Shown here piece after piece: positions 1 to 38,798 of a stretch of 38,798 nt of DNA. The notes under the pieces are model-generated. The model had not been told where the DNA came from. It made no database searches and saw only the letters and a list, made by a program, of their open reading frames with translations. The stretch is taken from the IMG/VR virus record IMGVR_UViG_3300015370_000029, positions 1 through 38,798 of that record. One strand, written 5' to 3'. The stretch's first letter is position 1; each line of letters starts with the position of its first letter. The DNA comes from a virus (taxonomy: Duplodnaviria; Caudoviricetes). The position numbers and the translations under genes are program-made.

Positions 1-25
1 CGAAGCCGTCTACATATCAGGCGGA

Positions 26-220
26 GTGATGAGGAAGAAAACGGGACCGAAGCCGAGGGGCTATGTCAAGGTGTTGGTGAATATCCCTGCCGCATATCTG
101 GAGTTGATGAAGATAGAGAACGAGAAGTGCGGCGGGTTGAACCCGGTGAGTGAGCAGATCAGGACAGCCATTCGCGGGAAGTTATGTGGATTGATATATA
201 TCAGTCTACTCAATCGCTAG
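26..220 (+). CDS. Small DNA-binding protein, ribbon-helix-helix-like
   Basis: Basic N-terminus (RKKTGPKPRG), beta-strand VKVLVNIP, then two helices (VSEQIRTAIR). The stop TAG overlaps the GTTAGGT core site at 220. Confidence 0.5.
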   Translation: MMRKKTGPKPRGYVKVLVNIPAAYLELMKIENEKCGGLNPVSEQIRTAIRGKLCGLIYISLLNR

Positions 221-232
221 TTAGGTGCTAAT

Positions 233-481
233 ATGCAAATTGATATTGAATTTCACGAAAGAATCGGCGGCATCCAAATTGCCATGGTCAAAGTTGGTAA
301 CACCATGGTTGTCATGGAGCAAAAAGATTGGCTTGAATTTGCCCATGGAGTTATCCGCGAAATAGAAACGCACCTAACAAAGCGTGCAGCGGACGGGGCT
401 TGCTGCTCGTCCTGTGGAAGTAAGTTGGTCAACGGCGTTTGCGTATTCCATGGGTGTCCCGTGGTAACGCCCCGCCGCTAA
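233..481 (+). CDS. Cassette 1 ORF, hypothetical; the C-terminal ~36 aa are encoded by the attC site
   Basis: ORF track; starts 13 nt after the start of the core site GTTAGGT; lower GC than the structural genes. Confidence 0.6.
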   Translation: MQIDIEFHERIGGIQIAMVKVGNTMVVMEQKDWLEFAHGVIREIETHLTKRAADGACCSSCGSKLVNGVCVFHGCPVVTPRR

Positions 482-496
482 CGCAAACCGTTGGTT
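372..496 (+). mobile_element. Integron attC site 1
   Basis: R'' ACCTAAC (372-378) and R' GTTGGTT (490-496). Arms GCGTGCAGCGGACGGGGC / GCCCCGCCGCTAACGC pair with two extra unpaired bases in the left arm. Confidence 0.85.
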
Positions 497-509
497 GATA
501 GGAGGCACA

Positions 510-647
510 ATGGCAAAGTTTTGGTGTTGGTTATTCGGTCATAAGTTTTGCGAATACTCAGAATTTTCACAAAAACATAATAACCCCGCTTGGGTACATT
601 ACTGTTCGCGTTGCTGTGTAAAATTCCATAAGATAGTTCGCACCTAA
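510..647 (+). CDS. Cassette 2 ORF, 45 aa, DUF1660-like (C-x-LFGHK ... C-x-RC) small phage protein
   Basis: Manual translation MAKFWCWLFGHKFCEYSEFSQKHNNPAWVHYCSRCCVKFHKIVRT. RBS GGAGG at 501-505. Stop TAA lies inside R'' ACCTAAC. Not in the ORF track. Confidence 0.7.
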   Translation: MAKFWCWLFGHKFCEYSEFSQKHNNPAWVHYCSRCCVKFHKIVRT

Positions 648-666
648 CACCGCGTTACCGTTGGGC
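642..666 (+). mobile_element. Internally deleted attC site 2 (25 nt)
   Basis: ACCTAAC-ACCGCGTTACC-GTTGGGC: both R boxes present, L boxes and stem missing. Confidence 0.7.
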
Positions 667-695
667 GGCTCCCTTATAGCCAGAAAGGTTTTGAA

Positions 696-914
696 ATGAA
701 TAAAGTTCTTTACTCATCAACCGATGAAATTGAATGTAAATTGAAAACAAAGGTTGTCATCAATGAGGCTGGGATTTGGCTTATGCAGAATGATGAGGGC
801 GTATTGGTTGCGGATTGGCAAGCAATCGAAGCCGCCCAACACAAGATGCACCCGACCAAAAACGGGCGCGGCAAATCTGCCAAAGTTTCTACTCCCGCCG
901 TTTTTGGCGGGTAA
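696..914 (+). CDS. Cassette 3 ORF, hypothetical; reads through its attC
   Basis: ORF track; AGAAAGG RBS upstream; stop TAA lies in the right arm of attC3. Confidence 0.65.
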   Translation: MNKVLYSSTDEIECKLKTKVVINEAGIWLMQNDEGVLVADWQAIEAAQHKMHPTKNGRGKSAKVSTPAVFGG

Positions 915-929
915 TCTAAGCCGTTAGGT
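834..929 (+). mobile_element. Integron attC site 3
   Basis: R'' GCCCAAC (834-840) and R' GTTAGGT (923-929). Arms AGATGCACCCGACCAAAAACGG / CCGTTTTTGGCGGGTAATCT have the same two unpaired positions as attC1. Confidence 0.85.
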
Positions 930-934
930 GCTTC

Positions 935-1111
935 GTGAAAATAATTTGTGGTATGCGTCAAAAAGGTATCTGGTGGTTTCGTGTGTTCGGAGTTGGTCTT
1001 TCGTGGAAGGACATCCGTTTACACCCGCTCATATTTTCGGAGCGCAATGGGTATCGTAAAAAGTTGCGTATTGGTTGGTGGATATTTCACTATCTTCCAC
1101 GCGGCGGGTGA
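935..1111 (+). CDS. Cassette 4-like ORF, 58 aa Trp-rich hypothetical protein; no downstream attC
   Basis: Manual translation (GTG start) MKIICGMRQKGIWWFRVFGVGLSWKDIRLHPLIFSERNGYRKKLRIGWWIFHYLPRGG, directly after R' of attC3. Confidence 0.55.
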   Translation: MKIICGMRQKGIWWFRVFGVGLSWKDIRLHPLIFSERNGYRKKLRIGWWIFHYLPRGG

Positions 1112-1115
1112 AAAA

Positions 1116-1209
1116 GTGCTATAATTTCGTGTATATCCACCCGCCCGACAGACATGAGAAACGGGGCAGTCCAACCAGGACTGCCCCGTTCTTGTTTTAA
1201 GTGGGCGGG
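1116..1209 (+). promoter_or_regulatory. Putative late promoter (extended -10 TGCTATAAT) plus structured leader, copy 1
   Basis: TGCTATAAT at 1117-1125; CCGACAGACAT motif; 13-bp stem AACGGGGCAGTCC/GGACTGCCCCGTT with T-rich tail. A second copy lies at 17015-17180. Confidence 0.65.
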
Positions 1210-1230
1210 AATTAGATAAGGAGAAAGATC

Positions 1231-1527
1231 ATGGAAATTGCATTGAGTATTGCGTTTGTTGTGGCGGCAGTGGCCTTCTTCAAGGAGCAGTTGAAGTTCA
1301 GCGGCTATTGGTCATTGCTTGCGGCGTTTATCGTCGTGTTGATCGTGGCGTGGCTGCCTGAACTGGTTGTGTTGTTCCCTGTATCCGGTCCGTTCATAGA
1401 CAAGTTCGTGCTGGTGGTGCAGTTATTCATCGGTGCGGTGGGTGGACGGGACGCGGTGGTAGCAGCGTCGGTCAGCGCACAGACGAAGGTGGATGCGCTG
1501 CGCGGCACGCGGAATTCAGCCAAATAA
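1231..1527 (+). CDS. Holin-like membrane protein
   Basis: 98 aa, about 3 hydrophobic segments, basic C-terminus, strong AAGGAG RBS. Confidence 0.55.
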   Translation: MEIALSIAFVVAAVAFFKEQLKFSGYWSLLAAFIVVLIVAWLPELVVLFPVSGPFIDKFVLVVQLFIGAVGGRDAVVAASVSAQTKVDALRGTRNSAK

Positions 1528-1538
1528 TTTGAACACAA

Positions 1539-1568
1539 TACCGCTGGGGACCCAGATCCCCAGCGGTA
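1539..1568. repeat. Perfect 12-bp intergenic hairpin
   Basis: TACCGCTGGGGA-cccaga-TCCCCAGCGGTA; no U-tract on +. Confidence 0.7.
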
Positions 1569-1585
1569 GAAAGACAAAGGCAAAG

Positions 1586-1846
1586 ATGATTGATGAATTA
1601 TTGATAGCGCCGAGCTTGCTTGCGCTGTTTGCCCTGCTTGCGGCGGCAGTAAAGGTGAGTACGAGAGAATACGAGCACGCATTCACACGCGGAATTGTGG
1701 CTGTGTTTTATTTTGTATTAGCAATTGTATCGTTGCAAATTGAAATGTCGAGGTTGTTGGCACGCTGGTTCTGGCTCTTGTTGTTCGGGGTGGAGATACT
1801 CTCCTGGTGTGTGATGCAGTTATGGAGGAGAAAAAATGAGCGTTGA
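1586..1846 (+). CDS. Small membrane protein (3 TM), possible lysis accessory
   Basis: Likely start MIDELL at 1586; hydrophobic helices. Confidence 0.5.
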   Translation: MIDELLIAPSLLALFALLAAAVKVSTREYEHAFTRGIVAVFYFVLAIVSLQIEMSRLLARWFWLLLFGVEILSWCVMQLWRRKNER

Positions 1847-2111
1847 AATTATTCTTCTGGTGTTATCGGGACTTGGCGGATTATTTTTGGGGATCTACAA
1901 CGCAGTGATCGCCGCGCGTAAAGGCACGGTGGACGAATGGCGCGGCTTGCTGGAGGAGCAGCGAAAACTATTGGCTGAGTTGAAAAAAAAAATAGAGGAG
2001 CGCGATCAGGAGATCGAGGACTTGGTAGAGTGGGCGCTGCGACTGGTGACTCAGGTGCAGAGTCTTGGGCAAGAACCGGTAAGGTTCATTAGGAAACCTG
2101 ATGGTGAGTAA
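1836..2111 (+). CDS. N-terminal TM plus coiled-coil protein (holin/lysis accessory-like)
   Basis: One TM helix followed by a heptad-rich charged region; GGAGGAG RBS. Confidence 0.55.
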   Translation: MSVEIILLVLSGLGGLFLGIYNAVIAARKGTVDEWRGLLEEQRKLLAELKKKIEERDQEIEDLVEWALRLVTQVQSLGQEPVRFIRKPDGE

Positions 2112-2128
2112 GAGAATGAGGAAACCCT

Positions 2129-2698
2129 ATGAAGAACGTTTGCGGTGCGAAACTTCGAGGCAAGGATCGAACCTGCCAGAAGCCGCCGATGGCAAACAAG
2201 CGGAGATGCAGGCTGCATGGCGGTGCAACTCCCAGCGGACCCGATAGCACGAACTATAAACACGGACGGTATGCGCTGGTTTTCAGGGGCAGACTGGCTG
2301 AGAAATTTGCAAGCGCATCGGCAGACGAGGAACCTTTGGATCTGCTGCCTGAATTAGCGGTGCAGAGATCGTTGTTGGCGCAGTACGTGGAGGTGGTATC
2401 GGGCAAGAAGACCGTGAAAGCCGGCGACGTGAAGAACGTCAGTGCTTTGGCGGAGGATGTGGTGCGGACGGCGGCGACGATTGCGAAGGTGCGCAACGAC
2501 ACAGCGTTGACGATTGCCGAGGTGAGATTTATCCAAGCCGGCATGATGAGATTATTGGAGAAATATGTCACTGATCCAGACCGACAGCGGAATTTTATCG
2601 AGGAGCTCAGTAGACTTGTTCCTGGCAGGTATGATGCCGGCGGCGGCGTCTCCACAGTTCTTCCCGTTGGTGCAGGAAAAGCAAGCCAGGTTGCTTGA
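2129..2698 (+). CDS. terS: Terminase small subunit with HGGxSTG-type N-terminal domain
   Basis: CGAK...C...RCRLHGGATPSG...NYKHGRY motif; directly upstream of TerL. Confidence 0.75.
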   Translation: MKNVCGAKLRGKDRTCQKPPMANKRRCRLHGGATPSGPDSTNYKHGRYALVFRGRLAEKFASASADEEPLDLLPELAVQRSLLAQYVEVVSGKKTVKAGDVKNVSALAEDVVRTAATIAKVRNDTALTIAEVRFIQAGMMRLLEKYVTDPDRQRNFIEELSRLVPGRYDAGGGVSTVLPVGAGKASQVA

Positions 2699-5063
2699 GG
2701 CGTGCGGATTTCCATGTGTGCCGGCGGGGGAGCATGAGTTCAGCGGGCAGATGATTCCGATGTGGCAGGCGACCGGGGAGCGCAAGCAGGCAAAGGCGAG
2801 TCTGATCGGGTTTGGCGGGGCGGCATACGGCGGCAAGAGTTACGGCATGTTGATCATGGCTCGTGTGGCAGCGGAATTGTGGCCGGGCGTGCAGATCGCC
2901 TACTTCCGCAGGACGTACCCTGAACTGGACGGACCGGGAGCCAGCATCCAGAAAGCATATGGAGTCTTTGGGGATGTGGCAAAGGATACGAACGGCGGCA
3001 AGGAGTGGCAATGGGCGAATGGGAGTACGGTGTTCTTTCGTCACTGCCAGAACGAGAAGGATGTGTACAGTTATCAGAGCCAGCAGATTGACATCCTGTT
3101 GTTGGACGAGGCAACACACTTTACCTGGTTCATCGTGGATTATTTACTAACCCGTAACCGGGCGAGTGGGGATGTAAAGACGACAGGCTTCAGACCTTTT
3201 GCAGTGATGCCCAGCAACCCGGGTAATATCGGACATCAGTGGTACTCGCAGGTGTTCGACGTGGAGCAGAAGTCCGGCAAGCATGAGAGTTTGAAACTGG
3301 TACAGAACCCGAACGGTAAGAATGCGCAGGTGTATTTCATCCCAGCCTTTCTGGAGGACAACCAGATCGGGGTGGCAGCTGACCCGGAGTATGAGAGCCG
3401 GCTGACACAAAGAGACCCGGAGATTGCGAGAGCGCTGCGATACGGCGATTGGAGTCTATTTGCAGGGCAGGCATTCCCTGGTTGGACAAAGGATCGAATT
3501 GCATGTGAACCGTTCGAGATCCCTGAACATTGGGCGAGGTGGCGGGCGTTGGACTATGGTTTTGTGCATCCGTGGGCGGCGGGTTGGTTTACGGTGGACC
3601 CTGCGACGAAGCGTTTGTATGTGTATAAGGCAGTCAAGAAGAGCGAACTGACCGACACACAGCAAGCCGTGTTGATGAACTCCATGACCGCAGCCGATGA
3701 GCGCATTACTGTGACGTATGCCAGCCCGGATATGTGGGCACGGAAGACGCAAGGTAACAAGGTCTTTACCAGTGTGGACGAATACAAAGCGGAAGGGGTG
3801 CTGCTTACTCGAGCCGACAACGAACGGTTGAATGGCAAGCGTAAGATTGACCGCTTGTTATTCGATGCGCTGGACGGCAAGCCGATGGTCCAGGTGTTTG
3901 AGCCTTACTACGAAGTGTTCGCCTGCATGAGGACGTTGGTGCGGGATGATCATAACCCAGAGGATGTGAAGAAGGTGGATGGTGACGACTGTATAGCGGC
4001 TGGAACATTGGTCACAACCGATAAAGGCGACAAGCCGATTGAGGAGGTGATTGCAACAGATATGGTATTGACACGCAAAGGATACAAAATGGTAACGCGT
4101 GCATGGCTAAAACAAAAGAACTCGGTAGTTTATAAAGCAACCTTTAGTGATGGTCGTTATGTAATTGGGACTGGCAACCATCCTGTTTACGTTGTAGGTC
4201 GTGGTTTTATAAATCTTGACACTCTTAGTCATGGTGATGTGATCATCACGAAGGAGAATATATTATGCCAACCGACACAGTTATCTTTAATGGATACAAG
4301 TTTAGACGGTACCCAAGCTCTGAAAACAAGACGCATCAGAGATATTATTCGCCGAGTGGCAATTACAGGCAGCGCGGTATTGGTTTCCTTCATCAAGAAG
4401 TTTGGAAGAGCGTGTATGGAGAAATTCCAGAAGATCATCACATTCACCACAAGGATCACAACCCACTTAATAACGATATTACAAACCTTGAATGTGTCAA
4501 TAGGCATGACCATCTATCCGCTCATTCAAAACAACATGCGCCTGGCGTCGAGCACATGGATAGAATACGCAAGTTGGCAGCAAAGTGGCACAAGTCGAAA
4601 GTTGGCAGGCAATGGCATTCAGAGATCACAAAGTCTGCATGGAAAAATCGCGTGTTACAAACGCTTGCTTGTAACTTTTGTAAAAAGGAATATCAAGTGC
4701 TCTTCAAAAGAAAGGCTCACTATTGCTCTGCGCTTTGCAGGTCTGCGGCGCGGCGGAGAAGCGGCAAGGATGATGTTTCGAGAACTTGTCCAGTTTGCGG
4801 AAAAGATTTTGTTACAAATAAATATGATGACACACAGACATGCTCACGATTGTGTGGTGCGAGTTTGCGACGTTCAAAAGCTCGATAATCACCAAGACGT
4901 ATACAACCTAACTGTGATGGACGAACACGAGTTCTTTGCGAACGGCGTGCTTGTTCATAATTGTTATGACATGCTGAGATACGGATTATCGAACATAAAC
5001 CAACCGACCAAGACGCAGACCAAGACCGTGCATCCTGCGAGAGGAGTGAAGGCGATATGGTAA
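2631..5063 (+). CDS. terL: Terminase large subunit, intein-containing (probable start 2631)
   Basis: Walker A GGAAYGGKS, Walker B LLLDEATH, PSNPG coupling motif, nuclease LDYG and DD..C/YDMLRY motifs. Confidence 0.95.
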   Translation: MMPAAASPQFFPLVQEKQARLLEACGFPCVPAGEHEFSGQMIPMWQATGERKQAKASLIGFGGAAYGGKSYGMLIMARVAAELWPGVQIAYFRRTYPELDGPGASIQKAYGVFGDVAKDTNGGKEWQWANGSTVFFRHCQNEKDVYSYQSQQIDILLLDEATHFTWFIVDYLLTRNRASGDVKTTGFRPFAVMPSNPGNIGHQWYSQVFDVEQKSGKHESLKLVQNPNGKNAQVYFIPAFLEDNQIGVAADPEYESRLTQRDPEIARALRYGDWSLFAGQAFPGWTKDRIACEPFEIPEHWARWRALDYGFVHPWAAGWFTVDPATKRLYVYKAVKKSELTDTQQAVLMNSMTAADERITVTYASPDMWARKTQGNKVFTSVDEYKAEGVLLTRADNERLNGKRKIDRLLFDALDGKPMVQVFEPYYEVFACMRTLVRDDHNPEDVKKVDGDDCIAAGTLVTTDKGDKPIEEVIATDMVLTRKGYKMVTRAWLKQKNSVVYKATFSDGRYVIGTGNHPVYVVGRGFINLDTLSHGDVIITKENILCQPTQLSLMDTSLDGTQALKTRRIRDIIRRVAITGSAVLVSFIKKFGRACMEKFQKIITFTTRITTHLITILQTLNVSIGMTIYPLIQNNMRLASSTWIEYASWQQSGTSRKLAGNGIQRSQSLHGKIACYKRLLVTFVKRNIKCSSKERLTIALRFAGLRRGGEAARMMFRELVQFAEKILLQINMMTHRHAHDCVVRVCDVQKLDNHQDVYNLTVMDEHEFFANGVLVHNCYDMLRYGLSNINQPTKTQTKTVHPARGVKAIW
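3990..4961 (+). mobile_element. Intein (324 aa) in the TerL nuclease domain
   Basis: Block A CIAAGTLVTT, block B GTGNHPVYV, block F DVYNLTV, block G FFANGVLVHN followed by +1 Cys. Removal restores DGDD-CYDMLRY. Confidence 0.95.
4265..4888 (+). CDS. HNH endonuclease with C-terminal Zn-finger repeats, nested out of frame within the intein
   Basis: LHQEVW...IHHKDHNPLNNDITNLECV (HNH_3-like), CxxC/YCSxxC pairs, own RBS AAGGAG at 4251-4256. Confidence 0.9.
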   Translation: MPTDTVIFNGYKFRRYPSSENKTHQRYYSPSGNYRQRGIGFLHQEVWKSVYGEIPEDHHIHHKDHNPLNNDITNLECVNRHDHLSAHSKQHAPGVEHMDRIRKLAAKWHKSKVGRQWHSEITKSAWKNRVLQTLACNFCKKEYQVLFKRKAHYCSALCRSAARRRSGKDDVSRTCPVCGKDFVTNKYDDTQTCSRLCGASLRRSKAR

Positions 5064-6766
5064 AGAAAACCGAGAAGGTAGACGAGATCACGTCCTCGAG
5101 AGAGATGACGGAAGAAGAAATCCAGAAGATGAAGAAACTGGCGGAGCGGGTCGAGAGCAGCCGGGGCGGGTTGACCAGTCTTTACGACCGTTATCGTGAG
5201 ATGTACTTCATGGAGGATGAGAGCAAGCCAAATTGGGGTAACGTGGACGAGAAAGATATTGCTGTGACCATTTCCCCTTCCTCCCGTAACGAGGTGGTGG
5301 GGATGGTGCGCTTACTGGATACGTCCGACTTGCATGTGAAGGTCAAAAGCAAAGGCGAGGAAGCCAGTAACTCAGACAAGATCGAAGATGCGTTGAAGAG
5401 CATACTGAGGGTGAGCGGAGAGTATCGGCGGGCACGGGTGGAGAGTGACGCGGCATTGAGCGCGGTGCTGTACGGTCCTGTGACGTTGTATGCCGAGAGC
5501 CTGGATGATGTGCTGGAAGTGAACAAGGATAATAAATACCGCACGGCGCAGTTGGAGGAGATCAAATTACGCACGCCCTTCCTGATCCGCACACTGAATG
5601 CCGAGCAGAGCTACCCGGATTGGGGGGAGTTTGGGTTGATAGCGCACAGTTGGAAATACGACAAGCTTGGAAGCGCCTTGAAGGAGCGTTGGGGGGTGGA
5701 GTGTAACCTTGACCAGGACTATACCGTGCATGATGTGTACGACTGTGAGTTCAGGCTGGTGTATGCGGATGGGATCAGCACCCCTTTGCTGGCGGTGACG
5801 CACGGGTTGAACCGCATCCCGATCGTGCAGAGATACGCGGGGGGATCGAGTTTGTTCAATAAGCCAGAGAAGCAGATGCAATCCTTCCTGTATGCGAAGG
5901 CAAAGAGCCGGCTGGATAAGCGTGAGAATGCCCTCTTGACAGCGATCAGCACGGCGATCAATACGCGCGGATTGTTGGGTCCGTTGTTATCGGTCAACCC
6001 GGAGAACGTGCCTGATAAATTGGAGATCAAGAATGCGGGCATGGTGCGGATGCTGGTGGCGGATGCGAAGCAGGTGGATGACAAGGTGATTGACCCGGTG
6101 GTATTCCAGTGGAAGAATCTACTGGATGAACTAAGCGGGCAGAGCACGATCTATAAGCAGACATTGGGCGAGAACATAAACACTGCGACCTTCTCTGGCT
6201 TGGCGATGTTATCCAGCGCGGGCAAACTGCCGATGGTGGATCAACAACGGGCGATAGAGATGGCGTTCCGTGACATCTTCCTGAGCATCTTACAGCGTAT
6301 CAAGCATGAGAGCATCGAGAATGACCTGATCCCGGCGGGAGAGATCCCGGATGATGTGGACTTGGATGTGAGCCTTGAGCCGAAACTACCGCAGGATCAA
6401 TTACGGAACGCGACGGTGGCAACCAACCTGGGGAACCTGGTCAGCAAGGAATGGAAGCACAGCGAGTTATTGCAAATCTCAGACAGCCAGGAGATGACCA
6501 AGCAGGTGCAGAAGGAGGCATTGAGGGATGCGATCTTGATGCAGATCATACAGAACCCGGAGACGATGTCGCCGTATATTATGGCAGCGTTGGGGATGAA
6601 ACCAGCCGCTCCACCAACAGTTGCCCAACCCACAGATACCCCCCTGTCTGCTGCGCAGACATCCCCCCATGGCGCTAAGAACGGCGCCATAGGGGGAGAG
6701 ATGCCGCAGGGTGGTGAGCAGTTGCCGCAGGTGGACGCGATGATCCCGCCAGAGGAGAGACGCTGA
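5057..6766 (+). CDS. Portal protein
   Basis: 569 aa, overlaps the TerL stop, helical; ELSG...TLG...SGLA region typical of podovirus-type portals. Position-based call. Confidence 0.75.
   Translation: MVKKTEKVDEITSSREMTEEEIQKMKKLAERVESSRGGLTSLYDRYREMYFMEDESKPNWGNVDEKDIAVTISPSSRNEVVGMVRLLDTSDLHVKVKSKGEEASNSDKIEDALKSILRVSGEYRRARVESDAALSAVLYGPVTLYAESLDDVLEVNKDNKYRTAQLEEIKLRTPFLIRTLNAEQSYPDWGEFGLIAHSWKYDKLGSALKERWGVECNLDQDYTVHDVYDCEFRLVYADGISTPLLAVTHGLNRIPIVQRYAGGSSLFNKPEKQMQSFLYAKAKSRLDKRENALLTAISTAINTRGLLGPLLSVNPENVPDKLEIKNAGMVRMLVADAKQVDDKVIDPVVFQWKNLLDELSGQSTIYKQTLGENINTATFSGLAMLSSAGKLPMVDQQRAIEMAFRDIFLSILQRIKHESIENDLIPAGEIPDDVDLDVSLEPKLPQDQLRNATVATNLGNLVSKEWKHSELLQISDSQEMTKQVQKEALRDAILMQIIQNPETMSPYIMAALGMKPAAPPTVAQPTDTPLSAAQTSPHGAKNGAIGGEMPQGGEQLPQVDAMIPPEERR
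6638..6700 (+). repeat. Dispersed hairpin repeat type A, in-frame in the portal gene
   Basis: ACCCCCCTGTCTGCTGCGCAGACATCCCCCCAT...ATAGGGGGAGAG, 63 nt. Confidence 0.85.
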
Positions 6767-6969
6767 TGAGCATGGACCTGAGGGATTTACTGTTGGAGGC
6801 GACGGCGGAGGTGCAGGAAACCTTGCGCGAGGTGATGCAGGAGTTGATCGAGCCGATGATGATACAGGATATCACCCGGATGTGGATGTCCACGCCGGAG
6901 GAGATGAAGGAACAATTCAAACGTGAAGGATCCGCGGAATACGCCGCATTGATGGATGTGATTGGATAG
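6766..6969 (+). CDS. Small acidic hypothetical protein
   Basis: Coupled to the portal stop (TGATG). Confidence 0.65.
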   Translation: MSMDLRDLLLEATAEVQETLREVMQELIEPMMIQDITRMWMSTPEEMKEQFKREGSAEYAALMDVIG

Positions 6970-6987
6970 CCAATAAAGGAGAACAAA

Positions 6988-7959
6988 ATGCCAAGAGAAT
7001 ATGATTATGCACCGACCAAGAAGGCAGCGCCTGTGTACAAAGCGCCTGCGTACAAAGCGCCTGCGTACTCACCTGCGTTTAAGAGAAAGAGAGACGAGGA
7101 GGAGTTTTATGTGCCGCCTTCGCCTGTTGTGCCGGCGTGGTTGAGTGGAGGCGGAGCAGGGGGAGGGGTGACGCCGAGGAGCCCATTTGATAAGTTGAAT
7201 GAACTTGGCACTCCGTCTGGTTTGGGAGGCGGCAATGCGATAGTGCCAAACTTCAACACACCGGCTTCGATTGCACAGGGACAGGCTCAATATCAGGCTG
7301 CGCCGGCAACCCCCGCCTGGATGCAAAGCTACATGAACTTGTTCTCAGGTGTGGGTGGGATCGGCAGTCCGACGGGATTGGGAGGCGGTGTAACATCTGT
7401 ACCGAACTTCAACACGCCGGCTTCGATTTCACAAGGGCAGGCGTTTCATCGCGCAAACGTGATGGAGCGGACGGCAAATCGGGATGATGTGATACCTCGC
7501 ACTCGTGTATTCAACCCGCGCACTGGACAGGAAGGACTGAGTTATCAAGCGCCCGCCTGGGCTAAAGACCCTCTACAAAGTTATATTGATCTATTCGCAG
7601 GTGTGGGCGGGATCGGTATGCCAACGGGATTGGGAGGCGGTAATGCGATCGTGCCGAACTTTACGCAGGCTCCGATACTTTCGGAAGATGTTCGACAATA
7701 TGCCCCTCGTGAAAACGTGGGAAGCCTTCCGCGCCCATTTGTGAGGGAGCATGTGACACCGCAAATGGCGCGAGGACCACAAAGGTATGTGAGTCCGCTG
7801 CCTGAGACAGATTATGTTGATCCTTTTGGCACCAGGTATGGCGGCAACTGGACCAGGTATCGGCAAGACGGCGGCGGTGGCGGTTATGGTGGCGGAGATT
7901 ATCCGCAGTGGTTGAAGGATATGTACGACAATTTGTACAGCTTAAATTGGCGTGATTGA
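6988..7959 (+). CDS. Gly/Pro-rich protein with internal repeats, putative ejection/internal virion protein
   Basis: AAAGGAG RBS; three copies of G-x-P-(S/T)-GLGGG...VPNF. Function inferred from position. Confidence 0.55.
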   Translation: MPREYDYAPTKKAAPVYKAPAYKAPAYSPAFKRKRDEEEFYVPPSPVVPAWLSGGGAGGGVTPRSPFDKLNELGTPSGLGGGNAIVPNFNTPASIAQGQAQYQAAPATPAWMQSYMNLFSGVGGIGSPTGLGGGVTSVPNFNTPASISQGQAFHRANVMERTANRDDVIPRTRVFNPRTGQEGLSYQAPAWAKDPLQSYIDLFAGVGGIGMPTGLGGGNAIVPNFTQAPILSEDVRQYAPRENVGSLPRPFVREHVTPQMARGPQRYVSPLPETDYVDPFGTRYGGNWTRYRQDGGGGGYGGGDYPQWLKDMYDNLYSLNWRD

Positions 7960-8023
7960 CCCCCTCCCTGCCCTCCCCCAAATGAGATCCTTCGCGAGTG
8001 CTCAGGACAAGTTTAGGGGAGGG
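7960..8023 (+). repeat. Dispersed hairpin repeat type B with GATCCTTCG...CTCAGGACA insert
   Basis: CCCCCTCCCTGCCCTCCCCCAAAT-insert-TTTAGGGGAGGG, directly after a stop codon. Confidence 0.85.
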
Positions 8024-8043
8024 TGTTTATCATAGGATAGCGC

Positions 8044-11000
8044 ATGGCAAAACAATGGTTAGGTGAAAGGAAGATGGCGCGCCTCCAGGGGCATGAGGAG
8101 GATTTCTATCTTGATGAAAAACGCCCGCAATATAAGTGGGTGGGTGAAAGGAAGATGGCAGCCCGGCGGAAACAATGGGAGAAAGACCGAGACCTTGAAC
8201 AAGCCGGGCTGCTGAATTATCAAAATAGAGGTATGAGTGCGGCTGAGATCGCCGCGCGGTCTACGGCTGCGGGGCAACCTCAACTGCCGATCCAGTACAA
8301 GACAGCGGACAACGGGCTGGTGGTGAAACAACAGAGGTATTCGTGGTGGAATGGGGCGCCGGTTGAGAGTGTCAGTAAGCCAACTTATTCAGAGGACTAT
8401 ACACAACCGCAGTTGAATCCATACGCGGGGGATTTTGACTGGTCACGTTTGACGGTGGAGCAGAAGAAAGCCATCACCGGTAATTCAGAATTCAGCATGT
8501 CGAAGGTGATCGCGCCCGGACAGCAGGGCATGATCCTGAGTGATAAGGGATTGGGGTTGTGGAGTAAAAATCAAAGCGGGACATACGGCAGCCAGGACCT
8601 GCAATGGTGGCAGCCGGTGGCATTCTCGGTACTCTCTGACCCGAAGACCACGCCGTTGGTGCAGGGAGCGGCGATGACATTGCTGACGGGCGGACAAGCC
8701 TTACCGCTGGCGATAGGCATAACGGGGCTGGCATACGGCGCGCAACTGAAGGGTAACGAGAATGCCTCGCTCAATGCGGTTGGATCCTTCTCGGAGTGGA
8801 TGTTGAAACCTTTCATGGCTGGCGCATTTGCGCTGGAGCAGGTGGGGGGAGTGATTGATTATCTAGTCGGTGGCAAAGATACAAGTTTTTATAACGTGCC
8901 GGCAGTAGAAGCATTCAAGACCATCCAGGCGATCAACGAAGCGAATAGACTGGAACAATTTATCAGCGACCCGAAGTTGAGGAAGGCGGTTTGGGAAGCC
9001 GGCAAGGTCTATTATGAGTCACTGGCGGGCAAGCAACAGCCTTATACAAAGGTACTTGAAAAACTACTGGACGACATGCCATTGGCGCAGAAGAAGGATA
9101 CGATCAAGGCGATCAATGCCTTCCTGCCACTGGTGAAGGAGGAGAACCAGGTCTGGGTGTTGGGTGAGAACGAGACTGTGCCTGTGCAGCCGGGGTATAC
9201 GCTGGACGATGCGGTCAAACGGATATTGAATGGGGAGAGCGCGGATGCGTTATGGACGGAATATCAGCGGGTGTATGGCATCTCGGGAGTAGCCAGCGAC
9301 TTCATGCTGAGTGCGATCTATGACCCGTTGAATGTATTGCCGACTGTGGTGGGTAGAACCAAAGCGAAGATCGCCGAGACCAGGGTCAAGAGTTTGGCGG
9401 GGTTGAGTGAGTTGAGCGAGGTACAGGCGGCGCGGCTCAAGATCGAAACGATCAAGGCGGACATCTACCGAGCTACACCTGGCATGTCGGGCATGGTAAT
9501 ACCGTGGAACGAAGCCAGCAGAAGGTTTAGGAAGTTGATCGTGGATGTGCCGGATGTTGCAAAGCATTTGACCTGGGGGGAGCGGATCATTGCGGGGGTG
9601 ACACCGGATGGGAAGGTGAAGGAACTGCTGCCGAATGCGCAGAAGGTGAAGGGCGCGCCGTTATCTCAAAACCTGCCGATAGCCTGGAAGAGATTTTGGT
9701 CACTACAACCCGAAGCCAGGGCTAATTTGTTCCGCGACAAACTGACAGAGAATATACAGGTGGTGTTCGACTGGTCGCTTGCCACGGGGAAGACCGACCC
9801 GAAGGCGATGATAGACGTGATCGAAGCGGCAAGCAAGATGGACATGGTCACGCTGCGGGAGGCAGGCGCGGAATTCATGGGCAGTCCCGAAGCATACACG
9901 ACCATCGGCGCGGCGCGGGATGTGCTGCCGAAACTGAGAGCGGATCAACTGGCATACGAGGCGCTGGCGAGAAACCGCGAACAGTTCCACAATATAGCCG
10001 GCATGATCGGGGACGACCCGAAGCTGGTATTGGAAGGGTTCTTGAAGGACGACGCGCGCCCGATGTTCGAGCGCTTGAAGGAAAAACTACGGGGCACAGA
10101 CACGCCAGAGGCGAAGGCATTATTGAAGGCGATTGACGAGGGCAAACTGACAGCGGGCGAATTGAAGCAGACCTTCAAGCCGCTGGAGACAGCGCCTTTG
10201 AACGACATCGAATTTATGGCACGCATCAATGAGCGCATGTACGACCACCTGAAGGATTGGGGCAAGGAATACTTTCAGGTAAAGGATCATAACGTTTGGG
10301 ATGAAAGTCTGAGGCTGTTGAAAGGGGCGCAGTCCCTGCTGTTATTGGATGTGAACCCGTACAGCATCCTGAACGATTTTGTGAACGAGCGGATCATGCT
10401 GTTGACAGAGGGGACGCTGGGATTGACCAGCGGGAAAACGATAGACGCTTTCAAGCAGGAGTTTGGGGTGTGGCCTGAGCTGGCGGGCGGGTCTGGATTG
10501 TTGGGAGATATTGCAACAGAGAAGACAAAACTCTCGGCATCCATGAAGGAGAACAAGGGCATCGTCGGTAAGGCGGCGGACAAGCTCAACCTCTTCCGAA
10601 GCTACCTGCCGAGGTCAGCGGCGGCGAGTCGGTTCAACGCGGCGCATCACCAGCAGATGATCTATTCGGGAGTCAAGGAATATTGGGGGAGAAACTGGAT
10701 AGAGGGCAGGGGCTTTGACCGGATGCCTGCCTCGCTCGAGGCGCGGTTGAGGGAATACAACATGGACCCGCAGTTGGTCTACCGCAACGCGCGCTCGATC
10801 TTGAAACCCGAACAATTGGAAATCTTGAAGACGCGCGCCACCAGCCATGACATTGGGAATTACATAGCAGACGCGGCTGAGAAGGTAGGCAAGACGCCGG
10901 GTGAACTGACCGCCCTGATGGATAGGATGGGGGTGGTGGATGAACTGCGCCAGGGGTTGGAGAAAGCAGACACGCCAGCGAAACGGGATAAGGTCTTCGA

Positions 11001-14000
11001 TGGGGTGGATCAGAAGGTACAGGACTATATTGACCGGCGGATCGCGCAGGAGATACCCGGCAAGATACAGGATTACATTGATAAGATCAAGACCGAGGCG
11101 CACGGCGGGGCGATGCAGGTTTTCAACGAAGTGGCGTTGCAGACCTTTGAAACGCGCCTGGAAGTGGATAAGATTTGGGACGAGGCTTATGCAAAAGCGG
11201 CAGAGGTTGATTTTGAAATAGGACGGGTGATCAAAGGCGAGGCGGCAAGACAAGCCGACACCGTATGGCGCAGGACACAGACACGGCAGGCGATGCTTTA
11301 TACGGGCGTGGCAGAAGGGCTGGGGTTCAAGGATGAGTTCAGGCTGAATTACCTAAAGTCATTGGGTGATCAGCAGACCATCCTACGCAATTATTTTCAA
11401 GAGAAGAGCCGGGCAATCGAGAGATATTTCAACACCGAGTATACGAGCAGGGAGGCGCGCAGCGCGGAGTGGTATACGCTGGAAGCGGAGTTGAATACAA
11501 GATTTGCGGAAGAGCAAAGCAAGGTCTTGAAGATCCAGGAAGGCATGAACGACCTGTTCGTGGATGAGATGCGCGCGAAGTACGGGGAGCCGGCGGGGGT
11601 GATGGCGAATGCCTGGGTGACGAAGACGCTGGCAGCCTCGACGGGCATCCATGAGATGATCGTGGCGTTCAGGGATTCAATCAAAGGGATGGATCCTGAG
11701 CAGAGGGCAAATGCGTGGAAGCGGTTCAAGCCGGAGTTTCAGGCTGCGTATTATGAGCGGACAAAGGTGGACATGGCGGGGGCGGCGGAGTTGTGGAAGG
11801 GGGAGGAGAGCCCACCCCCTGACCCCCTTCGTCCTTCGGACACTTCCCCCAAATCGGGAAGCGCATCCGATTTAGGGGAAGAGGTGTCAATAATCGGAGA
11901 AGTGCCGGCAAAGGAAACACCGACTGCTAAGGAGTTGGCGGAGGCGCAAAAGCAGAGAAGGGTGGAAGCTGCCAGGCAGAGGGCTGAGAGTCTGGCTCCC
12001 ATTTGGGAGGTGGCAGAGCGATACCCATACCTGGACGCGCCATTCAACCGCAACGTTGATAACGTCTCTTTGCTTGCGATCTTGCGCAAGGAGGAATACG
12101 GCGGCATTCGTGATCTTAGTTTGGACGACCCGCGCCTGACGCCTGAGTTGGTGAGCAGCGTGTTGGAGGCGCGGAGACAGATCACGGAAAGGATCACTGA
12201 GACGCCTGTCCGTATGCAACAAGCGAGTGAAGCAAGAGCCGAGATCGAAAGGCTGAACAAAGCGCGCAAGAATATGACGCCGCCAACGGTCAAGAAAATC
12301 AAAGGCGGGGGAGCGGAGATCAAGTTTGCGGATGGCAGTAAAAACATTCTCAGCGCCGAAGAAGTGGCGCAGAGCGGCGGATTGGATGGAGTAAAGCAGG
12401 AAGTGTTGCGCGCGCAAAACAGCGTGATAGACAGCGAGATCGCGCTAAACCAGCGCAGGTTGGATATGGCTATGGATGGGGTGTTGTTGGAGGCGGCTCG
12501 TATCAGCATTTCAGAAGTAGAGGGACGGCTGAGGGAGTTGGAGGCGCAATACATCGGCTTGAAATCCGACCGCGCGCACCTGGGTGAATTCCAAAAACAA
12601 CTGATCGAGATACAGGATAACCTGATCGTGTTGGAGCAGGCTGTGCCGGATGACGCGCCGAGAGCGCTGCAAGCGCAGTTGATCACAACGCAGGAGAAAA
12701 TCAGCAAGCGGCTGGCAGTGTTGGAAGATTACATAAAGGCGCAGGAGATCGTCGGGTTTGAGCGCGCATTGGAGACCGACCCTGAATCACCGCTCTTCGA
12801 GGAAGCGCCGAGCGACCCACGGGCATTGTTCAAGGATGGCGGAGACCTGCCACTGTTGGCTCCGGGGGCATACGATCAATTAGCCAGCCGGATGGATGCG
12901 ACCAAGATATTCGAGGACGGGTGGAGCGACCAGATCAGGCCGGCATTGGAAGCGATGAAGGAAAGCGCGAACAGTCCAGAACGGCGTTACACCTTCAAGG
13001 ACATGGACGCGCAGACACAGAGGGAACTCAATCAATACCTGGGGACGTTGAGCGGCAAGATGGCAAGCGCCAAACACGCAGCTAGTAAATGGGGCGAGGT
13101 GAATGCGGAGTACGGCTTGCTGAACTATGACCGCCAGTATGGGTTCGATAAGATATTTAGCGCGTTCGTGCCATATGAGTTCTTTGGAACGCGCAGCGCG
13201 GCGAACTGGATGGCGCGGATCATGGACAGGCCGGCATTCGTCTCGCAGTATGTGCGATATCTGAACCTGCGCAAGACCTACGAGAACGACCTGCCGGAAC
13301 GGATGCGTGGGAAACTCTGGCTGCCGACGCCCTTCATGCCAGATTGGGCGGGGGATGGGGTGTGGTTCAACCCGACCTACCAATTGGTGCCGTTCACGCA
13401 GTTCATCCAGCCGTTACAAGCCTATAAACGCGACAATCAAAACCTGATCAACAATGCCATGTATGTCCTGCGGGATATGGCAGAAGCCGACCCGAACAGC
13501 AAGGGGGCGGTTGAGAACGCCATGCAGACACAGAGCGGTCCTATTTGGGAGCGGGCGCTGGCGCAGGCAAAGGCGGAGAATGAGAACACAAACAGCGGGG
13601 CGGATTACTTCTCGATGTTGTTCTCGCCGGCTTTGTATATGACCATCCCGTATTATCTGGCGACCGGGAAGAAGCTGGGCGGGATCAATACCTCGTGGCC
13701 TTCCGGGCAATTGCCGATCACTAAAGTGGGGTCCGCAATGGAAACAGCCTTCAAAGGCACGTCCTCAGAGTGGATCGGGGATGTTGCCGGGCTGCTGGCT
13801 AGACCTGAGAATTACGCGCGCAAGCAATTGAGTTTGAGTGAGTTTGGGGAGTGGGGCGAGTATTACATCGAGCGGCAGTTGGTGAACATGGCGGCGGAGG
13901 ATGGCTACGATCCAAAGGAAGTATACAAGGCGTTGATCGAGAAGACAGGTCCGCTGTACGAAGAGGCGACCAACCGCGTGCGCTACGAACTGATGTTGAA

Positions 14001-14904
14001 GGTGCCGGGCATGGCTCCGTTGTATGCGGCGGCTCACGATGCCTCGCTGGATAAGATAGTTGGGTCGCTGCTGACTTCGCTCTATCCTGCCGGGATACTG
14101 CCAGCCGCCGAGATGGAATACAGGGGTTTGAAGCAGGAATTCAACGAGGCGTGGAAAGCCAAAAATAACGGCAACGACGAGCCGATGGATAAATTCTGGG
14201 ACGATCACCCTGAATATTCTGCGCGCCTGGCATTGCGTAAGGACCCGGAAGAACGGATGCAGCAATTCCTTGTCTCCGAGGTGTGGGATGCTTACGGGGT
14301 ATTAGGAGCGACAGATAGGAAACAGGCGGTAGCCGAGCTTGGTTTGCAGGAATTCTTTGATGGTGAACTTGGCACAGAATACACGATGGAGCAGTTAGTA
14401 ACGTGGGTGCGCGGGTTGAAGGGCATGGTCCCGAAGACGCCTGTGACTGAGCCGATGTTGAGCCAGCCCGCACCGCAGATCAATTACTACGACAAAGCAG
14501 TGACGATGGTGACGGATGAGTATTTCAGCCAGCGGACGAAGAAGTTCCCGAATTTTTACGAGGAGCAGACGGGCTTTTATGCACTGCCGAAGAGCGAGCG
14601 CAATGCCTATCTTTTGAAGACGCCCGGGTTGAAGGCGTATTGGGATTGGAAGGACGCCTGGTACAAGAAGTATCCGCAGTACGTGCCTGTGTTCAACGGG
14701 CAGGTATTCAAGCAGGTGGATACAAGCGGGTGGCCGCCAGGGTTGATGGATTATGTGATCAGCTATGCCTACACTGGTAAGAAGATGCCGAGCGGCGCGA
14801 TGAAGGCGCTGGAGCAGCAGTGGATCGTGGAGGGGATGCCGATGGATGACTTGAAATCGTGGCTGGATAATGTTGTTGCGCCGGCTATGATGTATGGAGA
14901 ATGA
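8044..14904 (+). CDS. Giant (2286 aa) putative internal virion/DNA-ejection protein
   Basis: Very long helical ORF in the structural module with a hydrophobic stretch near aa 205-235. No tape-measure periodicity or catalytic motif recognised. Confidence 0.6.
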   Translation: MAKQWLGERKMARLQGHEEDFYLDEKRPQYKWVGERKMAARRKQWEKDRDLEQAGLLNYQNRGMSAAEIAARSTAAGQPQLPIQYKTADNGLVVKQQRYSWWNGAPVESVSKPTYSEDYTQPQLNPYAGDFDWSRLTVEQKKAITGNSEFSMSKVIAPGQQGMILSDKGLGLWSKNQSGTYGSQDLQWWQPVAFSVLSDPKTTPLVQGAAMTLLTGGQALPLAIGITGLAYGAQLKGNENASLNAVGSFSEWMLKPFMAGAFALEQVGGVIDYLVGGKDTSFYNVPAVEAFKTIQAINEANRLEQFISDPKLRKAVWEAGKVYYESLAGKQQPYTKVLEKLLDDMPLAQKKDTIKAINAFLPLVKEENQVWVLGENETVPVQPGYTLDDAVKRILNGESADALWTEYQRVYGISGVASDFMLSAIYDPLNVLPTVVGRTKAKIAETRVKSLAGLSELSEVQAARLKIETIKADIYRATPGMSGMVIPWNEASRRFRKLIVDVPDVAKHLTWGERIIAGVTPDGKVKELLPNAQKVKGAPLSQNLPIAWKRFWSLQPEARANLFRDKLTENIQVVFDWSLATGKTDPKAMIDVIEAASKMDMVTLREAGAEFMGSPEAYTTIGAARDVLPKLRADQLAYEALARNREQFHNIAGMIGDDPKLVLEGFLKDDARPMFERLKEKLRGTDTPEAKALLKAIDEGKLTAGELKQTFKPLETAPLNDIEFMARINERMYDHLKDWGKEYFQVKDHNVWDESLRLLKGAQSLLLLDVNPYSILNDFVNERIMLLTEGTLGLTSGKTIDAFKQEFGVWPELAGGSGLLGDIATEKTKLSASMKENKGIVGKAADKLNLFRSYLPRSAAASRFNAAHHQQMIYSGVKEYWGRNWIEGRGFDRMPASLEARLREYNMDPQLVYRNARSILKPEQLEILKTRATSHDIGNYIADAAEKVGKTPGELTALMDRMGVVDELRQGLEKADTPAKRDKVFDGVDQKVQDYIDRRIAQEIPGKIQDYIDKIKTEAHGGAMQVFNEVALQTFETRLEVDKIWDEAYAKAAEVDFEIGRVIKGEAARQADTVWRRTQTRQAMLYTGVAEGLGFKDEFRLNYLKSLGDQQTILRNYFQEKSRAIERYFNTEYTSREARSAEWYTLEAELNTRFAEEQSKVLKIQEGMNDLFVDEMRAKYGEPAGVMANAWVTKTLAASTGIHEMIVAFRDSIKGMDPEQRANAWKRFKPEFQAAYYERTKVDMAGAAELWKGEESPPPDPLRPSDTSPKSGSASDLGEEVSIIGEVPAKETPTAKELAEAQKQRRVEAARQRAESLAPIWEVAERYPYLDAPFNRNVDNVSLLAILRKEEYGGIRDLSLDDPRLTPELVSSVLEARRQITERITETPVRMQQASEARAEIERLNKARKNMTPPTVKKIKGGGAEIKFADGSKNILSAEEVAQSGGLDGVKQEVLRAQNSVIDSEIALNQRRLDMAMDGVLLEAARISISEVEGRLRELEAQYIGLKSDRAHLGEFQKQLIEIQDNLIVLEQAVPDDAPRALQAQLITTQEKISKRLAVLEDYIKAQEIVGFERALETDPESPLFEEAPSDPRALFKDGGDLPLLAPGAYDQLASRMDATKIFEDGWSDQIRPALEAMKESANSPERRYTFKDMDAQTQRELNQYLGTLSGKMASAKHAASKWGEVNAEYGLLNYDRQYGFDKIFSAFVPYEFFGTRSAANWMARIMDRPAFVSQYVRYLNLRKTYENDLPERMRGKLWLPTPFMPDWAGDGVWFNPTYQLVPFTQFIQPLQAYKRDNQNLINNAMYVLRDMAEADPNSKGAVENAMQTQSGPIWERALAQAKAENENTNSGADYFSMLFSPALYMTIPYYLATGKKLGGINTSWPSGQLPITKVGSAMETAFKGTSSEWIGDVAGLLARPENYARKQLSLSEFGEWGEYYIERQLVNMAAEDGYDPKEVYKALIEKTGPLYEEATNRVRYELMLKVPGMAPLYAAAHDASLDKIVGSLLTSLYPAGILPAAEMEYRGLKQEFNEAWKAKNNGNDEPMDKFWDDHPEYSARLALRKDPEERMQQFLVSEVWDAYGVLGATDRKQAVAELGLQEFFDGELGTEYTMEQLVTWVRGLKGMVPKTPVTEPMLSQPAPQINYYDKAVTMVTDEYFSQRTKKFPNFYEEQTGFYALPKSERNAYLLKTPGLKAYWDWKDAWYKKYPQYVPVFNGQVFKQVDTSGWPPGLMDYVISYAYTGKKMPSGAMKALEQQWIVEGMPMDDLKSWLDNVVAPAMMYGE
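11822..11881 (+). repeat. Dispersed hairpin repeat type A, in-frame in the 2286-aa gene
   Basis: ACCCCCTTCGTCCTTCGGACACTTCCCCCAAATCGG...CCGATTTAGGGGAAG. Confidence 0.85.
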
Positions 14905-14964
14905 CCCCCCTGTCGCCGAGTACGGCGACATCCCCCCAAATCGGAGAACACGATTTAGGGGGAG
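14904..14964 (+). repeat. Dispersed hairpin repeat type A
   Basis: ACCCCCCTGTCGCCGAGTACGGCGACATCCCCCCAAATCG...CGATTTAGGGGGAG. Confidence 0.9.
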
Positions 14965-14982
14965 AAGAATACGGAGAGTGAG

Positions 14983-15747
14983 ATGACAAATGTAATTACA
15001 CCGGATGTAAGTTTTTACCAGGACGATCCTGCCACGCCGTTGGGTGTGAATTTTGATGTGATGCGGCTGAATGGCGCTGCCGGGGTGATCATCAGGGCGG
15101 GTCAAAATAGTTGGGTTGACAGGTACTTTGCAAAGAACTGGAGCGCGGCAAGACAAGCCGAGTTACCGCGCGGGTCGTATTGGTTTTACGACAGCCGTGC
15201 CAAACCCAAAGATCAGGCTGAGTTGTTCGCGTTGCAGGTCAAGAACGATCCGCCTGAGCTGCCTTTGTTTGCAGACTTTGAAGACAATTACAACGGCTCA
15301 TATAAAGGCTGGAACCATTGGTATGTATTTCTTGAACACATGAAATCACTGACAGAGGCAGAGATTGCGATCTACACTGCTTATTACTATTGGGTTGAGA
15401 ATACCATGTCGCTCGGCATCCCAATTGCTGCGCTGAATTACTTCAAGCAGTATCCGTTGTGGATAGCGAATTATGGCGTGGATAAACCACTGGTGCCGAA
15501 GCCATGGGCAGAGTCAGATTGGTTATTCTGGCAGTACACCAGTAAGGGGGATGGCAAACCCTATGGTGTGGAGAGCAAGAACATTGACCTGAATTATTTC
15601 AACGGAGATTTGGAGGCGTTCAATAAACGATTTGGTTTGTCGGATACACCTTCCAATCCCACTAAACCAGTAATTTCACTGCTCGTTACGACAAACGATG
15701 GGCAGAGCCCGGAACACGGGCACATCAGATTTGAAAGAGGAGACTAA
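14983..15747 (+). CDS. Endolysin, glycoside hydrolase family 25 muramidase
   Basis: DVSFYQ, GSYWF, ADFED, LWIANYG, WLFWQYT and IDLNYFNG motifs. Confidence 0.9.
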   Translation: MTNVITPDVSFYQDDPATPLGVNFDVMRLNGAAGVIIRAGQNSWVDRYFAKNWSAARQAELPRGSYWFYDSRAKPKDQAELFALQVKNDPPELPLFADFEDNYNGSYKGWNHWYVFLEHMKSLTEAEIAIYTAYYYWVENTMSLGIPIAALNYFKQYPLWIANYGVDKPLVPKPWAESDWLFWQYTSKGDGKPYGVESKNIDLNYFNGDLEAFNKRFGLSDTPSNPTKPVISLLVTTNDGQSPEHGHIRFERGD

Positions 15748-15748
15748 G

Positions 15749-16165
15749 ATGGCAGCAAAATACAATGACTATAACGTAACAGGAAAGATCGTCCCAAAGT
15801 GGGATGGCACGCGACTGCGGGTTGAGCCAAGCACTTATACAAAGGTGCTGAATTCATACAATGCTGGTACTCAGGTTGAGATTGACCTGGTGCGCGAATT
15901 TACCGAGACCGTTGCAGCGGAGTATGTCAAAGCAGGCGACAAATGGGGGCGGGTTATAAAGGTCAACAGTATGCCCATTGCACAACCTGCATGGATGGCG
16001 ATAGTGTATTTGGGTGGTGAGATTTGCAGACCTGAGTATAGTTTGGTCGGCACGCCACCTGTGCCACCTGTGCCAGGTGAGAAGGTGAAAATCTTGTATC
16101 TGACTGTCATCTCTCATTATGCAGACGGCACGAGCGAGACGGAAGACTTCTTCCCGGCGGTGTAA
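15749..16165 (+). CDS. SH3b-like cell-wall-binding protein (probable start MAAKY)
   Basis: RLRVEPST...VL..YNAGTQV...KWGRV...AWMA pattern; GAGGAG RBS; follows the endolysin. Confidence 0.5.
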   Translation: MAAKYNDYNVTGKIVPKWDGTRLRVEPSTYTKVLNSYNAGTQVEIDLVREFTETVAAEYVKAGDKWGRVIKVNSMPIAQPAWMAIVYLGGEICRPEYSLVGTPPVPPVPGEKVKILYLTVISHYADGTSETEDFFPAV

Positions 16166-16166
16166 T

Positions 16167-16943
16167 ATGCGCAGCATCATCCTGCACACCGAGGGAGAGT
16201 CGCGGTTGTTCGAGCAACGGCAAGCTCCTGTTCAGCCGCCCTATAAATTCGCGATAGTCAAGCATGTGATACCCAATGAGACTGGCGAGTTCAACATCAC
16301 ATATTATCCTGACGCAGTGCCCATGCAAGACCAGCCGAAAGGCACAGGCAAGGGAGATACGATCCCCGTCCTCAATCCCTGGTGGGAATATATGCAGAAG
16401 ATCAACACGCCCGATGGGTATTCGTACAACCGTTCCGTGGGGGCGATGTGGATCAACATTCAGTATAAAGACGGTGAGGGAAATCAGATCAAGACGCCGC
16501 GAGCTGAGAGCATTCACTGTGGAGGCAACTTCATCGCCTACGAAGAAGAGACAGACACGCACGTCCGGCTAGTCTCATACGACTACCGCATGAAAACAGC
16601 CGACCTGAACCCGGCGGTTGACAACTGGCATTTGAAGCCCTGGTTGTTTTGGAAGGCAGTGGCAGTCAGCAGTGGAGGTAAGTTGATAAACCCTTACGTC
16701 AAGAGCAAAGGGATAGACGTGTATTTCCCGCTGATCCGCAATACCGAGTTGTGGATGAACAAGAACGACCTGGAGTTATTTCCCGACATAACAGCAGGGA
16801 TGTTCTACGAACCACGCGGGGTAGAAGTGTTTTTATCCAATGAGTTACACAGCACTCCGCTCCTGACGGTTGAGAACGGCAAGAGAGTATTCCATACAAG
16901 TTGGTTCAGGTTGAAGACGGTGGGGGTGATCCCACCTGATTGA
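16167..16943 (+). CDS. Hypothetical protein
   Basis: Probable start MRSIILH 1 nt after the previous stop. Confidence 0.6.
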   Translation: MRSIILHTEGESRLFEQRQAPVQPPYKFAIVKHVIPNETGEFNITYYPDAVPMQDQPKGTGKGDTIPVLNPWWEYMQKINTPDGYSYNRSVGAMWINIQYKDGEGNQIKTPRAESIHCGGNFIAYEEETDTHVRLVSYDYRMKTADLNPAVDNWHLKPWLFWKAVAVSSGGKLINPYVKSKGIDVYFPLIRNTELWMNKNDLELFPDITAGMFYEPRGVEVFLSNELHSTPLLTVENGKRVFHTSWFRLKTVGVIPPD

Positions 16944-16948
16944 CATTA

Positions 16949-17101
16949 CTCCCTTCGGCTTCGCCGCTTTCCCCCAAATCGGAGAAGACGATTTAGGGGA
17001 AGAGCATGAAATTGTGCTATAATTTTGTTAGAAGGGGTACCACCCCGACCCTCCCCAAATGGGATCCTTCGCTAACACTCAGGACAGGTTTGGAGAGGGA
17101 G
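16949..17101 (+). repeat. Two hairpin repeats (16949-17004 type A; 17040-17101 type B with insert) flanking the -10 box
   Basis: CCCCCAAATCG/CGATTTAGGGG and CCCTCCCCAAAT/TTTGGAGAGGG stems. Confidence 0.85.
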
Positions 17102-17180
17102 ACAATCGAATAGTTTTATTGACCGACAGACATAAGAGACGGGTCTCAGCGATTTGCTGAGACCCGTCTCTTTTTGTTTC
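17015..17180 (+). promoter_or_regulatory. Putative late promoter (TGCTATAAT) plus structured leader, copy 2
   Basis: TGCTATAAT 17015-17023; CCGACAGACAT 17123-17133; 17-bp stem AAGAGACGGGTCTCAGC/GCTGAGACCCGTCTCTT with T-tract. Confidence 0.65.
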
Positions 17181-17227
17181 GACAGGCTCAACACGAGTTT
17201 GTCCACGTGCTAGGAGGCACGATCACC

Positions 17228-17902
17228 ATGTCAGACGATAATTCCCAAGCAGCAACCGAGGAGATCACCGAGGAAGCGCAAGTTCAAGAGACAGCTACCC
17301 CCGCAGAGGAGGTGAGCCCTCAAGCAGAACCGCAGACGGAAAAACCGCTTACAGCTGAAGACTACCGCCGTATCGCCCGGGAAGAGGCAAAGAAAGTGGC
17401 GCAGTCTCAGGTGGCAAAAGGTGAGAACCGCATCAATCAACGGATCCAGGAAAAGTTTGGCGCGCTCGAAGAAAGCAAGGGTGTGTTGAAACTATCAGAC
17501 GAACAGGTACAGCAGGCGAGGCGTGACATCGTAACAGATGCCTACTCTGAGCCGGCGGCGCAGACGGGAGCGCCTGCACCTGTAGCTGGTGATCCGATCC
17601 AGGTATTGAACGGTTATCTCGGCGCAGTTTTTGAAGAGGTTGGGACCGCTGTAACAGCCAATGATCCGGAGTTCAAAGGACTTCAGGAAGCCATTGACGT
17701 AGCGTGGACGATTGACGGACCGCAGGGTTTGGTCAAGGTCCAGCGCGCAGCGATCAAAGCCGCAGAGTCAAAGGCTGCACGGCTGGAAGCACAGAGGAAG
17801 AATGCCGCAGCCCGCGTGGCGGGAGGCGGAGAAGGCAACACCTCCGGCGCAAGTCCTGCTTCAAGCGCAAATGAGTTATGGAATAAGGCGTACAAAAAGT
17901 AG
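17228..17902 (+). CDS. Capsid scaffolding protein (probable start MSDDN)
   Basis: Acidic disordered N-terminus, coiled coil, G/S linker and short C-terminal helix; AGGAGG RBS; precedes the capsid gene. Confidence 0.7.
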   Translation: MSDDNSQAATEEITEEAQVQETATPAEEVSPQAEPQTEKPLTAEDYRRIAREEAKKVAQSQVAKGENRINQRIQEKFGALEESKGVLKLSDEQVQQARRDIVTDAYSEPAAQTGAPAPVAGDPIQVLNGYLGAVFEEVGTAVTANDPEFKGLQEAIDVAWTIDGPQGLVKVQRAAIKAAESKAARLEAQRKNAAARVAGGGEGNTSGASPASSANELWNKAYKK

Positions 17903-17938
17903 GCAAGAGGCTGGAGGATCTAAACATGGAGAATCCAG

Positions 17939-18907
17939 ATGGCAAATGAATTTACCCTGGCAGATTACGAGCGTACTGCGCCAGATAACCTAAACAAAGC
18001 AGTCGCACGAACATGGCGAGAAGCAAGTCCGATCCTCGACATGCTGAAGTTCCGTACCTCGGGCAATTTGAGCGAGAAAGTGTTGCGCTTCAATTCCCTG
18101 AGCAATATCCCGTGGCGCAAGATCGGCGAGTCATTCGTCCAGAGCAAGGTGAATCCCGAACCCATCGAGGAACGTTTGTTCTTCATGGGCGCGAAGATTG
18201 ACGTACCGTATGAGTACGTGAAAGCCACCTCGCTGATTGACCTGCGCGCGGCACAGACCGAGGCGATCATGAAGGGCGCAGCCTTTGCGTTCAATGACGC
18301 CTTCTTCAACAACACTCCCAGCACAGACGAAGACGCGATCGTGGGCATGTGGTACCGCATCATCAATGACCTGGGATCAGGTCAGTACATGGATGCGAAC
18401 CTGGATGTATCCCCTGATACATCCACGACCAGCTGGCAGCACAAGATGTTCGATGCGGTGGATCAACTGTTGAGCCTGGTTGACGGCAACCCCGGCGATA
18501 AGGTGCTCTTCATGGGCAAAACCCTGATGAGGCGCTTCAACGCTGCAATGCGTTCGTCCCAACTACTTGACACCACGAAAGACCAACTCGGGCGCGTGTT
18601 CACCACCTACGGTCCGGGCGGCCCCAAAGTGATTGCCGCGGGCACGACCTACGATCAATCCACTGAAATCCTGACCGATGTGGCAACCGGCATCACCTCC
18701 CTGACCGGCAGCACAGACAGCCTGATGTATTGTGTGCGCTTTGGCGCTCCGTATGTTGAGGGTTGGTGCCAGGAAAAACCATCCGCAGAGGATGTTGGCA
18801 TGACCGAAGATCGCGTGAACTACCGTACGGTGGTGCGCTTCTCGCCTGGATTATTCATGACCAGTCCACGTTCCGCGGCATTGGCCTACAACTGGACAGC
18901 GGCGTAA
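17939..18907 (+). CDS. Major capsid protein
   Basis: 322 aa; TLADY...SPILDMLKF...WRKIGE...G(A)KIDV pattern of HK97-fold capsids; follows the scaffold. Confidence 0.85.
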   Translation: MANEFTLADYERTAPDNLNKAVARTWREASPILDMLKFRTSGNLSEKVLRFNSLSNIPWRKIGESFVQSKVNPEPIEERLFFMGAKIDVPYEYVKATSLIDLRAAQTEAIMKGAAFAFNDAFFNNTPSTDEDAIVGMWYRIINDLGSGQYMDANLDVSPDTSTTSWQHKMFDAVDQLLSLVDGNPGDKVLFMGKTLMRRFNAAMRSSQLLDTTKDQLGRVFTTYGPGGPKVIAAGTTYDQSTEILTDVATGITSLTGSTDSLMYCVRFGAPYVEGWCQEKPSAEDVGMTEDRVNYRTVVRFSPGLFMTSPRSAALAYNWTAA

Positions 18908-18908
18908 G

Positions 18909-18951
18909 CCCCACCCCTGCCCCTCCCCAAATGAGTACATTTGGAGAGGGG
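18909..18951 (+). repeat. Dispersed hairpin repeat type B
   Basis: CCCCACCCCTGCCCCTCCCCAAATG-AGTA-CATTTGGAGAGGGG after the capsid stop. Confidence 0.9.
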
Positions 18952-18970
18952 AGGAAAAAGGAGAAATGAC

Positions 18971-19336
18971 ATGGATACAAATTTAGTTTTACGCGATGGG
19001 ACAAGCAACCTGACCGCCGACGAGTCTTTGACAGCGGTCCTGGTTGGTCCGATGGTGAAACCGTTATGGCTGCACGTGGTTGTCCCGTCTATTACTTCAA
19101 CCGACACGCTGGACGTGGAGTTGGAGTTCAACGATGACGGCAGCACGGAGATTGACAACCAGAACATGAAGCAGATCACAGCCGCCGGGCACTTTGCTAT
19201 TCCGTTTTTCACGCTGCACAATTACCTGCTGGTCAAGTTGAACATCACTGACGTAGGTGGTGGCGGTTTTTCGAGCGGCGCGACGAAGGTGTGGATTGAT
19301 AATGCCAGCCGCTATGACGGCGCATACCTGACCTAA
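18971..19336 (+). CDS. Putative capsid decoration/cement protein
   Basis: MDTNLVL start, beta-rich, directly after the capsid gene. Confidence 0.5.
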   Translation: MDTNLVLRDGTSNLTADESLTAVLVGPMVKPLWLHVVVPSITSTDTLDVELEFNDDGSTEIDNQNMKQITAAGHFAIPFFTLHNYLLVKLNITDVGGGGFSSGATKVWIDNASRYDGAYLT

Positions 19337-19348
19337 AGGAGGTCTACC

Positions 19349-20110
19349 ATGCCTGAAATTGATGTATTAGATAACGTATGGAAGATCGCTCCTCCAACGG
19401 GTAAGGATCTATGGCTCGATACTTCGGGCACAGAGGGCAAGATCCACCTGAAGGGACCCACCCTGGCTGAAGAGTTGTTCAAACTCAATGCGGCTGGCGG
19501 AGCCGACCCTGCCAACGCCCTGCTTATGGGTGTAGGCACAAGCGCTGACCCTGCCACGACCGCCGTTGCTAGTAAGAACTTCATTGAACTTCGCACTCAA
19601 TCGAGTGCGACCAGTGGAGATAGCCGCTCTGTTTATCTGCGGCACAACCTTTCGGGCGCGGGTCAGAGTGGCGAGTGCATCCGTGCATTCACCGACCTGA
19701 CCGCGGCTGTAGCAACCGCGCGAGGCGCGCAGATCAGCCTGCAAGTTGGGTCAACCGGCTACGTGAGCGGGTTGGGCGTGGGCGTTGACGCGCAGTTGTA
19801 CGTCAAAGGATCCATTGTCCCGGCGGGCGGAACGTATGCCGTGCTGAATGCTGAGATCTACGGTGAGGCAAGCGCTGACATTTCCGCTGTGACCTCCCTG
19901 GCATACATTCGCGCCGTGAATAACGGTAATGCGACTGCTATGGGAATAGTGGACGACAAAGCCTACTTGATGTCCATTGTTGGACATACCGTTGGGGCTG
20001 GAAACATGGTTGTTGCATCCGTAACCGAGGCAAATTATTCACATGCCGCACGCTGCTATCTTGCTGGCGTTGGAGATGTGTGGTTGATGTTTGCCAGTGC
20101 GTCTGGATAG
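19349..20110 (+). CDS. Putative virion structural protein (Ala/Gly/Ser-rich)
   Basis: AAGGAGG RBS; composition and position. Confidence 0.5.
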   Translation: MPEIDVLDNVWKIAPPTGKDLWLDTSGTEGKIHLKGPTLAEELFKLNAAGGADPANALLMGVGTSADPATTAVASKNFIELRTQSSATSGDSRSVYLRHNLSGAGQSGECIRAFTDLTAAVATARGAQISLQVGSTGYVSGLGVGVDAQLYVKGSIVPAGGTYAVLNAEIYGEASADISAVTSLAYIRAVNNGNATAMGIVDDKAYLMSIVGHTVGAGNMVVASVTEANYSHAARCYLAGVGDVWLMFASASG

Positions 20111-20122
20111 TTCGTATTAGTG

Positions 20123-20156
20123 GGGACTGTGTAGAGATGCACAGTCCCTTTTTTTT
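20123..20156 (+). terminator. Rho-independent terminator
   Basis: GGGACTGTG-tagagatg-CACAGTCCC followed by T8. Confidence 0.85.
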
Positions 20157-20170
20157 GAAGGGAATCCCCC

Positions 20171-20464
20171 ATGAAAAATATCACCTTGAAAATAGTTGAA
20201 GTTGAGATGGATGGGAAGCCGGTAAAACTATCCTACAAGGCGCAGATCATCGAGTTGATGCGCGCGCCCTCGGGAGACAAGGGAGCGGACATCGAAGAGA
20301 TCAGACGTTCGATCAAGATTTTGGATGCGCTGGATACATGCAAAGGGGATGTGCTGAAGCTGGAAGATGCAGACTTTGAATTTATGAAAAGCAAAATACT
20401 TCATGCGCGCTGGCCGTTTATTGACAAGTACATCCAGGCGTTCGTGGACGATGTGACGAGTTGA
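20171..20464 (+). CDS. Hypothetical protein (assembly chaperone-like)
   Basis: 97 aa acidic helical ORF with an LKLEDADFEF motif. Confidence 0.55.
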   Translation: MKNITLKIVEVEMDGKPVKLSYKAQIIELMRAPSGDKGADIEEIRRSIKILDALDTCKGDVLKLEDADFEFMKSKILHARWPFIDKYIQAFVDDVTS

Positions 20465-20520
20465 CCCCCCTGCCCTAAAGGGCATCCCCCCAAATCGGAG
20501 AACGCGATTTAGGGGGAGAG
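20464..20520 (+). repeat. Dispersed hairpin repeat type A
   Basis: ACCCCCCTGCCCTAAAGGGCATCCCCCCAAATCG...CGATTTAGGGGGAGAG. Confidence 0.9.
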
Positions 20521-20528
20521 GATAGGAA

Positions 20529-21644
20529 ATGACAACAGTCTATGACATTTCGCTGCAAGTAATGAAGCAAGCGACCGACGTGCTGGAGGGGACGGCGACG
20601 GACGGCTCTGCGACGTATTTGAAGGACGTGGAGTTATTGATTCAGCCGAATCAATACTACGACCGCGGGACGTTATGGATCAAGAACCTGGCACACGCCA
20701 GCAAGGTGCTGAAGGTGAGGGGTCACGCGAATAATAAGCTGACCTTCAACCCTTTGACTTCTGTTTTGTGCGTGCAGCAGGTGGAGACCGCGACTGTGGT
20801 TGGGACGGTGACGGGCAGCGGGAATGCGACCGTGATCGTGACTGCCTTGAACATGGTGAACAGCCCGAAGACGGTCAGTGTGGCGGTGTTGAATACGGAT
20901 ACCGCCTCGCAGGTGGCGACGAAGATCCGCACGGCTTTTGCGGCGGACACAGATGTCAACAATTTCTTTACCATTGGCGGCAGTGGGGCGGCTGTGATCC
21001 TGACGACCAAGATCGCCAGGGCGAACGACACGACCTTGAATGTGAGTATTGACAATGGAACTTGCACAGGACTGACGGCTGCGCCGACAAGCGCGAACAC
21101 TATAGCTGGGGTGGCAGGTCCACGTTATGCGGTGGCGCGGGGGATATATCCGTGGGAGCAGGTATTGGCGGCTATTCAGTCCGCGTTGGACGAGACACAC
21201 GTGACGGGCGAGGATGAGACCTTGATCGGGGATGGAGAGACGCTGGAGTTCAGCCTGCCGGCGGGAGTTTATGATGTGAAAAGGGTGGAGTTCGAGAGAC
21301 CAAGCGTGACCGGGTATCAGGGTATCTCGACGCACTGGCATGAGAAGATGGGGAAACTGCGTTTTGATTATGGGTATGCGCCGGTGGATGCCGATGTGAT
21401 CCATGTCTTTTATCGCAAAAACCATGACGAGATCAGCGCGTATGGCGACACGATCCATGTGGAGATCAACCGTGACTGGCTGGTATTGGCGGCGGCGCGG
21501 GAGCTGCTGTTTTGGGGGGCGGGGGAATATGGAGCCAAGAGTGAGTACATGATCGAAGAGCGGCTGAACAAGGTCTTGAATGCGTTGAAGGGCAAGGCGG
21601 CGCGACTGGGCGGACCGGATGTGATCGTGCAGACGGGAGGCTAA
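20529..21644 (+). CDS. Putative head-tail adaptor with an inserted Thr/Val-rich beta domain
   Basis: GTATDGS N-terminus, EFSLP and LVLAAA C-terminal elements; position before the large tail protein. Confidence 0.55.
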   Translation: MTTVYDISLQVMKQATDVLEGTATDGSATYLKDVELLIQPNQYYDRGTLWIKNLAHASKVLKVRGHANNKLTFNPLTSVLCVQQVETATVVGTVTGSGNATVIVTALNMVNSPKTVSVAVLNTDTASQVATKIRTAFAADTDVNNFFTIGGSGAAVILTTKIARANDTTLNVSIDNGTCTGLTAAPTSANTIAGVAGPRYAVARGIYPWEQVLAAIQSALDETHVTGEDETLIGDGETLEFSLPAGVYDVKRVEFERPSVTGYQGISTHWHEKMGKLRFDYGYAPVDADVIHVFYRKNHDEISAYGDTIHVEINRDWLVLAAARELLFWGAGEYGAKSEYMIEERLNKVLNALKGKAARLGGPDVIVQTGG

Positions 21645-21647
21645 GAG

Positions 21648-24329
21648 ATGGCGCAGATCCGTGTATCCCCGACCGAGCCCAATCCGACTCATCACTTCGC
21701 AGTTAGCAACCGATCAGGCAAAAGACTGGGGTTGACCGTCTGCGAGCAGGATGGGACGCCGAAGGGTTTGTATGCCAAAGATATTGATGTCAAACAGCCT
21801 GAGGATACGACGGCGAATAAACAAACCAGCGGGGCAAGCAGTTACGACATTTTTGATTTGCCTTATTCCCCAATTGTGCAGGACGACCTGAGCGGCGGGC
21901 GGGGAGCGTTGGATTTCGAGAGGGACAACACCAAGTATTTCGACAGTTATCGTTGTTTATCGGGCAGGGCGAATAAAGCCTATGCGGGGCCGTTGGAACA
22001 GTATGCCAGCGGGCTGAGGAGCCAGGATCAATCCATACCGGGCAGTGTGGATTTTGTGAAATTGACGGATACGAACAGATATATCTATAAACGTTTTCAG
22101 GCAAGCGCGAATTACACGGCAGCGCGGGTTTGGAATTTGATCAGCAATAGGGGCGTGCCTGGGGATCTGACGGTGGCGATCTACTCGGACAATGCCGGGG
22201 CGGTGAACACTTTGCAGACCAGCATCACAGTATCCTATACGCGCATGGCGGACATCCTGAGCGAGTGGTTGAATGAGACGCTTTCGCAGGTGTTGACGAT
22301 TGGAACTTTTTACTGGCTGGTGATATACGGAGCGGCAGGGGATGAAGAAAAGAAACATTGGCGGGTGGCGGTGAAGGAGACGGCTGGTACGACCTACGCC
22401 TCGAGCACGTTCACAACCACGCCGGCTGCTGCTGCGTTTGATCTGTATTTTCGCCTGACCGACGCAGACAGCGACAAGACCTGCATCCCGTTCGAGTACA
22501 AAGAGGGACAGTATTTTGTGATCTCAAGCGTGAGCGGCGCGCCGAAGATCGTGATGGTGGGCGACAGAGGAGCGGCGGATGCCAACACTGGGCAATTGAC
22601 CAAACTACTCGATGCGACCAAGAGTTGGACGACCAACGAATGGGTGGGGAGCGTGGTGTTGATCACAGATGGATTAGGCAAACTGGAACAAATACCATGG
22701 AGAACAGTGACAGCCAACGATGGCAACAGCCTGACGCTGGATACAGCCTGGACGATCACACACGACACGACCACGGAATATGTAATATTGGGAACAAAGG
22801 TGAAGGAGATCACAGGGCATGGATTGAGCGCGCCGGTGACAAGCGTGCTGGTCAGCACGACGGGAGTGATCTATTTTTGCATGGGCGACAGCGTGACAGT
22901 GCGCAGGTTGAGGGCGTTCAACGATGCGGGCACGTGGAAAGACTTCAACCATGCGGACTGCTATGCTGATGAGACTGCTGGCACGAAGGCGGTCTTCATG
23001 GCTTACAAGCCGCAGGCGCAGAAGATCGTGATCGCCAACAACTCGGATGCGAGCGGGAATGTGTCATGCGCTACATCGAGCAATGCCAGCATCCCAGCCT
23101 GGGGCGTGGCATTGACCTGGAGCGCGGCGGTCAATGTGGACAGCAAATACAGGCGCATCAATGGACTGGCAGAATATCCAGACGGGGGCGGGGCGGAAGC
23201 CGTATGGGTACTCAAGGAGGACTTACCGTTTATTTTACCGGGCAGCGGCAATCCGATACCTGCCAACATCAATGAAATGAAAACCGTGCGGTCGCCATAC
23301 AACGGCAGGAACCCGATGCGCTACGGCTACTATTTGTATTTCCCGGTGCAGCAGGGGTTGGTGCGATATTACGCCGGAGAGTTCTTGTCCGTCGGTCCCA
23401 ACCTGGACGAGGGACTGCCTGCCAACCGACGGGGACCGATCTCTGCGATGCTGGGCTATCCGGGGAAATTCTTTATCGCAGTGGACGCAGGCGCGAGTGG
23501 GTATTCATCCGTGTTGGACAGCGGTGGATGGCATGAACGCTACCGCGCACCGAAGGGTCAACGTATATTGGCAATGGCTTTCCAGGTGATCCCAGGCGGG
23601 GTGCTTGATCGTTTGTGGTTGTACCAGGGCAATGACCTGGTTTATCTGCCTTTCCCAAGCGACAGCACGAATGAATTGGAAGACCCGAATTATGAACATA
23701 CGCCGGAATGGTCGGTGGAGTTGTGCTGGATGCACGCGGGTATCTATGACGTGCAGAAATTGGTGAAGAAATTAAAACTGCAAACGGAGGGATTGGAAAC
23801 AGACGCAAGCACAGGTAGACCGATCTGTTGGATCGAGTTGGATTACAAGCTGGACGATACAGAGTGGGTCACGATCGAGGATATTTTCTCCATCAGTCCG
23901 ACGCAGGAAGTGGATTTCACGAATATTTACGGTGTGGCGGGACGGCGTTTGAAATTTAGAATGCGAGGTTATACGAGGGACAAGACCAAGACAGCGGCAT
24001 TTTTAGCGATCATCATCAGCGCGGTGGTAAGGGTGGACGTAAAGAGTTTCTACGGTCCGTTCACGTGCCTGGTGCAGGATGACGAGCAGGTGAAGGGTTT
24101 GCGCGAGAAGGATAATATGAGCGCGGCAGAGAAGCTGCAAACACTGGAGGATTGGGGGGACGCCTCGAATAATTCGATGCTGCTGCTGGAGTCTGTGTCC
24201 GCGTTGTGTCATAAGAAAATGGTGATGATGAACATGGGCACGCAGCGGCAGGTGGGCTTCAAGGCCGTGAGCGGCAGTGAGTTCACGAGTGATGCGCATG
24301 TGGTGAGCGTGACGTTCCAGGATGCTTAG
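21648..24329 (+). CDS. Putative tail tubular/nozzle protein
   Basis: 893 aa, beta-rich; QDDLSGGRG N-terminal motif; podovirus-like position. Confidence 0.55.
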   Translation: MAQIRVSPTEPNPTHHFAVSNRSGKRLGLTVCEQDGTPKGLYAKDIDVKQPEDTTANKQTSGASSYDIFDLPYSPIVQDDLSGGRGALDFERDNTKYFDSYRCLSGRANKAYAGPLEQYASGLRSQDQSIPGSVDFVKLTDTNRYIYKRFQASANYTAARVWNLISNRGVPGDLTVAIYSDNAGAVNTLQTSITVSYTRMADILSEWLNETLSQVLTIGTFYWLVIYGAAGDEEKKHWRVAVKETAGTTYASSTFTTTPAAAAFDLYFRLTDADSDKTCIPFEYKEGQYFVISSVSGAPKIVMVGDRGAADANTGQLTKLLDATKSWTTNEWVGSVVLITDGLGKLEQIPWRTVTANDGNSLTLDTAWTITHDTTTEYVILGTKVKEITGHGLSAPVTSVLVSTTGVIYFCMGDSVTVRRLRAFNDAGTWKDFNHADCYADETAGTKAVFMAYKPQAQKIVIANNSDASGNVSCATSSNASIPAWGVALTWSAAVNVDSKYRRINGLAEYPDGGGAEAVWVLKEDLPFILPGSGNPIPANINEMKTVRSPYNGRNPMRYGYYLYFPVQQGLVRYYAGEFLSVGPNLDEGLPANRRGPISAMLGYPGKFFIAVDAGASGYSSVLDSGGWHERYRAPKGQRILAMAFQVIPGGVLDRLWLYQGNDLVYLPFPSDSTNELEDPNYEHTPEWSVELCWMHAGIYDVQKLVKKLKLQTEGLETDASTGRPICWIELDYKLDDTEWVTIEDIFSISPTQEVDFTNIYGVAGRRLKFRMRGYTRDKTKTAAFLAIIISAVVRVDVKSFYGPFTCLVQDDEQVKGLREKDNMSAAEKLQTLEDWGDASNNSMLLLESVSALCHKKMVMMNMGTQRQVGFKAVSGSEFTSDAHVVSVTFQDA

Positions 24330-24348
24330 AACCCCAGCCCCCCTGCCG

Positions 24349-24428
24349 ACCCCCCTGTCACCGAGTACGGTGACATCCCCCCAAAATGAGATCCTTCGCT
24401 GCGCTCAGGACAAGTTTTAGGGGGAGAG
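24349..24428 (+). repeat. Hairpin repeat type A with insert, upstream of the DUF559-like gene
   Basis: ACCCCCCTGTCACCGAGTACGGTGACATCCCCCCAAAAT-GAGATCCTTCGCTGCGCTCAGGACAA-GTTTTAGGGGGAGAG. Confidence 0.9.
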
Positions 24429-24435
24429 GATTGAG

Positions 24436-24891
24436 ATGGCGAAAAAAAAGTTGTTTAGTTTTTCGAGGCAGGCATCCATCTTGAAGCCAAAGGCGCGGTC
24501 GGTGCGGGCTGAGAAGTTGAAGGATGAAAAAGACGAGCCGCCGTTTTATATCCTCGGGCAGGTGGCGGACTCGAAGGATGAGTGGTGGGTAAGCCTGGCG
24601 CTGGAGAAGATCGTGGCGGAGACCGGCTGGACTTGGGATTACCAGGTGCCGGTGTATGGCGGGCGGACTCGCTCCGGCGGGAACATCATAGACTTCCTGG
24701 TTCATAATCCTGGCAGGTGGACCATACTTGATCCAATGGGTAGATGGTTCCATACCGGGCGTCGAGAGGATCGCCGGCAAATGCAGGAAGTGGCGAGGCG
24801 TAAGAAATATAGATTGATCGCCTGGTTCACGGATGAGACGCCGACACGGGAAAGTGTGTATGTTTATTTGAGAGATCAATTGTATGTGTGA
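24436..24891 (+). CDS. DUF559/Vsr-like PD-(D/E)xK nuclease
   Basis: SKDEWWVSLAL...YQVPV.GG...IIDFLV...ILDPMGRWFH...D pattern; hairpin repeats on both sides. Confidence 0.6.
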   Translation: MAKKKLFSFSRQASILKPKARSVRAEKLKDEKDEPPFYILGQVADSKDEWWVSLALEKIVAETGWTWDYQVPVYGGRTRSGGNIIDFLVHNPGRWTILDPMGRWFHTGRREDRRQMQEVARRKKYRLIAWFTDETPTRESVYVYLRDQLYV

Positions 24892-24896
24892 GCCTT

Positions 24897-24959
24897 ACCC
24901 CCCTGTCGCTGACGCGACATCCCCCCATCCTTCGGCTACCGCTCTGGATAGGGGGAGAG
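24897..24959 (+). repeat. Hairpin repeat type A, downstream of the DUF559-like gene
   Basis: ACCCCCCTGTCGCTGACGCGACATCCCCCCATCC...GGATAGGGGGAGAG. Confidence 0.9.
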
Positions 24960-24969
24960 GAGAAAAAAT

Positions 24970-25326
24970 ATGACAGAGATAATTACACGATTCCCGATCA
25001 TTTGGGATGCGATACTGGTGCGCGGCGGAGATTGGGGTCAGACGATCTTATTGCGCGCGGATGACGGGGTGACGCCGAAAGATACGACGGGCTACTCGAT
25101 GACGATGACGATTAGGAAGAGTCATCCAAACGGGGAGGTGTACGATACCCTGAGCACAGCCAACGGGCGGATTGTGCACACGCCTTCCAACGGGCAATTC
25201 AACCCTAAACTGACAGCGGCGGAGATAGACGCATACGATTTCACGTCGGCTGTGCGGCGTATTGTCTACGACGACGGCGCAGGCAACACGACGCCCTTCG
25301 CCATCGGCGACGTGAGGGTGGTGTAG
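24970..25326 (+). CDS. Fibre-attachment/BppU-N-like structural protein
   Basis: RGGDW...DTTGYSMTMTIRK...LSTANGRI...G.VRV pattern. Confidence 0.55.
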   Translation: MTEIITRFPIIWDAILVRGGDWGQTILLRADDGVTPKDTTGYSMTMTIRKSHPNGEVYDTLSTANGRIVHTPSNGQFNPKLTAAEIDAYDFTSAVRRIVYDDGAGNTTPFAIGDVRVV

Positions 25327-25327
25327 T

Positions 25328-26362
25328 ATGTACGCCATATTGAAAGAACAGGTAGCGGCGTATGCCCTACAAGAGCAGGTAGTGAGGGTGGTGCGGATCG
25401 AGGATTATTCGATCCCGAGCGGGATGTTGGAATCTACCTTCACGGAGGCGGGTCAGTTGTTGGGCAGTGATGGGGCAAGTTCGCCGGCAACGATTGCTCA
25501 ACCGACCGTGGAGGGAGATATTTTACGGGCGCGGCTGGGTCAGACTGTGAAAATGGCGTGGGAGACGGTTGACCTGGCGCAGTTGGTGCAGACGGCGGTG
25601 AAGACGGGGGCATACACGGCGATCAACAACGATCATGTGCTGGTGGATGCAAGCGGAGCGGGCGCGGATTTTGAGATCGCGCTGCCAGCCACGCCGGCGG
25701 CCGGGAACAAGGTGCGCGTGACGATGGTGGCGGAGCACGCTACTTATAAGGTGACGATCGGGAGGAACGGGTCACTGGTGAACGGGGGGACAAGCACGAC
25801 CGACCTGAGCCTGGTCAAGAAAGGGGACTCTGTTTATTTTGAATATACCGGCGCGACGCTGGGATGGAGTACTCTGCCGAAGTCAGTACACAATGCCATT
25901 AACACAGCCACAGCCAAAACAACTCCCGTTGATGCAGACAGGTGGGGGATTTGGGATAGCGTAAGCGGGTTACTAAACCACGTCACATGGGCGAATATCA
26001 AGGCAACGCTGAAAACATATCTGGATACGTTGTATATGGGACTGACCAATGCAACTACTGTTGCATCTTCCGCTGCGCCTGCGCCTGTTGGCAGTTACGA
26101 GCGCAACTTATTCACGGTGACCGCGCTGGCAGAAGCGGCTACGTTCGCCGCTCCAAGTGGAACGCCAGTGAATGGCAATATGCTTTTGGTTAGAATACTT
26201 GATAACGGCACAGCCAGGGCGTTGGCCTACAACGCTATTTATCGTGCTGTTGGTGTAACGTTAAAAACGACAACTGTGATTAGCAAGACACAGTATTTTC
26301 TGGCTGTTTATAATTCCGCCGCTAGTAAGTGGGATGTAATCGCTGTGGGTGAGCAGGCATGA
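25328..26362 (+). CDS. Tail fibre protein (mosaic)
   Basis: KTGAYTA...LPATPAAG...IGRNGS module, TAKTTPVDAD...TWANIKATLKTY module and GTPVNG...KWDVIAV C-terminus. Confidence 0.7.
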   Translation: MYAILKEQVAAYALQEQVVRVVRIEDYSIPSGMLESTFTEAGQLLGSDGASSPATIAQPTVEGDILRARLGQTVKMAWETVDLAQLVQTAVKTGAYTAINNDHVLVDASGAGADFEIALPATPAAGNKVRVTMVAEHATYKVTIGRNGSLVNGGTSTTDLSLVKKGDSVYFEYTGATLGWSTLPKSVHNAINTATAKTTPVDADRWGIWDSVSGLLNHVTWANIKATLKTYLDTLYMGLTNATTVASSAAPAPVGSYERNLFTVTALAEAATFAAPSGTPVNGNMLLVRILDNGTARALAYNAIYRAVGVTLKTTTVISKTQYFLAVYNSAASKWDVIAVGEQA

Positions 26363-26982
26363 TAGACAACACTTCAAGTGTTATAAAACTAACTGACACA
26401 ACCTCTGCGTCTTGGGCGCATAATAACATTGCGGGTAATGTTCTTTTTATACTATTTAGTTGTAATGATCCCTCCGCCCCCACAGTAACATATAACGGAG
26501 TAGCTGCCACGCAAGTTGGAACAACTACGGGTTCCACTAGGATGATGTTCATATATAGATTGAACAATCCAGCCACGGGGTCTAACACAATATCAATTAC
26601 CGGAATGGCGAACGGTTGGACAATCGGATATGGAATATCGTTCTCAAATTGTGATCTTGTCACTCCAAACGGGACATACGCAGGGGCTACTGGCAACAAT
26701 ACAGCCCCGACTGTGAATGTTACGTCCAAAGTTGGGAGTATTGTTGTAGAAATGATGTGCGGAGTCGGAGACGCTGGAGCAGTGGTTATAACAGAGGGGG
26801 CGGGGCAAACCACTGTCGTGAGCAGTGGAGATCCGTCTTACTTGTTTGGGTCTGGTTCATACGAGAATGGCGCGACAACAGTTACGATGAGCAAAACACT
26901 TAACTCCACGAGAGTGTGGGCAATTGGGGGCGTCGGTGTAAATTTTATGCCTGCGACTTCAGCTTTTATTGCGTTTTTTTAG
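26359..26982 (+). CDS. Putative receptor-binding/distal fibre protein
   Basis: Thr/Gly/Ser/Asn-rich, lower GC, ATGA overlap with the fibre gene. Confidence 0.55.
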   Translation: MIDNTSSVIKLTDTTSASWAHNNIAGNVLFILFSCNDPSAPTVTYNGVAATQVGTTTGSTRMMFIYRLNNPATGSNTISITGMANGWTIGYGISFSNCDLVTPNGTYAGATGNNTAPTVNVTSKVGSIVVEMMCGVGDAGAVVITEGAGQTTVVSSGDPSYLFGSGSYENGATTVTMSKTLNSTRVWAIGGVGVNFMPATSAFIAFF

Positions 26983-27009
26983 TCAGGAAACCCATATTCC
27001 CTCATCGGC

Positions 27010-27160
27010 TTGAAATAATAAGAATTTCTGATATACTATTGGCGCAGGGGTTAGGGTGTCCCCCTCACTCTAAGCCCTGCATTTTACATTGAAACCCCTA
27101 TTGATTAGGACTTCCGCTGACGGAAAGCCCTGTGCACGAGGCTTGAGCGGAAGTCCGCTT
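27010..27160 (+). other. Structured intergenic region: candidate attP and/or small RNA
   Basis: TTGAAA-N16-TATACT; inverted repeat 27044-27080; second stem GGACTTCCGCT/AGCGGAAGTCC 27108-27156; abuts the integrase stop. Confidence 0.45.
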
Positions 27161-28654
27161 TTATGGAAGGAAGGTGAGGGTGATGGCGGTGGGGGTGATG
27201 GTGATGCGCTGGAGAATGTGGCAGAGGTGGGTGTTGACTTCCTGGGCGGGGGCGGTGAGGAGGTAGGCAGGGATTTTATTGAGGAGGGTGGAGAGATCGT
27301 CGAGGGCGGAGAGGCGTTCGGCACGGCGGGAGGCGGCGAGGGAGGTGTTGGTGAGTTGGGATTCTATTTCAGCGAGACGCACATCCAGGCTGGAGACACG
27401 GGAGGTGTAATCTGCAAGGGGCAGGGAGCCAGCTTCATAGGCTTCGATGAGGCGGTTACGGCGGGCGGTGAGATCGGCGGCGGTTTCTGCCAGGTGGGGG
27501 GACTGCTGGGCAGGAGCGGGGAGTTGAATGTTTTCGAGATCCTGCAATTCGAGGACGAGTTGAGCGGCGACGCGGGGGAGGAGGTCGGTATCCAGGATGT
27601 TGACGTGAGCGCGGTGATCTTTACAGACCCAGCGGCGGCGGTGTGGCGCCATGGCGCCATTGTATTTGGCGTAGACACGCGCGCCGCAGATGCCGCAGTA
27701 GAGCAGGTTGGAGAGGCGGTGAGTGCGCTTGCCTGTGTATTTGCGTCCACGGCGGGAGAACTCAGCATCAATGCGGAGCTGTGTGGCGGCATCCCAGAGC
27801 GGGATGTGCGCGCCTGTGCCTTTGACAATGCGCGAGGGTGGGTTATTGATAAAGGTGACGTGCCCAGTTCGAGGGTCGGTCGAGCGGCGTGTGATCCCGA
27901 AGTGGAGTTCGCCGCAGTAGAAGCGGTTGGTCATAATGTGGCGGGTGATCACATCCGTCCAGCGTGATCCGCCGGAGGGTGTGCGGATAGAAAGATCGTT
28001 GAGGTGATGGGCGACCTGCCAGAGGGATTGTCCGGCGAGGAAGAGGTCTTTGATCTTGATGACGATATCGGCTTTGGCGGGGTCCTGGGCGGGGATGGCG
28101 TTTGGGTCGAACTCCATGCCGGGGGGTTTGCGGTAGCCGTAAGGGGCGCGTCCCTTTGGGAGTCCTTTTTGGGAGATGCGGCGGGGCATACCGAGTTTAT
28201 AGCGGCGGCGGAGGGCGGCGATCTCGGTACGGGAGGTGAAGCCGGCGACGAACTGGAGGGTGGAGGCGGTTTCGTTTGAGTCGTATTGATCGGGGGGGAG
28301 GGGTTCGACGGGTTGGGAGATGGAGTAGATTTGGATGCCGTAGGCGGAGAGGGTTTTGGCGATGGGGTCGAGCAGTTCACGCAGGCGGGTGTAGTCGTAG
28401 AGGGTGAGAACGTCGAACTCGTTATGCTGGGCGGAGTTGAGCATGAGGGAGAGGGCCGGCATGGCGACTTCGGCATCACGGAGATTTACGAAACGGGTGC
28501 GGCTTTCTCCTGGGACAATGTAAGGTCCGCTGGTTTCCGTCCATCCTTTTGAAACTGCCGCAGTGCGACACTTGGCTTCCTGTTCTGAAAGAGAAACCTT
28601 GTCGTCTGTGGCTTGAGCCTTTGAACTAACTGCGCACCAAATTGCAAATCTCAT
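27161..28654 (-). CDS. Large serine recombinase (phage integrase)
   Basis: N-terminal AVSSKAQ...SLSEQ, APYGY, NRFYCG recombinase domain, LSNLLYCGICG Zn ribbon, coiled coil. Confidence 0.9.
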   Translation of the reverse strand: MRFAIWCAVSSKAQATDDKVSLSEQEAKCRTAAVSKGWTETSGPYIVPGESRTRFVNLRDAEVAMPALSLMLNSAQHNEFDVLTLYDYTRLRELLDPIAKTLSAYGIQIYSISQPVEPLPPDQYDSNETASTLQFVAGFTSRTEIAALRRRYKLGMPRRISQKGLPKGRAPYGYRKPPGMEFDPNAIPAQDPAKADIVIKIKDLFLAGQSLWQVAHHLNDLSIRTPSGGSRWTDVITRHIMTNRFYCGELHFGITRRSTDPRTGHVTFINNPPSRIVKGTGAHIPLWDAATQLRIDAEFSRRGRKYTGKRTHRLSNLLYCGICGARVYAKYNGAMAPHRRRWVCKDHRAHVNILDTDLLPRVAAQLVLELQDLENIQLPAPAQQSPHLAETAADLTARRNRLIEAYEAGSLPLADYTSRVSSLDVRLAEIESQLTNTSLAASRRAERLSALDDLSTLLNKIPAYLLTAPAQEVNTHLCHILQRITITPTAITLTFLP

Positions 28655-28773
28655 TTCATTCCATTACTTGAAGTTATTGACCATGTGTACTATCCTATTT
28701 ATAGGAAGCCTGCTGCACAACTTGAGTTGGGCTTGCATTCCGAAAGTTGCTGAAAATTGGTACTTGAAAACCC

Positions 28774-28812
28774 TTGACAAGTTTGAAAATATCAGTATAA
28801 TATCAAGTATAA
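28774..28812 (+). promoter_or_regulatory. Sigma70 promoter with overlapping direct repeat (possible operator)
   Basis: TTGACA (28774)-N16-TATAAT (28796); ATATCAGTATA / ATATCAAGTATA repeat. Confidence 0.7.
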
Positions 28813-28828
28813 AACAAGGAGCAGTGAG

Positions 28829-29233
28829 ATGAACAAAAAAAAATATACGGTTTACAGCGAAGATAACAAGGGTTGCAAAACATTCCATACCAGTAAAGTT
28901 AGTTTTGAAAAAGCACTTGAAACCGCCAAAACATGGGCGCAGTCATTCGGTCACAAGGTCTTTTATGTAAAAGACGGGAAGCGTGTCTATGTCAAGCATG
29001 GTGGCGCAAGGAAAGGGGCTGGGAAACCAACCCAATATGAAAAGCCTATGGTTGCAGTAGAAGTAACGCTTGATGAAGATACCATCACATACTATAAAAA
29101 ATACGCAAATGGTAATTTGTCAAAAGGTATTCGTGAATACTGGCGCATGATTGAAGAATCAAGGAAACTTGAAGCGTCAATAATTCACACGCGCAAGCGG
29201 AGACAAAATCACCATGGTCATTTCGTTGCCTAA
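28829..29233 (+). CDS. Moron-like protein with GGARxGAG motif and C-terminal RHH/BrnA-like domain
   Basis: HGGARKGAGKP followed by VEVTLDEDTITYYKKYANGNLSKGIRE; low GC; own promoter and downstream hairpin. Confidence 0.6.
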   Translation: MNKKKYTVYSEDNKGCKTFHTSKVSFEKALETAKTWAQSFGHKVFYVKDGKRVYVKHGGARKGAGKPTQYEKPMVAVEVTLDEDTITYYKKYANGNLSKGIREYWRMIEESRKLEASIIHTRKRRQNHHGHFVA

Positions 29234-29272
29234 TGTACAAGCCCCGCCCCAGCAATGGGGCGGTGTGCTTTA

Positions 29273-29340
29273 ACCCCACCCTGCCCCACCCCTGCCCCTC
29301 CCCAAATATCCGCAAGGGCGGCGGAGTATTTGGAGAGGGG
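29273..29340 (+). repeat. Dispersed hairpin repeat type B between convergent genes
   Basis: CCCCACCCCTGCCCCTCCCCAAATA...TATTTGGAGAGGGG. Confidence 0.85.
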
Positions 29341-29341
29341 T

Positions 29342-30265
29342 TTATTGTTGGGATTTGCGCCAGCCGTTGGCGCGGGCTTCTTCTTCGGTGCAGAACCAGC
29401 GTTCGCCGTAGGCTGTGTCTATCACTGTGACTGCGTAGAATTCCTGACCGGGGAGGTGGTAGATTTTCTCGCCTGTGTCATAGGCGATGTTGCCTTTGAT
29501 GTTGCAGCCAGGCTCAATGCCATCATTGTCCCAGGGACAGCCGTTCTCGTCACAGAGGGCATACGGATCGTCAGGTTCGGGCGTGTAGTTTCCGCCTGGA
29601 TCATATGATGGGTGAGCATAGTATTCATCCAAACATTCGCCTCGATCTTCGGGCGCGACGCTGGCGCAGGGACCTGTGGATGACGGGCTTTTTTGGCTGG
29701 CGAAGAAGAAATATATCCACAAGACAAATAAGATTCCCATTCCGGTATAAAGAACGCCTATCCAAGCCATGCTGAAATAATCCCCTATGGAGTATCTCGG
29801 AGGTGAAAGTGGTGGAGGTAATGGGTGACTAGCTGGGATTATCTTCTGCTGGGACGCGCGCGTGGCAGGTTGGGGTGAGGGACTTACTTTGACATGTAGT
29901 TGAACATATTCCTTAAATTCGTCTACTGGCAGATATTTACTTAATGACTCCTCTTTTACTACCTGATTGATACGCGCCCGTGCTGTTGCTTGTTGAACAC
30001 GCCACTGTTCCGCCGCATAGGTTACAGAACGTTCATCGAGTGCGTCAATCCAGTTGGCACGTGCAGCCACACTGATGTATATCTTGAATTCAATGGCAGG
30101 GAGGTAGTTGTTTAATTTATTCTCTCTTACTGCCTGATCGATTTTGAACCAGGCTTTTGCAAAGTTGACGTGCCATTGCTTAGCCGCATAGGTTACGGAG
30201 CGATAATGGAGTGGATCAATCCACTCATCATCAGTCAATTCATCATCGTTCATCATCTCGGTCAT
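29342..30265 (-). CDS. Single-pass membrane protein: duplicated N-terminal domain, C-terminal CNIKGNI...IYH...ERWFC..EEA...GWR domain
   Basis: 57-aa tandem repeat, Pro linker, one TM helix, C-terminal domain of the kind fused to thermonuclease/ExoI-like proteins. Confidence 0.7.
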   Translation of the reverse strand: MTEMMNDDELTDDEWIDPLHYRSVTYAAKQWHVNFAKAWFKIDQAVRENKLNNYLPAIEFKIYISVAARANWIDALDERSVTYAAEQWRVQQATARARINQVVKEESLSKYLPVDEFKEYVQLHVKVSPSPQPATRASQQKIIPASHPLPPPLSPPRYSIGDYFSMAWIGVLYTGMGILFVLWIYFFFASQKSPSSTGPCASVAPEDRGECLDEYYAHPSYDPGGNYTPEPDDPYALCDENGCPWDNDGIEPGCNIKGNIAYDTGEKIYHLPGQEFYAVTVIDTAYGERWFCTEEEARANGWRKSQQ

Positions 30266-30267
30266 GC

Positions 30268-30573
30268 TTAGACCCCCTCCACTTCGACAGGCTCAGTGCA
30301 ACGCCTGCCCTGACGGTGGATGGTGGAGGGGAGCAGGGCGAGGGCGGTGATAGCCAGGTTGCCGGCGGCGAAGGCGGGGATAAAGGTGTCGGGATTGAGG
30401 GCGGTGAGGGTGAAGAGGGCGACCTGGGCGAGGGTGACGGGGATGAGCAGGTGGATGGGGCGCAGCAGGCCGGCAAGATAACGCAGGAGGAGCCAGCGGG
30501 CGCAGAGCAGGACAAGGCAGAGGTCACATTTATTTAGTTGAGCCAGTGTGTTTGGCAGGTTTTCGGGTTTCAT
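30268..30573 (-). CDS. Small membrane protein
   Basis: Hydrophobic helices; lies between the repressor and 29342-30265 on the same strand. Confidence 0.5.
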   Translation of the reverse strand: MKPENLPNTLAQLNKCDLCLVLLCARWLLLRYLAGLLRPIHLLIPVTLAQVALFTLTALNPDTFIPAFAAGNLAITALALLPSTIHRQGRRCTEPVEVEGV

Positions 30574-30916
30574 AGGTTCCCTGCTTTTCTGAGAGGCGCA
30601 GGCGGAGCTTGGCGAATTCGAGCAGACCTTGCTGTTCTTCGGGCGGGAGTTGGGCGGTGACGTAGGTGATCTGGCGGGTCAGTTTGGTTTCGATGGGTTC
30701 GGGGGGTAACAGGCCGGCGGCACGGTAGACTTCTTCCGGGGGAAGTTTCAAGGCGTGGGCTAAGGCAGACAGGGTTTTTCCTTCCGTGCCACGTGTACCA
30801 GAAAGGATGCGGGATATTTGCGGAGGGGTGACGCCACTTTTTCGGGCTAGTTCAGCCTGCGTCATATTCCGTTTTTCGAGTTCGGCAAGAAGCCATTCGG
30901 GGAAGTTAGTTTCCAT
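30530..30916 (-). CDS. CI-like XRE helix-turn-helix repressor
   Basis: MTQAELARKSGVTPPQISRILSG HTH; divergent from the early operon; no peptidase domain. Confidence 0.9.
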   Translation of the reverse strand: METNFPEWLLAELEKRNMTQAELARKSGVTPPQISRILSGTRGTEGKTLSALAHALKLPPEEVYRAAGLLPPEPIETKLTRQITYVTAQLPPEEQQGLLEFAKLRLRLSEKQGTYETRKPAKHTGSTK

Positions 30917-30972
30917 AGGATAAATCCATATTACCTGAACACAACTTAGCGATGGGAATTATAAAATTGCCA

Positions 30973-31011
30973 CTTGACAACCTGAAAGGTTTCGGTTATA
31001 TTGTTGTCAAG
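30973..31011 (+). promoter_or_regulatory. Rightward early promoter with operator-like inverted repeat
   Basis: TTGACA (30974)-N17-TATATT (30997); CTTGACAAC-N21-GTTGTCAAG. Confidence 0.7.
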
Positions 31012-31042
31012 AGGAAAGATTGAAATGTCAAAAGGAAATAAC

Positions 31043-31312
31043 ATGGCGGAAAAGATGAAAGAGAACAAGGTCGTGCGAGGGTACAGTCTGGCGCCGACGA
31101 ACATCGAGTGGCTGGCGAGGCAGGCGTTGGCATTGAGCATACCTGGGAGGCGGATCAGTGATAGTTTGTATTTGGATAATCTGATCACGCGGGAGAGGGC
31201 GGAGGAGGCGAGGAAGAGGAGCGCCAAGACCCCCCTGTCACCGAGTACGGTGACATCCCCCCAAATCGGAGAGCGCGATTTAGGGGGAGGGAAGAGGAAG
31301 GTGACGGGATGA
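31043..31312 (+). CDS. Cro-position small regulator (RHH-like) with repeat-derived C-terminus
   Basis: First gene of the rightward operon; AAAGGA RBS; VRGYSL strand followed by helices. Confidence 0.5.
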   Translation: MAEKMKENKVVRGYSLAPTNIEWLARQALALSIPGRRISDSLYLDNLITRERAEEARKRSAKTPLSPSTVTSPQIGERDLGGGKRKVTG

Positions 31313-31560
31313 GAGCGGTGGTGCATTCCTTTCGGGTGTGTGAGGTAGTTTATTTCAATTGCCGGGGATGCGGCGCGCCGATCTTTACGGAGAAGGAGCG
31401 CGCGTTGGGGTGGTGCGGGTGTGGAAGAAAGAAGAAGAAAAAGAGCAAGGTGACGATGCGCGAATTGAAGAAGGTTTTTGATGCGTATGATCCTTATGGT
31501 CAACCCCGCAAGACGGGGCTTCCCCATAACGCGGGGCTTCCAGTGGCAGGTGAGCGATGA
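31309..31560 (+). CDS. Small CxxC/CxC Zn-binding hypothetical protein
   Basis: CRGC...WCGC; ATGA coupling. Confidence 0.5.
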   Translation: MRAVVHSFRVCEVVYFNCRGCGAPIFTEKERALGWCGCGRKKKKKSKVTMRELKKVFDAYDPYGQPRKTGLPHNAGLPVAGER

Positions 31561-31778
31561 CGAAACGGAAGAGAAGGTTTAGTGAGCGGGCGCGGGAGGG
31601 GATCGGTGAGTTGGTGTTGGCTGTGATGGATTGGGACCCCAGCCTGACCCCCCTGTCACCGAGTACGGTGACATCCCCCCAAATGCTGGCGCATTTAGGG
31701 CGAGAGGTTGAGAGCAGTGATGGCAATGATAAACCTGAGCGAAGACGAGTTGCGAGAGCAGAGAAAGTACCTGTCTGA
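31557..31778 (+). CDS. Hypothetical protein containing an in-frame repeat
   Basis: ATGA coupling; TPLSPSTVTSPQ shared with 31043-31312. Confidence 0.4.
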   Translation: MTKRKRRFSERAREGIGELVLAVMDWDPSLTPLSPSTVTSPQMLAHLGREVESSDGNDKPERRRVARAEKVPV

Positions 31779-32133
31779 CGAGTACCGGAAAATGCAGGAC
31801 GCGGATCAACTGGCGAGGACGGTGGCTGAGATCGCGGACGAGAATGACGGGATCAGGCGGTGTGTGCAGCTGGAGGGCGAGTCGTCGTTTTATGAGTGGT
31901 GGAACGAGGATGCGCTGGTGCCGGCATACAGTTCGCGCAGGCTGCGGATCAGGATGTTGGAGGAGAGGATTGCAACTCTGACAGCCCCACCCCCAGCCCC
32001 TCCCCAAATGGGAGAACGCCATTTGGAGAGGGTGGCAAGAGCGGAAGAAGCGGATGTGGAAAGTAAACATGATGCGAGTGTAGCCCATGAAAAAGCCGAC
32101 GGTGAGAAAAGCCAGCAAGAAGCGGAAGATTAG
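31720..32133 (+). CDS. Hypothetical protein
   Basis: Acidic helical ORF with an in-frame repeat at 31985-32032. Confidence 0.5.
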   Translation: MAMINLSEDELREQRKYLSDEYRKMQDADQLARTVAEIADENDGIRRCVQLEGESSFYEWWNEDALVPAYSSRRLRIRMLEERIATLTAPPPAPPQMGERHLERVARAEEADVESKHDASVAHEKADGEKSQQEAED

Positions 32134-32419
32134 CCAGAGACCCCACCCCGGACCCCTCCCCAAACGGAGAGCGCGTTTGGAGAGGGGGGTGAAGAAGAAG
32201 GTAAGGATGACTGATAAACCCAAGCCGTGGCCGTACCAGGCGGCGGAGGCAAGAGACAGAAGCGCGGAGGAAGCGCAGGTGATCGTGAGACAGGCGGAAG
32301 AGGCGCTGGAGATGACGAACGACGCGGCGGTCTTGAAGAAAATCGGAAGGATATTGTCGAGCGCGAATGTGATCTTGAGGTTACTTGAAAGCCAGGGCGC
32401 GAAGACGAGACCGATGTGA
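32087..32419 (+). CDS. Hypothetical protein (alternative start 32207)
   Basis: ORF track; helical C-terminal part. Confidence 0.5.
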   Translation: MKKPTVRKASKKRKISQRPHPGPLPKRRARLERGVKKKVRMTDKPKPWPYQAAEARDRSAEEAQVIVRQAEEALEMTNDAAVLKKIGRILSSANVILRLLESQGAKTRPM

Positions 32420-32435
32420 GGATAATGTGAGAAAA

Positions 32436-32678
32436 ATGAGAATAAGTAAACGGGTTCCCCAGGGTGTAGAAGTACCAAGATTTTATGGAATAGCCTATTG
32501 GGATTATTGGTCAGATTATGGTGTTTGCTATCCTGTTCCATTAAATCTTATGGTTCGGATTGGCAGATGGGCTTGGCATGAGTCGATCCGCTTTCGCCCG
32601 ACAAAACTGGACAAGATGATGAGAAAAGCATACGAAACCGGAATAGCTTTTGGGAGGGAACAATGTTCTGGCTCTTGA
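32436..32678 (+). CDS. Hypothetical protein, lower GC
   Basis: P.FYG.AY.D...CYP.PLN motif-like segment. Confidence 0.5.
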   Translation: MRISKRVPQGVEVPRFYGIAYWDYWSDYGVCYPVPLNLMVRIGRWAWHESIRFRPTKLDKMMRKAYETGIAFGREQCSGS

Positions 32679-32860
32679 GAAAAGAAAGTGGCACGAAGCA
32701 ATACGGGTTGTTGACTGCGGATGACGCGCGGGAGTTAGAGCGGATGGCGAGGCGTTTGAAGACCGCGGTGCATGGGAAGGGCGCGCAGGAGAAACACCTG
32801 GATTTGAGCGGTCACAAGATCGAAGTGGCAAAGAGGTATGGAGCGGTAGAGAAAGTGTAA
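32663..32860 (+). CDS. Hypothetical protein
   Basis: GGGAGGG RBS; ORF track. Confidence 0.45.
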   Translation: MFWLLRKESGTKQYGLLTADDARELERMARRLKTAVHGKGAQEKHLDLSGHKIEVAKRYGAVEKV

Positions 32861-32869
32861 GTATAACGG

Positions 32870-32943
32870 TGCGGGATGGAGCAGAGGTCAGCTCACGTGG
32901 CTCATAACCACGAGGTCGTGTGGTTCGAATCCCACTCCCGCAA
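32870..32943 (+). tRNA. tRNA-Met(CAT), initiator-like but atypical
   Basis: Acceptor TGCGGGA/TCCCGCA, D arm GAGC/GCTC, anticodon stem CGTGG/CCACG with loop CTCATAA, TTCGAAT T-loop; no encoded CCA. Confidence 0.85.
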
Positions 32944-32973
32944 CTAGGAAGTAATTTGTAAAAGGAGTCCCAA

Positions 32974-33228
32974 ATGAACGATCGTGAGTTGCAAATCCCG
33001 AAGCAATTGGATGAACTGCAAAATGTAATTGAAAGTCTGGGTAAAGCCGTAGAGAGTTTGTCCATACGGCTGAATAAAGTTGCTTTGCAAGAAGGTCCCC
33101 AACTAGAAGGCGGTGGTGACAAAGTTCCTATACTTTGCGAATACGCTAATAACCTTGCGAATAAAGTGGGACAAATTCAACGCCTTCTTGATGTTGTTGT
33201 CTCATTAGAAAGTCGTCTTGAGTTATAA
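32974..33228 (+). CDS. Coiled-coil hypothetical protein
   Basis: AAGGAG RBS; heptad pattern. Confidence 0.6.
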   Translation: MNDRELQIPKQLDELQNVIESLGKAVESLSIRLNKVALQEGPQLEGGGDKVPILCEYANNLANKVGQIQRLLDVVVSLESRLEL

Positions 33229-33242
33229 GGAAAGGAGGCGGC

Positions 33243-33380
33243 ATGAGTATTTTGGGTGTGGTTGTGTTTTTCGGATTTGTGTCTGTGGGTATCTTATTCT
33301 ATGAATACCCTGACGAGTGGAGACGATGGCTTTTATTGCTGCTTGCTTATGGTTTTGTTATTTTCCCGAAAGGATGGTAG
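33243..33380 (+). CDS. 45-aa membrane peptide (paralog 1)
   Basis: Manual translation MSILGVVVFFGFVSVGILFYEYPDEWRRWLLLLLAYGFVIFPKGW; AAGGAGG RBS. Confidence 0.65.
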   Translation: MSILGVVVFFGFVSVGILFYEYPDEWRRWLLLLLAYGFVIFPKGW

Positions 33381-33382
33381 CG

Positions 33383-33538
33383 ATGAAACTTAGAAAGTTT
33401 AGCGTGATAGTTGCAAGGGTTTTCGGATTGGCGGGTGTGCTGATCTTATTCTTTGGATACCCGGAAGATTGGCGGCGATGGTTTTTATTGCCGCTTGCGT
33501 ATGTTTTTATTGCTTATCCGAAAGGATGGTGGCGATGA
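33383..33538 (+). CDS. 51-aa membrane peptide (paralog 2)
   Basis: ILFFGYPEDWRRWFLLPLAYVFIAYPKGW aligns without gaps to paralog 1. Confidence 0.65.
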   Translation: MKLRKFSVIVARVFGLAGVLILFFGYPEDWRRWFLLPLAYVFIAYPKGWWR

Positions 33539-33627
33539 GTATACCCGGTGTGGTGCTGGTGCTGGTGATGACCGGCGTGGCGTTGTATTTTGATGGGCTG
33601 TGGAGGGTTTATGTCAAACGCTTATAA
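33535..33627 (+). CDS. 30-aa membrane peptide
   Basis: MSIPGVVLVLVMTGVALYFDGLWRVYVKRL; the N-terminus resembles paralog 1. Confidence 0.4.
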   Translation: MSIPGVVLVLVMTGVALYFDGLWRVYVKRL

Positions 33628-34126
33628 AAATACAACCGTCCCGATTGCGCGGTCACAGGAAGCGATCCGAAAGTTACTCATAAACTTTGGCGTGCGAGGC
33701 GTTCAGTTTTCGGAGGATTTTGAAACTCGAAACGTGAATGTCAAGTTTGCTAAAGAAGTAAATAAAACCATGCGAACTGTCAGCGTATCCATGGTCATTC
33801 CCGAAGCTCCGCCAGCCAAACGAAAACGAAGCGCAACCTATCGGCGCGGACGCATGGTTTACGGGAAACTGCCCCAGGAAAGGCAGGAACAAATGGCGCG
33901 GGCAACTTACCGAGCCTTACATGATTGGTTGAAAGCTCAATTTGTTGCCGTGGAATTTGGTCTACTCACATTTGAAGACGTGTTCCTGTCTCATTTTGAG
34001 TGGATATTGCCGAATGGCGTTGTGTCCACTGTCGGAGCAATGGTAAAACCGCGTCTCGAAACACGCTCAGAATTCATGCTTGAAGAGGGCGGGGTGACGG
34101 ACGGTGAAGTGGTGAATGAAAAATAA
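33611..34126 (+). CDS. Phage hypothetical protein
   Basis: AYKNTTVP..RSQ..I..LL..FG and RAL..WLKAQ..AVE.G...FEDVFL motifs; GGAGG RBS. Confidence 0.65.
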   Translation: MSNAYKNTTVPIARSQEAIRKLLINFGVRGVQFSEDFETRNVNVKFAKEVNKTMRTVSVSMVIPEAPPAKRKRSATYRRGRMVYGKLPQERQEQMARATYRALHDWLKAQFVAVEFGLLTFEDVFLSHFEWILPNGVVSTVGAMVKPRLETRSEFMLEEGGVTDGEVVNEK

Positions 34127-34165
34127 AATTGACAAAGTAATTCAAATCAAAAAGGAGAAGAGACA

Positions 34166-34735
34166 ATGGTATCAGTATATGATCTGTACGAATTTTATTT
34201 GGACGCCCATGACTTGAAGGACAAGGCGCATGTGGTGACGGTGGAGAGCGTGAAGGTGGATAGTGTGATCAACCCTCGCGCGCATAAGCCGGAGAAGAAA
34301 ATCATATTGCGCTTTGTGAACCGGCGCAAGAGCATGATCTTGAACAAGACGCAGGCGGGGGCGATGATGGAAATTGCAGGCACGGATGACTATAACAAAT
34401 GGAAGGGCGCGGAGGTGGTCTTGATCGCCGGGCGCGCGAGTAATGGCAGAGACACGATCGTGGTTACGACGCGGGAGAACTCGGGGGATATTGACCTGAT
34501 GTATCCGCACCAGGAGCAGAAGCCGGTTGAGCCGGCTGTCAATATTCCCAAAGAGTGGCTGGAAGCCAGGTGTGAAGAGGCGTTGGGTATAGCCGCGCAG
34601 AGATGGGGAGTGAGCAAGAAGGCGGCGTGGGATCGGATTGACAGGGCAGTGAAGACGGAGGCGTTGAGCGAGGTGCTGCCGAGGGAGGAGTTCAAGGAAT
34701 ATGTTGAGTCAATGGTATTAGCCCCCCTATCATAA
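34166..34735 (+). CDS. Putative ssDNA-binding/annealing protein with an extra C-terminal helical domain
   Basis: YLDAHDL...VTVESV...L.F...K.MILNKTQ...G.D...W.G..V.L core; AAGGAG RBS. Confidence 0.55.
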   Translation: MVSVYDLYEFYLDAHDLKDKAHVVTVESVKVDSVINPRAHKPEKKIILRFVNRRKSMILNKTQAGAMMEIAGTDDYNKWKGAEVVLIAGRASNGRDTIVVTTRENSGDIDLMYPHQEQKPVEPAVNIPKEWLEARCEEALGIAAQRWGVSKKAAWDRIDRAVKTEALSEVLPREEFKEYVESMVLAPLS

Positions 34736-34787
34736 GGGACACAGGAATGAAACTAGCGATGGCAAAGAAGAAAGAAAAGGCGGATGT

Positions 34788-35033
34788 ATGAGTTGGTTGA
34801 GTAATATCATGTTGTCGTTTTGGTCTTCACTGGTCGAATGGTTCCCGTGGAAACAGAAACAGAAACAGAAGAGAGCGCAGTCGAAGACGTATTTGGTGAA
34901 TGATTTTCACTTTCCCGGTAACGCGGCGCATAAGACAGAGCGCAACAAGGCGTATGCGGATCAACACCAGAAGGCGGCACACAACCGCAGACGGAAGACG
35001 AAGAAGGCGATGCGGAACTTGTATCACTTATAG
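34788..35033 (+). CDS. Basic hypothetical protein
   Basis: ORF track. Confidence 0.4.
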   Translation: MSWLSNIMLSFWSSLVEWFPWKQKQKQKRAQSKTYLVNDFHFPGNAAHKTERNKAYADQHQKAAHNRRRKTKKAMRNLYHL

Positions 35034-35044
35034 CGAGGTGCGCC

Positions 35045-35407
35045 ATGGAAGATGAATTGAAGACACGCTTGATGTGGCTGATGAAGACCTATCATGTAGG
35101 GCAGGGCAGGGCGATCAAGAAAAAGGATCTGCTGTTGAAGTTGTACGGCGTGCAGGCGGCAGCGGATGAGTCCTATAACAATTTGGATGACCGGGAACTA
35201 AGAGCGGCGATCCCGGAGATCAACCTGGCAGGGGGGTTGATCTGTTCGAGCGCGAGCAGCGGCTATTGGTGGGCTGCCAGCCTGGAGGACGGGTTGGAGG
35301 CGGCGGAACGGAATATGAACCGGGCATTGACGCAGTTGGAGAATGCGCGGAGGCTGGCGAAGAATTTGCAGGCTGAGTACGGCGGGCAGTTGGCGTTGAA
35401 GATGTGA
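35045..35407 (+). CDS. Winged-helix-like hypothetical protein
   Basis: H.G...AI...L...DRELRAAI..I...G.LICS....GYW pattern. Confidence 0.55.
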   Translation: MEDELKTRLMWLMKTYHVGQGRAIKKKDLLLKLYGVQAAADESYNNLDDRELRAAIPEINLAGGLICSSASSGYWWAASLEDGLEAAERNMNRALTQLENARRLAKNLQAEYGGQLALKM

Positions 35408-35409
35408 CG

Positions 35410-35465
35410 CCCCCCTGCCCTTCGGGCATCCCCCCAAATACCCTGCGGGATATTTGGGGGGAGAG
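35410..35465 (+). repeat. Dispersed hairpin repeat type A
   Basis: CCCCCCTGCCCTTCGGGCATCCCCCCAAATA...TATTTGGGGGGAGAG. Confidence 0.9.
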
Positions 35466-35707
35466 AAATGAATTTAGTGGCGCGAAGAGCACGCGCCATT
35501 GAAGAGTATCTCCTCCTTTTTGATGGCTGGTTGGCGGTGACTGCCAAAGTGGAACCGCTGGGTAAGAATTAGAGACTAGAGACTAGAGACTAAGCACGGA
35601 GGACTTTGTGACTGTAAGAATTCTTAAAGGCGATTGCATCGAAGGCTTGCACAAGTGCAGCCTGTCTTATTGAACAGCGTGTAGCCAGTAAGGTAAGCGA
35701 GGTGAGA

Positions 35708-36118
35708 ATGAGTGTAATTTTTATACCCGATACGCTGACAAGCTGCAACGAATATATCAGCGCTGAGAGGACGAATAAATACCTGGCGGCGAAGATCAAG
35801 AAAATTGAGACAGAACGTGTTCGGTGGGCCTGTTTTGGTGTACCGCCTGTCGAGGATTATCCAGTGCATATTGCTTTTATGTGGCTGTGTCCCAACAAAC
35901 GCCTCGATCCCGACAATATTGCGTTCGCGCGGAAATTCATTCTCGACGGACTACAAAAAGCCGGCGTACTAAAGGACGACAGCTGGAATTATATTAACGG
36001 TTTTTCAGATACGTTCAACCTGGCAGGCAATCGGGTTGGCGTGAACATTGTGATAACGAGCAGAAGAGGCAGTGATGGCAGAGAACAGCAAGATCGAGTG
36101 GACGGACAGTACATTTAA
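35708..36118 (+). CDS. rusA: RusA-like Holliday junction resolvase
   Basis: RLDPDNI...KFILDGLQKAGVLKDDS catalytic motif. Confidence 0.85.
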   Translation: MSVIFIPDTLTSCNEYISAERTNKYLAAKIKKIETERVRWACFGVPPVEDYPVHIAFMWLCPNKRLDPDNIAFARKFILDGLQKAGVLKDDSWNYINGFSDTFNLAGNRVGVNIVITSRRGSDGREQQDRVDGQYI

Positions 36119-37007
36119 TCCGTGGATCGGATGCACGCGGGTCAGCCCGGGCTGTGTGCATTGTTATGCGGAGTCTTTCTCGAAGCGCTACAACATGGCG
36201 GAGTGGGGGCCGGCGGCGCAGAGGGTGAAGACAGGCGCGGCGTATTGGAAGAAGCCGTTGAAGTGGAATAAGACACAATGGTTTGAATGCTTTTTATGTG
36301 GTTGGCGTGGAGTAGAGGCTGATATTGATGAGCACAGAAAAACAGACCTGGTCCACATGCTGCCACACAAAATGCTATTTAGCCCCACCCGTCAGCGGGT
36401 GTTTGTGGCGAGTATGGCGGATGTGTTCGAGGACAACTCACAGGTGGCGGACTGGCGCGGGGAGTTGTTTCAGTTGATGGATGCGACGCCGAACCTGGAC
36501 TGGTTGATCTTGACAAAGAGACCAGAGAGGATATTCAGCCTGGGCACGGATGCAGTGGGGGAGATATTCGATAACTGGCTGGCACGTCACCCGAATGTGT
36601 GGGGCGGGACGAGTGTGGAGAGCCAGGAATACTTAGAAGCACGAGTGGACGTGTTGCTGGGTATTTGTTTCCAGACATCCTTTCTTTCGGTTGAACCCAT
36701 GCTTGGGCCTGTGCGACTCTCACCGCTACAATCAACGTTGGATTGGATAATCTGCGGCGGGGAAAGCGGGGCGGGATGCCGACCGATGAATGTTGATTGG
36801 GCGCGTTGGTTACGAGAGGACTGCCGGATGTTGGATATAAAATTCTTTATGAAGCAATTGGGAGGGCATCCCAATAAGCGCGATCAGTTGAGCGACCTGC
36901 CTGAGGATCTGCGGGTGAGGGAGTGGCATACCCCCCTGCCTTCGGCATCCCCCCAAACCCAAAGACCAAGTGCGGGTTTAGGGGGAGAGGAGGCGGAGGA
37001 TGTTTGA
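36075..37007 (+). CDS. Phage Gp37/Gp68 (DUF5131) protein
   Basis: SKIEWTDSTFNPWIGCTRVSPGCVHCYAE, VFVASMADVF, LTKRPER, FLSVEPMLG, WIICGGESG, FFMKQLG. Confidence 0.92.
   Translation: MAENSKIEWTDSTFNPWIGCTRVSPGCVHCYAESFSKRYNMAEWGPAAQRVKTGAAYWKKPLKWNKTQWFECFLCGWRGVEADIDEHRKTDLVHMLPHKMLFSPTRQRVFVASMADVFEDNSQVADWRGELFQLMDATPNLDWLILTKRPERIFSLGTDAVGEIFDNWLARHPNVWGGTSVESQEYLEARVDVLLGICFQTSFLSVEPMLGPVRLSPLQSTLDWIICGGESGAGCRPMNVDWARWLREDCRMLDIKFFMKQLGGHPNKRDQLSDLPEDLRVREWHTPLPSASPQTQRPSAGLGGEEAEDV
36930..36989 (+). repeat. Hairpin repeat type A, in-frame at the Gp37/Gp68 C-terminus
   Basis: ACCCCCCTGCCTTCGGCATCCCCCCAAACCC...GGGTTTAGGGGGAGAG. Confidence 0.85.
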
Positions 37008-37443
37008 CATAGACCAAGTAAGAGAGGATCAGGACGGAGATTATATTCTGGCTGCGTGGGTTGAGGGGCAGCCCATGTATCGCAAGGTAATGAGCGAGGC
37101 AGAGATAAAGCGCGCGGCAATGGAAGAATGGCTGGATGTGATCTATAGTTTATGGGAGGCAATTGGTAAGGATCTGGATAACAAACCGCTGAACGACAGG
37201 CGATTTTCCATGTACGCGCAGAATTTGAGGAAAGTGCCGTTGGGATTGTTGAAGAAAGGCGTGGAGTATGCCATTTGTAATAACAAGTACAGCAATATCC
37301 CGCCATTGGGCGAGATATGGAAGGGCATCCGTGAGGAATTGAAACCACTGAACCTGACACCAGGCACGAATATTGCCGAGGCGATGGAGATTTGGATAGA
37401 GAGATGGAAGCCCACCCCAACTATACCGCGGGAAAGAGGATAG
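37000..37443 (+). CDS. Hypothetical protein (possible replication accessory)
   Basis: Y...L..VP..LL...V...I.....PP..EI pattern reminiscent of helicase loader/inhibitor proteins; weak. Confidence 0.45.
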   Translation: MFDIDQVREDQDGDYILAAWVEGQPMYRKVMSEAEIKRAAMEEWLDVIYSLWEAIGKDLDNKPLNDRRFSMYAQNLRKVPLGLLKKGVEYAICNNKYSNIPPLGEIWKGIREELKPLNLTPGTNIAEAMEIWIERWKPTPTIPRERG

Positions 37444-37445
37444 CC

Positions 37446-37943
37446 ATGAAGAGATGTCCAAAATGTAAAGAACAAAAATCGGTGAGTGAATTCAACAAAG
37501 ATCGCTCAAAAGGGGATGGGCTTAGGACGTATTGTAGGACATGCGACAATTGGTGGTCGAAATGGTGGGCGCATGCCAATCCTGAAAAGGTAAACGAAAG
37601 AAGCAGGAGGTGGGCGCATGCCAATCCTGAAAAGGTGCGAGAGCGCGGCCACAAATGGCGAGAAGCAAATATTGAAAAGGCGCGCGCGAGAGAACGCATA
37701 CGATGGGCAAGCAGAAGAGCTATTACCGAAGAGGTAAGGCTGGCGTTGTCAGTGTTTTATAAATATACCTGCCTGTGTTGTGGACGCAAAGAGCCTGAAA
37801 TTGAACTGGAATTTGACCACGTAATCCCACTAAAACTTGGCGGTAAAGATACGACTGAGAATTTGCAACTGCTTTGCCGCTCGTGTAATGCCGGCAAAGG
37901 CGCAAAATCCACAGACTATAGACAGGAGGTATTTTATTATTGA
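37446..37943 (+). CDS. Free-standing HNH endonuclease
   Basis: KRCPKC...CRTC Zn finger, 15-aa WAHANPEKV repeats, CLCCG...DHVIP...GG...NLQLLCRSCN. Confidence 0.9.
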   Translation: MKRCPKCKEQKSVSEFNKDRSKGDGLRTYCRTCDNWWSKWWAHANPEKVNERSRRWAHANPEKVRERGHKWREANIEKARARERIRWASRRAITEEVRLALSVFYKYTCLCCGRKEPEIELEFDHVIPLKLGGKDTTENLQLLCRSCNAGKGAKSTDYRQEVFYY

Positions 37944-38048
37944 TTTTTACTCCCTCAACTTAAGAGTGAGTTTGAGTATGAGAGTGAGAGAGAGTGCACC
38001 TATGTGAGAGTGTGTTCTTTTCCGAAACCGAAACCTAGAGGAGATGCA

Positions 38049-38462
38049 ATGAGCAATGAAGATGGTAGAAATTTTCCAGAGTTGGTTGATCTGCCGCGTG
38101 AGGTGAAGCGAAAGGCAAGGAGGAGACAGGCGAATACGAATGATAGATTGAAGGACAAGGCGGAACGGGCTGGTAAGAGTAATTTTAAGAACCAGAAGCA
38201 CGTTGACCTGATGGCGTTCAATGCTTCGGCGGAGGAAGGGTTCATAGAGATCGTGAGGAAGTTGATCGAGGAGAGCGGGCGGACTGCGATCCCGATCGGG
38301 ATGGTCTACCAGGAGGCGGCTTACGAATTGAACGTCAGTCCGCAGACGGCGAAGCGCTATTTGGTAAAGCACTCGGCGAAGCGGGCAGAGTTGAGGGTCT
38401 TTGGGAAAGACGTGATGCTGAACCCGAGGTATGAGCCGGAGGAGGAAGCAGATGAAAGATGA
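38049..38462 (+). CDS. Hypothetical protein with a possible C-terminal HTH
   Basis: QEAAYELNVSPQTAKRYL; GAGGAG RBS. Confidence 0.55.
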   Translation: MSNEDGRNFPELVDLPREVKRKARRRQANTNDRLKDKAERAGKSNFKNQKHVDLMAFNASAEEGFIEIVRKLIEESGRTAIPIGMVYQEAAYELNVSPQTAKRYLVKHSAKRAELRVFGKDVMLNPRYEPEEEADER

Positions 38463-38703
38463 TCTGGCTATCTACACAGGAATGCAGATCACGCGGACAG
38501 TGGACGGTGAGAGGCAGAGATTGGATAAATTGAAACCTTGTATTATGAGGAGGATCGAGATACTGGGTGAGATGAATGATCGCTGGCAGGAGCGCCTGGT
38601 GGCTGGTGATCGGGAACGATTGCTGGAGTTGGCGCGTGAGTATGAGACGAAGAAGATGCCACAGATGGCGAAGGAAGTGCGGCGAGAGGCGGAGGCGTTA
38701 TGA
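38452..38703 (+). CDS. Hypothetical protein
   Basis: GGAGG RBS; overlap coupling. Confidence 0.5.
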   Translation: MKDDLAIYTGMQITRTVDGERQRLDKLKPCIMRRIEILGEMNDRWQERLVAGDRERLLELAREYETKKMPQMAKEVRREAEAL

Positions 38704-38709
38704 GTGCCA

Positions 38710-38742
38710 CCCCCACCCAACCCTCCCCCAAAGTGGAGGAGG
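38710..38742 (+). repeat. Short type B repeat within a truncated ORF starting at 38700
   Basis: CCCCCACCCAACCCTCCCCCAAAGTGGAGGAGG. Confidence 0.6.
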
Positions 38743-38798
38743 TGGAGAAGTGGACGGTAAAGCTGCGGATGGTGTTTACGTTGGAGCAGTTGGAGCAG

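Follow-up and report, generated by a model that had tools for sequence, protein, structure and literature searches.

The window, that is, the whole stretch of 38,798 nucleotides that was analysed, is coextensive with a linear virus record (38.8 kb, 91% complete by CheckV) and, judging from its sequence, belongs to a temperate tailed phage. It carries a large terminase gene with an intein (2565-5063; Intein_splicing, E 2e-14), overlapped by a fall of the GC content to 0.43 at 4001-5000, together with portal, major head protein, GH25 endolysin, repressor, RusA-like, HNH and DUF5131 genes, a serine recombinase (serine integrase, 27161-28654) and, in the early region, a tRNA gene (32870-32943) that is the sole Rfam match in the window. 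An ORF of 2286 amino acids (8044-14904), located between the portal-region genes and the endolysin, gave no PHROGs or significant Pfam match, and the putative small terminase, used as query, retrieved one weak locus only. The early operon leaves the contig end and continues from base 1, and its final part is an array of small gene cassettes. The array region is closed by a terminator-like hairpin (1160-1200, + strand; a consensus match only), after which come membrane-protein and terminase genes. Just 3' of the array an extended -10-like element, TGCTATAAT (1117-1125, located by eye), precedes this hairpin by about 40 nt, and the two elements possibly correspond to a short transcript or to a late promoter. 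No consensus promoter that could act as Pc for the cassettes was found on the + strand of 1-1600.

The array contains two full attC sites, both on the + strand with the bottom strand as the folding one: attC1 at 372-496 (R'' 372-378, L'' 384-391, L' 476-482, R' 490-496) and attC3 at 834-929 (R'' 834-840, L'' 846-853, L' 909-915, R' 923-929). A third, internally deleted site, attC2 (642-666, + strand), retains R'' and R'. The window sites show the inverted arrangement R''/L''...L'/R' with AAC and GTT cores, and the spacers measure 5 and 7 nt in both full sites. The two extra unpaired bases that the original prediction had assigned to each full site are C387/A393 and C849/A855 of the top strand; in both sites they are 6 nt apart and correspond to a bottom-strand G and T. 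They agree with the attC definition in the available text of PMC2727003, which comprises an extrahelical G in L'', a T 6-8 nt further on, an unpaired central spacer and a variable terminal structure. A hairpin scan of the 38.8 kb yielded four loose and two strict matches, the strict ones being attC1 and attC3, against 0-3 loose and no strict matches in five shuffles. On the bottom strand, a covariance model trained on 35 bacterial sites recovered 372-496 at 66.5 bits and 834-929 at 53.7 bits (both E-values at or below 1e-13), and the deleted site that had been proposed at 642-666 came third of 12 model rows (11.8 bits, E 0.11). This test is only partly independent, because the left-arm pattern that served to collect the training sites was itself designed on the sites of the window; among these 35 sites 94% of the cells pair and the stem covaries, 12 of 24 pairs changing on both sides. 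Motif counts with patterns derived from the two sites of the window are circular and were not counted as evidence. The deletion at 642-666 is supported by metagenome run X1, since a contig of this run continues past 655 with a longer right-arm remnant. The attC sites at 372-496 and 834-929, and the deleted one at 642-666, are hence confirmed as real. In predictions, the bottom strand of attC3 folds well (z -3.5) and that of attC1 poorly in place (z -1.16). The predicted mean L-box pairing is 0.93 in attC3, whereas in attC1 it is 0.16 in place and 0.54 in the excised-circle form; the predicted medians are 0.84 for viral and 0.94 for host sites.

The four cassettes lie on the + strand and their ORFs start, as had been described, just past the GTT cores, 12-36 nt after GTT 220, 490, 660 and 923. 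Cassette 1 (220-489) encodes 82 amino acids (ORF 233-481) and its ends are exactly complementary (220-228 and 370-378), as foreseen. The last 34 or so residues, including a Cys-rich tail, are encoded in frame by attC1, and in the structure model the head is confident while the tail has a pLDDT of about 51-64. The head is common to six homologues whose tails are five other Cys-rich loops, one of them shared by two homologues, and four homologues with one common head diverge directly after the R'' codons. In cassette 2 (490-659; ORF 510-647, 45 amino acids) the ends are not complementary and the attC is the deleted one; the R' of attC1 in front of it (GTTGGTT) is non-canonical, one position off GTTRRRY, and has no complement in the cassette 2 R''. 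The proposal that this cassette is DUF1660-like holds as a weak likeness, but its 16.9 bits fall below the Pfam gathering score of 21.4. In runs X1, X3 and X4 the same cassette is preceded by other sequences. Cassette 3 (660-922; ORF 696-914, 72 amino acids) has ends complementary over 11 nt (660-670 and 830-840), again exactly as predicted, and about 25 C-terminal residues are encoded by attC3. The attC3-coded peptide is joined to other heads in all nine homologues aligned (ten were found), the heads of P0036 and P0038 being alike. Cassette 4 (923-1111; ORF 935-1111) has lost its 3' end and attC, and is likely joined, near 1093-1111, to what is left of an attC right arm. It is present intact, with its own attC and between other cassettes, in the phage record L027 (93% amino acid identity over 55 residues), and a 60% homologue without attC is found in L223.

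The contig is metagenomic and the array sits close to its end, and both circumstances invite the reading that the hairpins arose by chance or that host integron DNA was joined to the phage in a chimeric assembly. This reading is largely refuted, and we regard it as very improbable. Against it stand the covariance E-values, the contigs of separate studies that join the array to the phage flanks (395-2200 in run X2; 193-535 and 506-925 in run X3), and a cassette content and loop sequence unlike those of host arrays. In these metagenome data, which are assembled contigs and not reads, X1 may be the source sample of the window and X2-X5 belong to other studies. A blastn search of 200-1140 against the GenBank phage collection gave no match.

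Upstream of cassette 1 lies a small ribbon-helix-helix-like (RHH-like) gene (26-220, + strand), whose TAG stop codon (218-220) overlaps the G of a G/TT crossover. The stop is part of an attI-like entry site (208-226, + strand) formed by an L-box-like ACTCAAT (208-214), a 5-nt spacer and the R box GTTAGGT (220-226). The boxes of attI sites are separated by a 5-nt spacer. No hairpin precedes GTT 220, yet the content of the array switches there. An attI consists of an L box and a GTTRRRY R box (PMC12901181, available text). The original prediction was right about the attC architecture but, describing an attC cluster alone, missed the attI-like site; an array provided with such an entry site is therefore an integrase-less integron platform and not merely an attC cluster. 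Besides the protein of the window itself, 25 homologues of the 26-220 product were found, and 22 of them end at the same alignment column, an end fixed by the TAG of the attI-like site. The gene and the same site recur in L235, L236/L237 (one sequence), L238, L295 and L296; apart from them, L235-L238 show no blastn likeness to the window except for an attC arm. One homologue is named from a Chloroflexi genome. A ribbon-helix-helix fold of the product is a weak lead from modelling: two helices are predicted at a pLDDT of 60, MetJ and NikA-like proteins are among the closest named Atlas clusters, and the Foldseek rows, all three NikR, have E-values of 6-10. A Pfam search with the protein gave no match.

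The site was also ranked with a host-attI matrix made from 18 candidates out of 36 intI loci by a selection rule set after viewing the loci. It came 5th of the 1208 GTT sites, and the versions of L235, L236 and L238 would rank 1, the site of the window being more diverged than those of its relatives. By the L box alone it was 24th of 1208 and site 923 was 21st; because that rank is no better than the one of site 923, the sequence evidence for an attI is moderate and the evidence from usage is stronger. An exact attI pattern searched in viral contigs gave 0 matches.

The usage evidence comes from the sequences that follow the crossovers. In run X2, a contig that matches 188-222 is continued by another cassette-type start. 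The flank contig of run X3 (depth 78.6) stops at 222 and has two followers, an alternative one at depth 53 and cassette 1 at depth 5.7; an unbroken contig covers 506-925, the graph branches into two followers right after GTT 923-925, and an alternative path rejoins at 1093, although branches of a contig graph can link different phages that have 30 nt in common. Run X2 is without cover at 223-370 although the attC1 loop is present, a hole that alone proves nothing. The first cassettes behind the same gene and site differ among L235, L236/L237, L238, L295 and L296. Counting relatives and metagenome runs, eight different sequences follow GTT 220-222, the leaders of X2 and L296 being similar. The cassette content at the locus is hence variable in runs X2 and X3 and in the five contexts, as anticipated. 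In the assembled contigs of the X runs no cassette circle joints were seen. The first cassettes past the RHH-type site at L235:8190-8411 and L295:330-480 appear ORF-less or structured, and that of L235 bears a host-like attC of 129 nt.

The array could have been caught once by an IntI, or at a hotspot of the attG type, and have changed since then only by deletion and by homologous recombination at arms and flanks. The attC arms are nearly identical between phages, two attC sites of the window are deleted, exchanges of heads and tails at R'' could be driven by homology, and plain GWT sites suffice as insertion targets for IntI (10.1101/2022.09.11.507474, available text). However, eight sequences begin at one GTT, and the site is conserved well past GWT and resembles a host attI. 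Eight different followers with only three shared downstream bases need repeated site-specific insertion, and a single capture is therefore improbable.

The absence of an IntI from the phage, as originally noted, agrees with the TIGR02249 profile, which matched ordinary tyrosine recombinases in 14 of 14 controls and gave no match at E<=0.01 in the window. Unlike in a complete integron, no intI adjoins the array; with attC matches present and an IntI profile match absent, the window is by definition a CALIN, and one that would function as an integron whose integrase is outsourced. Hairpins of the attC kind are recombination sites for IntI and not for serine integrases, and since the sites of the window are such hairpins, the serine integrase at 27161-28654 was rejected as the acting enzyme. 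A further candidate was an intI lying unseen in the contig gap. L296 is syntenic with 31777-38691 and 29-226 of the window, and a single 91-aa gene spans there the cut point of the window; the last ORF of the window aligns weakly with residues 13-39 of its product (E 2.8) and the first codons of the window resemble its C-terminus. The gap is therefore probably about 44 codons (~130 nt), which is probably too small for an intI, and this candidate was rejected.

The enzyme would then come from elsewhere. A search with the attC motif gave 75 viral loci and, among the matches listed, 145 genome loci, 107 of them labelled Chloroflexota; these are loci and not independent genomes, and the Chloroflexota ones are mostly Anaerolineales. 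Since this attC type is mostly found in Anaerolineae, the host is likely an Anaerolineae bacterium, a deduction made from the attC type only. In L081 and L127, IntI genes above the TIGR02249 cut-off lie beside such attC sites; of the 201 Anaerolineae genomes sampled, 65 encode an IntI over this cut-off. The two host features proposed for examination, similar attC sites and an intI, are thus both present in this class. Hence, with a probability of roughly 0.7, the attI-like site at 208-226 and the four cassettes form a platform without its own integrase, recombined in trans most probably by the IntI of an Anaerolineae host, and the phage likely swaps its accessory genes via an integrase that it does not encode.

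Phages themselves are a second source of IntI. Fifty viral records with this attC type, mostly longer ones chosen among the 75 loci, were tested, and a full IntI was found in five. At the four loci read, the phage IntI gene is co-oriented with the cassettes and located at the end of early/replication genes, and an attI lies no more than about 20 nt from its stop codon. PHROGs virion genes occur in four of the five IntI-bearing records (G035 was outside that reading) and Terminase_6N in one. Record G026 (L284-L286) has two facing terminase/portal/capsid sets with the IntI array between them and may be a chimera or two joined or adjacent phages. In a tree of 20 rows, only 6 of them bacterial, the viral IntIs fall into three supported groups separate from the host enzymes, the largest being the one seeded by the query sequence used; near the IntI group L246-L249, on viral contigs, no attC of this type or attI was seen. 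Near-identical phage IntIs are followed by different first cassettes in the pairs L029/L250, L045/L227 and L063/L241. An attI just past the stop codon of a co-oriented phage IntI gene was seen in L224, L225, L226, L227, L239-L245, L250, L045 and L047, and several first cassettes behind phage IntIs encode DNA methyltransferases. An inverted repeat just upstream of the attI crossover was noticed by eye in L081, L127, L229, L232, L224 and L226.

The co-oriented IntI genes just upstream of attI and cassettes, the separate branching of the viral enzymes, the different first cassettes behind near-identical IntIs and the slight overlap of phage and host cassette pools would suit a supply of IntI mainly from co-infecting or resident IntI-encoding phages and not from the host chromosome. 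Such a supply is nevertheless unlikely for the window, though less so than a single capture. The site of the window fits the host-attI matrix, whereas that of the main phage IntI clade (L224) would rank 153, and host supply is favoured because of this misfit; the site of a smaller phage clade (L225) ranks 20, so that this clade may be a source. Moreover, 45 of the 50 records are without a full IntI, and about one third of the sampled genomes of the host class have one.

The phage-specific cassette pool suggested at the outset finds support, in the form of a phage-biased pool, in ORF lengths, reading into attC, gene content and little overlap. The longest ORF ending at or near the site reads into the attC in 70 of 114 viral rows (7 duplicates included) versus 7 of 99 host rows, with automatic ORF assignment and small samples; the host set was L077-L149 minus L077, L089, L091, L115 and L118, dropped as phage-like or atypical. 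The median cassette ORF measures 107 amino acids in viral and 179 in host arrays. DNA methyltransferase or Mom-like matches occur in 16 of 106 viral versus 0 of 97 host ORFs, after removal of duplicates, an intI ORF and an overlapping ORF. Five cassette pairs are common to different viral contigs at 87-97% identity, and one viral ORF family matches host cassettes beyond the attC-coded tails. For the ends of adjacent cassettes, viral arrays reach a complementarity of 5.6/8 (3.9 when shuffled; 60 pairs) and host arrays one of 7.3/8 (null 4.6); the phage arrays, with the lower value, are therefore more eroded.

A Cys2-Cys/His2 motif is encoded in the cassette frame by 16 of 50 long viral sites versus 2 in 100 other frames (p 3e-7), and by 2 of 50 loops in the genome set, both on L118. 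This 2.6-kb contig of a Chloroflexi MAG has Cys-coding attC loops of the phage type and is probably phage DNA. The Cys-rich loop tails are probably zinc-binding. Crossover at the R'' box is known for mutant attC sites (PMC2727003, available text); homologous exchange in the conserved attC arm explains the head/tail pattern equally well.

Phage CALINs, methyltransferase cassettes and the activity of IntI1 on phage attC sites were already established by Qi et al. (2023, PMC9892861). According to the available text, 10,705 genomes yielded 17 CALINs, three with unknown hosts and none with a host listed as Chloroflexota, and IntI1 recombined five of six phage attC sites in E. coli. Those CALINs are, like the window, attC clusters without intI in phages; they carry DNA methyltransferase cassettes, as do the relatives of the window, and one of them, in a Shewanella prophage, has an attI that recalls the attI-like site described here. 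They differ in that the same text does not describe strain-level cassette variation, a gene-embedded attI, translated loops or a phage-specific IntI clade, and in that its complete integrons derive from host chromosomal or class 1 integrons, unlike the phage IntI clades found here. The sedentary chromosomal integrons of Anaerolineae (L081, L127, L229, L232) share with the phage arrays the attC arms, the 5/7-nt spacers, the two extrahelical bases and a similar attI. Their sites are about 130 nt long with conserved loops, whereas phage loops are variable and mostly translated; host ORFs stop before the attC in 88 of 99 cases and are longer than phage ones, and host intI is divergent whereas phage intI is co-oriented with the cassettes. 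In inverted-integrase integrons intI also lies on the cassette strand (PMC13323075, available text), as in the IntI-bearing phage relatives; these are distinguished by an attI at most ~20 nt from the intI stop codon and by their location inside an early operon. Where the intI of the relatives stands before attI, the window has the RHH-like gene. At attG sites IntI likewise acts away from its own locus, but, in the available text of 10.1101/2022.09.11.507474, attG requires GWT only, while the site of the window is conserved, repeatedly used and attI-like. Synthetic attC sites placed inside coding sequence (PMC7439510, available text) likewise overlap protein-coding DNA but are engineered, whereas in phages the overlap is a natural one and common, with 70 of 114 viral cassettes showing it. 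A literature search short on subscription papers found no reports of Anaerolineae phage arrays, of a phage gene carrying attI or of natural Cys-coding attC loops. The window case adds within-sample switching at two crossovers, a gene-embedded attI of host type and phage IntI clades.

In the preferred reading, that of a platform served in trans, the attI-like site at 208-226 and the four cassettes that close the early operon would be the substrate of an integron integrase, which most probably comes from the Anaerolineae host. Fresh cassettes would enter at attI, an order suggested by the intact cassette nearest the entry and the decayed sites further along, and would be expressed by read-through from the early operon. 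The cassettes would supply small accessory proteins and, among the relatives, would frequently encode DNA methyltransferases or Mom-like enzymes, probably for counter-defence. Reading through the attC would place the loop under coding selection and give rise to the Cys-rich tails, which probably bind zinc; at the AAC of R'', attC tails would be re-paired with heads. The copy in the window may be largely frozen, since attC1 folds poorly in place and two of the four sites are broken. A broader scheme is offered tentatively, as somewhat less probable than its negation: Anaerolineae phages would run an integron economy of their own, based on the portable RHH-like gene with its attI or on a phage-specific co-oriented IntI at the end of the early operon, with a pool exchanged between phages but not with the host, and with new cassettes created from coding attC tails swapped onto heads at R''.

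Integrons are known as devices of bacterial adaptation and of defence against phages. Phages appear here to use integron chemistry for their own accessory genes, DNA-modification enzymes included, and the variation is visible inside one sample, whereas the phage cases published so far are rare and static. The genesis of new cassettes is stated to be unknown in the available text of 10.1101/030866. One attC on many heads and one head on several loops, joined at R'', provide a concrete substrate for this question and, if true, the exchange of tails at R'' would be a visible route, open to testing, by which cassettes arise and protein domains are shuffled.

Follow-up and report, generated by a model that had tools for sequence, protein, structure and literature searches.

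Coding attC sites in a phage cassette array as probably exchangeable protein tails

Cassette ORFs usually end at or before R'', the box that bounds an attC site on its left side. Near the beginning of the phage genome considered here, two small ORFs run through R'' and on into the site, and this raises the question of whether an attC site can also serve as the end of a protein and, if so, how such an end comes to be joined to the body in front of it. The window, by which the whole stretch of DNA analysed is meant, measures 38,798 bp and is a whole virus record, linear and estimated to be 91% complete (G000). Its 43 scanned ORFs include those for a large terminase, a portal-like protein, a major head protein, an endolysin, a serine integrase and a repressor; by this gene content, it is a temperate phage. 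A search of annotated GenBank phages gave no match. Neither a tyrosine recombinase (among the 43 ORFs) nor an integron integrase (TIGR02249, E<=1, in G000) was found, and the intI of a complete integron is thus absent. Elsewhere in the genome, the large terminase gene (2565-5063) contains an intein-like insert in which a different frame holds an ORF for an HNH endonuclease (4265-4888); the insert is absent from the 507-aa terminase of a relative (L754). A 2286-aa ORF at 8044-14904 has no PHROG match and a weak Pfam match only. Palindromic repeats (CCCCCCAAATCGGAGA..CGATTTAGGGGGAG), unrelated to the attC family, are dispersed between genes from 14903 to 35465, for example at 14932, 16970, 20486 and 31257.

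Small ORFs follow one another from position 220 up to a terminator-like hairpin (1160-1190), with an attI-like site and attC-bounded cassettes at 220-931. Two full attC sites and one remnant lie close together at 370-929 without intI, and the array is a CALIN in this sense. The last small ORF (948-1124) and the hairpin close it (948..1190). All features of the array described here are on the + strand. Promoter-like sites were not found on the + strand of positions 1-1300, and Rfam gave nothing relevant for 1-2500.

The first of the two ORFs (P0001, 233..481) encodes 82 aa, made up of a 47-aa body and a 35-aa attC-coded tail that ends in ...HLTKRAADGACCSSCGSKLVNGVCVFHGCPVVTPRR before the stop. 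The initial annotation had claimed that it passes R'' and terminates at a TAA in the right arm, and the translation bears this out. It had also placed attC1 at 370-481; the site is present, but its true extent is 370-496, with R'' at 370-378, L'' at 384-391, the loop at 400-468, the TAA (479-481) in L' and the GTT of R' at 490-492. The unpaired C387 and A393 are G and T on the bottom strand. As had been noticed, the loop is poorly paired: the fold of lowest energy differs from the canonical hairpin (z -1.5), and the computed probability of the recombinogenic fold is 0.08 for the bottom and 0.06 for the top strand. The second ORF (P0002, 696..914, 72 aa) has a 46-aa body and a 26-aa basic attC-coded tail without cysteines, ending in ...AAQHKMHPTKNGRGKSAKVSTPAVFGG. 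It too reads through its site to the TAA at 912-914, as annotated. Its site, attC3 (831..929, R'' at 831-840, GTT of R' at 923-925), was the second one reported initially and has a canonical fold (z -3.7 for 831-931), with a probability of 0.72 on the bottom and 0.24 on the top strand. In both ORFs 8 nt separate the TAA from the GTT of R', so that the claimed equality of position is correct, but on its own it shows nothing, since the TAA belongs to the L' consensus and an equal position is expected. Between the two lies an ORF of 45 aa (P0003, 510..647) with its own AGGAGG and an ordinary stop at the TAA of R''; its match to DUF1660 is weak and below the cut-off (E 0.0096). It is followed by a 30-nt attC remnant (640..669), in which R'' is joined almost directly to the GTT at 660-662, while the L boxes and the loop are missing and no stable fold is formed.

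The assignment of these sites as attC is supported by the family to which they belong. In both full sites an imperfect hairpin is bounded by an R'' of the form RYYYAAC and an R' of the form GTTRRRY (370-378/490-496 and 831-840/923-929), the R' of attC1, GTTGGTT, departing from the consensus once. The complementary L boxes carry extrahelical bottom-strand G and T and are kept by covariation. When arms were anchored by sequence alone, the three variable L-box positions were Watson-Crick paired in 205-206 of 215 sites, with several types of pairs, against 75-105 in shuffled sets. The unpaired C (bottom-strand G) recurs in 255 of 267 viral sites, a figure partly imposed by the search patterns, and the TAA is part of L' in 211 of 223 viral and 132 of 136 genomic sites. 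These sites were collected by pattern scans that gave overlapping sets of 29, 113, 86, at least 155 (35 of 64 parts), 76 and 83 viral loci and at least 197 genomic loci (6 of 64 parts); loci beyond the first 80 of a scan have shorter flanks, and site counts take only sites with both arms. In the viral loci, attC lengths cluster near 38, 70, 88 and 105 nt.

The same family stands in bacterial chromosomes. Among the 80 titles listed for the genomic scan, 70 are Chloroflexota, mostly Anaerolineae, and three of five genomes tested have an intI above the cut-off; in one (G002), it faces away from an adjoining array of 33 sites of this family. On the strength of this occurrence beside intI in Anaerolineae-type chromosomes, the host of the phage is inferred to be an Anaerolineae bacterium. 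None of five attC-rich viral records has an intI above the cut-off, and one comes close. This is an IntI-like gene in a viral record (L751:871-1908, G008; TIGR02249 258 bits, cut-off 265) that begins directly after an attC GTT inside a phage array of the same family, with a second attI-like site near 2640. Scanning with this IntI gave one other viral IntI (L753), whose locus is devoid of the left arm of the attC family.

The array begins at an attI-like primary insertion site (GTTAGGTGC, 193..228, left limit approximate), with the crossover G|TT at 220/221. Comparable sites (..ATA|GTT or ..CTA|GTT) head about 20 viral arrays and the chromosomal integron of G002. The motif, often TGTACA..AAAC[AC]TA|GTT, stands at the head of phage arrays without intI, both in the window (193-228) and in these viral loci, about 20 in number. 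Positions 220-228 are the exact complement of the R'' at 370-378 (9/9 nt, cassette 1), and the R'' of attC3 is the exact 10-nt complement of 660-669 (10/10, cassette 3). In 75 of 92 viral cassettes R'' fits its own cassette start better than its own R', and in 10 it fits worse. Complementarity of this kind, as at 220-228 and 660-669, is characteristic of cassettes that have been inserted at G|TT. Cassette 2 has no such match, and because the R'' of the remnant does not fit its own cassette start, the sequence suggests that the remnant arose by deletion or fusion. Contigs of three sequencing runs from three studies (X1, X3, X6) match the window up to the GTT at 220-222, one of them to 224, and continue into three different sequences. 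By this comparison, the array is undergoing rearrangement at the attI-like site, and different first cassettes that start exactly at G|TT suggest that an IntI-type activity reaches the locus. A phage with a 63% identical portal protein (L754) carries different read-through cassettes at this position and a similar closing hairpin. The attC1 loop without the body in run X3 and the body without the loop in X6 were not counted, as no contig bridges them; the joints found across the loop in these runs have sides of less than 30 nt, likely derived from other attC sites.

Whether the sequence beyond R'' matters as protein can be judged from the family as a whole. The 267 viral sites form 196 loop clusters, and 39 clusters serve as the genomic control. 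In the viral set, 137 clusters are read through, 55 have an ORF that stops at or before R'' and 4 have no ORF, against 6 and 31 in the genomic set for the first two classes (Fisher p 4e-10). Counted by site, the ORF stops at or before R'' in 120 of 136 chromosomal cases, the loops of which are of a few repeated types. When the frame is chosen from the upstream sequence only, 108 of the 137 read-through frames match the register of the L' stop, while permutation gives a mean of 56 and a maximum of 76 in 20,000; 41 of the 137 read-through ORFs terminate elsewhere. A four-ligand motif occurs in 25 of 71 long tails, whereas the other sense frames contain it in only 2 of 142 cases and the antisense frames in 3 of 213, and shuffling the residues of the long tails yields 7.6 on average and 16 at most. 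The number of cysteines in these tails is bimodal: 34 have none, four have one, none has two and 33 have three or more. Cassettes bounded on both sides behave alike, with 74 of 95 in register (permuted 38), the motif in 14 of 53 tails against 1 of 106 off-frame, and all 15 zinc-motif loops entered in frame; the bounded genomic set is confined to 11 clusters, four of them reading through. The consensus of RanBP2-type fingers, applied as a regular expression, fits seven tails, which use two distinct frames with respect to the arm, and nothing off frame. One CxxC-x9-CxxC tail stands on eight unrelated bodies with all four cysteines invariant. The codon-position changes in eight same-loop pairs (18/14/21; 14 synonymous and 23 non-synonymous codons) provide a weak signal. 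Taken together, these counts make it very probable that the attC-coded tail is selected as protein. The proposal of the initial annotation that the loop has been recruited as coding space is well supported by relatives, register and motif counts, and its counterpart, a tail frame and cysteines distributed at random among relatives, is far from what the register and motif tests give.

In P0001 the loop encodes a Cys/His cluster (401..457; C57, C58, C61, C70, H73 and C75 in the translation). The CxxC-x8-CxxxxC motif reported from the initial annotation is present as C58-x2-C61-x8-C70-x4-C75, with C57 and H73 as alternative ligands. With four Cys/His ligands in two knuckles it has the make-up of a zinc ribbon, and the tail is a good candidate for binding zinc. 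Pfam has no match to P0001, and the tail pattern (CxxC-x8-CxxH or CxxC-x8-Cx4C) fits none of its models; 31 Cys-tail proteins likewise have no Pfam match above the curated cut-off. In the predicted structure, the body consists of three strands and a helix, and the Cys/His tail has a pLDDT of about 60. Foldseek retrieved nothing at E<=0.001. Likenesses to the COMM (best Z 5.3) and Pur-alpha (5.2) folds involve residues 1-55 only, in a common arrangement, and no function is claimed from them.

Seven relatives of P0001, compared as protein sequences only, have bodies about 70-96% identical to that of P0001. All seven continue past R'', with the arm-coded LTxRAxD, three to four cysteines and an end at the L' position; most of those with only three cysteines also have a histidine. 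Homologs that stop before R'', which would have spoken against a coding site, were not found among them, and a search with the body alone gave no tailless form (8 matches of 9 candidates, 26-84 aa). A scan of metagenome DNA for relatives returned the window itself only (L581, excluded from all counts). The Cys-rich character of the tail is thus kept in all seven, but the spacing of the cysteines is not, as the whole tail has been replaced: the tails are unrelated to one another, with the exception of one pair (P0004/P0005). P0002 presents the converse picture, for all of its 10 matches share the tail and none the body, nine other body types being represented; one match extends three residues beyond. 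A profile of the tails retrieves 437 proteins at E<=0.001. Among the best 150 of these, 24 are short proteins with the arm-coded tail end, and the others are mostly longer, with several matches. The zinc tails are not independent origins, as some are of common ancestry, and since 34 of the 71 long tails lack cysteine, zinc cannot be their general purpose. Other loops (L137, L034, L061, L058, L017) encode hydrophobic helices, Lys/Ser-rich tails or a DIPF end, the last of these resembling the tails of SSB proteins. A class of clamp-binding-like QLxLF tails was too rare to be retained (3/137 in frame, 2/274 off frame).

At the DNA level, the point where bodies and tails meet can be located rather narrowly. 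Six independent pairs with the same body are identical up to YAAC and mostly different from L'' on, while 25 independent pairs with the same loop have L'' and the stem in common and are mostly different upstream of YAAC. Over the 6 nt that directly precede YAAC, all six same-body pairs agree fully, as do 20% of the same-loop pairs. The variable bases of L'' are identical in 33% of same-body and 80% of same-loop pairs (random 14%), and the stem bases follow the loop in 84%. The spacer bases beside AAC clearly track neither the loop (44%) nor the body (33%; random 23%), and because of this ambiguity the exact cut is not fixed. As read from these alignments, the join is confined to some 6 nt at the AAC of R'' and falls in or just after this triplet. 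Reading frames differ in 5 of 19 same-loop read-through pairs, as would fit blind joining followed by selection. Some pairs depart from the simple pattern. In L096/L167 the loops are 99% identical and both spacers and both L boxes have changed together, and in P0004/P0005 the tail is common and both arm-coded parts are different. On the whole, bodies and tails are likely exchanged as separate modules, in a natural form of protein part-swapping.

The reading that we prefer, with a probability of roughly 0.62, combines these elements: the attC sites would encode in-frame tails, that of attC1 likely zinc-binding, and bodies and tails would likely be swapped by the integron integrase of the host. 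For whole cassettes, this would be the usual bottom-strand reaction at G|TT, the IntI coming in trans from the Anaerolineae host or from an IntI-carrying phage. Tails would move by a rarer top-strand reaction that cuts AA|C in R''; cutting of top strands in R'' by IntI is described in two papers (PMC5027507, PMC2727003). Recombination between two top strands would then, as an inferred step, join a body to the interior of another site without inversion. Selection would retain the in-frame joins; under preserved pairing of the arms, the loop would evolve into a small module of the protein, be it a zinc ribbon, a basic tail or a hydrophobic one. As the actual route of swapping, this top-strand exchange is given somewhat less than an even chance. 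In the class 1 system, top-strand delivery results in about 1000-fold less recombination, according to PMC3458562; the conservation of the unpaired bottom-strand G favours bottom strands and speaks against the route, and pairs that have changed both arms around one loop are unexplained by a single top-strand cut. The low computed probability of the canonical attC1 fold and the poor model of the tail count against the reading as a whole. A wider version, possible but doubtful, is a two-part shuffler in which IntI uses both attC strands, and bodies (G|TT to AA|C) and interiors (zinc finger, basic or membrane tail, together with the stop) are independent mobile modules recombined into new small proteins. 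A new body placed before a resident attC may then be a possible origin of gene cassettes, an idea in keeping with body lengths that gather around 153 and 220 nt. Measured from GTT to R'', the bodies of 148 bounded viral cassettes show two length clusters, one of 141-161 nt (37) and one of 214-228 nt (28); an apparent periodicity of 70 nt was gone once the first peak was removed.

Other routes could bring about the same exchange. The tails could be selected modules swapped by short-homology recombination, through phage annealing proteins or RecA, within the conserved 25-30 nt of the left arm. The arms are the only sequence common to all cassettes, the window lacks intI, the boundary is mapped to a short interval only, and arms can change around an unchanged loop. 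Yet L'' and the stem follow the loop while the bases before YAAC follow the body, so that crossovers are concentrated at the arm's 5' end instead of being spread along it, and different first cassettes beginning exactly at G|TT suggest that IntI-type activity reaches the locus; we consider short homology unlikely as the route. Loop-only swaps through a second exchange in an attC x attC synapse would accommodate L096/L167 and P0004/P0005, the very pairs that are awkward for a single cut. The structure of this synapse is, however, reported to prevent such an exchange (PMC2727003, PMC5027507), and the right spacer, which should follow the loop, does so weakly (36% vs 25%), which renders this route improbable.

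The remaining alternatives concern the tail itself. The initial annotation suggested that translation through the hairpin is kept for its effect on downstream expression or recombination, in which case the peptide would matter little. That attC hairpins hinder ribosomes and that short attC ORFs relieve this is known from Jacquier et al. (as reviewed in PMC8876359), poorly translated cassettes are reported to lower downstream expression (bioRxiv 10.1101/2024.03.26.586746), and many tails are of low complexity. But operon coupling as the main role predicts neither four-ligand motifs in the read frame only, nor a RanBP2-type consensus, nor invariant cysteines. The next ATG lies at a median of 37 nt after the stop, the same distance at read-through as at classical viral sites, and the ORF at 510 has its own AGGAGG. 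We hold this explanation to be very improbable as the main one, though translational coupling may have been the first benefit and the way in which read-through began. Finally, the tails could be neutral by-products of compact cassettes that run into attC, stop at a default TAA and acquire cysteines by chance. The TAA is indeed consensus, R'' is often CCAAC without a stop, and part of the read-through ORFs end elsewhere, as counted above; the register and motif tests nevertheless refute this at the level of the family, and the seven P0001 relatives with Cys-rich, mostly unrelated tails argue in the same direction, so that it is hardly credible.

The array can be compared with several known systems. 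It shares with the chromosomal integrons of Anaerolineae the R''/L''/L'/R' anatomy, the unpaired bottom-strand G and T, the covarying arms and the complementarity of R'' to the cassette start, but there the ORFs stop at or before R'', whereas the viral ORFs mostly run through and have diverse tail-coding loops. Like the phage CALINs of Qi et al. 2023 (PMC9892861), it has several attC sites in a phage without intI; five of the six phage attC sites tested by these authors recombined with IntI1. The parts covered of that paper contain no mention of coding attC sites, zinc or Chloroflex, and with respect to the CALINs described in them, the window array differs in beginning at an attI-like site and in having first cassettes that differ among relatives. 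Synthetic coding attC sites, which Nivina et al. 2020 (PMC7439510) proposed for the shuffling of modules, likewise combine attC and coding sequence in one DNA. They are engineered linkers and a recoded lacZ with the usual join at R', while the phage sites are natural and C-terminal, form a small domain of their own and are joined at R''. Short ORFs in attC and ORF-11 at attI1 (PMC8876359) also let ribosomes cross a recombination site up to a site-borne stop, but these are separate ORFs that act on translation re-initiation, and not, as here, ends of cassette proteins with conserved residues. Several tails fit known zinc ribbons (RanBP2-type, PF00641; double zinc ribbon, PF12773), and the tail profile retrieves multi-finger proteins; the attC1 tail differs in matching no Pfam model. 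A search of the open-licence literature led to CALINs of phages, to coding attC sites made by engineering and to short ORFs inside attC, but not to natural attC-coded protein tails.

By comparison of sequences, the attC sites of this phage array seem to double as exchangeable protein tails, and their coding role is well supported. The attC site has usually been treated as a non-coding spacer, and those that code were obtained by engineering. In the present family, which is natural, the same bases would be subject to both DNA folding and protein constraint, with protein fronts and ends mixed at a fixed point. This would also explain the many phage proteins without a name whose C-terminus reads LTxRAxD...CxxC...xRR. 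If the top-strand route of IntI, which is normally avoided, proves true, integrons would shuffle protein parts and not whole genes only, and the question of how genes acquire an attC would become testable with a small, defined substrate.
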